NCBI GenBank assembly: GCA_020725585.1
Contig: DYES01000069.1
Span: 1,750-65,749 of the forward strand
Origin: Desulfovirgula sp.
Lineage (GTDB): Bacteria > Bacillota > Desulfotomaculia > Desulfotomaculales > Nap2-2B
Direction of reading: 5' to 3'
Length of the DNA: 64,000 nt
In this document: piece after piece, positions 1 through 64,000 of the stretch
How positions within the stretch are numbered: the first letter of the stretch is position 1
Layout: each line of letters starts with the position of its first letter
Program-made: the position numbers and the translations under genes
The notes under the pieces: generated by a model
Databases searched by the model: none
What the model saw: only the letters and a program-made list of their open reading frames with translations
What the model was told of the DNA's origin: nothing

Positions 1-134
1 TTGACATCGACTAAAATGAGATCTGCGCCCGCATCGGCAAACCTAATTGCCATCGCCCTACCAATGCCTGAAGAGGCGCCTGTAACGAGTACCCGGCGTC
101 CTTTCATTGAAACCAGTTGCGTCAGTGTTTCCAT
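1..134 (-). CDS. short-chain dehydrogenase/reductase (SDR), first ~44 codons only; gene runs off the left edge
   Basis: The reverse complement reads METLTQLVSMKGRRVLVTGASSGIGRAMAIRFADAGADLILVDV. This contains the TGxxxGIG dinucleotide-binding loop of classical SDRs. A GGAGGAG Shine-Dalgarno lies 7 nt upstream of the ATG at 134. Confidence 0.7.
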   Translation of the reverse strand, partial: METLTQLVSMKGRRVLVTGASSGIGRAMAIRFADAGADLILVDV

Positions 135-291
135 ACGACTGCTCCTCCTTTAAAATGAGGGATCTACAAAAAATTTTTAGACCGGCTTTGTTGAACTTAC
201 TGGTGGGTCTTTTGATGGCCAGTTCGGTGATTTTCAAAACCAGTACTCCCGCTTTATTTAAGCTGTTTTAATCTTATTGATTTACCTACCG

Positions 292-303
292 ACTGTTCAG
301 TAT
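292..303. promoter_or_regulatory. candidate TetR operator copy (ACTGTTCAGTAT), upstream of the truncated SDR gene
   Basis: It matches the reverse complement of 932-943 at 11 of 12 positions. It contains the inverted repeat ACTG-nn-CAGT and lies in the intergenic gap between the TetR stop and the SDR start. Confidence 0.35.
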
Positions 304-319
304 TGAGGAGGCAAAAAAA

Positions 320-919
320 TTAACGAAACCCTTTTTCAATTAACCTGCGAAATACCGGCAAAGCCTCGTTTAAAGAAAACGCGTCGGGGTCAACCAGCCA
401 CTGGAAGCTGAGACCGTCGAAGGCAGCAATCAACATGGCTCCAGCCACTTTCGGGTCAGTTTCCAGGTTAAAGTAACCGTCTGCTATCCCTTGCCTGATC
501 ACTTCGGCCAGCATTTCGCGATACCGGTTGTAAATATTGCGGAGCCAGGTTTCAAACTCTTTATCAATGAGGACGACTCCTTCATAGTGAAATACTTTTA
601 TTAAGGCGCAAAAATCCCTGTTTTTTTCATAATAATCAAGGCAGGCCCTAACGGTTGCTAAAATTCTTTCAGGTGGTGGAACGGCTGAGGAAAGAGCGAA
701 AGAAATCAATTCGTCTAGCTCTTTCAGTCTATTTTCAATCAGGAACTTAAAAAGCTCGCGCTTGTTTTTAAAGTGCCAGTAGATGGCACCTTTGGTTAGG
801 CCCGCTTCGCTGGCAATATCGTCCATGGTGGCCTTATGGTATCCTTTGTTGCTAAAAATCCTAACGGCTGCCTGGCAGATTCTTTCAAAGGTGGTTTCTT
901 TGCAATTCGATTCCGTCAT
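320..919 (-). CDS. TetR/AcrR family transcriptional regulator
   Basis: 199-aa ORF. The N-terminal helix-turn-helix ATMDDIASEAGLTKGAIYWHFKNKRELF is the TetR signature. A GGAGGG SD precedes the ATG at 919. Confidence 0.9.
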   Translation of the reverse strand: MTESNCKETTFERICQAAVRIFSNKGYHKATMDDIASEAGLTKGAIYWHFKNKRELFKFLIENRLKELDELISFALSSAVPPPERILATVRACLDYYEKNRDFCALIKVFHYEGVVLIDKEFETWLRNIYNRYREMLAEVIRQGIADGYFNLETDPKVAGAMLIAAFDGLSFQWLVDPDAFSLNEALPVFRRLIEKGFR

Positions 920-931
920 TTTTTTCCCTCC

Positions 932-943
932 ATACTGAACGGT
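932..943. promoter_or_regulatory. candidate TetR operator copy (reverse complement ACCGTTCAGTAT) between a TTGACA box (975-980, minus strand) and the TetR SD
   Basis: Second copy of the motif at 292-303. Its position over the likely promoter/5' UTR of the TetR gene suggests autoregulation. Confidence 0.35.
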
Positions 944-1322
944 TAATTAAGAAGTTAGCAATATAAACTTGAAATGTCAAGAGAAGTAAACAGAAATGTA
1001 GCTTTCGCCAGGGCATTTTTAAGCAACTATCCTTATCTTTTGTTAGGGATTTGCTGGGGGCATAAATTCTTCATTGTCATCGACGAGGGCGCATCCAGCC
1101 AGTGCGGACTCATCTCGGCCAAAACGCAGGAACTTCGCCTACACCGTTAACCCGAAAAAAGATAATAATGAAGGAGCCCACTAGGTCTCTGTTTTGCGCC
1201 GCCGGATTTCCTCTGGTCCTTAAGCTTCCTGTTTCAGGAACAGTGCAGGCGCACCTTCATGGCTCCTTCCATGTTCTTTTCACGGTTTACCAACGGTATC
1301 TATATACAGCCTTTTTACCTCT

Positions 1323-2504
1323 TCAACATCGCTCAATGATTGTAGCCACCCCCTGCCCGCCGCCGCAGCAGGCCGTGATTAACGCGTAGCGCCCCTTTTT
1401 GCGGTGCAATTCGTAAACGGCCTTGACGACCAAAACGGCCAGGGAAGCTGCAATGGGATGGCCCAAAGCAATGGCCCCGCCGTTGGGGTTAAACTTATCC
1501 TGATCGCGCCAGTCGATGCCTAGTTCACGGCAGCAGGCGATGGCCTGGGCGGCAAATGCTTCGTTGAGTTCAATTACATCTATCTCATTTATGGTGAGGC
1601 CGGCTTTTGCCAAAGCCTTGCGGGTAGCCGGCACGGGACCGATGCCCATGATGTTCGGATCTACGCCGGCGGCGGCAAAAGAGACGACGCCGGCAAGTGG
1701 TCTTAAGCCCAATTCTTCTGCTTTTTCCCGGCTGGTTACCACCAGGGCTGCCGCGCCGTCGTTAATCCCCGAGGAGTTGCCGGCGGTAACGGTGCCGCCG
1801 GGCTTGAAGGCAGGCGGAAGTTTGGCCAGCACCTCAAGAGTTGTGTTGGGGCGCGGGTGCTCGTCGGTGTCAAAGAAGACGGCTTCCCCTTTCTTTTGGG
1901 GAACGGCCACGGGGACGATTTGTTCTTTAAACCGCCCTTCCTTAATCGCCCTTATTGCTTTTTGCTGGCTCAAGCAGGCGAACTCATCTTGTTCTTCCCG
2001 GCTGATCCGCCACCGTTCGGCGACATTTTCGGCCGTAATGCCCATGGGCGGGTCGCCGATTTCGCGGGGGGCAACAGGCCTTAAATGAATCCAGTTGGGA
2101 GCAAAGCGTTGATAAGCTGTCGTAGGTTTTTCCAGCAAGTAGGGCATGCGGGTCATACTTTCCACGCCCCCAGCAACATAAACTTCCCCCGCACCAGCCT
2201 GGATCAGGGCGGCGGCCAGGTTGACGGCGGTTGACCCCGAACCGCATTGCCTGTCTACAGTAATGCCCGGAGTTTCCATCGGCAGGCCGGCTTTCAAAAG
2301 AGCCATCCTGGCCATGCAGCCGGCCGCCCCCAGGCAGTGCCCAAAAATTACTTCGTCAATGATTCGAGAATCGGTAATCCCGCTTCGCCGAACAGCCTCC
2401 TTAATGACCAGGGCGGCGTAGTCCTCCGGAGGGATGTCTTTTAAAGCGCCAGCTTCTCTGGCTATCGGCGTTCTCACTGCACTGACGATCACTGGTTGGG
2501 ACAT
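1323..2504 (-). CDS. acetyl-CoA C-acetyltransferase / 3-ketoacyl-CoA thiolase (classical thiolase)
   Basis: 393-aa ORF with thiolase hallmarks: nucleophile loop [29 protein letters not shown] and C-terminal CCGGGQG. Confidence 0.93.
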
Positions 2505-2674
2505 TAACGTTCTCCTTTCTCTTCTTCGGCAATGAGCACACGTTTTAAAACCTTGCCCACAATCGACTTGGGCAGCTCTCGACGAAACTCGATATGCGTA
2601 GGAATCTTAAACCTGGCCAGCTTGTCTTTGCAGTATTCCTTCAAATCTTCCGCCGTCATTGTTTCCGCAGCCAT
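2504..2674 (-). pseudogene. 56-codon remnant of the C-terminal domain of an AMP-forming acyl-CoA ligase
   Basis: Not in the ORF track because it is under 60 aa. It translates to [56 protein letters not shown]. This parallels the last ~45 residues of the ligase immediately upstream (TEQEIIEWCKEKMAAYKYPRQVEFVESLPKSGAGKILRRLLR). Its TAA overlaps the thiolase ATG by 1 nt. Confidence 0.5.
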
Positions 2675-2687
2675 TACACAACACCCC

Positions 2688-4319
2688 CTACCTCAGCAGT
2701 CTCCTCAAGATCTTTCCGGCGCCGCTCTTAGGCAGGCTTTCCACAAACTCCACCTGCCGCGGGTATTTATAGGCAGCCATTTTTTCCTTGCACCACTCGA
2801 TAATTTCCTGCTCGGTAACCTTTCCCCTGTACTCGGGCTTGAGAACTATGTAAGACTTCGGCTCTTCGCCGCGGTAGGGGTGCTCCACGCCGACCGTCGC
2901 CGCTTCCGCCACCGCCGGGTGCCGGTACAAAAAGGCGTCTATTTCGGCGAGAAAGACGGTATACCCGGAAACTTTAATCATTTCCTTCAGGCGGCCGACT
3001 ATCCTGACCCAGCCGTTTTCGTCAATCGTGGCCATATCTCCGGTCTTCAGCCAGCCGTCCTTCGTCAGCACCTTTTCGGTCTGTTCGGGCGCCTTCCAGT
3101 AGCCCTTCATCACGCACGGACCCTTTACCCACAGTTCTCCTTCCTTCCCAAAGCCCACCTCTTCACCAGTTTCCGGATCGACAATTTTTATGTCGTGGTA
3201 ATAAAGCGGGCTTCCCACCGTGCCCGGGGAAAACTTTTGCTGGTTATTCCCGACGATCCCGCCGGTTGCTTCGCTGAGGCCGTACCCTTCGATGATGTCG
3301 GTTCCCGTTACGGCCTTCCAGCGCTGGTGAATTTCTAAAGGTACGGCGGCCCCTCCCGAAAGGACGAGGCGCAGCGATGAAAAATCGTATTTCCCTACGT
3401 CGGGCAAATTTATTACGGCCACGTTAATGGGGGTGATGGTGACCCACACGGTAACCTTGTATTTTGGAATTACTTCCAGCATGGGGATGAGGTCGAACCT
3501 GGCGAACAGGATTATGGTGCCGCCGGCGGCCAGCGCCGGGTTCATGGCAATGTCCAGGCCGGTAACGTGAAAAAGCGGGAGCACCACCAGGTGAACGTCA
3601 CGCTCGGAATACTGGTAGTAATGCCTGATTCCCGCGCCGTGGACGGCCAGGTTCCCGTGCGTGAGCATAGCGCCCTTGGGAAGGCCGGTAGTTCCGGCGG
3701 TGTACTGCAGAAGGGCAACATCTTCATCCAGGTTGATCGTCACGTCAGGAGGTTTGGCTTCCGTCTCTTCAATCAATTTCTTAAAGTCGATGGTTCCCGG
3801 GATCTCCTTTTTGGCCGTCGACATGGAGGGGTGCAGGGGGATGGCCGGCTTTTCGGGAAGGTAATCGGCAAAACTGGTGATAATAACATTTTTGACGTTG
3901 CATCTCCCTCTTATTGACTCCAATACAGGATAAAAGAAATCTTCCATAACAATTGTTTCGACGCCGGCGTCGCGCAACTCGTGCTCGAGTTCCTCGGCCT
4001 TGTACATAGGGCTGCAGTTGGCGACAATTCCTCCCATTTTTAAGATCCCGTAAAAAGCAATCACGAACTGCGGGCAGTTTTCAAAATAAAGGGCCACCCG
4101 GTCGCCCTTTTTTACTCCTAAATTAACCAGAGCCGCCGCAAACCGGTCGGAAGCGTCGTCGAGCTCCCGATAGGTTATTTCCCGCCCGTAAAAGTTGATG
4201 GCTGTCTTTCCGGGATTTATCCGGGCCTGTTTTCTGATTTGTTCAAAAATCGGTTCTGTAGGCAGGGGGGGCACCAGGGGTTCTTGCTGCGGCCAATTTT
4301 GCACCCAAATTCTTTCCAT
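2688..4319 (-). CDS. AMP-forming acyl-CoA ligase (long/medium-chain fatty-acid-CoA ligase family)
   Basis: 543 aa. It carries the AMP-binding motif LQYTAGTTGLPKGAMLTH, then GYGLSEA and TGDMATIDENGWVRIVGRLKEMIKVSGYTV, and the C-terminal PKSGAGKILRR. Confidence 0.9.
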   Translation of the reverse strand: MERIWVQNWPQQEPLVPPLPTEPIFEQIRKQARINPGKTAINFYGREITYRELDDASDRFAAALVNLGVKKGDRVALYFENCPQFVIAFYGILKMGGIVANCSPMYKAEELEHELRDAGVETIVMEDFFYPVLESIRGRCNVKNVIITSFADYLPEKPAIPLHPSMSTAKKEIPGTIDFKKLIEETEAKPPDVTINLDEDVALLQYTAGTTGLPKGAMLTHGNLAVHGAGIRHYYQYSERDVHLVVLPLFHVTGLDIAMNPALAAGGTIILFARFDLIPMLEVIPKYKVTVWVTITPINVAVINLPDVGKYDFSSLRLVLSGGAAVPLEIHQRWKAVTGTDIIEGYGLSEATGGIVGNNQQKFSPGTVGSPLYYHDIKIVDPETGEEVGFGKEGELWVKGPCVMKGYWKAPEQTEKVLTKDGWLKTGDMATIDENGWVRIVGRLKEMIKVSGYTVFLAEIDAFLYRHPAVAEAATVGVEHPYRGEEPKSYIVLKPEYRGKVTEQEIIEWCKEKMAAYKYPRQVEFVESLPKSGAGKILRRLLR

Positions 4320-4445
4320 AAAAAAGCACTCCCTTCTAAAAATGTCTAGATCATTGGAAATTGATAACGCATATTAAACATTCTAAACCGCCAGCTTAAA
4401 AAAAGATAAACAACACAAGCAACAGATGTCGATTCTAACTCCTAT

Positions 4446-5603
4446 TTAAACCAGGTCTAACAGGGACCCGAGAGTATTTTTCAGCGCTTCCGCGGTTTTA
4501 AAACCGTCCAGCAAAACCAGGGAATCGCGCACGTACCGCTGGGCGTCGTACTCCATTGTGTACCCGTAGCCGCCCAGTATCTGCAGGCAGTTTAAAGACG
4601 CCTTCCGGGCTGCCTCGGAAGTATAAGCCCTGGCCACCGTGGCTTCGGGAAGGGAACGTCTGCCCTGCTCGGCCAGCCAGCCCGCACGGTAAGTAAGGAG
4701 GCGCCCGGCTTCGATGTCCACGGCCATGTCTACCAGCATGTGCAGGACAGCTTCAAACTGAATAATCGGCCGTTCGAACTGGATCCTTTCTTTGGCGTAC
4801 CCGGCAGCGTAGCTGTATGCGCCCTGCGCTATGCCCAAAGCGCAGGCAGCCGTCTCCAGGTTCTCGGACTCCAGAACCGTCTTTAGCTGCTCTTCTCCGT
4901 GGTTTAACCTCTCCGGGCCGCCAAGCAGGTTTTCCTGGGGAACCGGGACGCGTTCAAACTGAACCGTCCACAGACGCATACCCTTGTTGCCAAACTTTTC
5001 AATTTCCTTCATTTGTACGCCAGGGCTTTTGCTATCCACAATGAAGAGGGAAAGGCCCCTTCCGGCACTGTTCTTGCCCGTCCGGGCAGAAACCAAAAAG
5101 CAGTCGGAACGCTCCGCCAGCCTGACAAAAGACTTGGTCCCGTCCAAGAGAAAACCGCTTGTGCTCTGCAGAGCAAAGGTGCCTGCGGCTGTCCCTGAAC
5201 AGTCCCCGCCGGACTCGTATAGCCCGTACGAAAAAAGAAGGGAACCCTCCGCCAGACCGGGCAGGTATCTTTCTTTTTGCTCATCACTCCCCAATTCGGC
5301 CAAATTTTTTCCCCCGCAAAAGGCGGAGCCAATGAAAGCCCCCGCCAGGGCCGGATAGATGGCAGACAGCTCTTCGACCACTACTACGGCCCCTACGACG
5401 TTTTGCCCGCCACCGCCGTATTCTTCAGGAATGACTAGGCCACAAAAGCCCATTTCAGCAATTTTATAGAGCATCTCCCCGGGGAACTCTCCCTGCTCGT
5501 CCAGCTTTTGCACCTTTTCACGCGGGCATTCTTTGGCGATAAATTTTCTAATCGTCTCTTTAATCGCCTTTTGTTCATCGGTAAGCTCAAAGTGCATCTG
5601 CAA
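4446..5603 (-). CDS. acyl-CoA dehydrogenase
   Basis: 385 aa. ACAD-type C-terminus QILGGYGYTMEYDAQRYVRD and typical length. The canonical xYEGT catalytic loop is not evident (it reads LLDGFKT). Confidence 0.85.
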   Translation of the reverse strand: MQMHFELTDEQKAIKETIRKFIAKECPREKVQKLDEQGEFPGEMLYKIAEMGFCGLVIPEEYGGGGQNVVGAVVVVEELSAIYPALAGAFIGSAFCGGKNLAELGSDEQKERYLPGLAEGSLLFSYGLYESGGDCSGTAAGTFALQSTSGFLLDGTKSFVRLAERSDCFLVSARTGKNSAGRGLSLFIVDSKSPGVQMKEIEKFGNKGMRLWTVQFERVPVPQENLLGGPERLNHGEEQLKTVLESENLETAACALGIAQGAYSYAAGYAKERIQFERPIIQFEAVLHMLVDMAVDIEAGRLLTYRAGWLAEQGRRSLPEATVARAYTSEAARKASLNCLQILGGYGYTMEYDAQRYVRDSLVLLDGFKTAEALKNTLGSLLDLV

Positions 5604-5631
5604 CTCTCCCCTCGGATTAATGCTACAGCTA

Positions 5632-6711
5632 TTACTTATTGATTAAATAAACCAACAACGTGGCCATACTCTCGAGAAGCTCCCGGGCGTCCTTTTCCGC
5701 AGCTCTTCTTATGGCCCTGACCCCCTGGTAAGCTTCTTTTATCGTTAGAATTATGTTCCCTAACATTTCTAAATAAGCTTCCAGATGGTCGCTTTTCTCC
5801 TGATCGAACGCGTCAATGGCCATGGCGCCGGAATCAAGCGCAAAGCCGATGCCCTCACCAGTCCCGGGGGCAAGCAGGCCGGCGGCGTCTCCGGCCAGCA
5901 ACACACCGCCCCTGCCCAACGGAGGCAGACCGGAAAAAAGCTGCCGGTAAAGCAAAGGCTCAAGACACCCTCTCTTAAAAATCACCTCCTGGATGCATAG
6001 GCCAAAATGCCTTTTTAAAAGATCAAGGCCCCAGTTGCGAATATGCAAATAGTCCTTGATCGGCGCCCCGACTTCGAAGACCATCTTTTCCTGCTTAAAA
6101 TGCAAAGCCGCATAATAAGGCGCAAAGGCTTTGTCTGTAAACACGTGGATATACTCAGGAGCCAGCTCTGCCGTCCCCTGCATCACCTCCTGGTATCCGC
6201 AGGCATAAAAAACCTTCAGGCCTGAATAGACTCGCTTTCTGACCCTCGAAAAACCGCCGTCGGCCCCCACAATTTTGCGGGCAAAAAAAGTCCGTTCCTC
6301 CCCGAAGGTTTTGCAATACACCTTATAACCGTTGCTGCAGCACTCAAAGTTCACAAACTCAACACCTTCGAACGCTTCCACTCCTGCTTTCACCGCCTGT
6401 TCCAGCATCCACTGGTCGAGTTCGCACCGCCAAAAGGCGGGCATCGGCCAGTCTACGGTGCAGGCTGGGCCAGCCCCTACGTGGAGGCAAAAACCCCGGT
6501 AATTCTGGTGAAAAAGTTGATCGGGAGGCCAGCCGGCAAAGGCCTGCCGGGCGGCTCTCTGGGCCGTTTTGCCTACAATCAGCCCCGAGCAGACCTTTGC
6601 CCTGGGAAAATGCTTTTTTTCGACCAGCAGAGTTTTTAAGCCTTTGCCGGCCGCCCTGACGCCCGCCGCCGCGCCTGCCGGCCCTCCTCCGATAATGGCA
6701 ACGTCGTACAT
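5632..6711 (-). CDS. FAD-dependent oxidoreductase, geranylgeranyl-reductase-like family
   Basis: 359 aa. N-terminal YDVAIIGGGPAGAAAG...LLVEKK FAD-binding fold and the GADGGFSRVRK motif typical of the GGR/FixC-type flavoproteins. Confidence 0.78.
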   Translation of the reverse strand: MYDVAIIGGGPAGAAAGVRAAGKGLKTLLVEKKHFPRAKVCSGLIVGKTAQRAARQAFAGWPPDQLFHQNYRGFCLHVGAGPACTVDWPMPAFWRCELDQWMLEQAVKAGVEAFEGVEFVNFECCSNGYKVYCKTFGEERTFFARKIVGADGGFSRVRKRVYSGLKVFYACGYQEVMQGTAELAPEYIHVFTDKAFAPYYAALHFKQEKMVFEVGAPIKDYLHIRNWGLDLLKRHFGLCIQEVIFKRGCLEPLLYRQLFSGLPPLGRGGVLLAGDAAGLLAPGTGEGIGFALDSGAMAIDAFDQEKSDHLEAYLEMLGNIILTIKEAYQGVRAIRRAAEKDARELLESMATLLVYLINK

Positions 6712-6756
6712 TGTAAACCTCCTAAAAGGAACACCCTGAAGAGCTAATCTGCGGAC

Positions 6757-8466
6757 TTAATAGTCATCCTTCACCGCGTCCCTGAGCTCCCTCTTCAAGA
6801 CTTTACCCACCGGGTTCCGCGGCAGGCCCTCGACGATCTTAATTTTTTCCGGAAGCTTATAAACGGCGATGTCCTTTTTTCGGAGGAACTCAATGATCTC
6901 CTCGAGTGTAACGGTTTCTCCCTTTGCCGGAACGACCACCGCGCATATTCTTTCGCCCAATTTTTCATCCGGGTAGCCTACGACGGCCACTTCGGCAACC
7001 TTCGGGTGCTCGATGATCAGGTATTCGAGCTCTTCCGGCGAAATGTTCATCCCGCCCCGGATGATCAGGTCCTTTGACCTGCCGCAGAACAAGTAGCGGT
7101 TCAGGTTATCCCCTTCACCCTCAATGGCAAAAAGGTCGCCGGTGTTGAAATACCCTTCATCATCGAACGCCTTTTTTGTAAGGTCGGGGCGCTTGTAATA
7201 CCCGGCGAACACCGCCGGTCCTTTAATGCACATTTCGCCTGGGACGCCTTTCTCGGTAATCACTTTTTTGGTTTTCGGATCAACAAGCTTTGTCAACATC
7301 TGGTTGCCCATCCTGACCTTCCAGGTGAATCCCGGTACCCCCCAGCGCGGAAAGTACTGCGCCCTCTCGTCCGGATTGGGAAAATCTTTTGGGCCGCTGA
7401 CCAAAGAAATGCCTTCGTTGGAGCCGAAAATGTTGATGACGTAAATGCCGTACTTTTCCTGATATTCCCTCACCATCCAGGGAGAAAGCGGCGCCGCTCC
7501 TGATCCAATGGACTTAACCGAACTTATATCCACGCTTTTGAGAATAGCCGGATTTTGCAGCAGCATGTTGAGCAGGGCCGGGGGGACCACCGTGTAATTT
7601 ATCCTTTCCGCCTGGATCTGCCCCAGAAAAACCTGCAGGTCCAAAGGATGGTGGAGGACAAACTTTCCCCCTGTAAGCAGCCAGGGTACGAACATCCCTC
7701 CGATGGAAGCCATGTTGATAAACGGAAAGGGGTTTAAAATGTTGCAGCCGGGATCCATTTCGCACCCTTCCACCAACACGTTGGCGATGGATATCCAGTG
7801 GTTGTGGCTGCGCGGAACTCCTTTGGGGTCGGCCTCCGTACCCGAGGTCCAGCAGATGGTAAATACGTCGTTGGCCGTCAAATTGATCCCGGCCAGGTAA
7901 TTCTCCAGAGTCTTTTCGGATCTGGATAAAGAAACGAGGTCTTGAAAAGGAACAACCCCTTCCGGCAGATCGTTGCCAATCCCGATGATTATCTTCAAGC
8001 TGGGAAACTCCGGCTGTAGCCCCCTGACCATCTCAACGAAGTTAAAGCCGCCGAAGTTCGCCGTTGTAACGAGTGCCTTCGGTTCGGTAAGCTTCATGGT
8101 GTGCCTTAATTCGTGCGTCCGGTACTGCACGGGCAAAGGACTGGCCACCGCACCGATGCGCGCCAAGGCCAGGTAAACGCAAGCGAGCTCAACGATGTTC
8201 GGCAACTGCACCATGACGATGTCGTCCATCTTAATGCCCAGCTCAAGAAATCCCGCCGCCAGCCTGTCGACCGTCTGCCTCATCTCGGCGTAAGTCAAGC
8301 GCAGCGGTTCCCCCACGGTCAGCTTGGCGCGGTTGGGCGGGTCCGCCACCGCAATTTCGTCCGGAGTTTTTTCCGCATTCTTTAAAAAGAGGTCGACAAT
8401 TGTTTCCTTTCCCCACCAGCCTTTCTCGGTGTACTCTCTGATCTGCTCTTCAGAGCATAAAATCAT
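6757..8466 (-). CDS. AMP-forming acyl-CoA ligase
   Basis: The ORF runs 6757-8484. The likely start is the ATG at 8466 (MILCSEEQ...), preceded by GAGGGAGGTG. Motifs: CWTSGTEADPKGVPRSH and TGDLFAIEG...GRSKDLIIRGGMNISPEE. Confidence 0.88.
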   Translation of the reverse strand: MILCSEEQIREYTEKGWWGKETIVDLFLKNAEKTPDEIAVADPPNRAKLTVGEPLRLTYAEMRQTVDRLAAGFLELGIKMDDIVMVQLPNIVELACVYLALARIGAVASPLPVQYRTHELRHTMKLTEPKALVTTANFGGFNFVEMVRGLQPEFPSLKIIIGIGNDLPEGVVPFQDLVSLSRSEKTLENYLAGINLTANDVFTICWTSGTEADPKGVPRSHNHWISIANVLVEGCEMDPGCNILNPFPFINMASIGGMFVPWLLTGGKFVLHHPLDLQVFLGQIQAERINYTVVPPALLNMLLQNPAILKSVDISSVKSIGSGAAPLSPWMVREYQEKYGIYVINIFGSNEGISLVSGPKDFPNPDERAQYFPRWGVPGFTWKVRMGNQMLTKLVDPKTKKVITEKGVPGEMCIKGPAVFAGYYKRPDLTKKAFDDEGYFNTGDLFAIEGEGDNLNRYLFCGRSKDLIIRGGMNISPEELEYLIIEHPKVAEVAVVGYPDEKLGERICAVVVPAKGETVTLEEIIEFLRKKDIAVYKLPEKIKIVEGLPRNPVGKVLKRELRDAVKDDY

Positions 8467-8646
8467 TTCCAGCACCTCCCTCATTACTTAAACATTTTTT
8501 TAGAAAACTTTTTAAAACTCTAACAAGTGCCTCTTTCTAGGAAACTCTTCCCCTTTTTAGCGTCTTGGTTGTTACTGCTGCTTTCGCACAACGCCATGCT
8601 CCACAGCCTCAGCAAACGGTTACACGAAGGATACATGGCAAAACAC

Positions 8647-10215
8647 CTAAACTCTGCGCTCGCGCCCCTGCCAGAACACCTCCCTAATTTTCTTTTTGTC
8701 TATTTTTCCGAGGTTCGTTAATGGTATTTCTTTCCAAAACTCCACGCTTTTTGGGGCGTGCAGGCTCCCCTTGCGCTCTTTAACAAACTCAATCAACTCC
8801 TGCTCGGCGGCCTCCCTTCCCTCGTGCAAAACGACGATAGCCTTCACCGCTTCGCCCCACTTTTCATGCGGCACCCCGACGACCGCCACGTTCTTTACCG
8901 CCGGGTGTTCGTGAAGGACGTCTTCGACCTCGCGGGGGTAGATGTTAAAACCTCCGCTCACGATCATGTCTTTGAGCCTGTCCACGATGTATAAAAATCC
9001 TTCTTCGTCCTGGCGCGCCAGATCCCCGGTGTGCAGCCAGCCGTCCCTGATGGTCTGTGCCGTCGTTTCTGGATTTTTTAAGTAACCGTCCATCATGTTC
9101 GGATGGCGGACGATAACTTCTCCAACTTCTCCCGGCGGCACATCATTGCCTTGCTCGTCAACGATTCTCACCTCTGCCGGAAGGGTGGGCCTGCCGCACG
9201 AACTGAAGATCCTTCTTTCTTTTTCAGGATCGGGGATCACGTGGTCTTCCCGCGGCAGGACGCTGATCATCATGGGCGCTTCCGTCTGCCCGTAGAGCTG
9301 GGTAAAAATCGGGCCAAAGGTGTTGACTGCCTGTTTCAAGCGTTCGGGAGCGATGGCCGAAGCTCCGTAAATGACGTTGCGCAGGCTGCTAAGGTCGTAG
9401 TTTTGCAAATCCGGGTAATCAAGAAGGACATAGATCATCGTCGGAACGACGAAAGTGGCCGTAACCTTTTCTCTTTCCACCGTTTCACAAAAGAGCTTTG
9501 GTTCGAAGTGGTCGAGAATCACGCAAGCCCCCTTCCGGAGAAGAACGGGAAGAATGAGGCAGCCGCCCGCGTGAGTGAGGGGGGTGACGTAAGCAAACGT
9601 CTCTTCGTATCCCAGCCCGAGTTCCAGCATTTCCGTCAGGTACGTGCTCACCCAGGAACGGTGCGAAAGCATTACGCCCTTGGGGCGGCCGGTCGTGCCG
9701 CCGGTAAAGTAGATGCCGCAGAGGTCCGCAGGTTCAACCTGCTCCTGCGGTTCTTCCGGCGGGTAGGCGGCAAGCAGATCCTGCAGGCGGTAATGACCCT
9801 TAGGGCACGCGGAAGACTCCCCGACGCAGATAAAGTGCCGGACGGTTTGCAGGCGGGGGATCATTTCCCTCACGCGGCCGGCCATCTTCTCGTGATAGAT
9901 CAGGGCTGAGCATTCCGCGTGATTCATCATGTAAACGTGGTCGTCGGATTTCAAGAGAACGGCTAGGGGCACCCTGACGACGCCAATTTTCGCCAGGGCG
10001 TATTCGCAAAAGATGTATTCTGGGCAGTTGGCCATTAGAAACGCGGCTGTATCCCCTTTTTTAAGACCCATTTTCCTTAACGCGTTGGCCAGGGCGTACG
10101 CGTAACGGCGCATTTCACCGTAGGTATATTTTTGCTCCCCGTACCTGATCGCCACCCGGTCGGCGTAAAAAGTAGCGCACCGGTCGTACAAGCTTCCCAC
10201 CGTCGTTTCAATCAT
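8647..10215 (-). CDS. AMP-forming acyl-CoA ligase
   Basis: 522 aa. Motifs: IYFTGGTTGRPKGVMLSH, YGQTEA, TGDLARQDEEGFLYIVDRLKDMIVSGGFNIYPREVE. Confidence 0.9.
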   Translation of the reverse strand: MIETTVGSLYDRCATFYADRVAIRYGEQKYTYGEMRRYAYALANALRKMGLKKGDTAAFLMANCPEYIFCEYALAKIGVVRVPLAVLLKSDDHVYMMNHAECSALIYHEKMAGRVREMIPRLQTVRHFICVGESSACPKGHYRLQDLLAAYPPEEPQEQVEPADLCGIYFTGGTTGRPKGVMLSHRSWVSTYLTEMLELGLGYEETFAYVTPLTHAGGCLILPVLLRKGACVILDHFEPKLFCETVEREKVTATFVVPTMIYVLLDYPDLQNYDLSSLRNVIYGASAIAPERLKQAVNTFGPIFTQLYGQTEAPMMISVLPREDHVIPDPEKERRIFSSCGRPTLPAEVRIVDEQGNDVPPGEVGEVIVRHPNMMDGYLKNPETTAQTIRDGWLHTGDLARQDEEGFLYIVDRLKDMIVSGGFNIYPREVEDVLHEHPAVKNVAVVGVPHEKWGEAVKAIVVLHEGREAAEQELIEFVKERKGSLHAPKSVEFWKEIPLTNLGKIDKKKIREVFWQGRERRV

Positions 10216-10287
10216 GCTCTCCCACTCCTTGTCTCAACCATTAATTAACAAATGCATTTTGTAACCCGCAGGACTTTTGTTTTGTTC

Positions 10288-12156
10288 TCAAGTTCCCCAG
10301 AAAAAGGTGCTCTCCGGCACAATTAAATATTCCGCTTCCGAACTGAGAACCTGCTTAATTTTCCCGTAAATACGGGGGAGAAGGGTGCCGATGTAAAATT
10401 TGGCCGTGGCAAGCTTCCCCAGGTAAAAGGCCGCCTCCTTATTTTCCTGGGCTAATTTAAACAACTCCTCGGGAGTGCCGGCGCCTGCTTTTTCGGCCAA
10501 CTCCTTTTGCTTTTCGCAGGCGACCGCCGCCTGCCAGAGGTGGAGCCAGGCCAGCACCACGTCCCCGAACAATTCCAGAAAAGGAGTTGCCGCGCCGATG
10601 ACGGTTGCCAGCTCGGGACCCTGACTTCGCTTCAGGAGCTCCATAACCGTTTCCCAAAGCGCGCTCTTTGCTTCGCCCACCGCCTGCGCATAAGGCTTAA
10701 GCAGCTGCTCCTTGCTCGCCTTGGCCAGTGTTTCATCCATGAGCGAAAGAAAACTGGCCAGCACTTTCCCGCCCTTCATCCCTAGCTTGCGGCCAAGGAA
10801 ATCGAGGGCCTGGATGCCCGTCGTTCCTTCGTAAATGGAGGTGATTTTGCAGTCCCGCAAATTCTGCTCCAGCGGGTACTCTTTCGTGTATCCGTACCCC
10901 CCCAGAACCTGAATGGCCTGGGCGCAAACTTCAAAGCCGCGCTCAGAAAGGTACCCTTTCACCACCGGGGTAAGCAAATCAAGGTAGCCCCGCCATAAAT
11001 CCTTCTCTTCTTCTGTGGCGGCAACTTTTTCCTTGTCCATGCACAGGGCGGCAAAATACATCAAAGCCCGGCCGCCTTCCACGTACGCCTTCATGGCCGC
11101 CAGCATTCTGCGCACGTCGGGATGCTGGACGATCGCCACCTTTGGAGCATCGGGCCTGCGCGCCTGGGTGAAGTGCGGCCCCTGGATGCGCTCCCTGGCG
11201 TAGGCCGCCGCCTTGAGATAAGAAGAACTTGCCAGCGCGTTTGCCTGGGTGCCTACAGCAAGCCGCGCTTCGTTCATCATCCGGAACATTATTTCAATTC
11301 CCTGCCGTGGTTTTCCCAACAGGTACCCAACGCACTTCCCCGCGTCGCCGAAGCTGAGCGAACAGGTGGCGGAAGCGTGAATTCCCATCTTATGTTCAAT
11401 GCCCGTACAAACCAAGTCGTTTGCTTCCGCCGGATCGCCCTTTTCATCGAGGAGAAACTTGGGCACCAGGAACAGAGACAGCCCTTTTGTTCCGGGCGGA
11501 TCCCCCTCGATGCGCGCCAGCACCGCGTGGACGATATTTTCCGCCAGGTCGTGGTTGCCGTTGGTGATAAAGATCTTGTTGCCGACGAGGGAATAAGCTC
11601 CGTCCTCCCGCGGGAGCGCTTTCGTGCGGATGGCCCCCACGTCGCTTCCCGCCTGCGGCTCCGTCAGGCACATGGTCCCGCAGAACCTGCCCTCGTAAAT
11701 CGGTCGCATGAATTTTTCTTTTTGCTCTTCATTGCCGAACTCTTCGATCATCTTGGCAACGCCGTGGGAGAGTCCGGAGTATCCGGTCAGGCAACCGTTG
11801 GCCGCGACGAACAGTTCCTTACAGGCCACGTTGATTATCTCCGGCAGGCCCTGTCCGCCCACCTCCGGGTCGTCGGACAAGCAGTGCCACCCGCCTTCGA
11901 TGAGCAGGCGGTGCGCATCGTGAAAAGGCCCGGGCACCTTCACCTCCCCGTTCTCAAAGCGGCAGCCCTCGCGGTCGCCGATTTTGTTCAAAGGCTCCAG
12001 GACGTTGACGGCCAGCTTTTCTGCCGTGTTCAGCACCATTTCGAAATCGTCGCGGGAATACCCGGAAAATTTTTCGTGTTTCGTCAGGCTTTCGACCTCA
12101 AACAACTCGTACAGAAGAAAACGAACATCTCTTGTGTCCACTAAAAGATTGCTCAT
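10288..12156 (-). CDS. large acyl-CoA dehydrogenase with C-terminal extension
   Basis: 622 aa. Motifs CLTEPQAGSD and GGYGYTKEYPLEQNLRDCKITSIYEGT (canonical catalytic Glu), plus an extra helical C-terminal domain of roughly 150 aa. Confidence 0.88.
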   Translation of the reverse strand: MSNLLVDTRDVRFLLYELFEVESLTKHEKFSGYSRDDFEMVLNTAEKLAVNVLEPLNKIGDREGCRFENGEVKVPGPFHDAHRLLIEGGWHCLSDDPEVGGQGLPEIINVACKELFVAANGCLTGYSGLSHGVAKMIEEFGNEEQKEKFMRPIYEGRFCGTMCLTEPQAGSDVGAIRTKALPREDGAYSLVGNKIFITNGNHDLAENIVHAVLARIEGDPPGTKGLSLFLVPKFLLDEKGDPAEANDLVCTGIEHKMGIHASATCSLSFGDAGKCVGYLLGKPRQGIEIMFRMMNEARLAVGTQANALASSSYLKAAAYARERIQGPHFTQARRPDAPKVAIVQHPDVRRMLAAMKAYVEGGRALMYFAALCMDKEKVAATEEEKDLWRGYLDLLTPVVKGYLSERGFEVCAQAIQVLGGYGYTKEYPLEQNLRDCKITSIYEGTTGIQALDFLGRKLGMKGGKVLASFLSLMDETLAKASKEQLLKPYAQAVGEAKSALWETVMELLKRSQGPELATVIGAATPFLELFGDVVLAWLHLWQAAVACEKQKELAEKAGAGTPEELFKLAQENKEAAFYLGKLATAKFYIGTLLPRIYGKIKQVLSSEAEYLIVPESTFFWGT

Positions 12157-12176
12157 CGCCGCCTTCTCCTTTTTTC

Positions 12177-14189
12177 TTATTCCGGATAAAATTTCTTTTG
12201 GAATAGCTGTTTACTCAATCCGGTCAGATCGGCCCATTTCAGCGGGCCGCCCTTGTCCGGCGGGAACCCTGTTCCCCAAATCATAGCCACATCGATGGTT
12301 TTCGGGCTGTCCACAATCCCCGCGTCCAAAAGCTCCTTACCTTTTTTAACAAATTCCCGGTAGAGAGCCATTTGGATTTCTTCGGAAGACATCTCTTTCG
12401 GCGCCCCCTTAACCGCAATGAGGGGCAGCACCTCGGGATCGACCCGCCCGTCTTTTGTAAAGAACCCCTTCCCCGATTTCTTCAGTCCAAAGCGCCCATT
12501 TTCCACCACTCTCTTGAGGGTTTCCGGGGGTTCAATCCCGCAGGCCAACAACGCCTTGTACTGAACGTCGATACCGACCTCGTCGCTTAGCTTAACGGGG
12601 CCTACCGGTAGGCCAAACCGGACCATTGCCGCGTCCACTTTTTCAATCGGTACACCCTGCTCCAGCAGCTCGTAAACCTTTAGGAAATACGGCAGGAGGA
12701 GCGCGTTGACGATAAACCCCGGGTAGTCCCGGCAGACGACCGGGCGCTTTTTAATGGCCGCCGCAAAAGAAATCAGGTTGTAGATAACTTCCGGGCCCGT
12801 CTTTTCGCCGCGGATGATTTCCAGAAGCTCCATCCGCCAGACGGGCGAGAAAAAGTGGGCACCCGCGAACCTTTCCGGGTTTTTCACGGCCCGCGCCATG
12901 CGGGTGATGGGAATGGTGGAAGTATTGCTGGCAATGATGCAATCATCGGGCACGAAGAGGCAGAGTTCCCGGTAAACCGCATCTTTTACCTCGGGGTCTT
13001 CGAAGACAGCCTCGATCACCAGGTCTACATCTTGAAAATCCTCGCCATACTCCGAGGTTGTCTTGACGAGGTTCATCAGGTCGTCGACGGGGGCGCGCAG
13101 TTTGTTCCTTGCGGCCATATCTTCCAGTATTTTTCTCACAAAATCTTCTCCCGGCCCCAGCGCCACGGGATAATCTTTGACCAGCACCGGAATCTGCATG
13201 TGCCGGAGAATTTCGATGACAATCCCGCGGCCCATAGTGCCGAATCCGAGTACTGCCGCCTTTCTTATGGGCCTGGCTTGAAAATCTCGGGGCAACATGC
13301 TCAAAGGCTTGTCTGTTTGTGTTTTAAGAAAGAAGGCATGGATGCTCCCCCTGGCTTCTTTTGAAAACATCACTTCCACGAAGTATCTCTTTTCGACCTC
13401 GAGGCCCTCTTTTAAGGGAAGCCTTACTCCTTCTTGGATAGACTTAAGCGCGTACATGGGCCCGGGGAGCTCCCTCCCCCGGGTGGCCTGCAACACCTTC
13501 TGACGAGCGATTTCAACCGCGGAATCGATCCCCGAGAAATCATGAACGGGCCTTTTCAGGACGGCATTCCCGGCAATAATCTCTCTCAGGAAACTTTTTG
13601 CCTCCTGCAAAAGGTCTTTATCTTCCGGCACCACCCGGTCAACCAAGCCCATTTCGCAGGCCTTTTTAGCCGGCAGGGTTTTCCCGCTCAAAATGAGCTC
13701 AATTGCCGGGTACCCTATCAACCGCGTCAGCCGCTGCGTTCCCCCGCCGCCCGGGAAAAGGCCGAGAAGGCACTCCGGCAGGCCGATCACTGTCGTCTTC
13801 GACTCCCTGGCCAGGCGGGCCGTGCAGGCCAGCGCAAATTCGTACCCCCCACCCAGGCAATGCCCGTGAATGGCGGCCAGGGAAACAAACCTCGCTTCCT
13901 CCAGCCGGTTGAAAACCTGGTGAAAGACATCAAGAGAACCGGCAAATTCTTCGCGGGAGCGGAAGCCCTCCAAAAACTTCAGGTTGGCCCCAGAGTGAAA
14001 ATTGTGGGGCTTTCCGGAAATAAAGATAACCCCCCGCAAATCATCGTCTTTTTCCAGGAAATCAAGAAGCTCCCCGAATTCCCTGGTGGCTTCCTCCGTC
14101 CAGGTGTTCATCTGTTCACCGGGAACATCGAAAGTCACGACGCAAATTTGTCCTTCTTTTACAGGCTGAAAAATTTTCCCAAAACCCAT
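12177..14189 (-). CDS. bifunctional enoyl-CoA hydratase / 3-hydroxyacyl-CoA dehydrogenase (FadB/FadJ-like)
   Basis: 670 aa. The N-terminal crotonase fold carries HGHCLGGGYEFALAC. The C-terminal half has the NAD Rossmann loop AAVLGFGTMGRGI and NTSTIPI. Confidence 0.9.
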   Translation of the reverse strand: MGFGKIFQPVKEGQICVVTFDVPGEQMNTWTEEATREFGELLDFLEKDDDLRGVIFISGKPHNFHSGANLKFLEGFRSREEFAGSLDVFHQVFNRLEEARFVSLAAIHGHCLGGGYEFALACTARLARESKTTVIGLPECLLGLFPGGGGTQRLTRLIGYPAIELILSGKTLPAKKACEMGLVDRVVPEDKDLLQEAKSFLREIIAGNAVLKRPVHDFSGIDSAVEIARQKVLQATRGRELPGPMYALKSIQEGVRLPLKEGLEVEKRYFVEVMFSKEARGSIHAFFLKTQTDKPLSMLPRDFQARPIRKAAVLGFGTMGRGIVIEILRHMQIPVLVKDYPVALGPGEDFVRKILEDMAARNKLRAPVDDLMNLVKTTSEYGEDFQDVDLVIEAVFEDPEVKDAVYRELCLFVPDDCIIASNTSTIPITRMARAVKNPERFAGAHFFSPVWRMELLEIIRGEKTGPEVIYNLISFAAAIKKRPVVCRDYPGFIVNALLLPYFLKVYELLEQGVPIEKVDAAMVRFGLPVGPVKLSDEVGIDVQYKALLACGIEPPETLKRVVENGRFGLKKSGKGFFTKDGRVDPEVLPLIAVKGAPKEMSSEEIQMALYREFVKKGKELLDAGIVDSPKTIDVAMIWGTGFPPDKGGPLKWADLTGLSKQLFQKKFYPE

Positions 14190-14192
14190 TGG

Positions 14193-14768
14193 TCATTTCC
14201 CCTTTATTTGGCCGTCATTTTCCTTTTTTAACTCCCACTCGCAGCAGATTGCGCTGCCCAGCGTCTCGGGCGGCAGCCTCAGCGGCCTGACCTTTATTTT
14301 TGGATCGAAGTTGCGGGCGTACATTTCAAACATAACGCTCTCCACTTCCCGGCAGAAATAATTTTCCCTGCCCTGTCCTTCCTTCACAATCGCCTGCAGG
14401 GTGGGGCAGTTGGCAACTTTTAAAACACCGTGATTTTTATCCAGCAACTCTACCTCAAATTTTAAATTCCCTCCCCAGGGAGACAGCTGCATGGCTTTAA
14501 AAAGAGACTCGACGTCGTTTCCGGTAATGTTGAAAAGTGTGGTGATCCGTTTGAGCTCATACCTGATGTACTTGTCCCACGCCCACAAATCACAGGCCAT
14601 GGCCGTCTTGTCATCAAAGCGCTCTTTCACGGACAGGAACCAGAAACCGTCAATGGCCATAAATAATCTGCTGTACATTTTTAGAGCTTCCACCAAAGTT
14701 TCTCTGGAAAAATGGCTTAAGGTAATTTCCGGACGGAAGCTTCCGCTGTAATCTTTCAACTGGCTCAT
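14193..14768 (-). CDS. conserved hypothetical protein (Cys-containing; no confident family assignment)
   Basis: The ORF runs 14193-14819. The likely start is the ATG at 14768 (MSQLKDY...) after AAGGA. The stop lies 3 nt from the FadB-like start, so it sits in the operon. The C-terminal Cys pattern is NCP...FCRE...ICCEW. Confidence 0.6.
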   Translation of the reverse strand: MSQLKDYSGSFRPEITLSHFSRETLVEALKMYSRLFMAIDGFWFLSVKERFDDKTAMACDLWAWDKYIRYELKRITTLFNITGNDVESLFKAMQLSPWGGNLKFEVELLDKNHGVLKVANCPTLQAIVKEGQGRENYFCREVESVMFEMYARNFDPKIKVRPLRLPPETLGSAICCEWELKKENDGQIKGK

Positions 14769-14828
14769 AAAACAACCATCCTTTTTTAAAGGAATTTGAA
14801 AGTCAACCAACCAGTCCAAAAAGGCTTT

Positions 14829-15971
14829 TTATAATCCGAAAGCTTTGGCAATAATATTTTTTTGTATTTGGGTAGTTCCGCCCCCGATGGAGAGAATTAA
14901 AACATCCCGAAGGTACCTCTGCATGTCAAAATCCATCGCGGCGCTGTACCCACCCAAAATATTCATCCCCTGGAGAACTATTTTTTTGGCGGTTTCTGAG
15001 CTGAACCACTTAGACATGGAAGATTCCTTCGCGCATTCCAGGTGTTGGGTTTCCTTCCAGGCCGCGGAATAAGCTAGCCAGCGGGCTGCTTCGAGCTCGG
15101 TCGCCATTTCCACAAGCCTGTGCTTTATTCCCTGGAAGGCTTCCTCTGAGCTTCCCTTAAATCTTTCCTTGACAAACGTCAGAGCATCCTCGAAAGCCGC
15201 CTGGGCGATGCCCAGGGCGCAGGAAGAGAGGACGAGCCTCTCCGTGTTTAACAGTTTGACCATCTGTGTCCAACCTTTGTGAAGGCATCCTTCTCCCCCC
15301 AGGATGTCTTCCGGAGAAACTTTTACATCTTCGTAAAAAACTTCGCACGTATTTGACCCGCGGTAGCCCAGTTTTTCCAGTGGTCTCGCCTGGTACCCCG
15401 CCGATTTTGTCGGGACAAGAAACGCCGTAATTCCTTTGTGCTTCTCTTCTCCCGTGCGCGCGAAGGTGATCGCAATATCGCAAACGCCCGCCCCGGTGAT
15501 GAAGATCTTGCTGCCGTTAAGGCGATAATAACCGTCCTCGTAAACAGCCCTGGTTTTAATGCTGGCAGCGTCGGAACCGGCATTCGGCTCCGTTAAGGCA
15601 AAACAAAATTTCATTTCCCCTTTGGCCAACACCGGCAAATACATTTTCTTTTGTCCCTCGTTGCCGTTAATGGTGATAATTTCGTTTCCGTATAACAAGA
15701 TGTTGCCCAGCGCCCAGGCCAGGACGGGCAGCCTCTTTGATATCTCCTCATAGATGAGCATTGTGTCGATGACGTCCCCGCCCTCACCCCCGTATTCCTT
15801 TGGAATGTTTACACGCGTAAACCCCAGGCTGCTTAATTTTTTTAAAAGCGCGTCGGGAAATTCATCCTTGGCGTCAATTTCCCTGGCGTATTCCCTAGTG
15901 ATTTCCTTTTCGACAAACTCCCGGATCCGGGTACTTAAATTGCTGCGTTGTTCTGGCAAATAAAAGTCCAT
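14829..15971 (-). CDS. acyl-CoA dehydrogenase
   Basis: 380 aa. Motifs ALTEPNAGSD and GGYSAAMDFDMQRYLRD. The catalytic-loop position reads SIGGGT instead of IYEGT. Confidence 0.9.
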   Translation of the reverse strand: MDFYLPEQRSNLSTRIREFVEKEITREYAREIDAKDEFPDALLKKLSSLGFTRVNIPKEYGGEGGDVIDTMLIYEEISKRLPVLAWALGNILLYGNEIITINGNEGQKKMYLPVLAKGEMKFCFALTEPNAGSDAASIKTRAVYEDGYYRLNGSKIFITGAGVCDIAITFARTGEEKHKGITAFLVPTKSAGYQARPLEKLGYRGSNTCEVFYEDVKVSPEDILGGEGCLHKGWTQMVKLLNTERLVLSSCALGIAQAAFEDALTFVKERFKGSSEEAFQGIKHRLVEMATELEAARWLAYSAAWKETQHLECAKESSMSKWFSSETAKKIVLQGMNILGGYSAAMDFDMQRYLRDVLILSIGGGTTQIQKNIIAKAFGL

Positions 15972-16023
15972 GGGTTATCTCCTTTCCCGCACCGCCCTGG
16001 AAAAAGGGGGCATTTACGGACGC

Positions 16024-16473
16024 TTACCGCTCTTTTTTATGCATCAGGAATTTCATTTCACAGGTTAAAACTACTTCCCCTCGCTGATTGCAGACATTAT
16101 ACCTCCACGTCTGCACACCCTGAGCCGGCTTGCTCGTTTCTCTTTTTTCGATAACCTCCACTTCCACCGTAATCGTGTCCCCTATTTTGACGGGTGCGCG
16201 CATCTTCAGGCTGTCCACGCCCAGCCAGGCGATCACCGCGTCTGCCGCTACTCCCGTCATCCCTACCAGGCCCACCGCCATGCCGAAAATCAGCGGGCCG
16301 TGCGCCACTCTTTCCTTAAAAACTGTTTTGGCGGCATATTCTTTGTCCACGTGCAGCGGATAAAAATCCATAGTCAGGCAGGCCCAGTTGACCACGTGCG
16401 TTTCCGTTACCGTAATTGAAGCTGTTTTAAACTTAAAGCCTATGTCAAAATCCTCCCAAAACTTCTGCGGCAT
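16024..16473 (-). CDS. MaoC-family (R)-specific enoyl-CoA hydratase (hot-dog fold)
   Basis: The ORF runs 16024-16497. The likely start is the ATG at 16473 (MPQKFWEDF) after GAGAGGGGGG. DFYPLHVDKEYA resembles the MaoC D-x-N-P-[LI]-H-x-D loop. Confidence 0.82.
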   Translation of the reverse strand: MPQKFWEDFDIGFKFKTASITVTETHVVNWACLTMDFYPLHVDKEYAAKTVFKERVAHGPLIFGMAVGLVGMTGVAADAVIAWLGVDSLKMRAPVKIGDTITVEVEVIEKRETSKPAQGVQTWRYNVCNQRGEVVLTCEMKFLMHKKER

Positions 16474-16500
16474 AACCGCCCCCCTCTCTCTTTGCAATTT

Positions 16501-16917
16501 TCACTTTTTGACCGGCTTGAATTTAGGCAGCGTTATTTCCTCGGTCAACTTTTCAAAAATAACCTCTACCGGCATGTCGCAGTGAACTTCCTCTGGTGCG
16601 CAGCCGACAACGTTCGTCATCATCTGCACCCCTTCTTCGAGGCGTACCACCGCAACAACGTAGGGCATGTCGGCAAGGAAAGCGGAAGGGGCGTTGTTGC
16701 GCACTATCGTGTATGTATAGACAGTTCCCCTGCCGGAAGACTGCACCCACTCGATGCGGTCCGAAAAGCAGAAAGGGCAGCTCATCCGGGGGTAAAAGAT
16801 ATATTTCTGGCAGTCCCGGCATTTTTGGATGATCAGTTTCCCTTTGCGCGCGGCCTCCCAGTACGGAGCAGTCCAGGAGTTCACCGGCGGGACGGGCTTT
16901 TCTGGCGTATTCATCAT
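16501..16917 (-). CDS. DUF35 Zn-ribbon/OB-fold protein (stand-alone)
   Basis: 138 aa. Zn ribbon CRDCQKYIFYPRMSCPFC followed by an OB-fold segment (GTVYTYTIV...VAVVRLEEG). The stop is 3 nt from the long-ORF start of the MaoC gene (about 27 nt from the preferred ATG at 16473). Confidence 0.85.
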   Translation of the reverse strand: MMNTPEKPVPPVNSWTAPYWEAARKGKLIIQKCRDCQKYIFYPRMSCPFCFSDRIEWVQSSGRGTVYTYTIVRNNAPSAFLADMPYVVAVVRLEEGVQMMTNVVGCAPEEVHCDMPVEVIFEKLTEEITLPKFKPVKK

Positions 16918-17004
16918 ATCCCTCCTTTAACAAATGGTTAAATTTACATCTTTTACCATCAGCTTGAATTAGTCCGGCTTATTGTGAAAGACTAAAAAAC
17001 TTTT

Positions 17005-18192
17005 CTAAGGTATCTCCGTGCCTAAAATTGTCACATAGGAGTCCATGTACGTTCCGCCGGTTGCAGTCACCACAGCAAATCTGGCCCCGCTTACCTGGCG
17101 TTCACCTGCCTTGCCCATCAGCTGCCGCGCCGCTTCCACCATCAAAGCGACACCCCCGCCGGCGCCCGTGTGGCCCTGCGACAGCATCCCGCCGTTGGTG
17201 GTCATGGGCAGCTTCCCGCCCGGCCAGGTATTCCCCGCGTAAACAAAGGCACCTGCCTCCCCACGCTTGCAAAATCCCAGCTCTTCGAGGCCGATCAGTT
17301 GAAACACCGGGTAAGAATCGTAGATTTCCGCAACGTCAATGTCCTCCGGAGACAGGCCCGCCTTCCGGTACGCTTCTTCGGCCGCTTCAGCCCAGGCGAA
17401 ACGCGTCATATCGGGCTCCTGGGAAAGGGCGAAATGGGTGACGCGCGATCCTTCGCCCAGCAAATACACAGGCCGGTCCGTCAATTTCCTCGCCCTCTCG
17501 GCGGAGGTGACAAGAAACGCCGCCCCGCCGTCAGCAAGAACGTTGGATTCTTTCGCCCGCAACGGCGTGGAAAGCATTTTCGAGGCCATCACCTCTTCAA
17601 TGGTAAGGGGCTTGCGAAACATGGCGTTAGGGTTCAGCTCCGCCCACTTCCTGTTCGACACGCATACAGAAGCAAGCTGCTCTTCGGTCGTGCCCGTTTC
17701 GTATACGTAGCGCTGGGTAATCAGCCCGGCGATGGCTGAGTAGTGCAAGCCGTAAGGGGCCTCCCACTCTTTGGAAATTCCCGCCGTAGAAAAAAGATCA
17801 ATTCCCCCCTGTCCGGTTACGCCCGTGCCGAGCCTGTCGGAATGGACGCAGAGCACGCTCCTGGCCAGGCCGAGCAGGATGAGGCCGGCGGCCGTTTTTA
17901 GCATATTGCAACAACTCGAGCCCCCGGAAAAAACCTGAAAGTTCATCCTGGCCTTCCCGCATAAACCAAGCTCTTCTACGATTCGGCAGCAAACCAGTTC
18001 CGTGTTGTACTGGGGGCTCCAAAGGGCAGCCGTTGGAATAACCGCGTCAATCTCTTCTTTCTTTATCCCTGCGTCAATGATGGCCTGTCTGGCCGACGCG
18101 ACGGCAGAGACGATGGGCTCGCGCTCAGGAAACCTTCCGCTGGGAACTTCCCCAATGCCGACGATGGCCACCTTTCCTTTTAAATCGTCCAT
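17005..18192 (-). CDS. SCP-x/thiolase-fold protein lacking canonical catalytic Cys/His (Ltp2-like putative aldolase)
   Basis: The ORF runs 17005-18240. The likely start is the ATG at 18192 (MDDLKGKVAIVGIG) after GGAGGGG. It aligns well by eye to the neighbouring thiolase, but the catalytic positions differ. The nucleophile loop reads FSGGSSCC (thiolase: NMCATAS), EIYDSY replaces EVHDCF, and GGMLSQGHT replaces GGLKCFGHP. Confidence 0.8.
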   Translation of the reverse strand: MDDLKGKVAIVGIGEVPSGRFPEREPIVSAVASARQAIIDAGIKKEEIDAVIPTAALWSPQYNTELVCCRIVEELGLCGKARMNFQVFSGGSSCCNMLKTAAGLILLGLARSVLCVHSDRLGTGVTGQGGIDLFSTAGISKEWEAPYGLHYSAIAGLITQRYVYETGTTEEQLASVCVSNRKWAELNPNAMFRKPLTIEEVMASKMLSTPLRAKESNVLADGGAAFLVTSAERARKLTDRPVYLLGEGSRVTHFALSQEPDMTRFAWAEAAEEAYRKAGLSPEDIDVAEIYDSYPVFQLIGLEELGFCKRGEAGAFVYAGNTWPGGKLPMTTNGGMLSQGHTGAGGGVALMVEAARQLMGKAGERQVSGARFAVVTATGGTYMDSYVTILGTEIP

Positions 18193-18271
18193 TTTTTCCC
18201 CTCCTGCCTCGTTTTGTATAACTGTTGCGCTCTTCTGCAAGCATGTTCAGCCGGCCTACCTACTTTTTTGG

Positions 18272-19168
18272 TTATGGAACCAGCGTGTTTTTTAAACAAC
18301 GGCAAACCTCCGAATATTCCCTTGCCATGTCTTTGATAATCTCGCCGGCCGGCTTAATCTCCCCGACCTGGGCAACGCTTTGACCGGCGCTCCAGATATC
18401 CAGCCAGCGCTTTGACCCCAATTGGGGCTGTTTTTCCACCTTTTCTATGCTTTTCGCCAGCCAGCTGGCCGGGTTCCCCGTAATCCGGTCGGTAACGACG
18501 ATGTCTTCCGGACCGGCGGCAATAACCGCATCTTTATATGCTTGCGCCGCTCTCGCCTCTGAGGTGGCGATCAGGCGGGTACCCACGATCACCGCGCACG
18601 CTCCCACCGCAATGGCCGCGGCCATCTGGGCGCCCGTGCTGATCCCCCCCGCCGCAATTACAGGCAGACCTACTTTCTCCTTTAGATATGGGACCAGGAT
18701 TAAGGCCGGGATGCTGCCGCAATGGCCTCCTCCCCCGGCGCCTACGGCCACCAGGCCGTCCACACCGCAATTGCGGGCCCGCAGCCCCTGTTCCAGGGAG
18801 ACGACGCCCGCAAACACTTTCCCGCCGCAGGCGTGCACCTCATTCGCAATCAACCGGGGGTCTCCAAGAGCGGTAAGAAAAAACCTGACGCCATAATCGA
18901 GGCATAAGGCCAGTTGCTCTTTCCAGGGAAATTTACCGGAAAGGTGGATGTTTACCCCGATGGGTTTATCCGTAGCTTTCCTTATGCTCTCAAGGGCTTT
19001 TTTCAGATCGGCAAGCGTCCTGTAATTGGGCAACGGGATGGTGCCCAGGCCGCCCGCTCTGGAAACCGCCACGGCCAGTTCCTCATAGGAAACTAAAAAC
19101 ATGGGTGCCCCGATTATGGGGTAGTCAATCCCGAGCATCTCCGTAAAAACGGTTTTAATGCCAAGCAT
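18272..19168 (-). CDS. NMO/2-nitropropane-dioxygenase family flavoprotein (FabK-like enoyl reductase family)
   Basis: 298 aa. GIDYPIIGAPMFLVSYEELAVAVSRAGGLGTIP and GVDGLVAVGAGGGGH are typical of the NMO/FabK TIM-barrel family. Confidence 0.82.
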   Translation of the reverse strand: MLGIKTVFTEMLGIDYPIIGAPMFLVSYEELAVAVSRAGGLGTIPLPNYRTLADLKKALESIRKATDKPIGVNIHLSGKFPWKEQLALCLDYGVRFFLTALGDPRLIANEVHACGGKVFAGVVSLEQGLRARNCGVDGLVAVGAGGGGHCGSIPALILVPYLKEKVGLPVIAAGGISTGAQMAAAIAVGACAVIVGTRLIATSEARAAQAYKDAVIAAGPEDIVVTDRITGNPASWLAKSIEKVEKQPQLGSKRWLDIWSAGQSVAQVGEIKPAGEIIKDMAREYSEVCRCLKNTLVP

Positions 19169-19201
19169 TTTTACGACACCCCGCGTCTTTTCGAACTGTT
19201 T

Positions 19202-20440
19202 TCACTTTGGTCCCACAATGATCACGCTTACCGTTGCTCCCCCCGGGGTGCCCCCCAGGTTATGTGCCAGACCCAGCCCCGGGTTCTTTACCTGGCGCGG
19301 CCCTGCCTTCCCCTGGATCTGCTTGTAAAGCTCGTACACCATCCGCAGGCCCGTCGCCCCGATCGGGTGGCCGAAGCATTTCAAACCGCCGTCCATGTTT
19401 ACAGGCAACTTACCGTTTAGCTCAAAGGTGCCGGCCTCAATTTCCTCCCTGGCGCCGCCGCGACGCGTAAACTGCAGGTCCTCGTAAATAACCGCTTCCG
19501 TAATGGAAAAACAGTCGTGGACCTCCGCCATACTTATCTCCTCGCGCGGGTTTTTCACCCCCGCCTCCGCGTAAGCGGCCGCTCCCGCGCGGTAAGTTTC
19601 CTTTACCATCGTCCAGTCGTGCCGGGGGTTCATGTACCCCTCCTGCGGACCCACGGCAACCTGCAAGGCTTTAATGTAAACGGGATCGGGCCGGAAATTC
19701 CGGGCCAGCTCTCCCCTCACCAGAATGGCCGCGGCCGCGCCGTCACTCACCCCGCAGCAGTCGAGCAGCCCCAGCGGCCAGGCAATGATGGGGGCGTTCA
19801 GCACCTGCTCGACGGTTATCTCCCTCCGGAAGTGCGCCTTTGGGGAAAGAGTGCCGTTTTTGTGGTTTTTCACCATGATTTTCGCCAGCATCATCCTGCC
19901 TTCTTCAGGGCTCAACCCATACCTGTTAAAATAGCTTGTGGCCATCATGGCAAAGTGCCCGGGGGCCGTAAACATTCTGCTCCGAAAGGTATTCAAGGCG
20001 GTCGAAGTAAGGCCCATGGCCAGTTCGTCAGTGGGCAGCCCGCTGTAGCCGGAATCTTTTAATTTCTCCGCACCGACGGCCAGAGCTATATCACATGCGC
20101 CCGACGCCACCGCGTAGGCGGCCTGCCTGAGGGCGTCAGAAGCAGTCGCGCACATATTTTCCAGCCTGGTCACCGGCTTATAGTCCAGCTTTAAAGTTGT
20201 CGCCAGCGGCTGGCTCGGGGCCGGGACGCCCGACCAATAAGAGCCAAACCAGACTGCCTGGATGTCCCCGGGGGAAATGCCGGCGTCTTCGCAGGCTTCG
20301 TAGACGGCTTCAATAACCATATCATTTAGGCTCAAATCCCAGTTTTCGCCGAATTTAGTACATCCCATGCCAACTATGGCAACTTTATCCTTTATGCTCT
20401 CCACTTCGGTAACCTCCCGCACGCAGGCTTGCTTTAGCAA
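19202..20440 (-). CDS. SCP-x-type thiolase (catalytic residues intact)
   Basis: 412-aa ORF. An alternative GTG start at 20404 follows GGGAGG. Motifs: ENMCATASDALRQAAYAVASG (nucleophile Cys), EVHDCF, and DGGLKCFGHPIGATG. Confidence 0.85.
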   Translation of the reverse strand: MLKQACVREVTEVESIKDKVAIVGMGCTKFGENWDLSLNDMVIEAVYEACEDAGISPGDIQAVWFGSYWSGVPAPSQPLATTLKLDYKPVTRLENMCATASDALRQAAYAVASGACDIALAVGAEKLKDSGYSGLPTDELAMGLTSTALNTFRSRMFTAPGHFAMMATSYFNRYGLSPEEGRMMLAKIMVKNHKNGTLSPKAHFRREITVEQVLNAPIIAWPLGLLDCCGVSDGAAAAILVRGELARNFRPDPVYIKALQVAVGPQEGYMNPRHDWTMVKETYRAGAAAYAEAGVKNPREEISMAEVHDCFSITEAVIYEDLQFTRRGGAREEIEAGTFELNGKLPVNMDGGLKCFGHPIGATGLRMVYELYKQIQGKAGPRQVKNPGLGLAHNLGGTPGGATVSVIIVGPK

Positions 20441-20461
20441 GCCGGGGAAATCTGCCTGTGT

Positions 20462-21877
20462 TCACCTCACCGGCCTGCACTTCCACCAGTAAACGCTGAT
20501 GCCTTCTATTTCCCGAAACTTCCGGAACGTCATTTCTACCGGCATTCCTATTGTTACCTCCGCAGGGTCGCGGTCGGTCACATCCATCATGATTCTCCCC
20601 CCGCCTTCAAAATCGACTACAGCAACGGTCGAAGGCGGATCGGGGGAAACGGCCAGGCTGTCGTGGGAAAACGTTGTAATTTTCCCCTGTTTATCGGCAA
20701 AAAGGTAGTATTCGAAATCGTCTTTGGAACGGCACTCCATACAGATCCTCTGTACCGGATACTGGACGGTGCCGCAACGCCTGCACTTGACCCCGTAAAG
20801 GGCCATTCCGCACTTTCGGTCTCTCCATAAGGCCACCGCCGACACCGGCTCCTGGCGGGGGCGCGCCGGCGGCTCGGCGGGAAGAAATCCGCGCCAGCGC
20901 AAGTATTTCTGGTAGCTCAGCTTTCCCTTGGAGGCAAGCAGCCTTTTGACCGTATTGCGTCCCCTGGCCCTGGAAATTTCATTTGTGACGGTCAAGGCTA
21001 TTACGTCACAACCGTCGCCGTAAGATACCCAGAGGATCTTTTCGCCCGGCCCGGCCTCTTCCAGGGCCGCGGCAAGCAGCAGCAGAGGCTGGGCAGTTCC
21101 GCTGGCGCCCACTGCGTTGCACAGAGAGTCCTGAACCTGGGTTTTTAGATCAAACCCCAGCATTTTGGCCACAGTGCTTAAGTACCCGGAGTTTGGCGCA
21201 GAAAAGACGGCCCTGGAAAAATCTCGGGCGGTCATCTTAAATTTCTTCAACGCCGCTGCAACAGCCTCGGCAACCGTTTCCACATAACCCTTTTCCCGGA
21301 CAAAGCGGTCTTCCCACGAACGTAAGCAACGCTCCTCCGCCGGCCGGTAGACGTCATAGATCTCGTTGCTGCAGCTGTACATCTGGTCAATTGTAGCCAC
21401 AACGCCGGAATCGCTCAGCAGAAGGGCAGCCGCACCGTCGCCAAGCTCCAGCTCCTTCGGCCCGTTGGGCAGCCCCAAACGAAGGTCTGAAGCACAGACC
21501 AGCACGTTTCTGGCTCTTTTCCCCTGGATTGCCCCCGCCGCCAGCCTTGCGCCGCCTGTCCCCGATCGCAGCGAACCGGCAAGATCGATGGTCAGCACCT
21601 CCCGGCCGAGATCCAGTGCGGCCGCCACTAGAGCCGCCGACTGCTTTTCGCCGTAAGGGAAGGTGGTGGACGCCAGGTACAGTTCATCAATTTCCTGGGG
21701 GCCGAACCCCTTCAGACAATCCCTGCAGGCCTCAACCGCCATTGTAACGGCGTCTTCATCATAACTGGCAACCGCCCTTTCCCCCGGCAGAGGCAGCCCT
21801 CCCCAAAATGTGCTTATTTCTTCCCGGCTTAATCTGTAAAAAGGTATGTAGACACCGAAAGACTTGATCCCGACCAT
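20462..21877 (-). CDS. HMG-CoA-synthase-like condensing-enzyme fold fused to a C-terminal DUF35 Zn-ribbon/OB-fold domain
   Basis: The ORF runs 20462-22012. The likely start is the ATG at 21877 (MVGIKSFGVYIPFYRL) after AGGAGG, which removes the overlap with the upstream gene. The N-terminal ~350 aa are HMGCS-like (SYDEDAVTMAVEA, VSYGDGCD). The C-terminus has CRRCGTVQYPVQRICMEC plus an OB fold. Confidence 0.8.
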   Translation of the reverse strand: MVGIKSFGVYIPFYRLSREEISTFWGGLPLPGERAVASYDEDAVTMAVEACRDCLKGFGPQEIDELYLASTTFPYGEKQSAALVAAALDLGREVLTIDLAGSLRSGTGGARLAAGAIQGKRARNVLVCASDLRLGLPNGPKELELGDGAAALLLSDSGVVATIDQMYSCSNEIYDVYRPAEERCLRSWEDRFVREKGYVETVAEAVAAALKKFKMTARDFSRAVFSAPNSGYLSTVAKMLGFDLKTQVQDSLCNAVGASGTAQPLLLLAAALEEAGPGEKILWVSYGDGCDVIALTVTNEISRARGRNTVKRLLASKGKLSYQKYLRWRGFLPAEPPARPRQEPVSAVALWRDRKCGMALYGVKCRRCGTVQYPVQRICMECRSKDDFEYYLFADKQGKITTFSHDSLAVSPDPPSTVAVVDFEGGGRIMMDVTDRDPAEVTIGMPVEMTFRKFREIEGISVYWWKCRPVR

Positions 21878-21966
21878 AAGTACCTCCTGAAATGCCCTCG
21901 CCACTCCAATAAAGTCATTTAATATGAAGCGCTTTTTAGGTTTTTTGCTCTCTCTCCTTAATAGGG

Positions 21967-23403
21967 TTACTCTTCCCCTATGCCGGCCAACATTTCGGCA
22001 AGCTTTTTGCACTCGATTATCGCTTTTCTTGCCTCGGCGTAGATTGTCATCCTTTCAGCCTGCAGGGAGCCCTCCCCGTGAAGGGCGATTGTTTCCAGTT
22101 CCGCCCTGGTCATCCGGCGGATTAAATCGAACATCCGCAGCCTGTGCTCGGTAGGTATCCCGGCTTTGCCGCCCAGGTATTTCTTTATGTCTTCGTGGAG
22201 TTCAGGCAGCTGGTAATCCTTATACGTGGGCGCCGTGACCAGCAAGCCGCCCGCCAGATCCTGCACAATTTTCACCACATCGTGATACTTGCTGGCAAAA
22301 TGGTACTTGGCTATATTGGTGGTCACCGGATTCGGGACCGGTATCCCCCCGTGGACTACGTAATCCAGACAGGCGGAGCGCGACAAAGACCGGAGCGTTT
22401 CCAGATAAATCACCAGATCGGTAATTTTTTCGCGGACGTGAGGAACGTTTGCCACTCCGTTGTACTCGGCAATCGCCTGCGCCGCTCCTAAAAACTGCTC
22501 GGACAGCGGTATCCGGTACGCGCACCCGGTGCGCCGGTGCAGGAGGGCAAAGTTGTAGACCATTGTAACCGCGTACTGCCATTCTCCGCAAAGGAAGACG
22601 CGCTCCCAGGGAACAAAAACATCGTCAAAGATAATCAGCGAGTCGGTGATCATTTTCACCGGGCGCTTCCGCGGAAATTCGAAGGGGGTGATAAAGGGCT
22701 TGAAGGGACGGACCACCTGCTTTATTCCTTTAGCGTTGGCCTGGATGGCAAAGGCGACGGCGTAATCCTTATCTTCTTCCACCATGGCCCGGCAGGGAAG
22801 GACGAAAAACTCGTTGCTGTAAGCGGCGCCCGAAATATGCGCCTTGGCTCCCCTGACGACGATCCCCTTGCTGTTTTTTTCCACCACCCGGACGTAAAAG
22901 TCTTTGTGCGCCTGCTTCGGGTCAGAAGGGCGCAGGAGCCGATCGCCCTTTACGTCCGTCACCGCCGCGACCACCGCCAGGTCTTTCTTTTTCAAATACC
23001 GGCGGTAGTTTTCAATCCTCTCGATGTACTCCTTGTTTCCCATCGCATTAGCGGTGATGCTGATCGCGTTTAAAGCATCCGCCCCGATGTCGTGAGCCAG
23101 AGGGATGTACCCGTCCCCCAGGGTTGTCGCCTGTACGATCAGCTCAAACTGCTTCAACAAATCTTCGCCGTTTTTCGGCACGTAGTAATAACGGCTGATC
23201 TCTTCGCCCAGCTCTTCATCGTAAACAACGGCCAGGTCCTTATAGGCAGGGTTGTGGGCCATTTCAAAATCAATGGCCATGCTGTTTACGCAAACGGAAA
23301 TTTCCGGATGGGCAGTGACATCTTCGACTTTTTCGCCCTTGTAATAAACCATCCTTCCGTCTTTTAAGCTTTCCCTATATTCGTCTGCCGTCATTAAACC
23401 CAT
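21967..23403 (-). CDS. 4-hydroxybutyryl-CoA dehydratase / 4-hydroxyphenylacetate-3-hydroxylase (AbfD/HpaB) superfamily protein
   Basis: 478 aa. The N-terminus MTADEYRESLKDGRMVYYKGEKVEDVTAHP and the overall length are typical for this superfamily. It has an LLHRRTGC motif near residue 290. Confidence 0.7.
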   Translation of the reverse strand: MGLMTADEYRESLKDGRMVYYKGEKVEDVTAHPEISVCVNSMAIDFEMAHNPAYKDLAVVYDEELGEEISRYYYVPKNGEDLLKQFELIVQATTLGDGYIPLAHDIGADALNAISITANAMGNKEYIERIENYRRYLKKKDLAVVAAVTDVKGDRLLRPSDPKQAHKDFYVRVVEKNSKGIVVRGAKAHISGAAYSNEFFVLPCRAMVEEDKDYAVAFAIQANAKGIKQVVRPFKPFITPFEFPRKRPVKMITDSLIIFDDVFVPWERVFLCGEWQYAVTMVYNFALLHRRTGCAYRIPLSEQFLGAAQAIAEYNGVANVPHVREKITDLVIYLETLRSLSRSACLDYVVHGGIPVPNPVTTNIAKYHFASKYHDVVKIVQDLAGGLLVTAPTYKDYQLPELHEDIKKYLGGKAGIPTEHRLRMFDLIRRMTRAELETIALHGEGSLQAERMTIYAEARKAIIECKKLAEMLAGIGEE

Positions 23404-23496
23404 CTGTCGTTCACCTCTTTATAAAAAATTGCAGAAAAAATTACGGTTTGGCCCGCATCCGCCCCGCAAAAGGGCAGCCCGCGGGCCGCATCTTTT

Positions 23497-25110
23497 CTAC
23501 CAGTGCGTGGGCACCCGCGGAGTTCCGCGGTGGTACGGCGGGAAGATCTGGTCTTCGTAGTTGGTGCCCATCATCGCGTCCACGCACATGACGGCGCACA
23601 AGGAAGCTCCGTCAACGCCTCCGCCCCACATGCGCTTTCCGTACTGATCGCCTACGAAGTAGAGCCCTTCTACCCACGGGCACTTCACATCCGGCCTCTC
23701 CTTCCCGACGGGGCGCCAGTGCCCGTAGGCTTCGTCGGAAGGAGTCCACAGGCTGAACAGCACGTCTTCCTCCCAGGTCGGGAACGTCTTTCTGGCCCAG
23801 GCCTCGCACCACTCTATGCACCTCTTCACCTTCTGCGGGTTGCGCATTTCCGCATCCGTCAGGGCCACGGAGAACACGAAATCGCGCATCCCGTCGGGGC
23901 CCCTTCCCTGTTTATCGGCAAGGGTAGGCTTAGATACGCTGCCCCGGGCGCTGGAAACCATGTTCCACATCACGACGTCAACGCAGCCGATATAACCTTC
24001 GTGTCTGATCACGCCGGGCATGTAGATGAAGCTCCGCTCGTCTACCCCTTTCTCCGCCCACACGTCCCTCTTCAACCCGATGAAGCCGGAAAGCAGCCCA
24101 GGCGACCAGAATTCAGTCTCGACGGTCTTAACCCAGTCCGCCGGGAAGTGTCTGCGGTGCAGAACGCTGAAGATGTTTTTGGGCGGGATGTTGCAGACGA
24201 CCGCGTCCGCATGGATGGTCTCCGTACCGCTCTTCGTGCGGATAATCACGCCCCTGGCCCGGCCGCCTTCAATAATCACCTGGTCAACCAGCGTGCTCCT
24301 TAAGATTTCACCGCCGTTTTCCACCAGGCATTCTTCCATTGCCAGGGGAATGGCGATGCAGCCGGGATTGGCCACCGTTCCAACGGAGCCAGTCACGAGG
24401 TTCATTTTGATGTCCCTCTGGATCGCCATGTAGCCGAGGAAATCTCCGGCGGGCGTCATTGCAGGCTCGGCCTGAGCCGTCTGGGAGGAAGCCAGAACCT
24501 TGATGTAGTCGTACGCCTCGGGGTGAAACCCCCTCTTGTCCAGCCATTCCTGAAGGGAAATATTCATTTGGGCGGCTGCTTCGGTAAGATCCATTCTCCC
24601 CATGTCACGTAGCGCCTTCATGGTCATGGCGTAGCCTTCCGAAGACATCCACTGGTACGGCTGGCCCTTCCCCACCTGGTAGGCCTTGTTGCCGCGTTCA
24701 TAGTCAACAAACGCGAATCCCGTGTTGACAGGGATGTCCACCGGCTTCCCCAGGTGGTCCAACAGAAAGCGCACCCTTCCCTTGTTGCCCCAAAACAGGC
24801 CGTGGCCTCCCGCTTCAAACGTCCAGCCGTCGAGGAGACCCTTCTTAAACATCGTCTCGATGTCCGGCTGGCAGTACCCTATCCAGCACTTGGCCAGTTC
24901 GAGCGCGTATTTAAAGCCATCCGCATCAAGCTCCAGGCCGTCGATAACGACCCTGTCCCCTTTGCCGACAAACGAAGCCACCCGCCCTCCGATGTACGGG
25001 GCCTTCTCCAAGACAAGCACTTTCATCTTGAAGTCCTTGGCCAGCATCGCCGCCACGCCCATGCCGCCGACTCCCGAACCAATAACCACGGCGTCGTATT
25101 TTTTCGCCAT
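23497..25110 (-). CDS. NAD(P)/FAD-dependent oxidoreductase, phytoene-desaturase (CrtI)-like
   Basis: 537 aa. YDAVVIGSGVGGMGVAAMLAK...VLVLEKAPYIGGR is the amine-oxidase/CrtI-type dinucleotide fold. Confidence 0.75.
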   Translation of the reverse strand: MAKKYDAVVIGSGVGGMGVAAMLAKDFKMKVLVLEKAPYIGGRVASFVGKGDRVVIDGLELDADGFKYALELAKCWIGYCQPDIETMFKKGLLDGWTFEAGGHGLFWGNKGRVRFLLDHLGKPVDIPVNTGFAFVDYERGNKAYQVGKGQPYQWMSSEGYAMTMKALRDMGRMDLTEAAAQMNISLQEWLDKRGFHPEAYDYIKVLASSQTAQAEPAMTPAGDFLGYMAIQRDIKMNLVTGSVGTVANPGCIAIPLAMEECLVENGGEILRSTLVDQVIIEGGRARGVIIRTKSGTETIHADAVVCNIPPKNIFSVLHRRHFPADWVKTVETEFWSPGLLSGFIGLKRDVWAEKGVDERSFIYMPGVIRHEGYIGCVDVVMWNMVSSARGSVSKPTLADKQGRGPDGMRDFVFSVALTDAEMRNPQKVKRCIEWCEAWARKTFPTWEEDVLFSLWTPSDEAYGHWRPVGKERPDVKCPWVEGLYFVGDQYGKRMWGGGVDGASLCAVMCVDAMMGTNYEDQIFPPYHRGTPRVPTHW

Positions 25111-25133
25111 TGCCAGACCTCCTTAAAAACCGT

Positions 25134-25161
25134 AATTTAAATAGTTACAATTTAAATAGTT
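25134..25161 (-). promoter_or_regulatory. two direct copies of AATTTAAATAGTT (each containing the palindrome ATTTAAAT), 15-bp period, just upstream of the CrtI-like gene
   Basis: Exact 13-bp copies at 25134-25146 and 25149-25161, in the A/T-rich 128-bp gap between the SDR gene and the oxidoreductase gene. Confidence 0.4.
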
Positions 25162-25238
25162 CTCTCTTTTTGTATTTAGGCTAAATAGAAGAATGAAGGT
25201 AACTTAAATTTTAATTAACAGTTAGATTAAAGTGCCAA

Positions 25239-26003
25239 TTAGAGCGACCCACCCCCATCCATAACGATAGTCTGACCCGTCACGTACGAAGAAGCATCCG
25301 AAGCCAGGTAGAGGGCAGTTCTCGCCACTTCCTCGGGCTGGGCGATGCGGTTTAAAGGAGTGTGCGCCATCTCCACTTCCATCAGCTCTTCATTTGTCCA
25401 AAGCGCCTCGCTGAATTTGGTCTGGACGACTCCCGGGGCGATTGCGTTTACCCGGATGTTGTACGGTCCCAGCTCCAAAGCCAGCTGCTTGGTCAACATG
25501 ATGATCGCCGCTTTGCTGATGCAGTACAGGCCCAGGCCTTTGTCCGGGCTGATTCCGCCGACGGAAGAAATGTTGATTATATTTCCTCCCCCCTGCTCGA
25601 TCATCAACTTGGCAACAAGCTGGCTTAAGATGGTATAGCCTTTTAAGTTAGTGTTCATGATCTGGTCGTACATTCTCTCGTCCATGTTCACCAGCGGCCC
25701 CATGCCCGGATTCGTCGCCGCGTTGTTCACCAAAATATCAATCCGGCCGTACGCCTCCCTAACCTTTTCGTAAAGATTGCGCAGATCCTCCGGCTTCCGG
25801 ACGTGGGCCGCAACGGGCAGGGCCCTTCTCCCCAGCTTGCGGATCTCCTCGGCCACCTCCTCAAGGTGCGGTTGGTTCCGGCAACAAAAGGCCAGATCCG
25901 CGCCCGCGTCGGCAAAAATCATGGCGATGGCCTTGCCGATTCCGCGGCATGCCCCCGTAACCAGGGCAACCTTTCCTTCCAGCGATAGATAAGAAATGTC
26001 CAA
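25239..26003 (-). CDS. SDR-family oxidoreductase (FabG-like 3-oxoacyl/3-hydroxyacyl reductase)
   Basis: 254 aa. Motifs GKVALVTGACRGIGKAIA, NNAA and the catalytic YCISKAAI (YxxxK). Confidence 0.9.
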   Translation of the reverse strand: MDISYLSLEGKVALVTGACRGIGKAIAMIFADAGADLAFCCRNQPHLEEVAEEIRKLGRRALPVAAHVRKPEDLRNLYEKVREAYGRIDILVNNAATNPGMGPLVNMDERMYDQIMNTNLKGYTILSQLVAKLMIEQGGGNIINISSVGGISPDKGLGLYCISKAAIIMLTKQLALELGPYNIRVNAIAPGVVQTKFSEALWTNEELMEVEMAHTPLNRIAQPEEVARTALYLASDASSYVTGQTIVMDGGGSL

Positions 26004-26084
26004 GACTACTCCCCCTTTTTGATAAATTTTTTATAAAAACTTATTCAGCCAACCTTACTGAAAAGCGCCTGAAAAGCATACATA

Positions 26085-27392
26085 CTATACGTCCTGCTCT
26101 TGATAAAGGCCGAAATCAAACCCTTCTTTACCCTTGTACCGGTCGTAGAGGTAATGCCGGTACTTTACGTACTCTTCCATTTTGCACTCTATATCTTCAT
26201 CCCGCAAAGCCTTGATAAAATCGTCCAGCTTTGGCGGGCAACCTTTTACCTCAATCGCCTTTTTAATGTTGGGGTTGCCTTTATTTGCCTGGCAGGCGCA
26301 TTTCCCGAAAAGTACCGTTTTTTCAAAACCAGGCGAAGCGGTTTGGATTTTTCCGCTCAAAACCTCTACTCCCGGAAAAGGCTCGCCCGTAAAAGCCGAC
26401 ATCAGCAGAATAATCATCGGAGTAAATGATACCGAACAACCGGTGCACAAAGTATTGTCGTACTTCCTGATGGCAAGGCCGGTTATGCCTCTTTTTTTAA
26501 AACCTTCCGGGCCCGTATTTTCCGGGGTCCACTCAAAGTCGTAAGCAACAAACTGGCGGTGTTTTTCAACATCCTCGCCCAGCACCTCAATGTCGGCCAA
26601 GTCGTAGCTGCGTCCGTGGAGATCGGCGTAGAATTTAAGATGGGGGACGTCTTTGACGTGGTAACCCATGATTTCTGCACCTACTGCGTCGCAGGCGTAA
26701 GGGTCTTTTGAGGCGATGAGCAAATCCTTACGGTATGCCTTGCCTGTATAGCTGGGGCCTCTTTCCAGGACAAAAACGCCGTCGATGATGGTGAGCGCGA
26801 GGGGAAGCTTGTCCGCAACACGGGGGAACGTCTGCGCAAGATCGGCTTCCGTTTTGCCGTGGCAAAACATTTTCGACTTCCTGTCCAGGCACCCTTTGAG
26901 ATTTTTAAACCCCAGGGACACCTTGGTCTGGTTGTGGGTTTTCAAAACCGGCAAGTTGATTATTTTATCTGCTTCGAGAGCTTTTTTTGCCACCGCGAGC
27001 TTAAAACCGCCAACGTCCACTGGTTCGAACCTGTCTTCGTTAAAGTCGACCAGCTCAACGCCGTACTTTTTCTGAAGCTTCTCGTACCCCAAAATTTTGA
27101 ACATATGCCTCCCCATAGTCCGGGGAATCATCAGGGGAGCTTCCCCGATTTTTATTTTGTTATAACCTCCCTCGGCCAGAATTTTAACGAGGGCATAGAC
27201 AACCGCGCTGGTTACCACAAGGCCAAAAGGCGGCACGGGAAGCTCAAAGTCCCAGCCAACGAGATTAGGCTTGATCAATATCTGGTCGCTTTCCCGAAAC
27301 CCCTTTAAGCCGTCGCATAAGTCCAGAGCCTCCTTTAAAGCCATTTCGTACGGAGCCCTGAAACGGACCACCGACACAACGGCCTTTTCCAA
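26085..27392 (-). CDS. DUF362 domain-containing protein with Cys-rich C-terminal extension
   Basis: 435 aa. TTG start after GAAAGGAGAG. ILIKPNLV and LPVLKTHNQTKVSLGFKNLKGC are DUF362-like. The C-terminal region carries CTGCS and GKCACQ...KGCP. Confidence 0.7.
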   Translation of the reverse strand: MEKAVVSVVRFRAPYEMALKEALDLCDGLKGFRESDQILIKPNLVGWDFELPVPPFGLVVTSAVVYALVKILAEGGYNKIKIGEAPLMIPRTMGRHMFKILGYEKLQKKYGVELVDFNEDRFEPVDVGGFKLAVAKKALEADKIINLPVLKTHNQTKVSLGFKNLKGCLDRKSKMFCHGKTEADLAQTFPRVADKLPLALTIIDGVFVLERGPSYTGKAYRKDLLIASKDPYACDAVGAEIMGYHVKDVPHLKFYADLHGRSYDLADIEVLGEDVEKHRQFVAYDFEWTPENTGPEGFKKRGITGLAIRKYDNTLCTGCSVSFTPMIILLMSAFTGEPFPGVEVLSGKIQTASPGFEKTVLFGKCACQANKGNPNIKKAIEVKGCPPKLDDFIKALRDEDIECKMEEYVKYRHYLYDRYKGKEGFDFGLYQEQDV

Positions 27393-27496
27393 AAGAATCT
27401 CTCCTTTCTCAAGAAATTACGACACCTTTCAAACACTGGTGAAAAAGCAACTATAAAATATGATATTAAACTTAGGTTTTATTATGTTATTGATAT

Positions 27497-27515
27497 ACTA
27501 TAAGAGTTTTATAGT
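27497..27515. promoter_or_regulatory. 19-bp palindrome ACTATAA-gagtt-TTATAGT (candidate TetR operator) upstream of the DUF362 operon
   Basis: Perfect 7-bp arms. A related ACTATAAAA lies at 27450-27458, and AGTTTTATACT lies over the -10 of the adjacent TetR promoter at 28194-28204. Confidence 0.4.
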
Positions 27516-27582
27516 TTACTAAAAAATTAAAAAACAAGAGATATAAAACTGAAGCAAACACCAGCTAATTCACGAAACCACT

Positions 27583-28164
27583 TCAAACCTGATTCTTGGC
27601 GTCTTTATTCTCTATGGCCTTTATCACAAAGTTAACCCATTCCCTGCCCAACTCCGCCTCCTTGGGAGTTTGTGCGTATGTAAAACTTCGAAATAACAGA
27701 AAAATACAATGGGCAGCAACCCTTTCTTCAAGTTCGCCGTCAAAAACCCCTGCATCAACCCCTTCTATCAAAATGTCCCGAAAAATCTTTTCTATGCTAT
27801 CTTCGATCAAAGCAATTTCACCTTTTAAAAACGGGGCGTACATACCGAGTTCATCGCTCAATACCTTCCCTAAGAAGGGGTTTTCAGCAAAATATTCTTC
27901 TGATAGCTTCACCATAACCCGAATTTTTTCAGCAGGATCCTTTATGTTTTTAATCTTCCTCATCAACGTCGCCCGAAAAGACTTGGCTTCCGTCATAACT
28001 AGCTCGGCCAGGATCTTTTCCTTGCTTTCAAATAATTCGTAGAGGGTTCGTTTTGAAATGCCAACCTCCTCAGCTATTTCATCCACCGTTGTTTTTCGAA
28101 AACCGAAGCGCGCAAACCTGTTTTTTGCACAATCAAGTATCCTCATCTTTTTATCTAAATTCAT
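27583..28164 (-). CDS. TetR/AcrR family transcriptional regulator
   Basis: 193 aa. The HTH region is TTVDEIAEEVGISKRTLYELFESKEKIL. Confidence 0.9.
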   Translation of the reverse strand: MNLDKKMRILDCAKNRFARFGFRKTTVDEIAEEVGISKRTLYELFESKEKILAELVMTEAKSFRATLMRKIKNIKDPAEKIRVMVKLSEEYFAENPFLGKVLSDELGMYAPFLKGEIALIEDSIEKIFRDILIEGVDAGVFDGELEERVAAHCIFLLFRSFTYAQTPKEAELGREWVNFVIKAIENKDAKNQV

Positions 28165-28195
28165 GAAAACTTCTACCCTTTATTGTTTTTTCAGT

Positions 28196-28225
28196 TTTAT
28201 ACTATATCTACAACCCCCCTGTCAA
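28196..28225 (-). promoter_or_regulatory. sigma-70-type promoter candidate for the 27583-28164 TetR gene
   Basis: On the minus strand: TTGACA (28225-28220), an 18-nt spacer, then TATAAA (28201-28196), about 30 nt upstream of the ATG. Confidence 0.45.
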
Positions 28226-28306
28226 GTTACATGAAGGCAAATGACCCTTTCCCGGGGCAACCTGAAAAAACAGGGTGATATGCTTCTTGTCTTCCTTTTA
28301 AGCCGC

Positions 28307-29515
28307 TCACTCCCGAACTGCATCCCGCTCCGGGGCCTTAAGAGCATGGATAAATAAATTATATACGGCATCGATCTTTTCAGACAAACCATGCTTGCCC
28401 TGTTCTCCAAAAGTATTTAAAAGCAGTTGGTCGAGGGTGCCAAAATACATGTCGCGCGCCAGCCCCAGATCGAGATCGCCCCGAAACAGGCCCGCTTCTA
28501 CACCTGCCCTTAAGATATTCATTAATTCCCTGCTGTACTGCCTGATTAACTCGTATCCCTTTGATTTATAAAACTTCGGGTTGCAACGAATCTCTCCCAA
28601 CAAAACTTTGTAGTAATCGGGGTAATCATCGTAGCTTTTTACCTGGTTCCAGAGAAATAACCTGAATATATTTTCGGGGGAATGAATATTAGCCATTTTA
28701 TCTTTTAAATCAGCAAGAAATTTTTCCACCGCTCTTTCGGGTATGCTCATCAAAATATCTTCTTTGCTTTTAAAATATTCGTATACGGTAGGATCGGTTA
28801 TTCCTGCACGGACAGCAATTTGGGAAACGGTCGTCTGGTCATACCCTTTTTTGCTGAATTCCTCCAAAGCGGCCTCCAAAATCTTTTCTCTCTTCCCCAT
28901 CAACCCCCATATGGAATGCTTCTTTTCCGGCCTTTTCTTGATTGCGCTGAAAAATAACTGCTCAAGCGCTTCTCCTTTGCTCACCAGAAAAAGCGGCTTT
29001 TCAAGCATCAAAAGGGATAAAATAATGTGATTCATGGTCCCTAAGATCATTGCCTGGCAGATGTCAAGATCGAAATCGCACCGAAAAACTCCTTCTTCAA
29101 CTCCGTCACGCAAGATGTTTTTTAAAACCAGCCCGTAATTTTTAAGAGGAGCGCTTTTTTCACTCTCGTAAAATCTACGGTTGCTCCACAAGCCAAGAAT
29201 AAAAAGCCTTGCAAAATCCTGGCGGTCCTGCATAAAAGACAGATAATGCCAGATAAATTTACGGAGTTGATTTTCTGGCCCCTTTATGCCCAGCAAATGC
29301 TCCTCCAGGCTTTTAATTAGCTCTAAAAAAGTTTTTTCGGGGATATAAAAAAGGAGATCTTCTTTGCTCCGAAAATGTTCATATATGGTGGCCTCGGAAA
29401 TATTTGCCGCCTTGGCAATATCAGAAATTGTAGTATTCTGGAAACCATTAGCAGAAAACAGTTCCTCGGCTTTTTCTTTGATGATTTCTTTTTTTGCAAC
29501 CACACTTCTGTTCAT
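28307..29515 (-). CDS. fused tandem TetR-family regulator (two complete TetR modules in one 402-aa polypeptide)
   Basis: There are two HTH signatures, TTISDIAKAANISEATIYEHFRSKEDLL (N-terminal half) and TTVSQIAVRAGITDPTVYEYFKSKEDIL (from about residue 205). Each is followed by a ~150-aa helical ligand-domain-like region, with no stop codon between them. Confidence 0.85.
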   Translation of the reverse strand: MNRSVVAKKEIIKEKAEELFSANGFQNTTISDIAKAANISEATIYEHFRSKEDLLFYIPEKTFLELIKSLEEHLLGIKGPENQLRKFIWHYLSFMQDRQDFARLFILGLWSNRRFYESEKSAPLKNYGLVLKNILRDGVEEGVFRCDFDLDICQAMILGTMNHIILSLLMLEKPLFLVSKGEALEQLFFSAIKKRPEKKHSIWGLMGKREKILEAALEEFSKKGYDQTTVSQIAVRAGITDPTVYEYFKSKEDILMSIPERAVEKFLADLKDKMANIHSPENIFRLFLWNQVKSYDDYPDYYKVLLGEIRCNPKFYKSKGYELIRQYSRELMNILRAGVEAGLFRGDLDLGLARDMYFGTLDQLLLNTFGEQGKHGLSEKIDAVYNLFIHALKAPERDAVRE

Positions 29516-29599
29516 CTTGCTTCCACCGTTGGTAAAATATTTCCTACAAAGGGAGGATTAAAAATTAGAATAATTTAATTGTGACTTAGCTTAAAACTA

Positions 29600-29628
29600 T
29601 TAATAATACATAAAAAATATTTTGTCAA
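29600..29628 (-). promoter_or_regulatory. sigma-70-type promoter candidate for the tandem TetR gene
   Basis: On the minus strand: TTGACA (29628-29623), a 17-nt spacer, then TATTAA (29605-29600), about 85 nt upstream of the ATG at 29515. Confidence 0.45.
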
Positions 29629-29784
29629 GAAAAAGTTTTTTAAAGTCGATTAGAAAATAGAAAAATCCCGACCTACCGCTACCTTATGGAAATGTCGCCG
29701 GGGATGCCGGAAGCGGGAAGCAGGTGGGGCAGTCCCTTGTCGAAAGGCTGCCTGTTTTGCACTCGCGACGGTTTAAATTTCAAC

Positions 29785-31038
29785 TCAAGTCAGGATTTTC
29801 TTTGCCTTTAGCGTTTCCTGCACGCGCGCCATCACTCCTATGGCAACAGCTCCCAGCAGGGCGGAGTAGAGCAGCATGACCGTAAGGGTGTCCCAGTGCT
29901 GGACCAGGAAAGCGCCCACCAGGGGACCGGTCAGCAGCCCCACGGAGTAAGCGGTATTGGATATCCCGTAAGCAGTGCCGTAAAGGCCGTTTGCCCGAGC
30001 TTTCTTTCCGTCCGTAGGGTGCCTGGGGCGAATTTTTTCCACGGACTCCGCCAGCAAAGGCAGCACAGGGGTAGCGTAGGCCCCCACAGTAAGGCCCAGC
30101 AGGACTATAACCGCCGAGGCCAGTTTCACGTTCGGCGCTGCGAACAGCCACGGCACGGTGGCCGCCGTGCTGAGTAATCCGGCCACAATCAGGGGTTTGC
30201 GTCCCAGCCGGTCGGAAAGGACCCCAAAAAGAAGCTGGGACAGGGCAAAGGAGAGGCTAAGAGCGCCGAAGAGCAGCCCCACGCCGGCACTGCCGAGACC
30301 AAAACGTTTATGCAGTTCAACGGGTACAAGGGGCTCCAGCATGCCAAACCCGAAGCTGCCCGCGACGGTGATTAACATTCCCCAGAAAATATTCCGGTTA
30401 AACAAAAACTCCTGCCAGGACAGCTGCTGCCTCCCGGTACAGACGCTGTCTTTTGGCAGGGGGCTGAACCAGAGCAAAAGAGTCAATAAGGCACCTGCAC
30501 CCGCCGCTACCAAAAAGGGGAAGACGTAACCGGCAAACTGGTAAAGGGCACCGCCCAGCACGGGACCGACAATGGTACCGAGTCCGGAGCTGGTCATCAC
30601 TACTCCCATCTTTTGTCCCCTTAAATGCGGCGGGTACAGAACCGCTACCAGGGCCAGTCCCGCAGACCAGGTGGCCGCCGCGGCAACTCCCTGAAGCAAC
30701 CGGCTGATTACCAGAAGCAAGATCGAGTGAGAAACCATAAAAATGAAGGTGGATATGGTCAGGCCGGCCATGCCAAAAACCATGACCGGCCTGTAGCCGT
30801 ACCGGTCGCAGGCCAGCCCCGCGGGTACGCTGGCCAGCAAGAGGCCGGCGGAAAAGGCGGCAAAAACCAGCCCCAGCTGGATGGTAGAGGCACCTAAGGC
30901 AGCGGTGTAATAAGGTACAACGGGAACGATGATACCGTAAAACAGGGTATCCAGGAAAACAGCCAGGTTGATCAGCGTAAATAAATAGAGGGGGTCAGAT
31001 TTTTTCTGCGTCCAGGATCGTTCTCTCATTGCGCACAT
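29785..31038 (-). CDS. MFS transporter
   Basis: 417 aa and highly hydrophobic. MFS motif A-like loops occur in both halves (GLACDRYGYRP and LSDRLGRKPLI). The start is uncertain (ATG at 31038 or 31029), and it overlaps the end of the cupin gene. Confidence 0.85.
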   Translation of the reverse strand: MCAMRERSWTQKKSDPLYLFTLINLAVFLDTLFYGIIVPVVPYYTAALGASTIQLGLVFAAFSAGLLLASVPAGLACDRYGYRPVMVFGMAGLTISTFIFMVSHSILLLVISRLLQGVAAAATWSAGLALVAVLYPPHLRGQKMGVVMTSSGLGTIVGPVLGGALYQFAGYVFPFLVAAGAGALLTLLLWFSPLPKDSVCTGRQQLSWQEFLFNRNIFWGMLITVAGSFGFGMLEPLVPVELHKRFGLGSAGVGLLFGALSLSFALSQLLFGVLSDRLGRKPLIVAGLLSTAATVPWLFAAPNVKLASAVIVLLGLTVGAYATPVLPLLAESVEKIRPRHPTDGKKARANGLYGTAYGISNTAYSVGLLTGPLVGAFLVQHWDTLTVMLLYSALLGAVAIGVMARVQETLKAKKILT

Positions 31039-31354
31039 TGCCCGTGTTCACTGTAGATTTGGGCTCCAGCAGCAGCACGTGGGCCTCTTCTTCGGCCACG
31101 GGAAGGTGTTCAATTTTTCTTGGAATAATTACAAGCTCTCCTTCCTCCAGCCAAATATCACGATCCTGCAACTTAATCAGCAGCCTTCCCTTCACCACAA
31201 GAAACAGTTCGTCTTCTTCCTCGTGCTGGTGCCAGACAAACTCCCCTTTCAGCTTGGCCAGTTTGACGTAGGAATCGTTGAGATCGCCGACAATTTTCGG
31301 CCTCCAGTAGTCGCTAAAGAGACTAAACTTTTCAGCGAGGTTCACTTTTTCCAT
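30995..31354 (-). CDS. cupin domain protein
   Basis: 119 aa. WHQHEEEDELFLVVKG...GELVIIPRKIEHLP is a cupin_2 metal-site pattern (HxH...E...H). Confidence 0.8.
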   Translation of the reverse strand: MEKVNLAEKFSLFSDYWRPKIVGDLNDSYVKLAKLKGEFVWHQHEEEDELFLVVKGRLLIKLQDRDIWLEEGELVIIPRKIEHLPVAEEEAHVLLLEPKSTVNTGNVRNERTILDAEKI

Positions 31355-31370
31355 TTCGCTCCCCCTTCCG

Positions 31371-31640
31371 TTAAAAGTTTCTGTCGCCCCCCAGGATGCC
31401 GCCCAGGATGCCGCCGCTCACGCCGGCTATTTCTTTTTGCTCGCCCCTTTGCGGAGAGCGGGCGGCCGCCATAACCCGGTCGGCCAGGCGGGAAAAAGGC
31501 AGGCTTTGCAGATAGACCAGCCCCGGCCCCGTCAAGCGGGCAAGAAAAATCCCTCCTCCGCCGAAAAGAGCGTTTTTAAAACCTCCGACGAACTGGATGT
31601 CATACCTGCGGCGAAAAAAATCGGCCACCCTTTTCGCCAT
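31371..31640 (-). pseudogene. C-terminal remnant of an AIM24/TIGR00266-family protein
   Basis: The 89-aa ORF contains YDIQFVGGFKNALFGGGGIFLARLTGPGLVYLQSLPFSRLA, which matches only the last third of AIM24-family proteins. No N-terminal part is detectable upstream in any frame. Confidence 0.5.
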
Positions 31641-31848
31641 TTTTTTTCCTGGGGAAACTTTTTCTACGGGCTCAAAGAGGGGGAACGGGCATGCACCATT
31701 ACCATAAGCTTCAGGAATTGCTCAACGCACACCCGGTGGGGGCTCCGCAGGCGGAAGAATAGCTTTGCCCACACAGGAATCCGCCGGAAAGAAAAACACT
31801 CGGGAGGAATTAATTTCCCATAGGTCTTTTAAGGCACCTGAACTGGTT

Positions 31849-32592
31849 TTAAGCCTTTTTGCTCAACTGCTTTCTTTTGGCCTCCAGAACCTCATCTCTG
31901 ATTTTAAAGGTTTTGTTATCCGCGACACCAAAAAGCACCCACTGAAAACCGAACTTCAATAATTCAAGGTCGCTGGTTTTAATCTTTTCGACCGTTTCGC
32001 GGTCCACGTCGAAAACCTTCAAAAAGCTGCTTTCCAAAAGAAAACGCTTAAACTTATCGAGGTTATAGCAGGCCATAAAATACATTTCCTGGATGTTCCG
32101 GTTCTGAATCTTTTGTCCGGACGACTTCAGGTGCGCCCCAATTTTTCCGAATAACATTTCCACCTCGTTGTACGCGGTAATCCCTTGATCGTCCAGCCAC
32201 TCTCCCACTTTCCACTCCCTGTTTTCAGCCAGACCAAAACAATGCGTATGGTCGGTAACCAGGCTGTAACTGCCGTCTTCCTCCTGATTAAGCGGGTACA
32301 TCCGGCAGGACCAGGGCCGGTCGGCATAGATTTGACACCCTTTTTCCGTTACAAAAGGGCACCTGCCCGTCTGCCGGTCCATTTTAAGCAGGACAACGGG
32401 CAGCCCCGTGTTCGCGGCCAGGACAACCACGGTATATTTTTGCAAAAATTCCTCCGACGATATTTGCAGGTTATTTTTCATCCGCAAAACGTCGTACGGA
32501 GTTAGATATATGTTGATCTCCCGGCAACAGCGGGTAAAACAGGAAAGATCCTGGCGGCAGTCAAACTTAAATTTGCTATTCACGGTAAACAT
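31849..32592 (-). CDS. YkgJ-family Cys-cluster protein (putative Zn/Fe-chelating CxxCxxCC domain)
   Basis: 247 aa. It carries an N-terminal C-x(7)-C-x(3)-CC pattern (FDCRQDLSCFTRCC), then GRCPF and KGCQIY...PWSCRMYP. Confidence 0.72.
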   Translation of the reverse strand: MFTVNSKFKFDCRQDLSCFTRCCREINIYLTPYDVLRMKNNLQISSEEFLQKYTVVVLAANTGLPVVLLKMDRQTGRCPFVTEKGCQIYADRPWSCRMYPLNQEEDGSYSLVTDHTHCFGLAENREWKVGEWLDDQGITAYNEVEMLFGKIGAHLKSSGQKIQNRNIQEMYFMACYNLDKFKRFLLESSFLKVFDVDRETVEKIKTSDLELLKFGFQWVLFGVADNKTFKIRDEVLEAKRKQLSKKA

Positions 32593-32753
32593 TATTTAAA
32601 AACATCCTTCCTAAAATTTTATTCGTCTAACTTAACAGTCACCTTATTATAAACTTTTTCGAAATAAATAGCAACAACCAGGCAAAATGTAATGAAAGCT
32701 ACAAGAAATGGGAATACTGGCCATATATCCTATTGTAAAAAGGGGAGATTGCC

Positions 32754-33062
32754 GTGGAATCCTGCCTGTTTTTAAGCACCGCAATTATATTCTGCATAAG
32801 CACGTTAATTATCCTGTTTGGGTACGAAACAAAATCCGTTCGCGCGCAGCAGGAGCTGCTCCGTACCCTGATAAATATCCAGCAAAGGAAAAGGGGAGGA
32901 GAAGGAGGAGAAGGAGGAGAAGGAGGAGAAAAATTGCCAGAAGTTGGTTCTCACGTAACAATTAATTTCATTACTATTGTGCTGGACGAAAACCCCGATC
33001 GTAAAATAACCCATTCTCATCGCTTTTCTTTCGAGAATGGGCCCGAGGACCTGTTGCTTTAG
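32754..33062 (+). CDS. hypothetical membrane-anchored protein with (GGE)4 repeat
   Basis: 102-aa ORF and the only plausible plus-strand gene in the window. GTG start after GGGGAG. It has an N-terminal TM helix (CLFLSTAIIFCISTLIILFGY), a coiled segment, the GGE repeat encoded by the 9-bp tandem repeat, and then a beta-rich tail. Confidence 0.45.
   Translation: MESCLFLSTAIIFCISTLIILFGYETKSVRAQQELLRTLINIQQRKRGGEGGEGGEGGEKLPEVGSHVTINFITIVLDENPDRKITHSHRFSFENGPEDLLL
32895..32930. repeat. perfect tandem repeat (GGAGGAGAA) x4
   Basis: Exact 9-bp units at 32895, 32904, 32913 and 32922. They are in frame within the plus-strand ORF, and each unit contains a GGAGG Shine-Dalgarno core. Confidence 0.95.
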
Positions 33063-33295
33063 CGCGGCGGGTCGAGCTGCCCCTGCACCTGATCCAGAAG
33101 CATGCCCAGGCGGTTGTTTAACTGCTGCAGCTGTTGAATTTGAGGCACCTGTTCAGGCTGTGCAGTGCCGGCCAGCTGGGTACAGATCTGCCCCATTTGC
33201 CAGGCTGCTTTTTGCGCCTCCCGGATGCGCAGGGACAGCTGCTGGCGCAGCATGGCGGGGTTGTCCTTGTTCTCGAAAATACCGAGCCAGCTCAA
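33059..33295 (-). CDS. hypothetical small Gln-rich coiled-coil protein
   Basis: 78 aa. TTG start 5 nt after GGGGGGAGGA. Its stop codon overlaps the stop of the convergent plus-strand ORF (shared tTAg at 33059-33062). Confidence 0.4.
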   Translation of the reverse strand: MSWLGIFENKDNPAMLRQQLSLRIREAQKAAWQMGQICTQLAGTAQPEQVPQIQQLQQLNNRLGMLLDQVQGQLDPPR

Positions 33296-33367
33296 GTTTG
33301 TCCTCCCCCCAATTTTCCTTATAATCCTTTATAATTTAATATTTGCAATTCTAAAGGATGTTATGAC

Positions 33368-33889
33368 TTATTTACCTTTCTTTTTTCCCGGGAAAATCCC
33401 GCCGTGAATCTGCCTGGCGTCCGAAATATTATAAAAAGTTTCGGGATCGATCTCGTTTAAAAGGTCAATGGCCCGGTTTAAATCTTTCCGCTTCAGGAGG
33501 ACAAACAAAATGGTCCGCTCGCCGCTGCGGCCCTGCCCCTTTATGCAGGTCACCCCAAAGCCGGCCTCGCGAAATTTATTGATAAACTCCGGCAGGCAGC
33601 CGGCAGCCGGAAAAATCTGCAGGGACAGGTAGCCGAGCGCCATTTTTTCGTCGATAATGCTGCCGACGAAATTGCCGGCGGCAAAACCTCCCGCATAGGC
33701 AACCACCTTCAAAGGATCGTCCAGTCCACCCACGATCACCTGCCCTAAGGCGAGGATAAAAATAGAAACTTCCCCAAAACCGATTGCCGCGGCCAGCAAT
33801 CTTTTGCCCCGCGTCAACATCAAGATACGGACCACGTCCAGCGACATATCGACTACCCGGGCAAAGAAAATGAAAAGGTAACTATACAC
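33368..33889 (-). CDS. UPF0316 family membrane protein (DUF5698 + DUF2179 domains)
   Basis: 173 aa. The N-terminal TM helices begin FFARVVDMSLDVVRILMLTRG. The C-terminal soluble domain reads FGVTCIKGQGRSGERTILFVLLKRKD, as in B. subtilis YebE-type proteins. Confidence 0.78.
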   Translation of the reverse strand: MYSYLFIFFARVVDMSLDVVRILMLTRGKRLLAAAIGFGEVSIFILALGQVIVGGLDDPLKVVAYAGGFAAGNFVGSIIDEKMALGYLSLQIFPAAGCLPEFINKFREAGFGVTCIKGQGRSGERTILFVLLKRKDLNRAIDLLNEIDPETFYNISDARQIHGGIFPGKKKGK

Positions 33890-34008
33890 AACTGGACAAT
33901 CAGCTAGAATGGGTGAACCCTCCTTGGGAATTTTTTAATTGCAGTCCCGTAGCGCCGGAGAGCTAGCTCCCGGTGAACGCGCGGGCCGCCGCGTTTTAAA
34001 CGTTCAAT

Positions 34009-35313
34009 TTAAGCGATCACCTCGTAAACCATGGGCCGCGGCGCAGGCTTTTCTTCCCCGATTTTATAGGCGCCCGCAATTAATTTACGCGCGTCTTCAA
34101 GATAGCGCGCCTGCTGCACAAACATGGTTACCAGCGGCTCGCCCGCTTCCACCGTATCGCCAATCTTTTTGTGCATCACCAGGCCGACCGAAAGGTCGAT
34201 CTGATCCTCTTTGCTCTGCCTTCCAGCCCCCAGGTACACGGCCGCCCGACCGAGCGCTCTGCCATCGACGGACTGCACATAACCGGCGGCTTGAGCCAAA
34301 ACCTTTTCCTGACGGCCAGCCACTTTCAACAATTCCGTGTTTTCAACCACCTCCGGATTCCCGCCCTGGACCGCAACCATTTCCTGGAACTTGCGCAAGG
34401 CCCCGCCGTTCTTGAGAAGACTGGTTAGTTTTTGCCTGGCCTGGTCAATGCCGGCGGCTTTTTTAGCCAGCACCAGCATCTGGGCGCCTAAGGCCAGGCA
34501 CAGTTCCTCCAGGTCGCCGGGGCCTTCGCCTTTTAAGGCGGCAATGGCCTCCCGCACCTCCAGGGCGTTGCCCACCGCCCGGCCCAGGGGCTGTTCCATG
34601 TCCGTCAGGAAACACACAGTGGTGCGCCCCAGCTGCCGCCCGATGGCAGCCATTGTCCGGGCCAGGGCGCGGGCATCCTCCCTGCGGGGCAAAAAGGCCC
34701 CGGCGCCAACCTTCACGTCTAAAACAACGGCGTCGGCGCCGGCGGCCAGTTTTTTGCTCATGATGCTGGAAGCAATCAAAGGGATGCATTCCACGGTGGC
34801 GGTCACATCCCTTAAGGCGTAAATCTTTTTGTCGGCCGGCACAAGGTCCCTGGTCTGGGCGGCCACCGCCACCCCGATCTCTTTCACCTGTTGAATAAAG
34901 GCGGGAATGGAAAGCTCCGTCTGCAAACCGGGAATTGCCTCCAGCTTGTCGATGGTACCCCCCGTGTGGCCCAGGCCGCGGCCGGCCAGTTTCGCCACCG
35001 GCGCCCCCGCGGCAGCCACCAGCGGGGCCAGTACCAGGGTGGTTTTGTCCCCCACCCCGCCCGTGCTATGCTTGTCGACCTTGCATCCGGCAATGGCGGA
35101 TAAATCTATTTTCTCACCAGACTCCACCATGGCCAGGGTCAGCTCCGCCGTTTCCAGGGGGGAAAGGCCCCGGAAAAAGACGGCCATTAAGAGTGCGGCG
35201 GCCTGGTAATCGGGAATGTTCCCTTCGGTATAACCCCGGACAAAAAACTTTATTTCTTCGGGAGAAAGCTCCTGGCCCTCGCGCTTTTTCAGAATTATGT
35301 CGGACATTCTCAT
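34009..35313 (-). CDS. pdp: pyrimidine-nucleoside (thymidine) phosphorylase
   Basis: The ORF runs 34009-35325. The likely start is the ATG at 35313 (MRMSDIILKKREGQELSPEEI). It carries the DKHSTGGVGDKTTLVLAPLVAA signature. Confidence 0.92.
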   Translation of the reverse strand: MRMSDIILKKREGQELSPEEIKFFVRGYTEGNIPDYQAAALLMAVFFRGLSPLETAELTLAMVESGEKIDLSAIAGCKVDKHSTGGVGDKTTLVLAPLVAAAGAPVAKLAGRGLGHTGGTIDKLEAIPGLQTELSIPAFIQQVKEIGVAVAAQTRDLVPADKKIYALRDVTATVECIPLIASSIMSKKLAAGADAVVLDVKVGAGAFLPRREDARALARTMAAIGRQLGRTTVCFLTDMEQPLGRAVGNALEVREAIAALKGEGPGDLEELCLALGAQMLVLAKKAAGIDQARQKLTSLLKNGGALRKFQEMVAVQGGNPEVVENTELLKVAGRQEKVLAQAAGYVQSVDGRALGRAAVYLGAGRQSKEDQIDLSVGLVMHKKIGDTVEAGEPLVTMFVQQARYLEDARKLIAGAYKIGEEKPAPRPMVYEVIA

Positions 35314-35321
35314 AAAGCCGC

Positions 35322-36569
35322 TCACCCTTTCATGGAAGCCAGATAATTTTCCATCGCCCGGCGGGTTTCGGCAAGCGTATCCCCGCCAAACTTGTCCCGG
35401 CAGGCGAGGGCCAGTTCCCAGGCGACTACGGCTTCGCCGATCACGCAGGCGGCGGGTACGGCGCAGGTATCCGAGCGTTCGACGGCGGCCTGCGCGGACT
35501 GGCGGGTGAGCAGGTCAACGCTGGACAGCGGCCTGGCCAGGGTCGGGATGGGTTTCATGACCGCCCGCAAAATTAACGGCTCCCCGTTGGTCACCCCTCC
35601 TTCCAGGCCGCCGGCCCGGTTTGTCCGGCGGTAAAACCCAAACCCCGGCGCCGAAAAAATTTCATCGTGCGCCGCTGACCCCGGCAGCGCGGCGCCGGCA
35701 AAGCCCAGGCCGATTTCTACGCCCTTGACGGCGGGGATGCTCATCAGCGCGCGCGCCAGGCAGCCGTCTAAGCGGCGATCCCAGTGCACGTAGCTCCCCA
35801 GCCCGGGAGGCAATCCGTAAGCCCGGATTTCAAAAACACCCCCCAGGGAATCGCCATTTTCTCTGGCCCGGTTGATTTCCTGCAGCATGGCTTGCTCGGC
35901 GCCGGGGTCGAGGCAAAAGACGGGCGACTGGTAAATTTTTCTTTTTACCCGGGCAAGTTCGCCTTCTATATATTTCCGGAGCAGCTTCCGGCGGCCGTCC
36001 GGCTCGCCCGCCGGCAAGTCGCCGGTCAACAGCTCTTGCGTGGCCGCGATTAAACCGGGCGGTGTCCCGGCGACTGCCGAACCAATCCGCACCACGTGAC
36101 CGATTACCTCGATCCCCAACTCTTCCAAGAGGCGTCGCGCCACGGCGCCCACCGCCACCCTGGCCGCCGTTTCCCGCGCGCTGGCCCGCTCCAGAACGTT
36201 TCTTAGGTCCTCGTGTCCGTATTTCAAGGCCCCCGCCAGATCGGCGTGCCCGGGCCGGGGGCGGGTAACCACCCTTTGCTCCAGCCGGGCGCCCGGCCCC
36301 GGCTCCATAACCTCCTGCCAGTTGGCCCAGTCCTTATTTTCAATCTGTAAAGCCACCGGACTGCCCATGGTGATGCCGCCGCGCACGCCGGCAAGAAAGC
36401 GCACCCGGTCGCTTTCAATCTTCATCCTGCCGCCTCGCCCGTACCCCCCCTGCCTGCGCCGCAACTGTTCGTTCACGTAATCCGCAGTAAGGGGAAGACC
36501 GGCCGGCAGGCCCTCGACGATGGCCGTGAGCGCAGGGCCGTGCGACTCCCCGGCAGTAAGATAACGCAT
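35322..36569 (-). CDS. aroC: chorismate synthase
   Basis: 415 aa. Motifs [34 protein letters not shown]-like [11 protein letters not shown], and [10 protein letters not shown]. Confidence 0.95.
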
Positions 36570-36630
36570 TTTCTACCGTCCTTTCCCCGCTTAACAGGCG
36601 TTCTATGTCCTGTATTCTTAAAAACTTTGC

Positions 36631-36741
36631 GGTTATGACCTTTGCTTTAGATCGGCAAAACCTGACCTTCGTCCAAACGGAGCATCACTAGGCGCGCTTT
36701 CACGAACGCCAGGTGAGGTTTGCTAAGGTATGATCATAACC
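36631..36741 (-). promoter_or_regulatory. candidate structured RNA leader (nested long-range helices) in the aroE-aroC intergenic region
   Basis: The outer helix is 36631-36640 with 36732-36741: 10 bp, with one position that is a G.U wobble only on the minus (sense) transcript. The inner helix is 36658-36668 with 36711-36721: 11 bp with one mismatch. Confidence 0.3.
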
Positions 36742-36753
36742 AAGAAAAACTTT

Positions 36754-37626
36754 CTATCTTTCCTGGAGCTGCTCAAGAAGGGCCCGCCGCATGACCTCAA
36801 GCGGGGCGTTTTTCCCCGTCCAGAGCTCAAAGGCCAGGGCCCCCTGGTGCAAGAGCATGCCCAGGCCGCTGGATACTGCGGCCCCGGCTTCCCGCGCCCG
36901 CTCTAAAAATTTGGTCATCGGCGGGTTGTAAATTAAATCGCACACCAAATGTTCCCGGCCAAGACAGTGAAACGGAAAGGAAGGACATTGTTCCCGGCCA
37001 GGAGTCATGCCGACCGGGGTGGTCTGCACAATTAGCTGAACATTGCCGAGGACTTCGCCCAAATGCCGGGCCGACCAGAAAATGGCCCTGGCTTTCGCCG
37101 GCGTGCGCTCATTTAATTCCCGGGCCAGCTCTTGGGCCCTTTGTGCCGTACGGTTGGCAATGCTTATTTCCTGCGCTCCCGCGCCGGCAAGAGCCACCGC
37201 CACCGCCCGCGCCGCGCCCCCGGCACCGAGGACAAGCACGTTCTTCCCCGCCGGCGAAAATCCCGCCTCCTCCCGCAGGGCGCGCAAAAAACCCGCGCCG
37301 TCCGTGTTGTGGCCAACCAGCCGGCCCTCAATATGGACAATTGTGTTCACGGCCCCGGTTAATTGCGCTTCCGGGGTCAACTCGTCGAGAAAAGGGAGAA
37401 CCTTTTCCTTATGGGGAACCGTCACGTTCACCCCGACCAGGTTTAAGGCTCGAACAGCGCGCACGGCCTGCGCCAAATCCCCCGGAGCCACCGTAAAAGG
37501 CACGTATACAAAATCAAGCAATAAAGAAGAAAAAGCCGCATTTTGCATGGCGGGCGAAAAAGAGTGCTCCACGGGATAGCCGAACAGGCCGCAAATTTTT
37601 GTTGTCCCTTTGATTTTTACCTGCAA
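36754..37626 (-). CDS. aroE: shikimate dehydrogenase
   Basis: 290 aa. Motifs GYPVEHSFSPAMQNAAF, NVTVPHK, NTDGAGF and LGAGGAARAV. Confidence 0.9.
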   Translation of the reverse strand: MQVKIKGTTKICGLFGYPVEHSFSPAMQNAAFSSLLLDFVYVPFTVAPGDLAQAVRAVRALNLVGVNVTVPHKEKVLPFLDELTPEAQLTGAVNTIVHIEGRLVGHNTDGAGFLRALREEAGFSPAGKNVLVLGAGGAARAVAVALAGAGAQEISIANRTAQRAQELARELNERTPAKARAIFWSARHLGEVLGNVQLIVQTTPVGMTPGREQCPSFPFHCLGREHLVCDLIYNPPMTKFLERAREAGAAVSSGLGMLLHQGALAFELWTGKNAPLEVMRRALLEQLQER

Positions 37627-37633
37627 TTTTTCT

Positions 37634-38152
37634 TCACCTTAATTTTTTCTTGATCCACCACAGAACAAGCTTTTCCAGCTGCCGGTTAATCAGGCGCGTG
37701 GCCCAGAATTCCTTGCCCGGCAGGGGGGCGACTAGAATGGTATACAGGCCCAGGCAATTTCCGCCTAGAATATCGGTAAAAATCTGGTCCCCGACGATTG
37801 CTGTTTGCTCCGGAGCCGTTCCCAGCATCACCAACGCCCGTCGAAAAGGCGCCCGCAGGGGTTTTACAGCCCGGCAAACGGCGGGCAGGCTAAGTTCTTG
37901 CGCCAGCGCGTGCACCCGTTTGGGCCGGTTGTTAGAAATTATGCAGGCTTTAAAGTTCCTTTGTTTCACTTCCTGTATCCAGCGGACGACTTCCGCGGAA
38001 AAGCTTTCCTGGTCCCTTTTCGCGATAGTGTTGTCCAGATCCAGCATGATCCCGCAAATTCCCTGCCGGCTAAGCAGGTCAAGATCGATCTCCAAAACTG
38101 ACGGCACGTAAAGCCGGGGAAGCAACAGGTGAAAAGGATTAACCCCGTTCAA
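37634..38152 (-). CDS. yqeG: YqeG-family HAD-IIIA phosphatase
   Basis: 172 aa. Motifs GIMLDLDNTIA and VGDQIFTDILGGN. The yqeG-aroE adjacency is conserved in Firmicutes. Confidence 0.8.
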   Translation of the reverse strand: MNGVNPFHLLLPRLYVPSVLEIDLDLLSRQGICGIMLDLDNTIAKRDQESFSAEVVRWIQEVKQRNFKACIISNNRPKRVHALAQELSLPAVCRAVKPLRAPFRRALVMLGTAPEQTAIVGDQIFTDILGGNCLGLYTILVAPLPGKEFWATRLINRQLEKLVLWWIKKKLR

Positions 38153-38771
38153 TGACTGACCCTCGCCGATGAGCTCCAGACTTTTTGAGCTTCCATGCCT
38201 TTTTCATGTCTTTTGGCGTGTTGATGTTGAAAAAGGCTTTCTCCACATCAAAACGCCGCAGCTCCTTTAACTCAACATACTTGACCCGCACTTTTGGAAA
38301 GATGTCCGTGATCTTCCCTTGACCGCGCCTTAAGTTTGCTTCCGCCGCCGGCAGGCAGGCTTTCCCGTAAACGGCGCACAAGGGCTCCAGATATTCACCT
38401 ATTTTCGGCACCACGGCATCATAACCCCAGGCGCCCGCGACCAGAAAAGAAACCATTTTTAAATCTAAAAACGGCATATCGCAGGCGGTAACAAACAGGT
38501 AAGGCCTGGTCGTCGCCTGCAGAGCGGCGTGAATTCCCGCCAGGGGTCCGCACCCTTTGTAGATATCGGCAACTACCGGCAGCCCCAGCGAAGAGTAAGG
38601 CGCCGGGTCGCTGCCCACTAGAAACACATCATGAAAAAGAGTTTTTAGTTTTAGGGCAATGCTTTCCACCAGATTATCCTGGCCTAATTTCAAAAAGGCT
38701 TTATTGCAACCCATCCGACGGCTTTCCCCGCCCACCAGCACCGCCGCGCCCGCCATCTCTTCCGTCCACAT
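38139..38771 (-). CDS. mobA: molybdenum cofactor guanylyltransferase
   Basis: The ORF runs 38139-38792 (TTG start). The likely start is the ATG at 38771 after TGGAGAG. Motifs LVGGESRRMGCNKA, GPLAGIHAAL and ACDMPF. Confidence 0.8.
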   Translation of the reverse strand: MWTEEMAGAAVLVGGESRRMGCNKAFLKLGQDNLVESIALKLKTLFHDVFLVGSDPAPYSSLGLPVVADIYKGCGPLAGIHAALQATTRPYLFVTACDMPFLDLKMVSFLVAGAWGYDAVVPKIGEYLEPLCAVYGKACLPAAEANLRRGQGKITDIFPKVRVKYVELKELRRFDVEKAFFNINTPKDMKKAWKLKKSGAHRRGSVIERG

Positions 38772-38875
38772 GAAAATTACTCTCCAGTTCAAAGTACTTT
38801 CATTTTAACACACTAAAATTAATATTAACATACCATAACGCAAAGAAAAGTCAAAGGTAAGCAGCCCCCGGCCGG

Positions 38876-40114
38876 CTAGTGGGAAAAGCTGCCTCCTAGC
38901 TGTTGGATTCTCTCCCGGGGGCTAATGATATTGGTAATGCGCACGCCAAAGTTTTCGTTTACCACCACTACCTCCCCGCGGGCGATGAGCGTTCCGTTAA
39001 CCAGTATTTCCACGGGCTCGTTTACCTGGGAGGAAAGCTCCACGATGGCGCCCGGGGTGAGGCTGAGCACCTCTTTAAGCGGCCGCTTCGTCCGGCCCAG
39101 GATAACGCTTACCTTCAAGGGGATGTCGAGCAGCAATTCCAGCCTTTGCTGTTCGGCCTCCGTAAGGAGAGGACCAGTCACGGCGAAAGGCCGCTGGGCG
39201 AAAAAAGAAGCCTTGTCCCGCTCCAGCGTGCTCGCCGCAGCTTCCTCCCAGGCGCTTTGGGCTGCTTTTTGCACTGCTTGCGGCGCTTCTTCGTCTTCCG
39301 GCCGGGACGCTTTCTCCCGCTCCCCGGGCAACTCTTCCCTCAGCGCCGGCTCGCCCGCATCCGCGGCCGCCTTCGCGCCGGTCAGTTGTCCGAGCAATAA
39401 ATTGGCTTCTTGCCTGGCCGTTTCAATGCTCATTATTTGCATGATCTCGGTATCCAGCAACTCTCCCACCGTCATTTTAAAACTTACCGCCACAATGGGA
39501 TCTCTTGCCGGCAGGCGGTAATCCTTTGCTCCGTCGGTGACCTCCAAAACAGTAGTCACCGGCGGGGAAATGTTTATAGTGCGCTTGAAGATGGTCGACA
39601 AAGAAGTAGAGGCCGCGCCGATCATCTGGTTCATTGCCTCGGAAGCGGCGCTTAATTCCATTTCTGAAATTCCCTCGGCGGGCCGTGTGCCGTCCCCGCC
39701 AAGCATGAGATCGGCAATTACGGCCGCATCTTTGGTCTTGATAATCAAGACGTTAAATCCCTGCAAACCTGTTTTAAAGTCCACCTGGATGAGAATATAC
39801 GGGACCTGGAAACTGGCAAACAGATCTTTTTGTAGACAAGTAGTCACCTTTGGGCTGGTAATGATCACTTTTTGCCGCAACAGTTCCGAAAGAGTGGTCG
39901 CTGCCGTTCCCATAGAAATGTTGCCGATTTCTCCTAACGCATCTTTTTCGGCCTGCGTGAGGTCCGGCAGAGGAGCTTCCTCGTCCGTCCCAGGAACTTC
40001 CTTCGCTTTTTCCATTTCTTCCGGGTCTTGTTCGTCCTGCCCGTCGGGAACGTCTTTTGCCGCCCTCAAAAGGGCGTCTATTTCTTCCTGACTTAGCATG
40101 TTGCGATCAGACAT
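38876..40114 (-). CDS. fliY: flagellar motor switch phosphatase FliY (CheC-like domains + FliN/SpoA C-terminus)
   Basis: The likely start is the ATG at 40114 after GAGGAGG (MSDRNMLSQEEIDALL). It has two CheC-type motifs (EKDALGEIGNISMGTAATTL and SAASEAMNQMIGAAST) and a C-terminal FliN-like segment, IVELSSQVNEPVEILVNGTLIARGEVVVVNENFGVRI. Confidence 0.9.
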   Translation of the reverse strand: MSDRNMLSQEEIDALLRAAKDVPDGQDEQDPEEMEKAKEVPGTDEEAPLPDLTQAEKDALGEIGNISMGTAATTLSELLRQKVIITSPKVTTCLQKDLFASFQVPYILIQVDFKTGLQGFNVLIIKTKDAAVIADLMLGGDGTRPAEGISEMELSAASEAMNQMIGAASTSLSTIFKRTINISPPVTTVLEVTDGAKDYRLPARDPIVAVSFKMTVGELLDTEIMQIMSIETARQEANLLLGQLTGAKAAADAGEPALREELPGEREKASRPEDEEAPQAVQKAAQSAWEEAAASTLERDKASFFAQRPFAVTGPLLTEAEQQRLELLLDIPLKVSVILGRTKRPLKEVLSLTPGAIVELSSQVNEPVEILVNGTLIARGEVVVVNENFGVRITNIISPRERIQQLGGSFSH

Positions 40115-41099
40115 CCCTTTTTTCCTCCTCAACTAATGATGTCACCTGGACGGCGAGATTTTTGCCCACTCTTCCCGCCTGGACATAAAACTTGAACTCG
40201 TCTTCCACATATAACTGAAGATCCTGGTCATAGCGGCGATCCAGGATTAAAACATCACCGACCTCCAAGCTAAGCATATCTTTTACGGTTATTTCTGATT
40301 CGCCCAGGGTAACCTTTAAATTAACCCGCGCCAACCCCAGCCAGCTTTGCAGCCAGCGAACGTCCTCCGGCCGGGGGGTCCCCACCCGCCGGACAAATTG
40401 CTGCCGCACGGAAAGCTGCGAAATCAAGGGCTCCAGCAACAGGTACGGCAGGCAAAGGTTGATTAAACCCCTTTCCTCTTCATTTAAACTGATGGCAAAG
40501 GTAATCAGGGCCACAACCTCGTTGGGCGCATAGAATTGCTGCATCCTGGGATTGGTTTCAATTCCCTGAATTTCCGGCGTAACCTGGTAAAAATCCTGCC
40601 AGGAGGTGCCTAAATTTTCCAAAATACGCGCCCCCAAGCGCCGGATGACGGTAAGTTCTATGTCGGTGGGTTCCCGGTCGCCGATGGCGCTCGTCCCGTG
40701 ACCGCCGAAAAGGAGGTCGATCATGGGATAAATAACCTGTTCATTTATTTCCAGGATAGCCGGGCCTTCCAGGGGTTTTAAACCAAAGACGATCAGTATG
40801 CTGGGACTGGGCAGCGAGCGAGTGAACTCTTCAAAAATCATCTGCCCCACAGAAGCGACTTCCACATTTACAGAAACATGCAGGTAACCAGACAAAAAAG
40901 TGGAAAGAAGCCGCGCAAAATGCTGGTGAAGCATTTCCAGCGTGCGCAGGTGCTCCTTGGAAAACTTGTTCGGACGGCGGAAGTCGTAAGGACGAACTGC
41001 CTGAACCTGGTCGCGCTTGATTTCATCTACTTTCAGGTCTCCGCTGGTAAGCGCGGCCAGGAGCGAATCAATTTCCTGCTGCGATAAAACTTCCTGCAA
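40107..41099 (-). CDS. fliM: flagellar motor switch protein FliM
   Basis: 330 aa. The N-terminal CheY-P binding peptide is LSQQEIDSLL, and the sequence is FliM-like across the middle and C-terminal SpoA domains. Confidence 0.92.
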   Translation of the reverse strand: MQEVLSQQEIDSLLAALTSGDLKVDEIKRDQVQAVRPYDFRRPNKFSKEHLRTLEMLHQHFARLLSTFLSGYLHVSVNVEVASVGQMIFEEFTRSLPSPSILIVFGLKPLEGPAILEINEQVIYPMIDLLFGGHGTSAIGDREPTDIELTVIRRLGARILENLGTSWQDFYQVTPEIQGIETNPRMQQFYAPNEVVALITFAISLNEEERGLINLCLPYLLLEPLISQLSVRQQFVRRVGTPRPEDVRWLQSWLGLARVNLKVTLGESEITVKDMLSLEVGDVLILDRRYDQDLQLYVEDEFKFYVQAGRVGKNLAVQVTSLVEEEKRDV

Positions 41100-41117
41100 A
41101 GTACCGCCCCCTCTTCT

Positions 41118-41516
41118 CTACCTGCCTAGGGGCCGGTTTAATACCCTTTCGATCGCCTGCACTACGCGCTCCTGTTGAAAGGGCTTGACGATAAAGTCTT
41201 TCGCCCCGGCCTGAATGGCGTCCATCACCATAGCCTGCTGCCCCATCGCGCTAATCATAATGATGTTGGCGTTTTGATCCAGCGCCCGAATGGCCCGCAC
41301 ACTCTCTATGCCGTCCATCTCGGGCATGGTGATGTCCATGGTGACCAGATCCGGCTTTAAATCTGCATAGAGGGCCACCGCCTGCTTGCCGTTTTCCGCT
41401 TCCCCGACCACTTCGTATCCGTATTTGGTGACAATGTTTTTAATCATCATCCGCATAAAAGCAGCGTCATCAACAATCAAGATCTTTTTGCCCAAGCCAA
41501 ATTCCTCCTTGTCCAT
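41118..41516 (-). CDS. cheY: chemotaxis response regulator CheY
   Basis: 132 aa, a single receiver domain. KILIVDDAAFMR, DLVTMDITMP (phospho-Asp) and FIVKPF. Confidence 0.9.
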   Translation of the reverse strand: MDKEEFGLGKKILIVDDAAFMRMMIKNIVTKYGYEVVGEAENGKQAVALYADLKPDLVTMDITMPEMDGIESVRAIRALDQNANIIMISAMGQQAMVMDAIQAGAKDFIVKPFQQERVVQAIERVLNRPLGR

Positions 41517-41517
41517 T

Positions 41518-42138
41518 TCATGATCTGGATAATCCTAACGCCGACATTAGCCGCCCGACTGAATCCGGCTCCATGAGCAGGAAAAAATGGCCCTTTATGT
41601 GATCGTCCTGGTGGGGAAAAAGTTCGGTTTCAATGACCAGGACGCTGTCTTCCACCCGCCCGGCGGCCACCATTAAGGAGGATAAAACCGCCCCGAGCAT
41701 GTCGTAAGCAAACAACGGCACCGCCGTAATCATGTGCAGGCCGGTCATTTGACTGATGGCGCTGACAAAAGAACCGGTCAGCACATTGCCCACCTCCATG
41801 GCGGCGGACTGGCCCATTTCGTCAAGGACGCTCGTTGTACCGGAAGGCAGGCCCAGGAGTAAATCCACCAGCCGGTAAACGCTCTTTTCGTCAAAGAGGT
41901 AAAGGATTATGCCGGGCGCGTCGCCAAGCAAACGCAGGCTGATGCACGCCACCAGCTCTTCGTACCCGCCAACCACGGTTACGATCTCTTCCAGGGAGAG
42001 AAAGTAGGCGCGGGGTACGCGCATATCCACCCGCCGGTTAATTAACTGGGCTAAAGAGGTAACTGCGTTACCCATGCCGATGTTGCTGATTTCCTGCAGC
42101 GCGTCCAGCTCGTTTGCGGACAACTCCCCGCGGCTCAC
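41518..42138 (-). CDS. cheC: CheY-P phosphatase CheC
   Basis: 206 aa. Duplicated CheC motifs: LDALQEISNIGMGNAVTSL and QSAAMEVGNVLTGSFVSAI. Confidence 0.85.
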   Translation of the reverse strand: MSRGELSANELDALQEISNIGMGNAVTSLAQLINRRVDMRVPRAYFLSLEEIVTVVGGYEELVACISLRLLGDAPGIILYLFDEKSVYRLVDLLLGLPSGTTSVLDEMGQSAAMEVGNVLTGSFVSAISQMTGLHMITAVPLFAYDMLGAVLSSLMVAAGRVEDSVLVIETELFPHQDDHIKGHFFLLMEPDSVGRLMSALGLSRS

Positions 42139-42926
42139 TTCCGCACCTCCTGAAAATCCTTTATTTTTTTATAAAAGTTGGTTTTAACCCTTTCCAGGCC
42201 CAGCTCTTTATAATTAAAAATCATCTCGCTGCCTCCCACGAATAAAAATCCCCCTTTGGTCAGACTCTGCGCCAATTTGCTGTTCAGTTGGTCCTGGGCG
42301 GCGCGCGTGAAATAGATGCTCACATTTCTGCATAAGATCAGATCGTAACCGCTCTCAAAAGGCTGGATTAAGAGATCGTGCTGGCGGAAGGCAACCATTT
42401 TTTTAATTTCCTCTTTAATTATAAAACTATTTCCGGCGCGCTCAAAAAATCTGCTTAAGCGCTCCGGGCTGACGTGGCGAACCGCGTCCGCGTTGTAAAC
42501 CCCCTGCCGCGCTTGCTCCAGGATGTTCTTGTCAATGTCCGTGGCCAGCAGGTGATGGCGGCGCGAAGGGGTGAGTTCCTTTAAAATAATCGCCAGTGAG
42601 TAGGCCTCGGCTCCGTTGGAGCAGGCCGCGCTCCAGATCTTTAAGGTTTGCTTGCCGTCCAGCAGTTCGGGAAGAATCTGTTTCTGCAGCTCCACCCACC
42701 GGGCCGGGTCGCGAAAGAACTCGGAGACGTTGATGGTTAAAAAGTCCAAAAAATCCTCGTATGCCTTGCGTTCACTTTGCAGCCTGGCGAACAGCGCAGC
42801 AAAGCCGGGCAAATTCTGCCTGGCCAGGTAACCCGTCAGCCGGCGGCGCAGCTGATTCTCTTTATAACTGTTCAAATCCAGGCCGTAAGCCCGCCGCATT
42901 TTTTGTTTAAACTCCTCAAAATCCAT
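42135..42926 (-). CDS. cheR: chemotaxis protein methyltransferase CheR
   Basis: 263 aa. An N-terminal helical CheR_N domain plus an SAM-binding fold (IWSAACSNGAEAYSLAI, LILCRNVSIYF). Confidence 0.9.
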   Translation of the reverse strand: MDFEEFKQKMRRAYGLDLNSYKENQLRRRLTGYLARQNLPGFAALFARLQSERKAYEDFLDFLTINVSEFFRDPARWVELQKQILPELLDGKQTLKIWSAACSNGAEAYSLAIILKELTPSRRHHLLATDIDKNILEQARQGVYNADAVRHVSPERLSRFFERAGNSFIIKEEIKKMVAFRQHDLLIQPFESGYDLILCRNVSIYFTRAAQDQLNSKLAQSLTKGGFLFVGGSEMIFNYKELGLERVKTNFYKKIKDFQEVRK

Positions 42927-42928
42927 CG

Positions 42929-43423
42929 TCAGATCACCTTTTGGACGTTGCCCAACATGCGCACGATTACTTTCCCGTCGGCTGTATCCAGAATCATCGT
43001 GCGCCCTTTATTCCCGCCCACTTCTTCAGCTAAAATTTTAATCCCCAACTCCCTTAAGATAGAGCGTGTTTTTTCCACATTGCGCAGCCCGATATTTAAA
43101 ACCATCGAATCGTCCAGTCCGGAAAACATCTGCGCGCCGCCGACCAGTTTAGCCTGCAGTTGTCTGCCTGAGGCCCCCTTTTTTTCCAGTTCCCTGATCA
43201 GAAGCGGAATGCCCAAGTCGGCAAACTTGGCCGGTTTGGTGACGTTATTAAACTGCGTGCTGTCGGGCAGCATCAGGTGAAGCAAACCGCCAATCCTGGT
43301 TAAAGGATCGTAAAGACTGACACCCACGCAGGACCCCAGCCCGAGAGTAACCAGGCGGCCGGGGTTCCTGGCAATTTTATAATCGGCAATACCTACCTGT
43401 ATTTCCAGTTTATCTTCAAACAG
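42929..43423 (-). CDS. cheD: chemoreceptor glutamine deamidase CheD (start codon unresolved)
   Basis: The open frame extends from the TGA at 43430-43432. The conserved N-terminus ([29 protein letters not shown]) lies upstream of the first canonical start (GTG at 43327). Only CTG (43423, 43408), ATA (43402) or ATT codons are available in frame. Confidence 0.72.
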
Positions 43424-43442
43424 CGTCCTTCACGCCCCTACG

Positions 43443-44225
43443 CTACTTTCTCAAGTTATTGACCTGGTTCCACATCTCCTCCGCGCTTTGGATAATCCGC
43501 AGGCTGAGCTGATAAATCCGCTGCGCCACGAGCAGATTGGCCATCTCCTGGGCAAGTTCGACGTTTGAAGCCTCCAGGCAACCCGGCCGCAAAACGCCAA
43601 ACCCGTCCGACCCCGGCTCCCCCGCCTGCGGTTCCCCGCTGGCCTCCGTAGGAACATAAAGATTTTTTCCATAGGCGCGCAGGCCGCCGGGATTAAAAAA
43701 TTTGTACAGGAACAGGCGCCCGACTTCCTCGGTCGCCCCGCTCTCATCGTGAACCAGGATCTTTCCGTCGAACCCGATGGTTACCTCCCGGCAATTTTCC
43801 GGGATCACCATCGACGGGGCGAGCGGGTGGCCGTTTTCGTCGGTCAGGCGACCGGTTGAGCTTACCTGGAGCCGGCCGTTGCGCGTATAGGCGTATCCCC
43901 CGGCAGGCAATTCCACTCTTAAAAATCCTTCGCCCGCAATGGCTACATCCAGCATGCGCCCTGTCACAATTTGCGCTCCGTCCGAAAAAATCCTGGGCAA
44001 GGCGGCCGCCTTCACGCCTGCACCGTGGGAAGGGCTGACAGAAACCCCCGTTCTTTCCACCGGGCGCCCGGCGGCGTTAATCTCCTGATAGAGCAGGTCG
44101 GCAAAGGTTACCTCTTGTTTTTTAAAGGCCGTTGTGTTTACGTTGGCCAGGTTGTTGGCGACGGTATCCAGCCGCATCTGCTGGGCAATTACCCCCGTGC
44201 GGCCGTTGTCGATCGTGCGCAACAT
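43443..44225 (-). CDS. flgG: flagellar basal-body rod protein FlgG
   Basis: 260 aa. The N-terminal DTVANNLANVNTTAFKK and C-terminal LEASNVELAQEMANLLVAQRIYQ rod/hook family segments are present. Confidence 0.88.
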   Translation of the reverse strand: MLRTIDNGRTGVIAQQMRLDTVANNLANVNTTAFKKQEVTFADLLYQEINAAGRPVERTGVSVSPSHGAGVKAAALPRIFSDGAQIVTGRMLDVAIAGEGFLRVELPAGGYAYTRNGRLQVSSTGRLTDENGHPLAPSMVIPENCREVTIGFDGKILVHDESGATEEVGRLFLYKFFNPGGLRAYGKNLYVPTEASGEPQAGEPGSDGFGVLRPGCLEASNVELAQEMANLLVAQRIYQLSLRIIQSAEEMWNQVNNLRK

Positions 44226-44261
44226 CTTAAATACCCCTCCCGAAGAGTCAGCTTTTAAAAT

Positions 44262-45047
44262 CTACTTCAAACTCCCAACCTGGTTCACCGCCAGGCCGAG
44301 CAAATCGTTATGTGCCTGCAAAACCCGGGAGTTTGCTTCATAAGCTCTAACAACGGCGATCATATTGACTATCTCGGCAGCAACGTGCACGTTCGATTGC
44401 TCCAAAAAACCCTGCCTCACGCCCGGGTTGGCAGCCGGAACCGCCGCGCCCGCCGGGGAAACAAACAAATTATCCCCCGTCTTGTTGAGAACCGTTAGAT
44501 CCGCGAATTCCACCAGACGCAGCCTGTCGATCGCTCCCCGCCCGGCGGTCTGGATAACGCCCTCGCCGGTTACGGAAAATTTCTCCTCGCCGATGTAAAT
44601 GGATCCGTTTTCACCCAGCACTCTTTCCCCCCGCAGGGTAACCAGGTAACCTTCACCATCGACAGTAAAAGCGCCGTCCCTGGTGTACAACTCCCGAAAA
44701 GGCTCTTGTGGGGTAGGTAAGCTGACCACAAAAAAACAGTGCTGGTTCTCTAAGGCCAGGTGGTAAAATTCGCCCGTCTCCTGCAGTAAGCCCGGTGAGA
44801 AGTCGGTAACCGCCCGGTTTATGGCCGCTCCCTGGTTGGTGCGGCCGACCTGTTTCCAGCGGGAAGGGAAATTACCGCTTGTAGCTTGCTGTTTAAACAC
44901 TAAGAAAAGCTGGGGGAAAGGCGATTGCACCATTCTATCTTTTTTATACCCGTTGGTCGTCGCGTTCACTAGATTATTGGAAAATGCGTCTAAACGGGCC
45001 TGCTCCACACCCATTCCCGCCCCGGCGGAATAGATCCCTCTGATCAT
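44262..45047 (-). CDS. flagellar basal-body rod protein (FlgF/FlgG family)
   Basis: 261 aa. Rod-family ends: LDAFSNNLVNATTNGYKK and LEQSNVHVAAEIVNMIAVVRAYEANS. Confidence 0.82.
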   Translation of the reverse strand: MIRGIYSAGAGMGVEQARLDAFSNNLVNATTNGYKKDRMVQSPFPQLFLVFKQQATSGNFPSRWKQVGRTNQGAAINRAVTDFSPGLLQETGEFYHLALENQHCFFVVSLPTPQEPFRELYTRDGAFTVDGEGYLVTLRGERVLGENGSIYIGEEKFSVTGEGVIQTAGRGAIDRLRLVEFADLTVLNKTGDNLFVSPAGAAVPAANPGVRQGFLEQSNVHVAAEIVNMIAVVRAYEANSRVLQAHNDLLGLAVNQVGSLK

Positions 45048-45082
45048 TTCTTGCCCCTCCTTTTTTAACTTATAACGATCCC

Positions 45083-45850
45083 TTATTCCTCCCAGAATAA
45101 CTCCTTGAGCTTTTTGCGCAGCTTGTTGATTGCCCGGGCGTGCAACTGGCAGACACGCGATTCCGAAACCTCCAGGATCTCACCTATTTCCCGCAAGGTG
45201 AGACCCTTCTGGTAATACAGGGAAAGAACGAGCCTGTCCTTTTCATTTAGACTTTCAATTGCCTTCACCAGCAAGTGCCGGTTGTCCTCTTCAGTAACCA
45301 GCTCCAACGGGTCCGGGCTCGTTTCGTCCGAAATGATATCCCCCAGGCGAACTGTTTCACCGCTTGCTGTGGTGGCCATTTCATCCAGAGAAACGGCGTA
45401 GACTCTGCGTGAATGGGCATCCAAACGCCGCACTTCCGTAACTTCCCAGCCTACTTCCCGGGCGATCGCTTCCTCGGTAACGGCTTCGCCCAGGCAATTC
45501 TCCAGCTTCTCCCGCGCTGCCCTAACTGCCTGCAGTTTTTGCCAGATCGTTCGCGGGATCCAGTTCACCCGGCGCAGTTCGTCTAGCATCGCGCCCCTGA
45601 TGCGCATGTAGGCGTAACTCTCAAAATCCCGTCCCATGGCGGGGTCAAATTTGTCAATCGCTTCCAACAGGCCCAGCACGCCGCAGCTTTCCAGGTCTTC
45701 CTGGTTGATCGCCGCGGGCAGGCGCACCGCCAGACGCCCCGCCAGGTACTTGACGAGCCAGAGGTAGGAAATTACCAGCTGCTGCCTTAATTCTTCACTC
45801 TTCGTCTTTTGGTACTGGCTCCAAAGCTGTCCTGTGGACACTGCCATCAC
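45083..45850 (-). CDS. fliA: flagellar sigma factor (FliA/SigD, sigma-28 family)
   Basis: 255 aa. Region 2 (LESCGVLGLLEAIDKFDP...FESYAYMRIRGAMLDELR) and the region 4 HTH (TLREIGEILEVSESRVCQLHARAINKLR). Confidence 0.9.
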   Translation of the reverse strand: MMAVSTGQLWSQYQKTKSEELRQQLVISYLWLVKYLAGRLAVRLPAAINQEDLESCGVLGLLEAIDKFDPAMGRDFESYAYMRIRGAMLDELRRVNWIPRTIWQKLQAVRAAREKLENCLGEAVTEEAIAREVGWEVTEVRRLDAHSRRVYAVSLDEMATTASGETVRLGDIISDETSPDPLELVTEEDNRHLLVKAIESLNEKDRLVLSLYYQKGLTLREIGEILEVSESRVCQLHARAINKLRKKLKELFWEE

Positions 45851-45864
45851 TTCCCGTTGGCGGG

Positions 45865-46521
45865 CTAGGGCCGCAAATGTTTTCGTGCAAGCATCTGGCG
45901 AAAAACAAAACTGACGATGGAATCCTGTTCCGTCCGACTCAACCCCAGAAATTCAATAGCCACCTGGAAGGTTGCCGAACCTTCCGGTTCCACCGGATAC
46001 TGGCGGACAACCCTCCCCGCGGTAGATATTTCCCTGGCCCCCTTTTTAAGGGGCAATGAAAACTTTAAGTGCAATAAAGCGCCTTCCGGGATTTGCTCCT
46101 TCACCGCCAGGCGGATGCCGCCGCCGCTTAAGTCAACACTCACCGCCTTTTTGTACTTAGAACGGTGATCTTTTTCCGGCAGCGGCGCGTAAAGCACCGG
46201 AAGCGCCACCGGAAAACGGACGAACTGGCGCTGCTGGATGCGCTGAATGTTTTCCGGCGGCGTCAGGCGAAACAACGGGATCCGGTCGGTCTTTTTCCCC
46301 AGGCAACGGGTGGTAAAGAGATAACTGGCGCCTTCCGCGGTAAATTTTACCTCCACCTCTTCGCCCGGGTATAGAATCAAAGCGTTTTCTTTCTGGCGTG
46401 GAATCTCAATGAACAATTCACCGTTTTTAATATCCTGAATGGTAGACAAAAACCATTGCTTTTCTCCCCTGCGGGCGACCATAATTTTTTTTCTTATTTT
46501 AAGTTCGGGGAAAACAGCCAA
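45865..46521 (-). CDS. PilZ-domain protein (YcgR/MotI-like c-di-GMP flagellar brake candidate)
   Basis: 218 aa. PilZ motifs RQFVRFPV (RxxxR) and DLSGGGIRL (DxSxxG). It sits between flhG and fliA. Confidence 0.8.
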   Translation of the reverse strand: MAVFPELKIRKKIMVARRGEKQWFLSTIQDIKNGELFIEIPRQKENALILYPGEEVEVKFTAEGASYLFTTRCLGKKTDRIPLFRLTPPENIQRIQQRQFVRFPVALPVLYAPLPEKDHRSKYKKAVSVDLSGGGIRLAVKEQIPEGALLHLKFSLPLKKGAREISTAGRVVRQYPVEPEGSATFQVAIEFLGLSRTEQDSIVSFVFRQMLARKHLRP

Positions 46522-46532
46522 GAAAAATCACC

Positions 46533-47378
46533 CTAACGGAAAAAACGCATTATTCTTTGCAAAAACCCTTGAAAAGCGCTCTCTTGCCGAACAGGCGGGC
46601 AACCGTCCACCAGGCGCCGGGCAATCAGCCCGATATTCGCGGCCGGCGGGCTTTGCGGCTCAAAGAGGATAAATGGCTGCTGCCTTTTGACCGCTCTGGT
46701 TACCGCCCTGTGTTCATATATGGAGCCAAGGTGAACTAGTTCAATCTCCAAAAAACGGTTGGCCACCGCCGAAATTCTCTGCGCGGCAGCAGCCGCTTCT
46801 CGTTCGTGCTCGGCGCGGTTCACCACCAGCAGAACCTGCCGGTGAACCTGAAATTTCGATAAGATCTTAATCAGACTATAGGCATCGGTCAGAGAAGTGG
46901 GCTCCGGGGTAATCATAACAATTACCTCTTCCGCCGCTGCGACAAACCCCAACACGTTTCGGGAAATTCCCGCCCCGGTATCAATCAGGACAAAATCCGC
47001 TTCTTCGAAAAAAACCAGCGCATCAATAATTTTTTGCTGCTGCCGGCTGTTCAGGTTGGCCAGCTCCAAAAATCCTGAACCGCCGGAAACAATCTGCACT
47101 CCTAAAGGAGCGGGTGTTAATATTTCATCAATTTCTTTCGTTCCGTACAAGCAGTCATAGAGGGTAAAAAGGGGTGTCACGCCCATTAAAACTTCTACGT
47201 TGGCCAGACCCAGGTCGGCGTCTAGAATGACTACCCGCCTGCCCAGGCGGGCCAGGGCCAAAGACAGGTTTACCACCAGACTTGTTTTGCCGACTCCACC
47301 CTTGCCGCTCGTGACGGCGATTACTCTTGCTCCCCGTTGATTGCCTCGCTCAGAGTTTAATTTCAAAAGCGCGCTCAT
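46533..47378 (-). CDS. flhG: MinD/ParA-type ATPase FlhG (YlxH)
   Basis: The ORF runs 46533-47444. The likely start is the ATG at 47378 (MSALLKLN). It has the deviant Walker A VIAVTSGKGGVGKTS. Confidence 0.88.
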   Translation of the reverse strand: MSALLKLNSERGNQRGARVIAVTSGKGGVGKTSLVVNLSLALARLGRRVVILDADLGLANVEVLMGVTPLFTLYDCLYGTKEIDEILTPAPLGVQIVSGGSGFLELANLNSRQQQKIIDALVFFEEADFVLIDTGAGISRNVLGFVAAAEEVIVMITPEPTSLTDAYSLIKILSKFQVHRQVLLVVNRAEHEREAAAAAQRISAVANRFLEIELVHLGSIYEHRAVTRAVKRQQPFILFEPQSPPAANIGLIARRLVDGCPPVRQESAFQGFLQRIMRFFR

Positions 47379-48477
47379 GAACCTCCTGGGCTCCCTTAAG
47401 CAGCATCTCGGCCAGCTTGCGCGGTTCCACCGGCCAGAGATCATCCGGTATAGTTAAACCGCAGGCAAGGTAAGAAACGGGCTTCCCCGTATAGCAAACG
47501 GCGTTCAGCAATGAACCGTAAGTCTGGGTTTCATCCAGCTTGGTAAAGATCATTTGGGAAAAATCCAGCCGGTTAAAATCAGAGATTACCTGGTAAAGAT
47601 CCCTGTTTTTGGTCGCACAACTTAAGACCAGAAAAACATCCTTAGGCTGGTCGAGGACATCCAAAAAACTTTTCAGTCTCAACATCTGCGCGGCATTTTT
47701 CGAAGGGATGCCTGCCGTGTCCACGAGAATCATCTCTTTATCCTGGTGGTTGTGCACCGCCGCCGCCAGCTCCGCTGGAGTCGTCGCCGCTTCCACAGGA
47801 GCTTTGGCCAGCTGCGTTAACGCTTTGAGTTCTTCTACCGCGTGCCAGGGGCTGGGGGAAACGCTGATCAGGGCCACCCTTTTTTGTTCAAACGCCGCCA
47901 GCCTGGTGGCCAGCTTAGCAAGGGTAAACGTTTTTCCCACCCCGGTAGGTCCGACAAATACGTAAAGCGAACTATTTGGTTCTTTGCCATAAACAGATTC
48001 CACGAGCGAAGTTGCTTTTCTTTTCATTACTAATCCAACGTACTCGTCGGGGTCGAGGTCGCCGGTTTCCGGAACTTCATTTTTTAGATCCTGAAGAAGG
48101 AGGTCAATGACTTTTTCTTCCACATCCATATTCAAAAGGCGTTTCCGCCAGGCTTCTAGATAATTCATAGTAAACTCCCTCTGTTTTAAAATAAGATGAA
48201 ATTTTTGACCATATTCTTTCTGAGGAGCCGGCAGGTCAGAGCCTGCGCAAGGGATGAGCCGTTTTTGTCCGCCGTCTAACGAAAACTTTTTCGCTCCAAG
48301 GCCCTGGTCATCGTCCACGGCAGCCGTAACCTCCAGCTGGCGCGGACCGAAAAAGTCCTTCAAACTTCTTCTCGGCAGCGGATAACTGCTGATAATCACC
48401 GCTTCCGGGCCTAAATCTTCTCTAATCAGCTGCATGGCCTCATTCATTTCCCGGACGATATACTTTTTAATCTTCAT
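47350..48477 (-). CDS. flhF: SRP-type GTPase FlhF
   Basis: 375 aa. G-domain motifs FVGPTGVGKTFTLAKLA, LVDTAG and TKLDET. Confidence 0.9.
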   Translation of the reverse strand: MKIKKYIVREMNEAMQLIREDLGPEAVIISSYPLPRRSLKDFFGPRQLEVTAAVDDDQGLGAKKFSLDGGQKRLIPCAGSDLPAPQKEYGQKFHLILKQREFTMNYLEAWRKRLLNMDVEEKVIDLLLQDLKNEVPETGDLDPDEYVGLVMKRKATSLVESVYGKEPNSSLYVFVGPTGVGKTFTLAKLATRLAAFEQKRVALISVSPSPWHAVEELKALTQLAKAPVEAATTPAELAAAVHNHQDKEMILVDTAGIPSKNAAQMLRLKSFLDVLDQPKDVFLVLSCATKNRDLYQVISDFNRLDFSQMIFTKLDETQTYGSLLNAVCYTGKPVSYLACGLTIPDDLWPVEPRKLAEMLLKGAQEVHERAFEIKL

Positions 48478-50564
48478 GACTCCATATTCACCGTCCCAAC
48501 CACCTCTACTTCTATATTCGGCGCAATCTCATTTAATGATAAGATCACCAGACCCGGCAGGTAACGTTCCGTAAATTTGCGGAAGGGCAATCTTGTCCGC
48601 GGAGAACACAAAAGGACCGCCCTGCCAGTTCGCTGCACCATTTTTTCATAAGCCGCCTTCACCTTTTCTAAAATCTGCCGCGCCAGGCTAGGCTCCAGGA
48701 CCGGGTAAGAACCCATTTGAGTTTGCTGGAGAGAATCAACAATTAATTGTTCCAGCCTGGGATGAAGAGTAATTACCTCCAGCTTATTCTGCGCGCCAAG
48801 GAAAAGCCGGGTGATCGTCCGGGCCAGGGCGGCGCGTACGTACTCGGTCAAAAAATCCACGTCTTTGGAGATCCGGGCTCCGTCGGCCAGGGCTTCCAGA
48901 ATAGTAACCAAGTCGCGCAGGGGAATGCCTTCTTTTAACAGATTTTGCAGCACCTTCTGGATCTCCCCCAGGGATAATAAATCGGGGGTGAGCTCTTCAA
49001 CAACCGCGGGATCCTTTTCTTTTACGGCTTCCAGCAGCTCCTTTACCTCCTGCCGCCCCAAGAGCACGTGGGCGTTTGCCTTGATGAATTCGGTCAGGTG
49101 CGTGACCAAAACGGTAGAGAGATCGACCACCGTAAAACCGGCCATCTCCAACCTTTCCCGTTCGCTGGCAGGTACCCACCAGGCCGACAGGCCAAAGGTC
49201 GGCTCTTTGGTGGGAATCCCCGGTACATCCTGCACCTGCCCGGAGGGGTCCATGGCCAGATAATAGCCGGGCAGCAGTTCGCCGGAAGCACCCTGCTCCC
49301 CGCGGAGCCTAAACACGTAGGCATTCGGAGGCAGGCTCAAATTGTCCCTGATCCGGATGGGCCGCACGTAAATACCCAGTTCTACCGCGCACTGCCGGCG
49401 CACCGCCGCCAGGCGGGCCAGCAAATCGCCCCCCTGGCTTTCATCGGTAAGGGGAATGAGGTTGTAGCCAATTTCAATCTGGAGGGGGTCCACCTGAAAA
49501 TACGTCGTCACATTTTCCGGCTGCTTGCTTTTCTCCTGCATCTGCCGCTTGACCAGGGCTTCCTGCCGGGCAAGCTCGTAACGCTGCTTGCTCCGGCTTA
49601 AATTGTAGCCGACCAGGCCCGTCCCCGCCGCCAGGGCCAAAAAAACCAGGTGGGGCATGGCAGGAAACAGGGCGAGGAGAAATAAAACTCCTGCCACCAG
49701 AAAAAGTATTTTCGGAAAGGCGGTAAACTGGCGGGACAGCTCCGTGCCGAAATTGGCATCGGAAGTGGCCCGGGTCACCAGGATGCCTGCCGCCGTAGAA
49801 ATCAACACGGCCGGCACCTGGGTGACCAACCCGTCGCCGATGGTAAGGATCGTGTAGGTCCGTAAAGCTTCCGACACGGGCATCCCTTTTTGCAAAGTGC
49901 CGATGGCCAGGCCGCCGATAATGTTAATTAGCGTGATAATCACCCCGGCAATGGCGTCGCCGCGCACAAACTTGCTGGCCCCGTCCATGGCGCCAAAAAA
50001 GTCCGCTTCCCGCTGCAGACGGCGCCTTTTTTCCCTGGCTTCGGGTTCGCTGATCAGGCCGGCGTTAAACTCCGCGTCGATACTCATCTGTTTTCCGGGC
50101 ATGGCGTCCAGCGTGAAGCGGGCCGCCACCTCGGCCACCCGGCCGGCTCCGCTGGTGATGACCACAAACTGGATCACGGTGATGATGATAAAGACAATAA
50201 ACCCGACTATATAGCTGCTGCCGACCACAACGTGACCGAAGGCGTCGATCACCTTGCCGGCGTAGGCCTGGCCCAGGATCAGCCGGGTCGAGGAAATATT
50301 CAAAGCCAGGCGGTAAAGGGTGGTCACCAGCAAAAGCGCCGGGAATACGGAAAACTGCAGGGGCTCAGTGGTAAACATGGTGATCAAAAGAATCACCAGG
50401 CCCAGCGTGATGCTGATGGAAAGCAGGACGTCCAGCGCCAGCGGGGGCATGGGAAAGATGATCATAAGCACGATGCCGACGATCAGGCCGGCGATGGCCA
50501 GGTCGGTATGCGCTTTGACGCGTTTGCGTATTTGCGCCTGCATTGGGGTAGGCATTGTCGCCAA
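48474..50564 (-). CDS. flhA: flagellar export apparatus protein FlhA
   Basis: 696 aa. The FHIPEP family N-terminal TM domain (FPALLLVTTLYRLALNISSTRLIL) and the cytoplasmic C-terminal domain are both present. Confidence 0.95.
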   Translation of the reverse strand: MATMPTPMQAQIRKRVKAHTDLAIAGLIVGIVLMIIFPMPPLALDVLLSISITLGLVILLITMFTTEPLQFSVFPALLLVTTLYRLALNISSTRLILGQAYAGKVIDAFGHVVVGSSYIVGFIVFIIITVIQFVVITSGAGRVAEVAARFTLDAMPGKQMSIDAEFNAGLISEPEAREKRRRLQREADFFGAMDGASKFVRGDAIAGVIITLINIIGGLAIGTLQKGMPVSEALRTYTILTIGDGLVTQVPAVLISTAAGILVTRATSDANFGTELSRQFTAFPKILFLVAGVLFLLALFPAMPHLVFLALAAGTGLVGYNLSRSKQRYELARQEALVKRQMQEKSKQPENVTTYFQVDPLQIEIGYNLIPLTDESQGGDLLARLAAVRRQCAVELGIYVRPIRIRDNLSLPPNAYVFRLRGEQGASGELLPGYYLAMDPSGQVQDVPGIPTKEPTFGLSAWWVPASERERLEMAGFTVVDLSTVLVTHLTEFIKANAHVLLGRQEVKELLEAVKEKDPAVVEELTPDLLSLGEIQKVLQNLLKEGIPLRDLVTILEALADGARISKDVDFLTEYVRAALARTITRLFLGAQNKLEVITLHPRLEQLIVDSLQQTQMGSYPVLEPSLARQILEKVKAAYEKMVQRTGRAVLLCSPRTRLPFRKFTERYLPGLVILSLNEIAPNIEVEVVGTVNMES

Positions 50565-50661
50565 GTGCCTCCTATCTCAAAATATTCCCCGGGCCGTTTT
50601 AAATCCGGCGCCGCTCCGGTGCTCAAGGCCGGCCGGACTAAACTAATAGCAGACCTCGCTC

Positions 50662-51741
50662 CTAAACCACCCGCCTTTTGCTCCCTTGCAGCCGATACAC
50701 GAAGGCCAATATCTCGGCCACGGCCTGGTATAGCTCTACCGGGATTTGCTGCCCGACTTCCACCTGGTAATAAAGAACGCGGGCCACTTCCGGATTGGTG
50801 ATTACCGGAACATCATTTTCGGCGGCTATTTTTCTGATTTGCCAGGCAAGATCGCCGGCGCCCTTGGCTGTTACCACAGGAGCTTCCATTTCGTTTTCCT
50901 CGTAACGCAGGGCGACAGCCAGGTGGATGGGGTTAGTCACCACCACCGTCGCCCGCGGCACTTCGGTGCGAATGAGGTTCATGGCAATTTGCCGCTGGCG
51001 GCGGCGCTGCCAGGATTTAATCAGGGGGTCGCCTTCCGTATGTTTCAACTCTTCTTTAACTTCCTGCCTGGTCATGCGCAGCCCCCGCATATACTCCCAG
51101 CGCTGGTAAAAAAGATCTGCTAACGACAGGACCAGATAGGCGCCCCCGGCCGCCGCGAACACATTTAAAAAAACCTTCGCCACGATACTGAAAGCTGTGC
51201 CCGGAACATGATTAAAAAGCAGCAACAGGACCGGCAGATAAGACTTCACCACAGAAAAGCTGACGACAGCCACAAGAATCACTTTCAAAAGGCTTTTCGT
51301 CAGTTCCACCAGGCTGCGCAGGCTGAAAATCCGCCGCAGGCCATTGATTGGATTTAATCTTTCCAGGGAAGGACTGATCACGTCCGGGGCAAAGATAAAA
51401 CCAGTCTGGAACAAATGGACGGCCAGCGCCGAACCCAGCAGAAGAATGATGTACGGCAAAAACAGAATGGCCACAGACCCTAAAAAATTAAATATTACCC
51501 GCCATAAATGCTGCTCATCAAGACCGAAACGAAAACTATTGCTAAAATACCAGTGCAGGCTGCGTTCAGCATCCTTTAACGCCGTGTTGAGCATTAAAAA
51601 ACCCAGCAAGACGGCGACCATGAGCACAACCGCCGCCGAGAAATCGCGGCTCTTGGCCACCTGCCCTTTGCGCCTGGCCTCCTGCAAACGCCGGGGGGTA
51701 GGCGCTTCCGTTTTTTGCTGGGCCGAATCGCGGTAAGCCAT
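50662..51741 (-). CDS. flhB: flagellar export switch protein FlhB
   Basis: 359 aa. N-terminal QQKTEAPTPRRLQEARRKGQVAKSRD. The autocleavage region reads VVVTNPIHLAVALRY (canonical NPTH). Confidence 0.93.
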   Translation of the reverse strand: MAYRDSAQQKTEAPTPRRLQEARRKGQVAKSRDFSAAVVLMVAVLLGFLMLNTALKDAERSLHWYFSNSFRFGLDEQHLWRVIFNFLGSVAILFLPYIILLLGSALAVHLFQTGFIFAPDVISPSLERLNPINGLRRIFSLRSLVELTKSLLKVILVAVVSFSVVKSYLPVLLLLFNHVPGTAFSIVAKVFLNVFAAAGGAYLVLSLADLFYQRWEYMRGLRMTRQEVKEELKHTEGDPLIKSWQRRRQRQIAMNLIRTEVPRATVVVTNPIHLAVALRYEENEMEAPVVTAKGAGDLAWQIRKIAAENDVPVITNPEVARVLYYQVEVGQQIPVELYQAVAEILAFVYRLQGSKRRVV

Positions 51742-51744
51742 AAA

Positions 51745-52512
51745 TCAAGCCAATCCCTTCAAGATGATCAACAAGTTGCGCTCGAGCATATTGACCAGAG
51801 CGCGAAAAACCACGCCCATTAAAGGAACCAGCATACTTAAAATAAAAATTCCCAATCCCACTTTCACCGGAAAACCGAGCATGAAAATATTCATCTCGGG
51901 CGACGTACGGCCTAAAATCCCCAGGCAAATATCGATAATCAACACTACGGCGATTACCGGCGCGGCGATCTGCACCGCCAGGGCAATAATCTGGGCAAAA
52001 AGGCGAATCCCGGACATCGCCGCCGATCCTTTTAAAGCAGCGCCCAGTGCCGGTACGATATCATAGCTTCTGGCCAGGCCGGCCAGCATCACGTGGTGGC
52101 CGTCCAGGGTGAGAAAAAGCACCATCCCCAGGAAAAAGAGAAATCTGGAGGCAATTGTTGCCTGCGCACCGGTAGTGGGATCAAAGATATAGGACATAAA
52201 AAACCCCATTTGAACATCCATCAGCTGCCCGGCGATGGTCAAACTATGAAAAACCAGGCTGCAAATAAAGCCCAAAACAAGGCCCACACAGGCTTCCTGC
52301 GCGATGGCCAGGCCGTAACCCCCCGGCCCTCCGGAGAAATCCGCAAGAGGAATGTCGAGCACGGGAAAAAGCAAAACCGTCAGCACAAAAGCGAACCCTA
52401 CTTTGGCCAGGCGAGGGATATTGGGCAGCCAGAACAGCGGGCCGGCCGCCAAAAAAGCGCTTACCCTGGTAAAGACGAGTAAAAAAGCTGCTGCCTGTTC
52501 ATAGTTAAGCAA
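51745..52512 (-). CDS. fliR: flagellar export apparatus protein FliR
   Basis: 255 aa polytopic membrane protein. FLLVFTRVSAFLAAGPLF is FliR-like, and it sits in the expected fliP-fliQ-fliR-flhB order. Confidence 0.9.
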   Translation of the reverse strand: MLNYEQAAAFLLVFTRVSAFLAAGPLFWLPNIPRLAKVGFAFVLTVLLFPVLDIPLADFSGGPGGYGLAIAQEACVGLVLGFICSLVFHSLTIAGQLMDVQMGFFMSYIFDPTTGAQATIASRFLFFLGMVLFLTLDGHHVMLAGLARSYDIVPALGAALKGSAAMSGIRLFAQIIALAVQIAAPVIAVVLIIDICLGILGRTSPEMNIFMLGFPVKVGLGIFILSMLVPLMGVVFRALVNMLERNLLIILKGLA

Positions 52513-52537
52513 AAACTGCTCCCCCCATCCGCGGCCC

Positions 52538-52828
52538 TTATTGCAGAATTGACGGCAGCCTGGCGTAAAGGCGGGTGGTAAAGTTGAGCATCACCTTCAC
52601 CAGCCACGGCGCAAGCACGGCCAGGGTCACGAAAACAGCAAATATTTTCGGCACAAAGGTGAGACTTTGTTCCTGCACCTGGGTGGTTGCCTGCAAGATG
52701 CTGATCACCAGCCCCACCAGCAGGGAAACTCCCAGCACGGGCAGTGAAAGAAGAAGCACGTGCCAGATCGCCTCCCGGGCAATTTGGATAACCAAGGTGT
52801 CTGTAATACCGCCTTCCCCCCTCCTCAC
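52538..52828 (-). CDS. fliQ: flagellar export apparatus protein FliQ (start ambiguous: GTG 52828, ATT 52807 or TTG 52795)
   Basis: The sequence ...ILQATTQVQEQSLTFVPKIFAV... is FliQ-like. The first 7 codons of the ORF coincide with the GAGGAGGGGGG SD. Confidence 0.88.
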   Translation of the reverse strand: MRRGEGGITDTLVIQIAREAIWHVLLLSLPVLGVSLLVGLVISILQATTQVQEQSLTFVPKIFAVFVTLAVLAPWLVKVMLNFTTRLYARLPSILQ

Positions 52829-53614
52829 TTAACGAAAACTCTCCACCAGCGATTTCACCACCAGATACCAGCCGTCAACCATCACGAAAAGCAAAATTTT
52901 AAAAGGCAGCGAAATCATTACCGGGGGCAGCATAAACATGCCCATCGACATGAGTGCGCTGGCCACGACCATATCGATAATTAAAAATGGAACGTACAAC
53001 AAAAACCCCATTTGGAAGGCCGTTTTCAGCTCGCTGATCACAAATGCCGGCACCACCGTCGTCAAAGGCAAATCGTCGGGATTGCGCGGTCTGGGCATTT
53101 TGGAAAGCGTGACAAAAAGCGCCAGATCCTTTTCCCTGGTTTGCCTCAACATAAAGTCGCGAAGGGGCCGGGCCGCCGCCTCCCAGGCCTGCTCCTGAGT
53201 CAGTTGATTATTTAAATAAGGCTGCAGGGCCTGCTCATTGATTTGCCGGAAGACCGGCGCCATGATAAAAAACGTCAAAAACAAGGCCAGGCCAATCAAT
53301 AATTGGTTGGGCGGCGTTTGGGGGATCCCTAAGGCGCTGCGCAAGATGGATAAGACGATAACAATGCGCGTAAAGCTGGTGACCATGACCAAAAACGCCG
53401 GAGCCAGAGCCAGGACCGTCAGCAGCACCAGTAGCTTTACGGTATCGACCACCTGCGCCGGGTTTTCCGTGGGGGTGATCCGCAAATCAATGCCCGGCAA
53501 TGGCTGGGCCCAAACTTTTCCGGGCCAAAGGAAAAGGAAAACCAAAATTGCACAAGGAAAAGCGATGGCGGTAGTCTGTTTCATGTCTTTGCCAAGCAAA
53601 ATAACTTTCTGCAC
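52829..53614 (-). CDS. fliP: flagellar export apparatus protein FliP
   Basis: 261 aa. It carries the FliP signature PAFVISELKTAFQMGFLLYVPFLIIDMVVASALMSMGMFMLPP. Confidence 0.93.
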   Translation of the reverse strand: MQKVILLGKDMKQTTAIAFPCAILVFLFLWPGKVWAQPLPGIDLRITPTENPAQVVDTVKLLVLLTVLALAPAFLVMVTSFTRIVIVLSILRSALGIPQTPPNQLLIGLALFLTFFIMAPVFRQINEQALQPYLNNQLTQEQAWEAAARPLRDFMLRQTREKDLALFVTLSKMPRPRNPDDLPLTTVVPAFVISELKTAFQMGFLLYVPFLIIDMVVASALMSMGMFMLPPVMISLPFKILLFVMVDGWYLVVKSLVESFR

Positions 53615-53619
53615 GTTCT

Positions 53620-53988
53620 TTAACGGCCTCTTTTAAACTTTTGCCTGAAAAAGTTAATCTTCTCCTGGAAAAACTGTTCTCTCCCGTAATTTTCCCTTTC
53701 TGGAACCACCACCGGCAGTTCCTCAGGCAGTTGCGTAAATTCCTTGACGAGGGTTATTTTGCCGTCGTGAAAAGCAATTAAAAAATATTCCCTGCCCACC
53801 TGAATCAGGCTGAGCCCCGTCCGCGGCCCCAAAGACAACTGCTCAAGAACCCGCATACGCCGGCGCGCCCCTGGAAATAACCATTGACGCCTGGCCAGCC
53901 CGTACTTAATTGTCAAGTAGGCTAGAACAATGACCAGCGGCAGGGAAAGGACGAGGCGAACAGCCGCCCAAAACAATTCTTTGTCCAT
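53620..53988 (-). CDS. fliO: flagellar biosynthesis protein FliO/FliZ
   Basis: 122 aa with a single N-terminal TM helix (VRLVLSLPLVIVLAYLTI). It sits immediately upstream of fliP, as in other flagellar operons. Confidence 0.7.
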   Translation of the reverse strand: MDKELFWAAVRLVLSLPLVIVLAYLTIKYGLARRQWLFPGARRRMRVLEQLSLGPRTGLSLIQVGREYFLIAFHDGKITLVKEFTQLPEELPVVVPERENYGREQFFQEKINFFRQKFKRGR

Positions 53989-53997
53989 TTTTGCTCC

Positions 53998-54360
53998 TTA
54001 CATCTTACCCGCTTCGTAAATGCTGTCGATCCGGATTCCAAAATTATTGCCGATTACAACCACTTCACCTCGCGCAAAACGCTGCTGGTTGACCAGCAAA
54101 TCCGCCGACTCCCCCGCGGCCCGGTCCAGTTCAATCACCGAGCCTTCGGCAAGGCCGAGAATATCTTTAATTTTAAGCGTCGCCTGCCCCAGTTGCGCTT
54201 CCACCGAAACGATAATTTTTTCCAGGTAATCAAAGCCAATTTTCAGGCGCTCGAGTCCCGGCGGGGGAACCAGCTCGGGAAACTGTACCTTTTTTACTTC
54301 TGGCTTTTTTTCTTCTAAACGGCTGAAAAATTCTTTGATTTCATCTTCCGTCATATCCAC
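53998..54360 (-). CDS. fliN: flagellar motor switch protein FliN (SpoA domain)
   Basis: 120 aa. The C-terminal SVIELDRAAGESADLLVNQQRFARGEVVVIGNNFGIRIDSI is the FliN/SpoA fold. Confidence 0.85.
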   Translation of the reverse strand: MDMTEDEIKEFFSRLEEKKPEVKKVQFPELVPPPGLERLKIGFDYLEKIIVSVEAQLGQATLKIKDILGLAEGSVIELDRAAGESADLLVNQQRFARGEVVVIGNNFGIRIDSIYEAGKM

Positions 54361-54417
54361 CGCCCCCTCCCCCTTGCTGTCGGCGGTGAAATCATTGACT
54401 TTTTAATTTCGCTGAAG

Positions 54418-54900
54418 TTACTGAACGAGAAAATCAATAAAATAAACCTCCGTTACTTTCCCAAATTGAAGATTTTCATTGATCGTTTTTAAGATTTCTT
54501 CTTTTAGTTTGCCCTGGTTTTCCACGGGCAGGATTTCTTCCGCTCTTTTCGTCCGGAAAACATTAAGCACTTTTTCGGTCAGCAAAGGCTGCTTGGATTT
54601 AACTTCTTCAGCTAATTTCTTTTCCGCGGGATACTCCAGGACGACGCGCACTCTTAAATAACGTCCGGATTCGCCGTTGCCCAGGTTAACCACCTTATCC
54701 CCCAGGTCAAGCTTTTCCGCCTCCCGGTGGGGAGAAGCGGCTTCTGTCCCCTCCGGTGGGTTCAGAATCTGCAAGGCGCCGTAAGCCAGCCCGCCCCCCA
54801 GGATAATCGCCAGCAGTAAAAAAACCAGCAGCTTGAGCTTGCCCCCGCTTTTCTGGGGCTTTTCTTGATTTTCCTTTTGTTTTCCTTTGCCTACAGGCAT
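54418..54900 (-). CDS. fliL: flagellar basal body-associated protein FliL
   Basis: 160 aa with an N-terminal TM helix and a FliL-type periplasmic domain (VVNLGNGESGRYLRVRVVLEY). Confidence 0.85.
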   Translation of the reverse strand: MPVGKGKQKENQEKPQKSGGKLKLLVFLLLAIILGGGLAYGALQILNPPEGTEAASPHREAEKLDLGDKVVNLGNGESGRYLRVRVVLEYPAEKKLAEEVKSKQPLLTEKVLNVFRTKRAEEILPVENQGKLKEEILKTINENLQFGKVTEVYFIDFLVQ

Positions 54901-54969
54901 TTTTCACTCTACCACCAATTCAGCTTTTATTTTTATGTTTGCGTTCTATATTTAAGGCTTAAGGAGGTG

Positions 54970-55023
54970 GGCGCCGGGCGCAGGTGTTGCCTAAAACAGC
55001 TGTTTTTTCGCGGGCCCGGCGCC
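54970..55023 (-). promoter_or_regulatory. GC-rich hairpin between flgE and fliL (10-bp stem GGCGCCGGGC/GCCCGGCGCC enclosing the palindrome AAAACAGCTGTTTT)
   Basis: Perfect arms at 54970-54979 and 55014-55023, with an inner 14-bp palindrome at 54993-55006. No U-tract follows on the sense strand, so it is not a classical intrinsic terminator. Confidence 0.4.
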
Positions 55024-55039
55024 AATGTCAGGAGAAGCC

Positions 55040-56611
55040 TTAGCGCTTCAGATTTAACAATTCTTCCAGCATGGTGTCGGAAACGGTGATGATCCGGGCG
55101 CTGGCCTGGTAGCCGCGCTGGGTGGTAATCATGTTCGTAAACTCATCCGTTAAATCCACGTTGGACATCTCCAGGTAGCCGGACTCGATGGCGCCGTAAC
55201 CGGCGGAACCGGGCTTGCCCAGGTTAGCAGTGCCGCTGCTCACACTCTCCGCAAACAGGTTTTTGTTGATCCTCTGGAGGCCGTCCTGGTTGGAAAAGGT
55301 GTAAAGGTTAATCTGGGCGAAATCAGCATTGGTGATGGTGGCGGTTCCGTCCTCCCATTCCAGGATGTTACCGCTGCTGTCCGTGCCCGTGATCACGCCC
55401 TCGTTGCTGATGTTAAGGGTCGCCGGGGGCCTGTTGAGCACCTGGAGCGGCCCCGTGTAAGTATTGCCAGGGTTCTGATGAAGACCTGGAAGCAGATCCA
55501 GGTACGGCGCCGCGTCGCCGCCGACCTCCAGCGTGGCATCCGTACTGGTATCAACGGTTCTTAAGATAAGTTTGTTTTGTGTATCCTTGGAAGCTACCAC
55601 CCCCACCTCCGAAGTCAGGGCGTTAATCTTGCTGATGATCGTATCAACGTCATCGCCGGTACCGGTGGCGGCAGCGTACCCGCTAGCAAAATCTGTATTG
55701 GTGCCGGTGAAGACATTATCTCTTTGCGCTCCCGAACTATCTTTGACGGTGACGGAAAGGCTTACCTTCGGACCGCAATCAATTGTCCTGAAGTTGATTT
55801 TATCGTCACTACCCGTATCCGTATAAACCATTTCTACTATTCCGCCACCGCCTACATCGTCAAACTGTGATTTAAGCCATGCAACATCCCGATTGGAAGC
55901 GTCGTCAATTGTTATATTCTTACTGATTTGAGTACCTGTATATTTATTTGTATAAGTTACGGTGATAACATCATTGTTTTGAAACCCAAAATAATCCAGT
56001 GTTGTAGTACCCCCTGTTGCAATACTGTAACTCTCCCCCGCGTTAATATCTGCTTTCTGGGCGGTGTCGATGGTGAAATTGGTCCGCGTCCCCAACGTTC
56101 CGTCTGCCCTGGTTCCCTGCAAAATTAGAGTCGTCGTGGGGCTAGTAGTATCTATACCCACCTGGACCCGGCTGCAAGGCTCATCGGAGCGGACAGTCGT
56201 AATATTTCGCAGTTCCCCCACCAGCCGGTAGCCGCTGGAGTTGACCACGTAACCATTCTGGTCGATATAAAACACGCCGTCCCTGGTGTAGTATTCTTTT
56301 CCGCTTACGGGATCAATTACTTTGAAGAAGCCGTTGCCGTTGATGGCCAGGTCCAGCACGCGGCCCGTGGACTGCAGGCCTCCCGCGTTCATGTTGTTGC
56401 TGATTCCGGCCAGCGACGTGCCTAGACCCACCTGCGCCGGGTTGGTTGACGCGCCGGCGCTCTTCAGCATCTGGTAGAGGGTGTCCTGGAAGTTCACCCG
56501 GCCGCTTTTGAACCCGATGGTATTCACGTTGGAAATGTTATTGCCGATCACGTCCATGCGGACCTGATGGTTTTTCATTCCGGCAACCCCGGAAAATAAC
56601 GAACGAATCAT
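55040..56611 (-). CDS. flgE: flagellar hook protein FlgE (long form with large central insertion)
   Basis: 523 aa. N-terminal MDVIGNNISNVNTIGFK and C-terminal GYLEMSNVDLTDEFTNMITTQRGYQASARIITVSDTMLEELLNLKR. Confidence 0.9.
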   Translation of the reverse strand: MIRSLFSGVAGMKNHQVRMDVIGNNISNVNTIGFKSGRVNFQDTLYQMLKSAGASTNPAQVGLGTSLAGISNNMNAGGLQSTGRVLDLAINGNGFFKVIDPVSGKEYYTRDGVFYIDQNGYVVNSSGYRLVGELRNITTVRSDEPCSRVQVGIDTTSPTTTLILQGTRADGTLGTRTNFTIDTAQKADINAGESYSIATGGTTTLDYFGFQNNDVITVTYTNKYTGTQISKNITIDDASNRDVAWLKSQFDDVGGGGIVEMVYTDTGSDDKINFRTIDCGPKVSLSVTVKDSSGAQRDNVFTGTNTDFASGYAAATGTGDDVDTIISKINALTSEVGVVASKDTQNKLILRTVDTSTDATLEVGGDAAPYLDLLPGLHQNPGNTYTGPLQVLNRPPATLNISNEGVITGTDSSGNILEWEDGTATITNADFAQINLYTFSNQDGLQRINKNLFAESVSSGTANLGKPGSAGYGAIESGYLEMSNVDLTDEFTNMITTQRGYQASARIITVSDTMLEELLNLKR

Positions 56612-56691
56612 TTTTTAAATTACCTCCTGTGTAAATTTCGCCCTGGGCGGAGCTCTTACGTTTTTAAACAGCTTTTTGCCCGTACAAGCGA

Positions 56692-57507
56692 TCAGCGCTT
56701 TAAGTCGATGGTTTCCCGGAGCACTTCGTCGGAAGTGGTAAAGACCCTGGCGTTGGCCTCGTAGCCGCGCTGGGTGACGATCAGGTTGGCCAGTTCCGTG
56801 GCCAGGTCGATATTGGCCAGTTCCAGGTACCCGGAAAGCACGGAACCAAGGCCGTTTTGCTCGGGCTGGCCGGAGAGCTTTTCCCCGGCCGGTTGGTCCT
56901 CGCCGTCTTCGTTATAGGCAAACAGATTACCCCCTACCTTGAGCAGGCCGTTGGGGTTGGTAAAACTGAACAGGCCGATGACCTGGTCGTTCTCCGTGCT
57001 GCCGTCGCTGTACGTGACGGAAATCCTTCCTGAACTGGAGATGTTGATGGTATCGACGGACTTATCCGCAGATACGTCCAGCTGGATGGCCGTCTCGCTC
57101 TCGTCCACCAGCCGCAGACCCTGGGAATTAACCAGGTACCCTTCCTTGTCAATGGAAAAGACTCCTTCCCGGGTGTAAAAAATGCCTTCTGCGCCGGTGT
57201 CGTCTTCCCTTTTGACGCCAAAGAACCCGTTTCCGCTGACGGCCAGATCCAGCGGCCGGCCCGTGGGCTGCAGCGGGCCCTGGGCAAAATTGGTGATGAT
57301 GCCCGCCAGCGTTACGCCCATGCCCACCTGGGCGGGGTTCGTCTGCGCCGCGCCAGCGCGCACGGTGCGGTAAAGGGAATCCTGGAAGCTGCTCTGAGCT
57401 GCCTTAAACCCCAGCGTATTGACATTAGCAATGTTATTGCTTACGACATCCATCCGCGTCCGGTGGTTGAGCAACCCGGACAGGCTGGTGTAGATGGCTT
57501 GAATCAT
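56692..57507 (-). CDS. second hook-family protein (short FlgE-like paralogue)
   Basis: 271 aa. Its N- and C-terminal segments are co-linear with the long FlgE (MDVVSNNIANVNTLGFK ... GYLELANIDLATELANLIVTQRGYEANARVFTTSDEVLRETIDLKR), and it lacks the central insertion. Confidence 0.8.
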   Translation of the reverse strand: MIQAIYTSLSGLLNHRTRMDVVSNNIANVNTLGFKAAQSSFQDSLYRTVRAGAAQTNPAQVGMGVTLAGIITNFAQGPLQPTGRPLDLAVSGNGFFGVKREDDTGAEGIFYTREGVFSIDKEGYLVNSQGLRLVDESETAIQLDVSADKSVDTINISSSGRISVTYSDGSTENDQVIGLFSFTNPNGLLKVGGNLFAYNEDGEDQPAGEKLSGQPEQNGLGSVLSGYLELANIDLATELANLIVTQRGYEANARVFTTSDEVLRETIDLKR

Positions 57508-57591
57508 TTTTTAAAATCCTCCTTGCCTCTTAAACCTGGTCGGCCGCCTCCGTCGTTCGGCGGCTTATCCGGCCCCCTTGCGGTCCGGCCG

Positions 57592-57984
57592 TTATTTAAT
57601 GACGATCGCCCCATCAATGTTGGTAAAGACGCGCCCAGCGGCGGCCTCGTTGTTTAAGGCCGTCACCACCGTCCGGTTCTTCACGCTGGCCACCAGCGCC
57701 AGGTCGCCGTAAATAATCAGCGAATCCCGCACCCCCTTGGCCGCGGCGAGATCTACAGCCCGGCTGATTTTTTCCAGATCCGCCGCACTTAAAGTAATCT
57801 TACGCTCCTGCAGGCGTTTTTCGGCGTGCGCCGAGATTTTGAGCGCCTCTTTTCCCAGTTCCCCGGCCAGCACTTCTTGAAAAGAACCGGCTTTTGCCCG
57901 TCCGCTCCCCCGGGAGGAAGCAGCCGGCGGGAAATCTGGCGCAGCTATCTTTTGCGGCAGCAATCCTTCAAGCTTCACGTTCAT
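57592..57984 (-). CDS. flagellar operon protein of unknown function (TIGR02530-like)
   Basis: 130 aa. KISAHAEKRLQERKITLSAADLEKISRAVDLAAAKG resembles the small conserved protein found between flgD and flgE in Firmicutes. It overlaps flgD by 4 nt (ATGA). Confidence 0.7.
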   Translation of the reverse strand: MNVKLEGLLPQKIAAPDFPPAASSRGSGRAKAGSFQEVLAGELGKEALKISAHAEKRLQERKITLSAADLEKISRAVDLAAAKGVRDSLIIYGDLALVASVKNRTVVTALNNEAAAGRVFTNIDGAIVIK

Positions 57985-58388
57985 TCCGCCCAGATCTCCT
58001 TCACGGCATCGTAATTATAAGGTGTACCGTTAATGACCAGCTTAATTCCATCCTGGCTGATCGTTACTTTTTCCACCGCTCCGCTCACGTTCTGGCCGTC
58101 CTTGCCCACCACCGTCACCTGCCTGCCCACCAGGCTGGCCGTCAGGGACAATTCCTGCGCGCGCAAGAGCATTTCCATGTTCTTGCTCAGGTTAAAGATC
58201 TGTTCCATGGTGGCCATTTCAACGATCTGGGAAATGAACTGGTTGCTGTCCTGGGGGCTCAAAGGATTCTGATAACGCAACTGGGCAACCAGAATCTGTA
58301 AGAAAGCGTCCTTGTCCAGTTCCTGTTTGGGCGTATGGACCTTGCCCTCCGGGTTGAAGTAGATATTGTTCACCGAACCTACTTCCAC
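57981..58388 (-). CDS. flgD: flagellar hook capping/assembly protein FlgD
   Basis: 135 aa. It carries the FlgD signature LDKDAFLQILVAQLRYQNPLSPQD. Confidence 0.9.
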   Translation of the reverse strand: MEVGSVNNIYFNPEGKVHTPKQELDKDAFLQILVAQLRYQNPLSPQDSNQFISQIVEMATMEQIFNLSKNMEMLLRAQELSLTASLVGRQVTVVGKDGQNVSGAVEKVTISQDGIKLVINGTPYNYDAVKEIWAE

Positions 58389-58408
58389 TGCTGACCCCCC
58401 TTTTTTCC

Positions 58409-60124
58409 TTAAATAAACATGTTCAGCGCGCCGGGTCTGGGATCCGCTCTTTCCTCGGACTGCAGACCGCCGTCGCCGGCGAACCCGCCGGGTCCGCTCT
58501 CCCGCCGGATGGAATGAGCCTCCGCCTGCTGCTGATCTCCGTAAGGCAAACGGCCCCCTTCCTGACCCAGCGACACGGAAACGTTCTGCAGGTGCAGGTT
58601 TTGGCCGGCCAGCGCCTCCCGCAACTGGGCAAGGGAGCTTTCAATGGCGTCTTTCGCGTGGATGTTGCTGGCCAGGAAGTGCGCGTGCACCTCGCCCTGC
58701 TGGTAGATTAAACGCACCGTCACTTCCCCCAGGTGCTCGGGTTCCAGCTTAAAGCGCAGGTGAATTTGCCCCTGGGCGTGATGCCCGGCAGCCTGCCGGA
58801 GCACCCTTAAGACCAGCACCGGCAAAAGAAGCGGGTTTACGCCTTCCCAGACCCCTTTGGGCAAATACAGAGCTCTGCTCTCCCCTAGCCCCGGGCGAAT
58901 TACAAACAACTCCCCGTCGCCGGCGAAAACCCTCAAACTATCCTGCTGTGTCCGGGCGGCCGACAAACCGGCGGCGTCCGGAGGGGAAAACAGGCTACTG
59001 TTTGCTCCCGTCGCCTGGGAACCAATGGCGTTGTGCCCCTCCAAAAAGAATACGCTTTGGCGTGCGGCTTCCATCGCCGCTCCACCTCCGGCGAAAACCG
59101 GTTCTGGAAAGACTTTCCCTGGTGCAGCTTCCTGTACGCCTGTTTTGCCGGCTGCCGCCACCGGCGCGTTCTGCGGCGCGGGATGATTCATTAAAAGATT
59201 CATCAAAAGATGCTGGTTCTTTACCGCCGCTCCCGGTGGCCGGGCGCCGGCCGCCCCAGGGTCTTTTTGATTCCCTGGGCCAAGAACATTTCTTAGCGAG
59301 GCCGCGGCCTCGAATCCATCGGGCCGTCCGGAACCGCCGAAAGAGTCGGGTGCTGCGCCGTGACCAAACAACAACCTGCTGAACAAAACACGGGCACGGA
59401 CGTCATCCCCGCCTCCCGCCTGCAACAGGGGGTCAACCTGCCCAAATAGCGTCTTAAAAAGAGCATCCCGGTTAAAAGTGCTTAATTGTTCAGAAGCGCC
59501 CGTTTCCCTTCGCGGCAAATCAGCCGTGAGTTCTGCTGCCTGGACCGGATTTACCGGCTGGCCGCGCCGCCCGAACGGATCGGCTGCGCTCTCGGGGAGG
59601 GCTTTTCTAGAAGCGGGAGCAGGCGCAGGTTGAAGCAGGGTCCCCGAAGGGCCGGCTTCCCCTGTGTTGTCCAGGGCAAAATCCTCTGCCGCGCCGGCGC
59701 TTCCCAAGCCGTAAGCAGGTATATTCAAGGCAGCCGCCATTTTTTCTCCCCCGTCTCTGCCGGCATCCTCCTGGTCAGCCCCGGCCTGGCCGTCAACGAT
59801 AACGCCCTGTAATGTATCGGTGGACTCTCTTTCATCTTCTGCGCAGGAAAAAAGTGCCAGCAAATTCTTCAACAGTAGTTCGTGCACGCTGCTAATCCCA
59901 GTGTTCCCGGAATTATCCTCCGACGCAGAGCCGCCGTCTAACCAGATGCCCGCTGCAATCGCTGCCGTTGTCTCCCCAGAGTTACGGCCGCCGTTAATCG
60001 CCAGCAATTGCTCAAATATTTCCGTAAAAAGATCATCTTTTTGGCTCTTTCCGCGGGTACTGCCGAGGTGCGCCCCGGGGACAGACGACCATTCAACTGC
60101 CGCAAGCGGTAAACTGAGCCCCAT
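58409..60124 (-). CDS. fliK: flagellar hook-length control protein FliK
   Basis: 571 aa. The N-terminal region is low-complexity and Ala/Gly/Pro-rich. The C-terminal Flg_hook domain reads IHLRFKLEPEHLGEVTVRLIYQQGEVHAHFLASNIHAKDAIESSLAQLREAL. Confidence 0.8.
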   Translation of the reverse strand: MGLSLPLAAVEWSSVPGAHLGSTRGKSQKDDLFTEIFEQLLAINGGRNSGETTAAIAAGIWLDGGSASEDNSGNTGISSVHELLLKNLLALFSCAEDERESTDTLQGVIVDGQAGADQEDAGRDGGEKMAAALNIPAYGLGSAGAAEDFALDNTGEAGPSGTLLQPAPAPASRKALPESAADPFGRRGQPVNPVQAAELTADLPRRETGASEQLSTFNRDALFKTLFGQVDPLLQAGGGDDVRARVLFSRLLFGHGAAPDSFGGSGRPDGFEAAASLRNVLGPGNQKDPGAAGARPPGAAVKNQHLLMNLLMNHPAPQNAPVAAAGKTGVQEAAPGKVFPEPVFAGGGAAMEAARQSVFFLEGHNAIGSQATGANSSLFSPPDAAGLSAARTQQDSLRVFAGDGELFVIRPGLGESRALYLPKGVWEGVNPLLLPVLVLRVLRQAAGHHAQGQIHLRFKLEPEHLGEVTVRLIYQQGEVHAHFLASNIHAKDAIESSLAQLREALAGQNLHLQNVSVSLGQEGGRLPYGDQQQAEAHSIRRESGPGGFAGDGGLQSEERADPRPGALNMFI

Positions 60125-60194
60125 TTTCCTTCACCTCCTTTCCATAAAAGGCATCATCAAGCATGCCTTGAATATTTTCCCTACAAAAAATGCT

Positions 60195-60650
60195 TTAAAA
60201 ATTTTCGGAGGCACAAATTGTTTTATAAACCACCCGCTGGGTTCCCTGTTCATCCAGCTCCTTCTGCGAAGCTCTCTTGGCATCTTCAAGATAAGCGGTC
60301 AACTTTTTTTCCTTTAGTTTTTCAAGCATCATTCTGTCACGCCTTTTCTGAACAGTGTGCAAACGGCATTCCTCTGTCCGGGCGTACGCCTTGCTCACCT
60401 CCTCTTGCTGGCAGTTGCGTAAAATGGTCAGATATTCCCGGTAGAGGTTTTCATTCAGAAGCGCGGCCAGGTCACACACCCCCGGCCCGGCTTCTTGAAA
60501 GGTCTTTTGCAAGCTCTCTTCAATGTTGAACAGCTTTTTTTGTTGGTCAAGGAGCTCGCGCTGGGCGTGGGCAAGCTCCCTCGCGGCCTGCTCTTCCAGC
60601 GCCTGGCGATGTTTCAAGACCGGCTCCAGCCGGAAAGTAAACTTGCGCAT
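60195..60650 (-). CDS. fliJ: flagellar export chaperone FliJ
   Basis: 151 aa coiled coil. FTFRLEPVLKHRQALEEQAARELAHAQ is FliJ-like, and it sits directly after fliI. Confidence 0.85.
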   Translation of the reverse strand: MRKFTFRLEPVLKHRQALEEQAARELAHAQRELLDQQKKLFNIEESLQKTFQEAGPGVCDLAALLNENLYREYLTILRNCQQEEVSKAYARTEECRLHTVQKRRDRMMLEKLKEKKLTAYLEDAKRASQKELDEQGTQRVVYKTICASENF

Positions 60651-60664
60651 TATCCCAATCCTCC

Positions 60665-61981
60665 CTATCTGGCCAGTTTTTGAAAGTAGCTCAAGGTTTC
60701 TTCGTAAGTGGATGTCTCCCCCATGTCCTGCTTTAAAAACTGCGTAATTTCATCGATGTACTTGATGGCTTCGTCTATCTTCTGGTTCGATCCCGAAACA
60801 TAGGCGCCAATGTTGATGAGATCTTCCGACTGGCGGTAAGTGGCCAGCAAATCGCGAAGCCGGCTGGCCTGCTGCATGTGTTCGGGAGGGACGAGATCCG
60901 GCATCAAACGGCTCACGCTGTTTAAAACGTCAATTGCCGGGTAGTGGTTGCGGCCGGCCAGCTCCCGCAAAAGGACGATGTGCCCGTCTAAAATCCCGCG
61001 GACGGCGTCCGCAATCGGTTCGTTTAGATCGTCGCCCTCCACCAAAACGGTGTAAAAGGCGGTGATCGATCCCTTTTGGCCCATCCCGGAGCGTTCCAAC
61101 AGCTTTGGAAGCAGCGCAAACACCGACGGCGTGTAGCCTCTGGTGGACGGCGGCTCGCCAATAGCCAGGCCCACCTCGCGCTGCGCCATGGCAAAGCGGG
61201 TAACCGAATCCATCAGCAGCAGCACGTCTTTTCCCTGATCCCGGAAATATTCCGCGATGGCGCTGGCCACAAACGCCGCTTTTAGCCTGACCAGGGCCGG
61301 TTGATCGGAAGTGGCGGCCACCACTACGGAACGGGCCAGGCCTTGCTTGCCCAGGTCTCCCTCAATAAAATCACGCACCTCCCGGCCGCGTTCGCCCACC
61401 AGAGCGATGACGTTTACGTCCGCCTCACTGAAGCGGGCGATCATCCCCAGAAGAGTGCTCTTTCCAACGCCGCTCCCGGAAAAGATGCCGATGCGCTGCC
61501 CCCTTCCGCAGGTCAGAAAAGCGTCGATGGCGCGCACCCCCGTGGCCAGCACCTCTTTAATCCGGCGCCTGTCCAAGGGGTTGGGAGGTTTGTTGTCTAC
61601 CGAAAAGTCCATGCCATTTTTTACCGCTTCCTTCCCATCGAGAGGCTGCCCCAATCCATCCAGTACCCGGCCGAGCAAAGCGTCGCTTGCTCTAATGGTG
61701 AGGCTTTTCCCGCGCGGGACGACGTGGCAGCCCGGATAAACCCCTTTTAAGTCGCCAAGGGGCATCAGGACGGTGGAACGATCGCGAAAACCCACGACCT
61801 CGGCCACCACACTTGCCTCGCCGGGCACCAGGATATCGCAAACCTCACCTATGCGGGCAGCGACCCCTCTGACCTCCACGGTGAGGCCGATAACTCTCAC
61901 CACGTGTCCAATGGAACGCAGGATTTTCGCCTGTTTCACTTTTTGGCGCCAGTTTTCCAGGTTCACCTGGGGCAAGTGCAT
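60665..61981 (-). CDS. fliI: flagellum-specific ATPase FliI
   Basis: The ORF runs 60665-62047 (GTG start). The likely start is the ATG at 61981 (MHLPQVNLENW). Walker A is GSGVGKSTLLGMI and Walker B is VLLLMDSVTR. Confidence 0.93.
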   Translation of the reverse strand: MHLPQVNLENWRQKVKQAKILRSIGHVVRVIGLTVEVRGVAARIGEVCDILVPGEASVVAEVVGFRDRSTVLMPLGDLKGVYPGCHVVPRGKSLTIRASDALLGRVLDGLGQPLDGKEAVKNGMDFSVDNKPPNPLDRRRIKEVLATGVRAIDAFLTCGRGQRIGIFSGSGVGKSTLLGMIARFSEADVNVIALVGERGREVRDFIEGDLGKQGLARSVVVAATSDQPALVRLKAAFVASAIAEYFRDQGKDVLLLMDSVTRFAMAQREVGLAIGEPPSTRGYTPSVFALLPKLLERSGMGQKGSITAFYTVLVEGDDLNEPIADAVRGILDGHIVLLRELAGRNHYPAIDVLNSVSRLMPDLVPPEHMQQASRLRDLLATYRQSEDLINIGAYVSGSNQKIDEAIKYIDEITQFLKQDMGETSTYEETLSYFQKLAR

Positions 61982-62013
61982 CCGTCCGTTCCCTCGTCCT
62001 TCAAATTTGCCCT

Positions 62014-62784
62014 TCAAATCTGCAAAGCCCTGCAAACAGCCCGCCACCGCTCGGCCAGGGTGGCTTCAATTTTACCATCCTCGGTTTCCACCCGGCATCC
62101 CCCCCGCTCAACACCCGCATCGCCGATAATATGAAGGGCGGTTTCGGGCGAGAGCACCTGCAGCAGTTCATCCTTGTTTTGCTGAACCAGGGTTATTTCT
62201 TCAGGATTCACGTAAAGCACCACCTGCTGCCTGTTCCGGGCAAGGAGCAGCGCTTCTTTCACAATCGCCAGCACCACTTGCGGGTCGATGGTCAGCTGGG
62301 CAGCCAGGACTTTTTCGGCTATTTCGCGGGCCAGGGAAACGATCTCCTGCTCCATGTTTTCAATCGTCCTTTGCCAGATTTCCCTGGCCTGGTTCAGCAC
62401 CTGGCGGGCCTCTTCGCGAATTGCCTGTCCATCGTGAACAGCTTTTTCCAGCCCCTCCTGGTAGCCTCTTTGGTATCCTTTTTCGTAACCTTCCGCTTCC
62501 GCCTGCCCGGCCAGGTCGCGGGCGGCAGCCAGGGCCTGGGCGTGGGCCTCACGGATTATCCTTTCCGCTTCGGCCTGCGCCCGGGCGACTATTTCTTCTG
62601 CTTTTATCCGGGCGCGGGCAAATTTTTCGCCGGCTGCCCCTTTCGCCTCCCCGGCCCCGTCATTGTTGTCTCCGTATCCATCGCCGCCTTCATTCAGGCG
62701 CAGAAAGTCCCGGCGCGCAGCCAGCGGCAAAATATCTTCCCGTCCGGCCGGCACCCCCCGGATGATTCTAAATGAGGATGGCAT
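62014..62784 (-). CDS. fliH: flagellar assembly protein FliH
   Basis: The ORF runs 62014-62826. The likely start is the ATG at 62784 after GAGGTGGGG. It has a charged coiled-coil middle and a C-terminal FliH domain (GGCRVETEDGKIEATLAERW). Confidence 0.85.
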   Translation of the reverse strand: MPSSFRIIRGVPAGREDILPLAARRDFLRLNEGGDGYGDNNDGAGEAKGAAGEKFARARIKAEEIVARAQAEAERIIREAHAQALAAARDLAGQAEAEGYEKGYQRGYQEGLEKAVHDGQAIREEARQVLNQAREIWQRTIENMEQEIVSLAREIAEKVLAAQLTIDPQVVLAIVKEALLLARNRQQVVLYVNPEEITLVQQNKDELLQVLSPETALHIIGDAGVERGGCRVETEDGKIEATLAERWRAVCRALQI

Positions 62785-63766
62785 CTTCCCCACCTCGGGC
62801 AATGATAATTTCCCCAGTTTCGTCAAGTCGGCGGATGATCTGCACGATTTTTTGCTGGGCCTCCTCCACTTCCCGCAGGCGGATGGGCCCCATGTATTGA
62901 ATTTCGTCGCGCAGCATGTCGGCGGCCCGCTTAGACATATTTTTAAAGATCCGCTCGTTGACCTCTTCGTTGGCCCCCCGCATGGCCTTGGCCAGATCCT
63001 TGGTGTCCACTTCCCTTAAAACGCGCTGGATGGCCGTATCGTGAAGCCTGACCAAATCTTCAAAAACAAACATTTGTTTTCTTATTTCATCGGCCAGGTC
63101 GGGGTCAGAAACCTCCAGGTCCTCCAGGATCGTTTTTTCCGTGCTGCGGTCTACCCGGTTCAGGATGTTGACCAGCGTTTTCAAGCCGCCAACGGTTTGA
63201 TCCTGCTGGGAAACCATGGAGAGCTTTCTCTCCAGCACCTTTTCCACTTCCCTCACGACTTCCGGAGAAATGCGCTCCATCACGGCCACCCTGCGGGCAA
63301 TGTCGCTTTGTTTCTCGGGCGGAAGCGAAGAGAGAATAAGCGCTGCCTGCTCGGGGACCAGGTACGTCAAAATCAGAGCAATTGTTTGCGGGTGCTCATC
63401 CCTGATGAAGCTGAGCAGTTGCTTGGCGTCGGTGCGGCGAAGAGAGCTAAAAGGTATGTTTTGAATTGTTACGGCCACTTTATTGAGGATCTCCTCGGCC
63501 TTTTGGGGACCCAGGGCCTTCTCCAGCACCTCTTTGGCATACTTGTACCCACCGTGCAGCAAATATTCCCTGGCCTGGGTCAACCCTAAAAACTCCTCGA
63601 GTACAGCAGCCTGAACTTCTTTGGGCACGTTTTCCATTAAGGAAATCTGCTGGCTGACTTGTTCAATTTCTTCATCGGGGAGGTGCTTTAATACTTTTGC
63701 CGAGAGATCGGCTCCCAAAGCAATTAGAACGATCGCCGCTTTCTGAAAGCCATTTAATTTCGCCAT
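62768..63766 (-). CDS. fliG: flagellar motor switch protein FliG
   Basis: 332 aa. Motifs GFQKAAIVLIALG, EHPQTIALIL, MFVFEDL and the C-terminal torque helix region. Confidence 0.93.
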   Translation of the reverse strand: MAKLNGFQKAAIVLIALGADLSAKVLKHLPDEEIEQVSQQISLMENVPKEVQAAVLEEFLGLTQAREYLLHGGYKYAKEVLEKALGPQKAEEILNKVAVTIQNIPFSSLRRTDAKQLLSFIRDEHPQTIALILTYLVPEQAALILSSLPPEKQSDIARRVAVMERISPEVVREVEKVLERKLSMVSQQDQTVGGLKTLVNILNRVDRSTEKTILEDLEVSDPDLADEIRKQMFVFEDLVRLHDTAIQRVLREVDTKDLAKAMRGANEEVNERIFKNMSKRAADMLRDEIQYMGPIRLREVEEAQQKIVQIIRRLDETGEIIIARGGEDAILI

Positions 63767-63773
63767 TGACCGA

Positions 63774-64000
63774 TTACTCCTTCAACCAGAGCTTTAGCAC
63801 TTCGGCCACTTCCGAAGGTTTTTCCTTGGCCATCTGGCGTAAATCTTTTAACGTTTCTGGCGGCTGCGGAGCTTTTATGGGCGGAGTTTCCACCGCAGGG
63901 GGCGCGGCAGCTTCCCCTATTTTTACCGCCTCCTCCAGGTCGGCGGCCCTTCTGCGCCCGCGCCTGGCCAGGAACCAAACCAGCAGCACCAGCAGAACCA
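63774..64000 (-). CDS. fliF: flagellar M-ring protein FliF, C-terminal part (gene runs off the right edge)
   Basis: The open frame reaches the window end. The C-terminal TM segment (LLVLLVWFLARRGRRR) and the acidic FliG-binding tail (EKPSEVAEVLKLWLKE) lie directly upstream of fliG. Confidence 0.8.
   Translation of the reverse strand, partial: VLLVLLVWFLARRGRRRAADLEEAVKIGEAAAPPAVETPPIKAPQPPETLKDLRQMAKEKPSEVAEVLKLWLKE

Follow-up and report, generated by a model that had tools for sequence, protein, structure and literature searches.

A widespread DUF35-associated thiolase-fold protein encoded with a MaoC-type hydratase is a candidate retro-aldolase outside steroid catabolism

A 64,000-nucleotide stretch of the Desulfovirgula sp. 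genome (contig DYES01000069.1; the window) encodes in adjacent genes a MaoC-type hydratase, a free-standing DUF35 protein and a thiolase-fold protein without the catalytic cysteines of a thiolase. Judged from their sequences, the three proteins probably carry out two steps, hydration of an enoyl-CoA followed by retro-aldol cleavage of the product; this reading best explains the data. Thiolase-fold retro-aldolases are, to our knowledge, so far known from steroid catabolism only: Ltp2, Sal and, genetically, AedK. The gene cluster in the window is unrelated to steroids, and its thiolase-like protein is not an Ltp2 orthologue. The genes on which the argument draws all lie on the minus strand:

8647..10215, minus strand: acyl-CoA synthetase (522 aa); NCBIfam PRK06187, 501 bits, above cutoff
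14829..15971, minus strand: acyl-CoA dehydrogenase (ACAD; 380 aa), directly downstream of the MaoC gene; Pfam ACAD N, M and C domains
16024..16473, minus strand: single hot-dog MaoC-type (R)-specific enoyl-CoA hydratase (149 aa), as assigned from Pfam and PDB matches
16501..16917, minus strand: free-standing DUF35 protein (138 aa) with a Cys4 zinc ribbon and an OB fold; Pfam, PDB matches, co-occurrence
17005..18192, minus strand: Cys-less thiolase-fold protein, candidate retro-aldolase (395 aa); Pfam Thiolase_C_1, PDB matches, alignment, clade 99/100
18272..19168, minus strand: NMO/FabK-like FMN enzyme (298 aa), directly upstream of the thiolase-like gene; Pfam NMO 4.5e-41
21967..26003, minus strand: co-conserved accessory block; Pfam and NCBIfam
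21967..23403, minus strand, in this block: 4-BUDH/HpaB-family protein without Fe-S ligands; orthologue in 17 of 80 loci
23497..25110, minus strand, in this block: CrtI/amine-oxidase-fold flavoprotein; orthologue in 25 of 80 loci
25239..26003, minus strand, in this block: SDR; Pfam and NCBIfam, orthologue in 22 of 80 loci

The original prediction placed the three genes back to back at these positions, and the open reading frames, starts, ribosome-binding sites and Pfam domains all agree with it. The MaoC reading frame spans 16024-16497 with its true start at the ATG at 16473, preceded by GAGAGGGGGG. The DUF35 frame has AAAGGAGGG ahead of its ATG. The thiolase-like frame spans 17005-18240 and truly starts at the ATG at 18192, which is preceded by GGCAGGAGGGG. 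All three ribosome-binding sites are good, and the intergenic gaps along this minus-strand run are short (27, 87 and 79 nt). Scans for promoters and terminators gave no signal above chance level, and NCBIfam held no specific name for the thiolase-like, DUF35 or MaoC protein.

As predicted, the thiolase-like protein can be aligned from end to end with the intact thiolase encoded at 19202-20440 (27% identity, E 6e-31). It matches Pfam Thiolase_C_1 (5e-57) and has no match to Thiolase_N; with the highest-scoring NCBIfam thiolase model it reaches 311 bits, short of the cutoff of 421. Residues were assigned from a MAFFT alignment anchored on seven solved structures. The predicted loss of the nucleophile was confirmed, with Gly91 and no Cys sitting on the thiolase Cys (NMC-ATAS over SGG-SSC), the same state as in CtSal (LGG-AS) and TcLtp2 (YGG-GA). 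The HDCF motif is replaced by Tyr291-Asp292-Ser293-Tyr294, so the His to Tyr change also holds in the structure-anchored alignment, and Tyr291 aligns with Ltp2 Tyr294 and Sal Tyr302. The His of the GHP motif is retained as His341 (GHT). Three of four catalytic positions had been counted as changed; the count is right, but the reasons given for it are right only in part. One change was the Cys to Ser in GGLKCFGHP. The columns do align, but the catalytic role given to that Cys does not hold, its column being Ala, Arg or Lys in bona fide SCP2 and archaeal thiolases (6esq GGLKAAGHA, 7yvy GGLKARGHP, 6hsj GGLISKGHP). In SCP2-type thiolases it is the Cys of HDCF that acts as acid/base (PMC12329534). 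This Cys had been overlooked and is Ser in the YDSY of the 17005-18192 protein.

Gly91 and Tyr291 are both invariant across 34 orthologues and the 80 genomes of our locus survey (below), and because glycine occupies the nucleophile position thiolysis is excluded as the mechanism. That the protein is still a thiolase with an alternative nucleophile, such as a Ser or Cys of SGGSSCC, is hardly credible: a Cys-Cys does lie three or four residues past the nucleophile position, but these residues vary among orthologues (SSS, STN, TSA and similar), and the HDCF acid/base Cys is gone too.

Among solved structures the best sequence match was 4u4e, a putative thiolase of Sphaerobacter thermophilus from structural genomics (2e-63, 34% identity). 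It carries the same signature of Gly, YDSF and His, with Phe for the second Tyr of the motif, and belongs to another clade. The best-scoring characterised homologue was CtSal, the proteobacterial bile-acid C5 side-chain aldolase solved with CtShy(DUF35) (9myr, 3e-52, 33% identity), followed by TcLtp2, the actinobacterial steroid C3 side-chain aldolase solved with ChsH2(DUF35) (6ok1, 2e-43, 30% identity). TcLtp2 ranked about level with the best true thiolase, 7yvy (2.3e-43 and 3.4e-42), and BbsB and the remaining thiolases were lower. A fold search retrieved aldolases and thiolases alike, all with TM scores of 0.75-0.83; the AF2 model is moderate (pLDDT 75), and its catalytic loop 334-344, which carries His341, is below 50. 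The SCP2-type and archaeal DUF35-dependent thiolases (6esq, 7yvy, 6hsj and BbsAB 7pxp), like the 19202-20440 copy, share with the 17005-18192 protein the fold, length, GHP-type His and glycine-rich C-terminal loops and, presumably, DUF35 dependence. However, they keep the nucleophile Cys and HDCF, both of which it has lost.

Phylogeny separated the Cys-containing thiolases from all Gly-type sequences in 100 of 100 neighbor-joining bootstraps. Ltp2, Sal, TbSLP-like proteins and the thiolase-like protein share a Cys-less Tyr-Asp superclade, which places it on one branch with the two biochemically proven retro-aldolases, Ltp2 and Sal. Together with its relatives it forms a clade of its own (99 of 100 bootstraps) that grouped with neither the Ltp2 group nor the Sal clade in any of 100. 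The Sal clade is supported in 87 of 100 bootstraps with the 17005-18192 clade outside it, and the 4u4e clade is separate (86 of 100). By sequence, the clade appears as a sister group to Ltp2 and Sal, the steroid aldolases; it is uncharacterised and very widely distributed. A full-text literature search on it returned steroid systems only and no characterised member; a paper on acetone in Desulfotomaculum was set aside, the DUF35 protein it describes being unrelated to this one.

The original prediction had called the trio an Ltp2/ChsH-type module. The parts are indeed those of the Ltp2 system: both have an SCP2-thiolase fold in which Gly replaces the nucleophile and Tyr the HDCF His, a Cys4 zinc-ribbon DUF35, a MaoC neighbor and, if the reading proposed here is right, a logic of hydration followed by retro-aldol cleavage. 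A strict identity with it has to be given up. Ltp2 has YDHF where this protein has YDSY, the column of Ltp2 His296 is Ser here, and the general acid Ltp2 Tyr344 falls in the column of His341 (GQLGEAY versus GMLSQGH). The Ltp2 hydratase is a ChsH1-ChsH2 heteromer with the DUF35 domain at the C-terminus of the MaoC subunit ChsH2, whereas here the hydratase is a single hot-dog protein and DUF35 a separate one. Sal comes closer in sharing YDxY, including the second Tyr, the Gly and the most similar DUF35. However, its motif is YDCY with an essential Cys304, in place of which this protein has Ser293 and its clade Ser, Ala or Gly; Sal Gln352 contrasts with the retained thiolase His; and the DUF35 of Sal, which forms one polypeptide with the Shy MaoC domain, has a zinc site of the Cys3His type.

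That the protein is a true Ltp2 or Sal orthologue, with which an anaerobic Firmicute would strip the side chain from steroids or bile acids, is therefore very improbable. Orthology would account for the common fold, Gly, putative Tyr base, presumed DUF35 dependence and MaoC neighbor, and some genomes with a homologue are Steroidobacteraceae. Against it stand the separate clade, the absence of Tyr344, His296 and Cys304, and the unfused DUF35. The 31-kb island around the trio has no steroid ring-degradation genes by Pfam and NCBIfam, and the carriers are mainly syntrophs, sulfate reducers and Anaerolineae.

Of the two partner proteins, the DUF35 protein matches Pfam zf-ChsH2 (1.5e-14) and OB_ChsH2_C (1.3e-25), its zinc ribbon having the four Cys in CRDC...CPFC. 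Its closest DUF35 structures are the aldolase-bound 9myr_B (3e-26) and 6ok1_B (9e-25). The partner of an archaeal thiolase (3e-15) and PhlB and BbsA (about 5e-5) match more weakly, so that the E-values for aldolase-bound DUF35s are at least 10 orders of magnitude better than those for thiolase- or acyltransferase-bound ones. The MaoC protein matches Pfam MaoC_dehydratas (2e-22) and, in the PDB, 1q6w (2.5e-28), PaaZ (2e-18) and PhaJ (2e-13), with no ChsH structure among its matches at E<0.001. In NCBIfam the PaaZ hydratase domain and RipB/Ich come nearest, each with a score under cutoff. Its Asp/His pair is intact, MDFYPLH aligning with GDHFYAH of PaaZ.

At E<=1e-30, homologues of the thiolase-like protein amount to 992 cluster representatives. 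To determine how common the arrangement is, we surveyed the loci of 80 species-level genomes encoding a homologue. DUF35 is adjacent to it in 78, and the other two loci stop at a contig edge; MaoC directly follows DUF35 in 57, and elsewhere an SDR can take its place. A fusion of DUF35 to the thiolase-like or MaoC partner is found in none of the 80. The order thiolase-like, DUF35, MaoC is conserved over about ten phyla, far beyond chance, and the module is not peculiar to Firmicutes. Homologues of 55-83% identity come from Chloroflexota, Desulfobacterota, Spirochaetota, Actinomycetota, Pseudomonadota and others. Anaerobic carriers include Desulfotomaculales, Syntrophomonas, Smithella, Desulfomonile and Anaerolineae, and aerobic ones Acidimicrobiia, Woeseia and Steroidobacteraceae. 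DUF35 is presumably an obligate partner of the thiolase-fold protein, much as Ltp2 needs its DUF35 to be soluble, and co-occurrence together with homology suggests that the two interact physically.

Conservation in the thiolase-like protein is very high and concentrated on the former active-site loops, which are nearly invariant across phyla (GGMLSQGHTGAGGG and YD[SAG]YP). Tyr291, Tyr294, His341 and His150/Tyr151 are invariant, Tyr291 and His150-Tyr151 being scored in 34 close orthologues. The Ser of YDSY varies (Ser, Ala or Gly) and is therefore not catalytic. As overall identity between Bacillota, Chloroflexota and Desulfobacterota homologues is 70-75%, the near-invariance of the loops argues for a working active site. 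This bears on the alternative that the protein is a dead enzyme with a scaffolding or substrate-binding role, be it for the hydratase or for the intact SCP-x thiolase and the PhlA-like protein encoded nearby. Of the four catalytic residues of a thiolase, three are lost, the N-terminal half has diverged beyond what Pfam Thiolase_N detects, and inert partners such as PhlA-type subunits are frequent among such enzymes. Even so, we consider a dead protein quite unlikely given the invariant residues, and aldolase activity is established for the two Cys-less relatives that have been studied experimentally, Ltp2 and Sal. Nor can the intact thiolase and its PhlA-like neighbor be the obligate partner, since most other loci lack this pair, as does the operon of a 94%-identical relative.

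The trio sits inside a larger recurring acyl-CoA operon of 8-12 genes without steroid genes. Its most widely co-conserved partner is the acyl-CoA synthetase at 8647-10215, presumably the substrate-activating enzyme, with an orthologue (at least 600 bits) in 36 of the 80 loci, across phyla. The ACAD at 14829-15971 has an orthologue (at least 400 bits) in 28 loci and likely makes the enoyl-CoA used by the hydratase. The NCBIfam models nearest to it, all scoring below cutoff, are acryloyl-CoA reductase and the glutaryl-CoA and cyclohexanecarboxyl-CoA dehydrogenases, which act on short or unusual substrates. The NMO/FabK-like protein (FabK model 1.6e-50, below cutoff) is co-conserved in anaerobic lineages, with an orthologue in 19 loci; in the 94%-identical relative, too, its gene lies immediately next to that of the thiolase-like protein. 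The linkage of ACAD, synthetase and hydratase across phyla is the signature of a degradative sequence from enoyl to hydroxy intermediate to cleavage. The island also carries a complete ordinary beta-oxidation set, including an ECH/HADH fusion and a classic thiolase, so an aldolase is not obviously required. Genes for TetR repressors border the island, at 320-919, 27583-28164 and 28307-29515.

We propose that the trio is a two-step C-C cleavage module within an acyl-CoA catabolic operon. The synthetase and adjacent ACAD would yield a 2-enoyl-CoA, to which MaoC, going by its family and intact Asp/His pair, would add water to give an (R)-3-hydroxyacyl-CoA. The thiolase-fold protein, bound to the free DUF35 in the manner of Ltp2-ChsH2(DUF35) and Sal-Shy(DUF35), would then cleave the C2-C3 bond by a retro-aldol reaction, releasing an aldehyde or ketone and acetyl-CoA or propionyl-CoA. 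Such chemistry would suit acyl-CoAs whose 3-hydroxy intermediate either cannot be or had better not be oxidised, as with beta-branched, alicyclic or aryl-substituted chains; the branched enoyl-CoA named in the original prediction is a reasonable guess. In Ltp2 the catalytic base is Tyr294 and the acid Tyr344, and in Sal they are Tyr302 and Cys304, with C304S and C304A inactive (PMC12329534). Tyr291, the counterpart of these bases, may likewise deprotonate the 3-hydroxyl. By alignment neither known acid is present, Ltp2 Tyr344 being His and Sal Cys304 being Ser, Ala or Gly, and this counts against the aldolase reading. The proton donor for the enolate would have to differ from both known aldolases, with His341, Tyr294 and His150/Tyr151 as invariant candidates.

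The missing acids would also fit some other acyl-CoA-enolate reaction, either decarboxylation of a beta-carboxy or malonyl-type acyl-CoA or aldol condensation to a branched 3-hydroxyacyl-CoA. The retained His341 and glycine-rich loops are the thioester-enolate stabilisers of all thiolase-fold enzymes, and therefore compatible with any enolate chemistry. TbSLP, a Cys-less homologue with YDCF, slowly decarboxylates malonyl-CoA, though its authors deem this activity marginal and propose an aldolase (PMC12329534). We regard another enolate reaction as unlikely, as the tight phylum-spanning linkage to hydratase, ACAD and acyl-CoA synthetase speaks against it, and the operon has no carboxylase or malonyl-forming enzyme.

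With retro-aldol cleavage as the preferred reading, we tentatively suggest that the clade could be a third, mechanistically distinct class of thiolase-fold aldolase outside steroid metabolism, having a Tyr base with a His or Tyr acid and neither the second Tyr of Ltp2 nor the Cys of Sal. With the free DUF35 and small MaoC it could be the conserved center of a so far undescribed route of acyl-CoA breakdown common to anaerobes and aerobes. Such a route might serve to take off a beta-branch in ketone form without a carboxylase, or to open an alicyclic ring by a retro-aldol step. If so, thiolase-fold retro-aldol chemistry would extend to ordinary anaerobic carbon cycling with a third solution for the catalytic acid, and the trio would mark an unassigned acyl-CoA pathway that seems to be common in sediments, aquifers and digesters. 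The clade would offer new biocatalysts for C-C bond cleavage or formation. Many of its members are annotated as acetyl-CoA acetyltransferase in source databases (JGI names), a blanket label that would be corrected.

We also examined the co-conserved accessory block. The 4-BUDH/HpaB-like protein at 21967-23403 was rejected as a canonical 4-hydroxybutyryl-CoA dehydratase, as three of the four AbfD Fe-S ligands are absent. In aerobic versions of the operon an APH kinase and an ACAD are present in complementary fashion, suggesting a 4-hydroxyacyl-CoA step; this is a lead only, as that ACAD is generic by PDB ranking. A sequence search of the PDB with the flavoprotein at 23497-25110 matched the FAD-binding motif alone. 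Foldseek related its AF2 model (pLDDT 93) only remotely, with TM about 0.6, to the folds of monoamine oxidase, CrtI and GDI.

Every gene in this part of the window lies on the minus strand. The three adjacent open reading frames (ORFs) of the original prediction are real, and their coordinates, starts and gaps were checked:

17005-18240 (true start ATG 18192), minus strand, thiolase-like protein (THL); GGCAGGAGGGG precedes the ATG
16501-16917, minus strand, free DUF35 protein; AAAGGAGGG precedes the start
16024-16497 (true start ATG 16473), minus strand, MaoC hydratase; GAGAGGGGGG precedes the ATG

Gaps of 87 and 27 nt within the trio, and of 79 and 52 nt to the flanking genes, indicate an operon layout. 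In Pfam, the thiolase-like protein matches Thiolase_C_1 (5e-57) and has no match to Thiolase_N, the DUF35 protein is zf-ChsH2 plus OB_ChsH2_C, and the third protein is MaoC_dehydratas. The host was correctly called a Firmicute, as the closest relatives are MAG proteins from a Desulfotomaculales bacterium (95% identity to the product of the neighbouring gene) and Desulfovirgula (83% to the thiolase-like protein).

As predicted, the thiolase-like protein aligns over its full length with the intact SCP-x-type thiolase encoded at 19202-20440 (27% identity, E 6e-31). For residue calls, both were aligned by MAFFT to seven solved structures. Gly91 (SGG-SSC) occupies the column of the nucleophile Cys (NMC-ATAS, AAC-ASG and NNC-STG in true thiolases), in agreement with the predicted Cys-to-Gly change; that column also holds Gly in 4u4e (VGG-SS) and in two proven side-chain retro-aldolases, CtSal (LGG-AS) and TcLtp2 (YGG-GA). 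The motif HDCF becomes YDSY, confirming the loss of its His to Tyr, and GHP becomes GHT. Three of the four thiolase catalytic residues are gone, as had been counted, with only His341 retained. The third residue had been misidentified as the Cys of GGLKCFGHP, a column occupied by Ala, Arg or Lys in SCP2-type thiolases from archaea and zebrafish. It is instead the HDCF Cys, the acid/base Cys of SCP2-type thiolases (PMC12329534), replaced here by Ser293.

Thiolysis via a Cys-acyl intermediate is impossible for this protein. The base of both known aldolases, Tyr294 in Ltp2 and Tyr302 in Sal (PMC12329534), is present as Tyr291 and invariant; the protein also keeps the thioester-enolate-stabilizing His and its glycine loops. 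Among 80 orthologues the Gly-Gly, Tyr291, Tyr294 and His341 do not vary, the Ser293 column holds Ser, Ala or Gly, and the Cys-Cys of SSCC is unconserved. His150-Tyr151 is also invariant in the 34 closer orthologues; in the PDB-search alignment Tyr151 takes the position of Sal Gln161, an oxyanion-hole residue (PMC12329534). His341 aligns with the acid Tyr344 of Ltp2, and Ser293 with both Ltp2 His296 and the essential Cys304 of Sal.

The top PDB match is 4u4e (2e-63), a Sphaerobacter "thiolase" with a Gly / YDSF / His signature, followed by CtSal (3e-52), TcLtp2 (2e-43), a Pyrococcus thiolase (3e-42) and BbsB (1e-34). Among 1.84 billion cluster representatives searched, 992 clusters matched at E<=1e-30. 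In a neighbor-joining tree of 129 full-length sequences annotated with motif state, true thiolases (C|HDCF|H) are excluded from a superclade that is very large, of Gly type and mostly Tyr-Asp. It includes the Sal clade (YDCY|Q), the Ltp2 group (YD[HA]F|Y), the 4u4e clade (YD[SA]F|H) and the window clade (mostly YDxY|H). With 100 bootstrap replicates on 68 taxa, thiolases separated from the rest in 100, and the window clade (13 representatives at 50% clustering), the Sal clade and the 4u4e clade were recovered in 99, 87 and 86, respectively. The window clade joined Sal or Ltp2 in none and 4u4e in one. As judged from sequence, the tree and bootstraps place the protein within the aldolase-type branch of the thiolase fold as neither Ltp2 nor Sal. 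No NCBIfam model reached its cutoff (best 311 versus 421 bits), and an AF2 model (pLDDT 75) with Foldseek confirmed the fold with no finer discrimination.

A Cys4 ribbon (CRDC...CPFC) is present in the DUF35 protein, whose closest solved relatives are the two DUF35 domains crystallized on aldolases, Shy-DUF35 (9myr_B, 3e-26) and ChsH2-DUF35 (6ok1_B, 9e-25). Next come the DUF35 from the archaeal thiolase/HMGCS complex (3e-15) and then PhlB and BbsA (~5e-5). The MaoC protein consists of one hot-dog domain. The module had been called Ltp2/ChsH-type, but this protein is not ChsH-like, its nearest PDB entries being 1q6w, 4ffu, the PaaZ hydratase domain and PhaJ. Its Asp/His pair is intact, with MDFYPLH matching PaaZ GDHFYAH in the alignment.

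Scanning a single genome for each species found 124 relatives; for the 80 best loci, taken with 10-kb flanking regions, ORFs were scored against the window's proteins. DUF35 is present in 78, the other two running out at a contig edge, and MaoC in 57, always in the order THL-DUF35-MaoC. DUF35 is fused to neither partner in any of the 80. Carriers include Bacillota (Desulfovirgula, Syntrophomonas), Desulfobacterota (Smithella, Desulfomonile, Desulfosarcina), Chloroflexota, Spirochaetota, Acidimicrobiia, Acidobacteriota, Binatota, and Alpha-, Beta- and Gammaproteobacteria (the last with Woeseia and Steroidobacteraceae). The thiolase-like protein keeps 70-75% identity across phyla, unusually high for a catabolic enzyme. 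In a distant branch (55-62% identity, motif YDAYP; L058, L062-L068, L073-L080), found in Mesorhizobium, Tardiphaga, Amycolatopsis, Nocardioides and Rhodobacteraceae, an SDR replaces MaoC 3' of THL-DUF35, and this branch probably operates within some other pathway. Directly 3' of MaoC, Desulfomonilaceae and Desulfosarcina (L007, L008, L017, L019; ~12100-12230) have a weakly thiolase-like ORF, absent from the window, that scores ~150 bits to the SCP-x thiolase and may encode an additional subunit or paralogue.

The thiolase-like protein most likely functions in the manner of Ltp2 and Sal. Homology and co-occurrence suggest that it operates in complex with the free DUF35 protein. Gene order and family membership suggest that an acyl-CoA dehydrogenase (ACAD) would make the enoyl-CoA, that MaoC would hydrate this, giving the (R)-3-hydroxyacyl-CoA, and that the THL-DUF35 complex would cleave C2-C3 to a carbonyl compound and acetyl- or propionyl-CoA. 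Candidate proton donors are His341, Tyr294 or His150/Tyr151. The strict label "Ltp2-type" does not hold, because the defining acid residues, fusion architecture, clade and gene context of the Ltp2 and Sal families are all unmatched. We found no characterized member of the window clade in the literature. Thiolase-fold aldolases known so far, including AedK, are all steroid enzymes; a non-steroid activity with a third catalytic arrangement, if confirmed, would raise interest beyond moderate.

The trio sits in a catabolic island (~320 to 31038), with TetR regulators and an MFS transporter at its borders, that encodes three acyl-CoA ligases, four ACADs, an ECH/HADH fusion and a classic thiolase, with no steroid ring-degradation-like genes. 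Other features are:

5632-6711, minus strand, flavoprotein, 359 aa
14193-14819, minus strand, DUF6125 protein, 208 aa, between ACAD and the ECH/HADH fusion
21967-23403, minus strand, 4-hydroxybutyryl-CoA dehydratase/HpaB-family protein
23497-25110, minus strand, flavoprotein, 537 aa, annotated "phytoene desaturase family"
26085-27392, minus strand, DUF362 protein, 435 aa, first gene of the block
27583-28164, minus strand, ordinary TetR, adjoining the next at the operon head
28307-29515, minus strand, tandem TetR, 402 aa, two complete units (two TetR_N + TetR_C)

Co-conserved with the trio are a 522-aa acyl-CoA synthetase (36 of 80 loci), the adjacent ACAD (28), the CrtI/amine-oxidase-fold flavoprotein (25), an SDR (22), an NMO/FabK-like protein (19) and the HpaB-family protein (17). 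The 537-aa flavoprotein, trio-linked in those 25 genomes, is conserved at 56-95% identity; its very confident AF2 model (pLDDT 93) has only remote structural matches (TM ~0.6 to MAO, CrtI and GDI).

Chemically sensible guesses for the substrate are beta-branched (isoprenoid-type), alicyclic or aryl-substituted acyl-CoAs. The 359-aa flavoprotein, encoded among acyl-CoA ligase and ACAD genes, hints weakly at isoprenoid-type substrates through its below-cutoff match to the geranylgeranyl-reductase family model (121 versus 159 bits). The HpaB-like protein matches AbfD (1u8v, E 1e-67), keeps His292 and has a gap, Asp and Tyr for Cys99, Cys103 and Cys299. Because three of four [4Fe-4S] ligands are lost, we rejected it as a canonical 4-hydroxybutyryl-CoA dehydratase pointing to the substrate; it may act as an isomerase or dehydratase that works without Fe-S. 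Its conservation alongside the trio is widespread among anaerobes. The set flavoprotein-THL-DUF35-MaoC-ACS-ACAD is maintained in aerobic lineages together with an additional APH-type kinase, whereas anaerobic lineages have the HpaB-like protein in place of the kinase. Nine loci (L022, L030, L032, L034, L038, L040, L042, L045, L048) encode the APH-family phosphotransferase beside a 425-aa ACAD and lack the HpaB-like gene (for example, L040 13554-15954; L032 8766-10001). This complementarity hints at a 4-hydroxyacyl-CoA step solved two ways, by kinase and eliminating ACAD or by dehydratase. ACAD10/11 and LvaAC are precedents for the former; the ACAD here is generic, with no specific ACAD10/11 likeness.

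A second DUF35-dependent thiolase-fold system adjoins the trio (19202-20440 and 20462-21877, minus strand). A PhlA-like KASIII/HMGCS-like protein without the nucleophile Cys (DLAGSLRSGTGG versus PhlA DVQFSGKSGTS) carries a fused C-terminal DUF35, and the intact SCP-x thiolase comes next. The PhlA-like protein's top PDB matches are PhlA-type acyltransferase subunits (5e-40, 2e-36), with archaeal HMG-CoA synthase close behind (1e-34). The pair resembles a PhlABC/MucABC-type complex, or an archaeal thiolase/HMGCS-type one, in which parts A and B have been fused. It is missing from the otherwise collinear operon of a 94%-identical relative and is therefore an accessory insertion. That relative has DUF6125 divided between two called genes (119 and 84 aa), suggesting a frameshift or split. 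Both head-of-operon TetRs are kept in the close relative.

Follow-up and report, generated by a model that had tools for sequence, protein, structure and literature searches.

A thiolase and a tetrad-less HMG-CoA-synthase-like::DUF35 fusion from a Desulfovirgula-like anaerobe: a probable degradative thiolase complex in a catabolic cluster

Introduction

What does an apparently intact thiolase do beside a partner that resembles HMG-CoA synthase (HMGCS) and has none of its catalytic residues? Two minus-strand genes in a 64-kb stretch of DNA (here called the window) from a Desulfovirgula-like anaerobic member of the Bacillota raise this question. One encodes an HMGCS-like (HMGS-like) domain fused to DUF35; the other, 57 nt further along in the same direction, encodes the thiolase, and together they fill positions 19202-21877. 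An earlier note, made from the sequence, recognized this arrangement and its kinship with the archaeal thiolase/HMGCS/DUF35 complex, knew of no characterized member, and left the partner as either a pseudo-enzyme scaffold or a repurposed active site.

The architecture is already known, and the pair in the window is an ordinary member of a widespread module, found here in an unstudied anaerobe. In our judgment, the two genes probably encode an ACAT/HMGS-DUF35 thiolase complex within a catabolic cluster, in which a degradative 3-oxoacyl-CoA thiolase is joined by a pseudo-enzyme HMGS-like scaffold.

An HMGS-like domain fused to DUF35

The fusion gene (20462..21877, minus strand) runs from an ATG at 21877 to a TGA at 20462-20464, as assigned from the open reading frame and a ribosome-binding site; the sequence GGAGG lies 6 nt before the ATG. 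The mechanically called frame extends to a GTG at 22012, and homologs are approximately 471 aa long. From the ATG, a single continuous reading frame passes through the HMGS-like domain and DUF35 to give a protein of 471 aa, and a 471-aa protein identical to it is present in a public collection (P0001).

Three domains can be recognized directly in this protein. Residues 1 to 335 (20873..21877, minus strand) form an HMG-CoA-synthase-like domain of the thiolase superfamily that lacks the catalytic tetrad, as evidenced by PDB and Foldseek matches; Pfam returned only FabH-like matches for this part, all of them subthreshold. Next is the rubredoxin-like zinc ribbon of DUF35 (residues 360 to 386; 20720..20800, minus strand; PF12172, 4e-06), whose CxxC...CxxC cysteines, C365, C368, C379, and C382, were checked at the codon level and each reach at least 98% conservation across the fused family. 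The DUF35 OB-fold domain completes the protein (residues 396 to 471; 20465..20692, minus strand), with PF01796 matching residues 396 to 452 at 2e-12.

Searches against PDB sequences matched residues 2 to 330 to PhlA (5e-40 and also 2e-36) and to the archaeal HMGCS 6ESQ_I (1e-34), residues 348 to 470 to the archaeal DUF35 subunit 6ESQ_E (9e-15), and the OB-fold domain to PhlB (1e-4). An AF2 model of the fusion (pLDDT, 97.2; pTM, 0.95) was used for Foldseek, and the top structural matches were 6ESQ_I/J (TM, 0.91), PhlA 5MG5_A (0.89), and MucA (0.87). These matches, together with that of the thiolase to 6ESQ_A (6e-63), bear out the proposed kinship with the archaeal complex. Rosetta-stone variants of the fusion protein also exist, in which SDR and SCP2 lipid-carrier domains are added. 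A 723-aa protein (P0143) with HMGS-like, ATP-grasp, and molybdopterin-binding domains appears to be a chimeric gene call and was kept out of the evidence.

Family-wide loss of the HMGCS catalytic tetrad

At the four positions of the E-C-H-N tetrad of HMGCS, the aligned fusion reads T71-L103-S226-A258, and all four catalytic residues are thus absent. T71 (codon ACC, 21665..21667, minus strand) stands at the position of the catalytic Glu82, which sits in a G-S-E-S loop in HMGCS (PMC6392133) and aligns with T71 within A-S-T-T of the fusion. L103 (CTG, 21569..21571, minus strand) replaces the nucleophile Cys114, exactly where the earlier note had placed a Leu codon. S226 (TCT, 21200..21202, minus strand) corresponds to His238 because VFSAPN aligns with VFHQPN, again as previously read, and A258 (GCC, 21104..21106, minus strand) corresponds to Asn270. 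The loss of Cys and His had therefore been seen correctly but understated, since the tetrad is missing as a whole. The catalytic Glu motif had been described as retained; the motif in question, SYDEDAV (residues 38 to 44), is present but is a separate, structurally conserved motif.

The same losses are observed across the family, which we tallied from 143 representatives of 50%-identity clusters. The position of Glu82 is Thr in 120 of the 143 and Glu in none, and that of Cys114 is Leu in 99 and Cys in none. Position 226 varies among Tyr, Pro, Ser, and Ala, with His in a single representative, while Asn is kept at the fourth position in 46. Glu, Cys, and His are also missing from approximately 60 genome loci. 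In all, the fused homologs that we found span more than 10 phyla; none of them has the Glu or the Cys, and only the one just mentioned has the His. As a positive control, unfused HMGCS from Thermoproteales reads E-C-H-N at the same mapped positions.

These observations bear on whether the locus holds a genuine mevalonate HMG-CoA synthase/thiolase pair, as the label "hydroxymethylglutaryl-CoA synthase" given to homologs by some sources would imply. Against that label stand the absence of all four catalytic residues, the inactivity of a quadruple tetrad mutant of archaeal HMGCS (PMC12960953), and a score of 229.3 bits for the NCBIfam HMGCS model NF003274, below its 244-bit cutoff; the fusion scores 171.5 bits for TIGR00748, for which the cutoff is 353. 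Pfam scans of the 64-kb window also found no mevalonate genes. The companion idea that the fusion is an assembly artifact is ruled out by its recurrence across hundreds of independent assemblies; full-length fusions (approximately 470 aa) are represented in more than 130 clusters defined at 50% identity and occur in complete genomes such as that of Desulfosarcina variabilis. Alignment and distribution thus refute this reading in both of its forms, and we give it virtually no chance of being right. Genes of the fused family should not be named HMG-CoA synthase, nor should they be taken as evidence for a mevalonate pathway.

A second question is whether the HMGS-like domain has been repurposed, such that newly conserved residues run a second reaction on 3-hydroxy-3-alkyl or branched acyl-CoAs (retro-aldol cleavage, hydrolysis, or decarboxylation), coupled to the thiolase via a shared CoA site. 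Conservation within the fused family is considerable, with T71 at 84%, L103 at 69%, R104 at 88%, R133 at 97%, D147 at 92%, and D40-E41-D42 invariant. The PhlACB and MucABC structures retain an interfacial chamber (PMC12960953), and the thiolase fold can turn into an aldolase, as illustrated by the Ltp2-like gene of the same cluster, in which Gly replaces the nucleophile and a YDSY motif is present (compare PMC12329534). Nevertheless, most of the conserved residues look structural because they are common to true HMGCS and PhlA; P12, R15, the DED triplet, T45, P74, D98, E142, and R178 are shared by all three groups. At the former active site, the small or hydrophobic Thr and Leu are ill suited to catalysis, the His equivalent is variable, and the Asn equivalent is mixed. 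Moreover, no activity has been assigned to the HMGS-like subunit of PhlACB, MucABC, or the fused Pseudomonas complex. The new retro-aldol or retro-Claisen chemistry that the earlier note envisaged for this domain is therefore not borne out, and of its two options, the scaffold is the better supported, with no positive evidence for repurposing, which we consider improbable. As a counterpoint, the good conservation of T71, L103, R104, R133, and D147 would also fit a retained pocket, ligand binding or even catalytic, as opposed to an inert scaffold.

A thiolase with its active-site motifs in place

The SCP2/archaeal-ACAT-type thiolase gene occupies 19202..20404 (minus strand) and encodes 400 aa from a GTG at 20404. 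This GTG, which is preceded by GGAGG, is the likely start, rather than the TTG at 20440 from which the mechanical frame begins. The protein matches Thiolase_N (PF00108, 6.5e-19) and Thiolase_C_1 (PF22691, 2.8e-37), and it scores 555 bits for NF004810, well above the 403-bit cutoff. Among PDB sequences, 6ESQ_A is the best match, followed by BbsB (1e-42) and PhlC (1e-23).

The residues on which thiolase chemistry relies can be read directly. The nucleophile Cys (codon 20150..20152, minus strand; C97 in the numbering of the mechanical frame and C85 from the GTG at 20404) corresponds to Cys85 in the 6ESQ thiolase and is invariant among the 54 thiolases encoded next to fusions. The HDCF motif, H308-D-C310-F (19508..19519, minus strand), is present in all 51 that could be aligned there, and G-H-P, with H358 (19367..19369, minus strand), in 50 of 50. 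With Cys, HDCF, and GHP all intact, the thiolase is predicted to be catalytically competent, and the fusion beside an intact thiolase that had been proposed for this locus is confirmed.

This matters for a further possibility, that the pair is a Friedel-Crafts C-acyltransferase, CoA independent or acetyl-CoA dependent, akin to PhlACB (PpATase; 5M3K/5MG5) and MucABC (SmaATase; 9VBO). Both have solved structures as thiolase/DUF35 complexes, and their HMGS-like subunits, PhlA and MucA, have no catalytic Cys (PMC6392133; 9VBO); PhlA lacks both Cys and Glu, with catalysis performed by PhlC residues only (PMC6392133), and the HMGS-like subunits of the two systems, without Cys and Glu, are noncatalytic. 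The HMGS-like domain of the window, also without the Cys, is marginally nearer to PhlA than to archaeal HMGCS. However, the thiolase-like subunits of these enzymes, which acylate small-molecule acceptors, have lost HDxF, and this loss defines Friedel-Crafts acylases (PMC12960953), whereas HDCF is intact here. The thiolase is also far nearer to archaeal ACAT than to PhlC, and DUF35 is fused here instead of forming a separate subunit. PhlACB and MucABC belong to biosynthetic clusters with PKS (type III) or NRPS-PKS genes, while Pfam scans of 45 ORFs found no PKS or NRPS gene in the 64-kb window. Acyltransferase activity of this kind is very unlikely.

A widespread module in catabolic company

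We searched for related loci with the single fusion protein as the query. The fused, tetrad-less HMGS-DUF35 family comprises 619 clusters (below 1e-30, clustered at 50% identity) and extends over more than 10 phyla, and the order of fusion then thiolase was observed to be conserved in approximately 55 genomes. These genomes represent Desulfobacterota, Chloroflexota, Bacillota, Acidobacteriota, Myxococcota, Spirochaetota, Actinomycetota, Pseudomonadota, Rokubacteria, and one archaeon. The closest is a Desulfovirgula sp. metagenome-assembled genome (MAG) that is fully syntenic and whose fusion and thiolase are 74% and 89% identical, respectively, to those of the window; fused homologs from proteobacteria are 33 to 38% identical to the query. 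Homologous modules on annotated plasmids of Rhodococcus, Azoarcus, Variovorax, and Novosphingobium have beta-oxidation neighbors.

In the window, the module sits in a 28-kb beta-oxidation-type cluster, otherwise seen only in the Desulfovirgula MAG. Acyl-CoA ligases and acyl-CoA dehydrogenases, four of each, are encoded together with a FadB-type enzyme and TetR repressors, a combination that gives the cluster the pattern of substrate-induced catabolism. Adjoining the pair is an Ltp2/Sal-type aldolase module, in which the Ltp2-like aldolase is accompanied by DUF35 and a MaoC hydratase. The cluster also encodes a flavoprotein resembling 4-hydroxybutyryl-CoA dehydratase, a CrtI-like FAD oxidoreductase, and DUF362 and DUF6125 proteins. 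A scan of the region from 14 to 30 kb for promoters and terminators found nothing above shuffled expectation, which is neutral with respect to cotranscription.

Gene context is relevant to the direction of the reaction. Thiolases are reversible, and the complex could instead condense; a nondecarboxylative Claisen reaction would then initiate reverse beta-oxidation or the elongation of fatty acid-type chains, as has been suggested for archaeal thiolase assemblies organized by DUF35. Among known structures, the biosynthetic archaeal complex comes nearest; in Sulfolobus, a DUF35 protein organizes a ketothiolase/reductase/dehydratase assembly for fatty acid synthesis (bioRxiv 10.1101/2024.07.05.601840); and a FabK-like enoyl reductase gene (18272-19168) lies directly downstream of the thiolase gene. 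Yet the archaeal condensation is drawn forward by an exergonic HMGS step that has no counterpart here, the fused Pseudomonas complex made no acetoacetyl-CoA from acetyl-CoA (PMC12960953), the neighborhood has the catabolic pattern described above, and a Novosphingobium homolog is located in an estrogen degradation cluster. We attach a low probability to the condensing direction. Cleavage is most likely the physiological direction here, a point that we infer and that cannot be read from sequence.

Known systems and a proposed mechanism

The nearest precedent is from Pseudomonas fluorescens, and it answers the suggestion that this architecture had no characterized member. Liao et al. purified and assayed a complex of ACAT with a fused, tetrad-less HMGS-DUF35 protein (Nat Commun 2026, PMC12960953). 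It cleaves acetoacetyl-CoA and makes no HMG-CoA, and mutation of the HDxF His inactivates it. By its published description, this two-gene module shares with the pair in the window an HMGS-like domain fused to DUF35 and devoid of E-C-H-N, an ACAT-type thiolase with Cys, HDxF, and GHx, and a lack of PKS/NRPS neighbors. The difference is one of setting, an aerobic Pseudomonas in one case and a large catabolic cluster of an anaerobic member of the Bacillota in the other. The substrate assayed, acetoacetyl-CoA, is generic for thiolases and offers little guidance on physiology.

Other systems share parts of the design. The archaeal complex (6ESQ) has all three folds and the thiolase motifs in common with the pair, but its DUF35 protein is separate and its context is the mevalonate pathway, whereas here the order is fusion then thiolase and the context is catabolic; because the HMGS tetrad is absent, neither HMG-CoA synthesis nor its exergonic pull is expected. 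BbsAB, the benzoylsuccinyl-CoA thiolase (7PXP), is likewise SCP2 type, has HDxF, needs a DUF35 zinc-finger partner, and functions in anaerobic catabolism; in contrast, it does without an HMGS-like subunit and has DUF35 as a small, separate protein. We found nothing specific on the fused module in the literature on sulfate reducers and anaerobic degradation.

The edc estrogen degradation cluster of Novosphingobium tardaugens includes a thiolase and an "HMG-CoA synthase" (EGO55_13550/13555), the latter left without an assigned role by its authors (PMC7793797). In the copy of this cluster on plasmid p3 of Novosphingobium sp. ES2-1, a 467-aa fusion with 35% identity to the query and T-L-S-F at the tetrad precedes a thiolase that shares 46% identity with that of the window. 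Within a few genes are an Ltp2-type lipid transfer protein and an OB-fold protein, an arrangement also seen in the window. The edc pathway differs in being aerobic, oxygenase dependent (P450 and extradiol dioxygenase), and alphaproteobacterial, and the likeness in genes is no demonstration of a steroid substrate for the window.

Drawing on these homologs for complex formation, the inactivity of the HMGS unit, and thiolysis activity, we propose that the products of the two genes would form a single enzyme, a thiolase complex of the bacterial ACAT/HMGS-DUF35 type. In it, the thiolase subunit would perform all of the chemistry with its nucleophilic Cys, the His and acid/base Cys of HDCF, and the His of GHP, cleaving a 3-oxoacyl-CoA by thiolysis via an acyl-Cys intermediate and releasing acetyl-CoA or another short acyl-CoA. 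The fusion protein would act as a pseudo-enzyme in which E-C-H-N is lost while the fold, a dimer-type core, and the zinc ribbon/OB domain persist. Judging by the analogous archaeal complex, PhlACB, and MucABC, it may clamp thiolase dimers into a higher-order assembly and contribute to a shared interfacial CoA-binding chamber, and the fusion of DUF35 to the HMGS-like domain would fix a 1:1 stoichiometry. Within the TetR-controlled, beta-oxidation-type catabolic cluster of this anaerobic, Desulfovirgula-like bacterium, the module would then be responsible for thiolysis, with a carboxylate that is bulky, branched, or alicyclic as the probable substrate.

Implications

The pair in the window reveals no new enzyme class, and the fused tetrad-less module to which it belongs is very large and phylogenetically broad. 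Liao et al. read the P. fluorescens complex as an "evolutionary intermediate" without a pathway (PMC12960953). The consistent beta-oxidation and catabolic company of the module, including that of the edc cluster, argues against this view.

A bolder idea is that the HMGS-like domain serves as an enlarged binding pocket for bulky alicyclic, steroid-like, or isoprenoid 3-oxoacyl-CoAs and that the cluster encodes an undescribed, oxygen-independent pathway for them. We hold this to be unlikely but worth stating; if true, it would place a new pathway in thermophilic subsurface Thermoanaerobacteraceae. The pairing of a fusion-thiolase module with an Ltp2/Sal-aldolase module mirrors that of the aerobic edc cluster, and the parts of the window relevant to this idea are both modules, the dehydratase-like flavoprotein, the CrtI-like, FabK-like, DUF362, and DUF6125 proteins, and the four CoA ligases. 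With the module positioned beside an Ltp2/Sal-type aldolase in an anaerobe, this locus is a reasonable place to seek the anaerobic degradation of sterically demanding carboxylates.

The fusion gene and its thiolase partner

The minus strand carries every gene between approximately 1.3 and 29.5 kb of the window, among them a fusion gene joining an HMG-CoA synthase (HMGCS, or HMGS)-like domain to DUF35 (20462 to 21877) and a thiolase gene (19202 to 20404). The fusion gene runs from an ATG at 21877, 6 nt behind a GGAGG, to a TGA at 20462 to 20464 and encodes 471 aa. Its mechanical open reading frame begins farther upstream, at a GTG at 22012, and with that start the gene would overlap its upstream neighbor. 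A length of approximately 471 aa is typical of the homologs, and the public collection contains an identical protein of 471 aa (P0001). For the 400-aa thiolase, the most likely start judging from the sequence is the GTG at 20404, 8 nt behind a GGAGG, over the TTG at 20440 of the open reading frame list. The two genes are separated by 57 nt, in which a consensus scan, as a whole not exceeding shuffled expectation, detected nothing resembling a terminator.

Pfam places both DUF35 parts, a zinc ribbon (residues 360 to 386) and an OB fold (residues 396 to 452), in the C-terminal third of the fusion protein and yields only subthreshold FabH-type matches for the N-terminal part. Among solved structures, residues 2 to 330 match PhlA of phloroglucinol acyltransferases (5e-40 and 2e-36) and, at 1e-34, 6ESQ_I, which is the HMG-CoA synthase of the archaeal thiolase/HMGCS/DUF35 complex, while residues 348 to 470 match the DUF35 subunit of 6ESQ (9e-15). 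An AlphaFold2 model, made with 143 diverse homologs as input (pLDDT 97.2; pTM 0.95), has as its best structural neighbors 6ESQ_I/J (TM 0.91; rmsd, 1.7 Å), PhlA (5MG5_A; TM 0.89), and MucA (9VBO; TM 0.87), with free-standing bacterial HMGCS and FabH ranking behind them. The second protein is, by its sequence matches, an SCP2/archaeal-type thiolase, with hits to 6ESQ_A at 6e-63, to BbsB at 1e-42, and to PhlC at only 1e-23, and it passes NCBIfam model NF004810 (555 bits versus a 403-bit cutoff).

Loss of the HMGCS tetrad is a family trait

The HMGS catalytic tetrad consists of Glu82, Cys114, His238, and Asn270 in 6ESQ numbering (PMC6392133; PMC12960953), which we verified against the printed alignment. 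The corresponding positions of the fusion protein hold T71 (A-S-T-T), L103 (G-S-L-R-S-G-T), S226 (V-F-S-A-P-N), and A258 (G-A-S-G). An earlier note on this DNA had reported the missing Cys and His, which is borne out by L103 and S226, and had correctly located the Leu codon at 21569 to 21571. Its "retained Glu motif" (S-Y-D-E-D-A-V) is, however, a different motif, which is conserved in true HMGCS, in PhlA, and throughout the fused family (D40 and D42 are invariant); the catalytic Glu is gone as well, T71 standing in its place. The thiolase retains Cys97, H308-D-C310-F, and G-H358-P (open reading frame numbering). Cys, HDCF, and GHP make up the SCP2-thiolase catalytic set (PMC12329534).

A word-indexed search with the fusion protein retrieved more than 3,500 relatives. 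Nearly all of the best 120 are approximately 470 aa long, the shortest having 389 aa, and Pfam detects DUF35 domains in every one of them. When 1.84 billion cluster representatives were searched exhaustively with HMMER, 619 clusters fell below 1e-30; the top 150 are mostly full-length fused proteins, with identity down to 34%. In an alignment of 143 representatives of 50%-identity clusters of the fused family, position 71 is Thr in 120 sequences and Glu in none, position 103 is Leu in 99 and Cys in none, and position 226 is variable, with His in a single sequence; the four zinc-ribbon Cys residues are at least 98% conserved. Likewise, E, C, and H are absent from every fused copy at the 76 loci drawn from genomes of GTDB species, while five unfused Thermoproteales HMGCS, serving as a positive control of the mapping, give E-C-H-N. 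The tetrad-less fusion is thus a family trait, neither a chance pattern nor an artifact. A repurposed HMGS pocket could be read into the conservation of T71, L103, R104, R133, and D147, but has no positive support.

Two side observations concern variants of the family. Five loci from Aquihabitans, Microthrixaceae, and Actinomycetes metagenome-assembled genomes (MAGs; L038, L039, L041, L057, and L064) have all four zinc-ribbon Cys residues replaced (D-S-S-G/N) and keep the adjacent thiolase; this actinobacterial subgroup would represent a zinc-free DUF35 variant. A plasmid of the archaeon Haloferax sp. YSSS75 (L076, 6841 to 9340) carries the order thiolase, HMGS-like gene, and DUF35, with T-T-P-F at the tetrad positions, so that tetrad loss extends beyond bacteria and beyond the fused gene order.

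A conserved module with characterized relatives

Where enough sequence was available, at approximately 55 loci, the fusion gene is followed, at a distance of between a few dozen and about 180 nt, by a thiolase 39 to 89% identical to that of the window. Among the taxa represented are Desulfobacterota (including the complete genome of Desulfosarcina variabilis), Syntrophorhabdus, Dehalococcoidia, Bacillota, Acidobacteriota, Myxococcota, Spirochaetales, Rokubacteria, many Actinomycetes, and "Ca. Baldrarchaeum." The partner thiolases preserve the catalytic Cys (54/54), HDCF (51/51), and GHP (50/50). One Dehalococcoidales MAG (L006) holds two fusion-thiolase modules approximately 4 kb apart on one contig (1307 to 3937 and 8001 to 10642), which differ at the tetrad positions (AVPF and TLST).

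Several relatives of the module have been described. In PhlA, Gly115 and Cys83 replace the Cys and Glu, and the protein is noncatalytic within the Phl(A2C2)2B4 acyltransferase, where PhlC, the thiolase-like subunit, performs all chemistry with its Cys88 and the DUF35 protein PhlB bridges the dimers (PMC6392133). MucABC shares the PhlACB architecture (PMC12960953). Liao et al. (2026) cataloged HMGS, ACAT, and DUF35 together at 1,030 bacterial loci, 1,001 of them without biosynthetic neighbors, and purified a Pseudomonas fluorescens complex composed of a fused HMGS-DUF35 without E-C-H-N and an ACAT with Cys, HDxF, and GHx (PMC12960953). This complex formed neither HMG-CoA nor acetoacetyl-CoA from acetyl-CoA; rather, it cleaved acetoacetyl-CoA thiolytically, an activity lost upon the H294Y substitution in HDxF (PMC12960953). 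The window's pair shows every sequence-level feature of the P. fluorescens ACAT/HMGS-DUF35 class and is a further member of it. The earlier note's reading of a pseudoenzyme that partners a live thiolase and is kin to the archaeal complex is sound, and the observation is real; its view that the architecture was uncharacterized has been overtaken by the descriptions of PhlA, MucABC, and the P. fluorescens complex.

Genomic contexts

On annotated plasmids of Rhodococcus DK17, Azoarcus KH32C, and Variovorax, the fusion protein is called an "OB-fold domain-containing protein" or "FabH C-terminal domain-containing protein." An "acetyl-CoA acetyltransferase" always comes next, and the neighbors always include SDR genes, hydratases of the MaoC or crotonase type, acyl-CoA dehydrogenases, and CoA transferases or ligases. 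Plasmid p3 of Novosphingobium sp. ES2-1 has the pair inside an estrogen degradation (edc-type) cluster, alongside a lipid-transfer protein with an OB-fold protein, a P450, VOC-family proteins (extradiol dioxygenase family), the indolepyruvate-ferredoxin-oxidoreductase-type EdcC, and FadD3; this fusion copy reads T-L-S-F at the tetrad positions. In Novosphingobium tardaugens, the "HMG-CoA synthase" EGO55_13555 adjoins thiolase EGO55_13550, and Ibero et al. were unable to assign a step to it (PMC7793797). Longer metagenomic fusions extend the protein to HMGS-like::DUF35::SDR::SCP2 (P0199), HMGS-like::DUF35::SDR (P0268), and HMGS-like::DUF35::SCP2 (P0198, in which SCP2 is matched over two stretches). 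Their additional domains are reminiscent of peroxisomal MFE-2 and SCPx, and these SDR and SCP2 lipid-carrier extensions tie the module to the beta-oxidation of lipophilic substrates.

In the window, the cluster is headed by a tandem-duplicated TetR gene (28307 to 29515, minus strand; 402 aa, two TetR_N DNA-binding domains) and an ordinary second TetR gene (27583 to 28164, minus strand). Downstream lie genes for DUF362, SDR, a CrtI/amine-oxidase-like FAD oxidoreductase, and an HpaB-family protein; then the fusion, thiolase, FabK/NMO-type flavoprotein, Ltp2-like thiolase-fold protein with its own DUF35, and MaoC hydratase; and finally acyl-CoA dehydrogenases, DUF6125, a FadB-type enzyme, four acyl-CoA ligases, and a classical thiolase. 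The AMP-dependent ligases, which have homologs in relatives, occupy the stretch from 2688 to 10215 on the minus strand (2688 to 4319, 6757 to 8484, and 8647 to 10215 among them); two or three ligases also stand in tandem at actinobacterial module loci L048 to L059. Directly upstream of the fusion gene, the HpaB-family protein (21967 to 23403, minus strand) is closest to 4-hydroxybutyryl-CoA dehydratase 1U8V (1e-67) and vinylacetyl-CoA delta-isomerase 6VJR. It may be isomerase-type rather than radical dehydratase-type, because the printed alignment has non-Cys residues opposite C99 and C103, the two N-terminal Fe-S ligand cysteines of 1U8V.

A second thiolase-fold module (16024 to 18240, minus strand) comprises the Ltp2-like protein (17005 to 18240), a separate DUF35 gene (16501 to 16917), and a MaoC hydratase gene (16024 to 16497), a layout that is also that of the steroid side-chain hydratase/aldolase systems ChsH/Ltp2 and Shy/Sal. 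The Ltp2-like protein is closest to 4U4E, 9MYR, and Ltp2 (6OK1); Gly replaces the nucleophilic Cys (G-G-S-S), and Y-D-S-Y replaces HDCF. Its third motif position is Ser, in contrast to YDHF in Ltp2 and YDCY in Sal, and Sal is inactivated by C304S.

Only 1 of the 76 GTDB species-representative loci, from a Desulfovirgula sp. MAG (Thermoanaerobacteraceae), reproduces the entire cluster together with its gene order, at 59 to 89% protein identity; its 13 genes from DUF362 to FadB (L001, DYET01000098.1, 227 to 14958) are syntenic with 12177 to 27392 of the window. The other loci share at most the fusion-thiolase pair and scattered SDR or ligase genes. Elsewhere, the window encodes an MFS transporter (29785 to 31038), a nucleoside phosphorylase, shikimate pathway enzymes, and flagellar and chemotaxis proteins, and no mevalonate, PKS, or NRPS genes were found within it.

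Proposed function

Following established SCP2-thiolase chemistry, the motifs of which are present here, the thiolase would catalyze 3-oxoacyl-CoA thiolysis via an acyl-Cys97 intermediate, with the Cys and His of HDCF and the His of GHP likely providing acid/base catalysis and oxyanion stabilization. By analogy with 6ESQ, 5MG5, and 9VBO, and because the high pTM of the single-chain model shows DUF35 docked on the HMGS-like domain, we infer that the fusion protein would provide a dimeric scaffold, a DUF35 clamp, and part of an interfacial CoA chamber. The gene neighborhoods, the fusions to SCP2 and SDR, and the edc cluster point to a catabolic direction and a bulky substrate. A condensing complex is possible in principle but disfavored, since the HMGS step that would pull the reaction is lost and both the Pseudomonas assay and the catabolic context argue against it. 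A Friedel-Crafts acylase, a true HMGCS, and an assembly artifact were also considered and rejected. The remaining interest of the pair lies in its anaerobic host, in its substrate, and in the evidence for the family as a mainstream type of catabolic thiolase rather than an evolutionary leftover.
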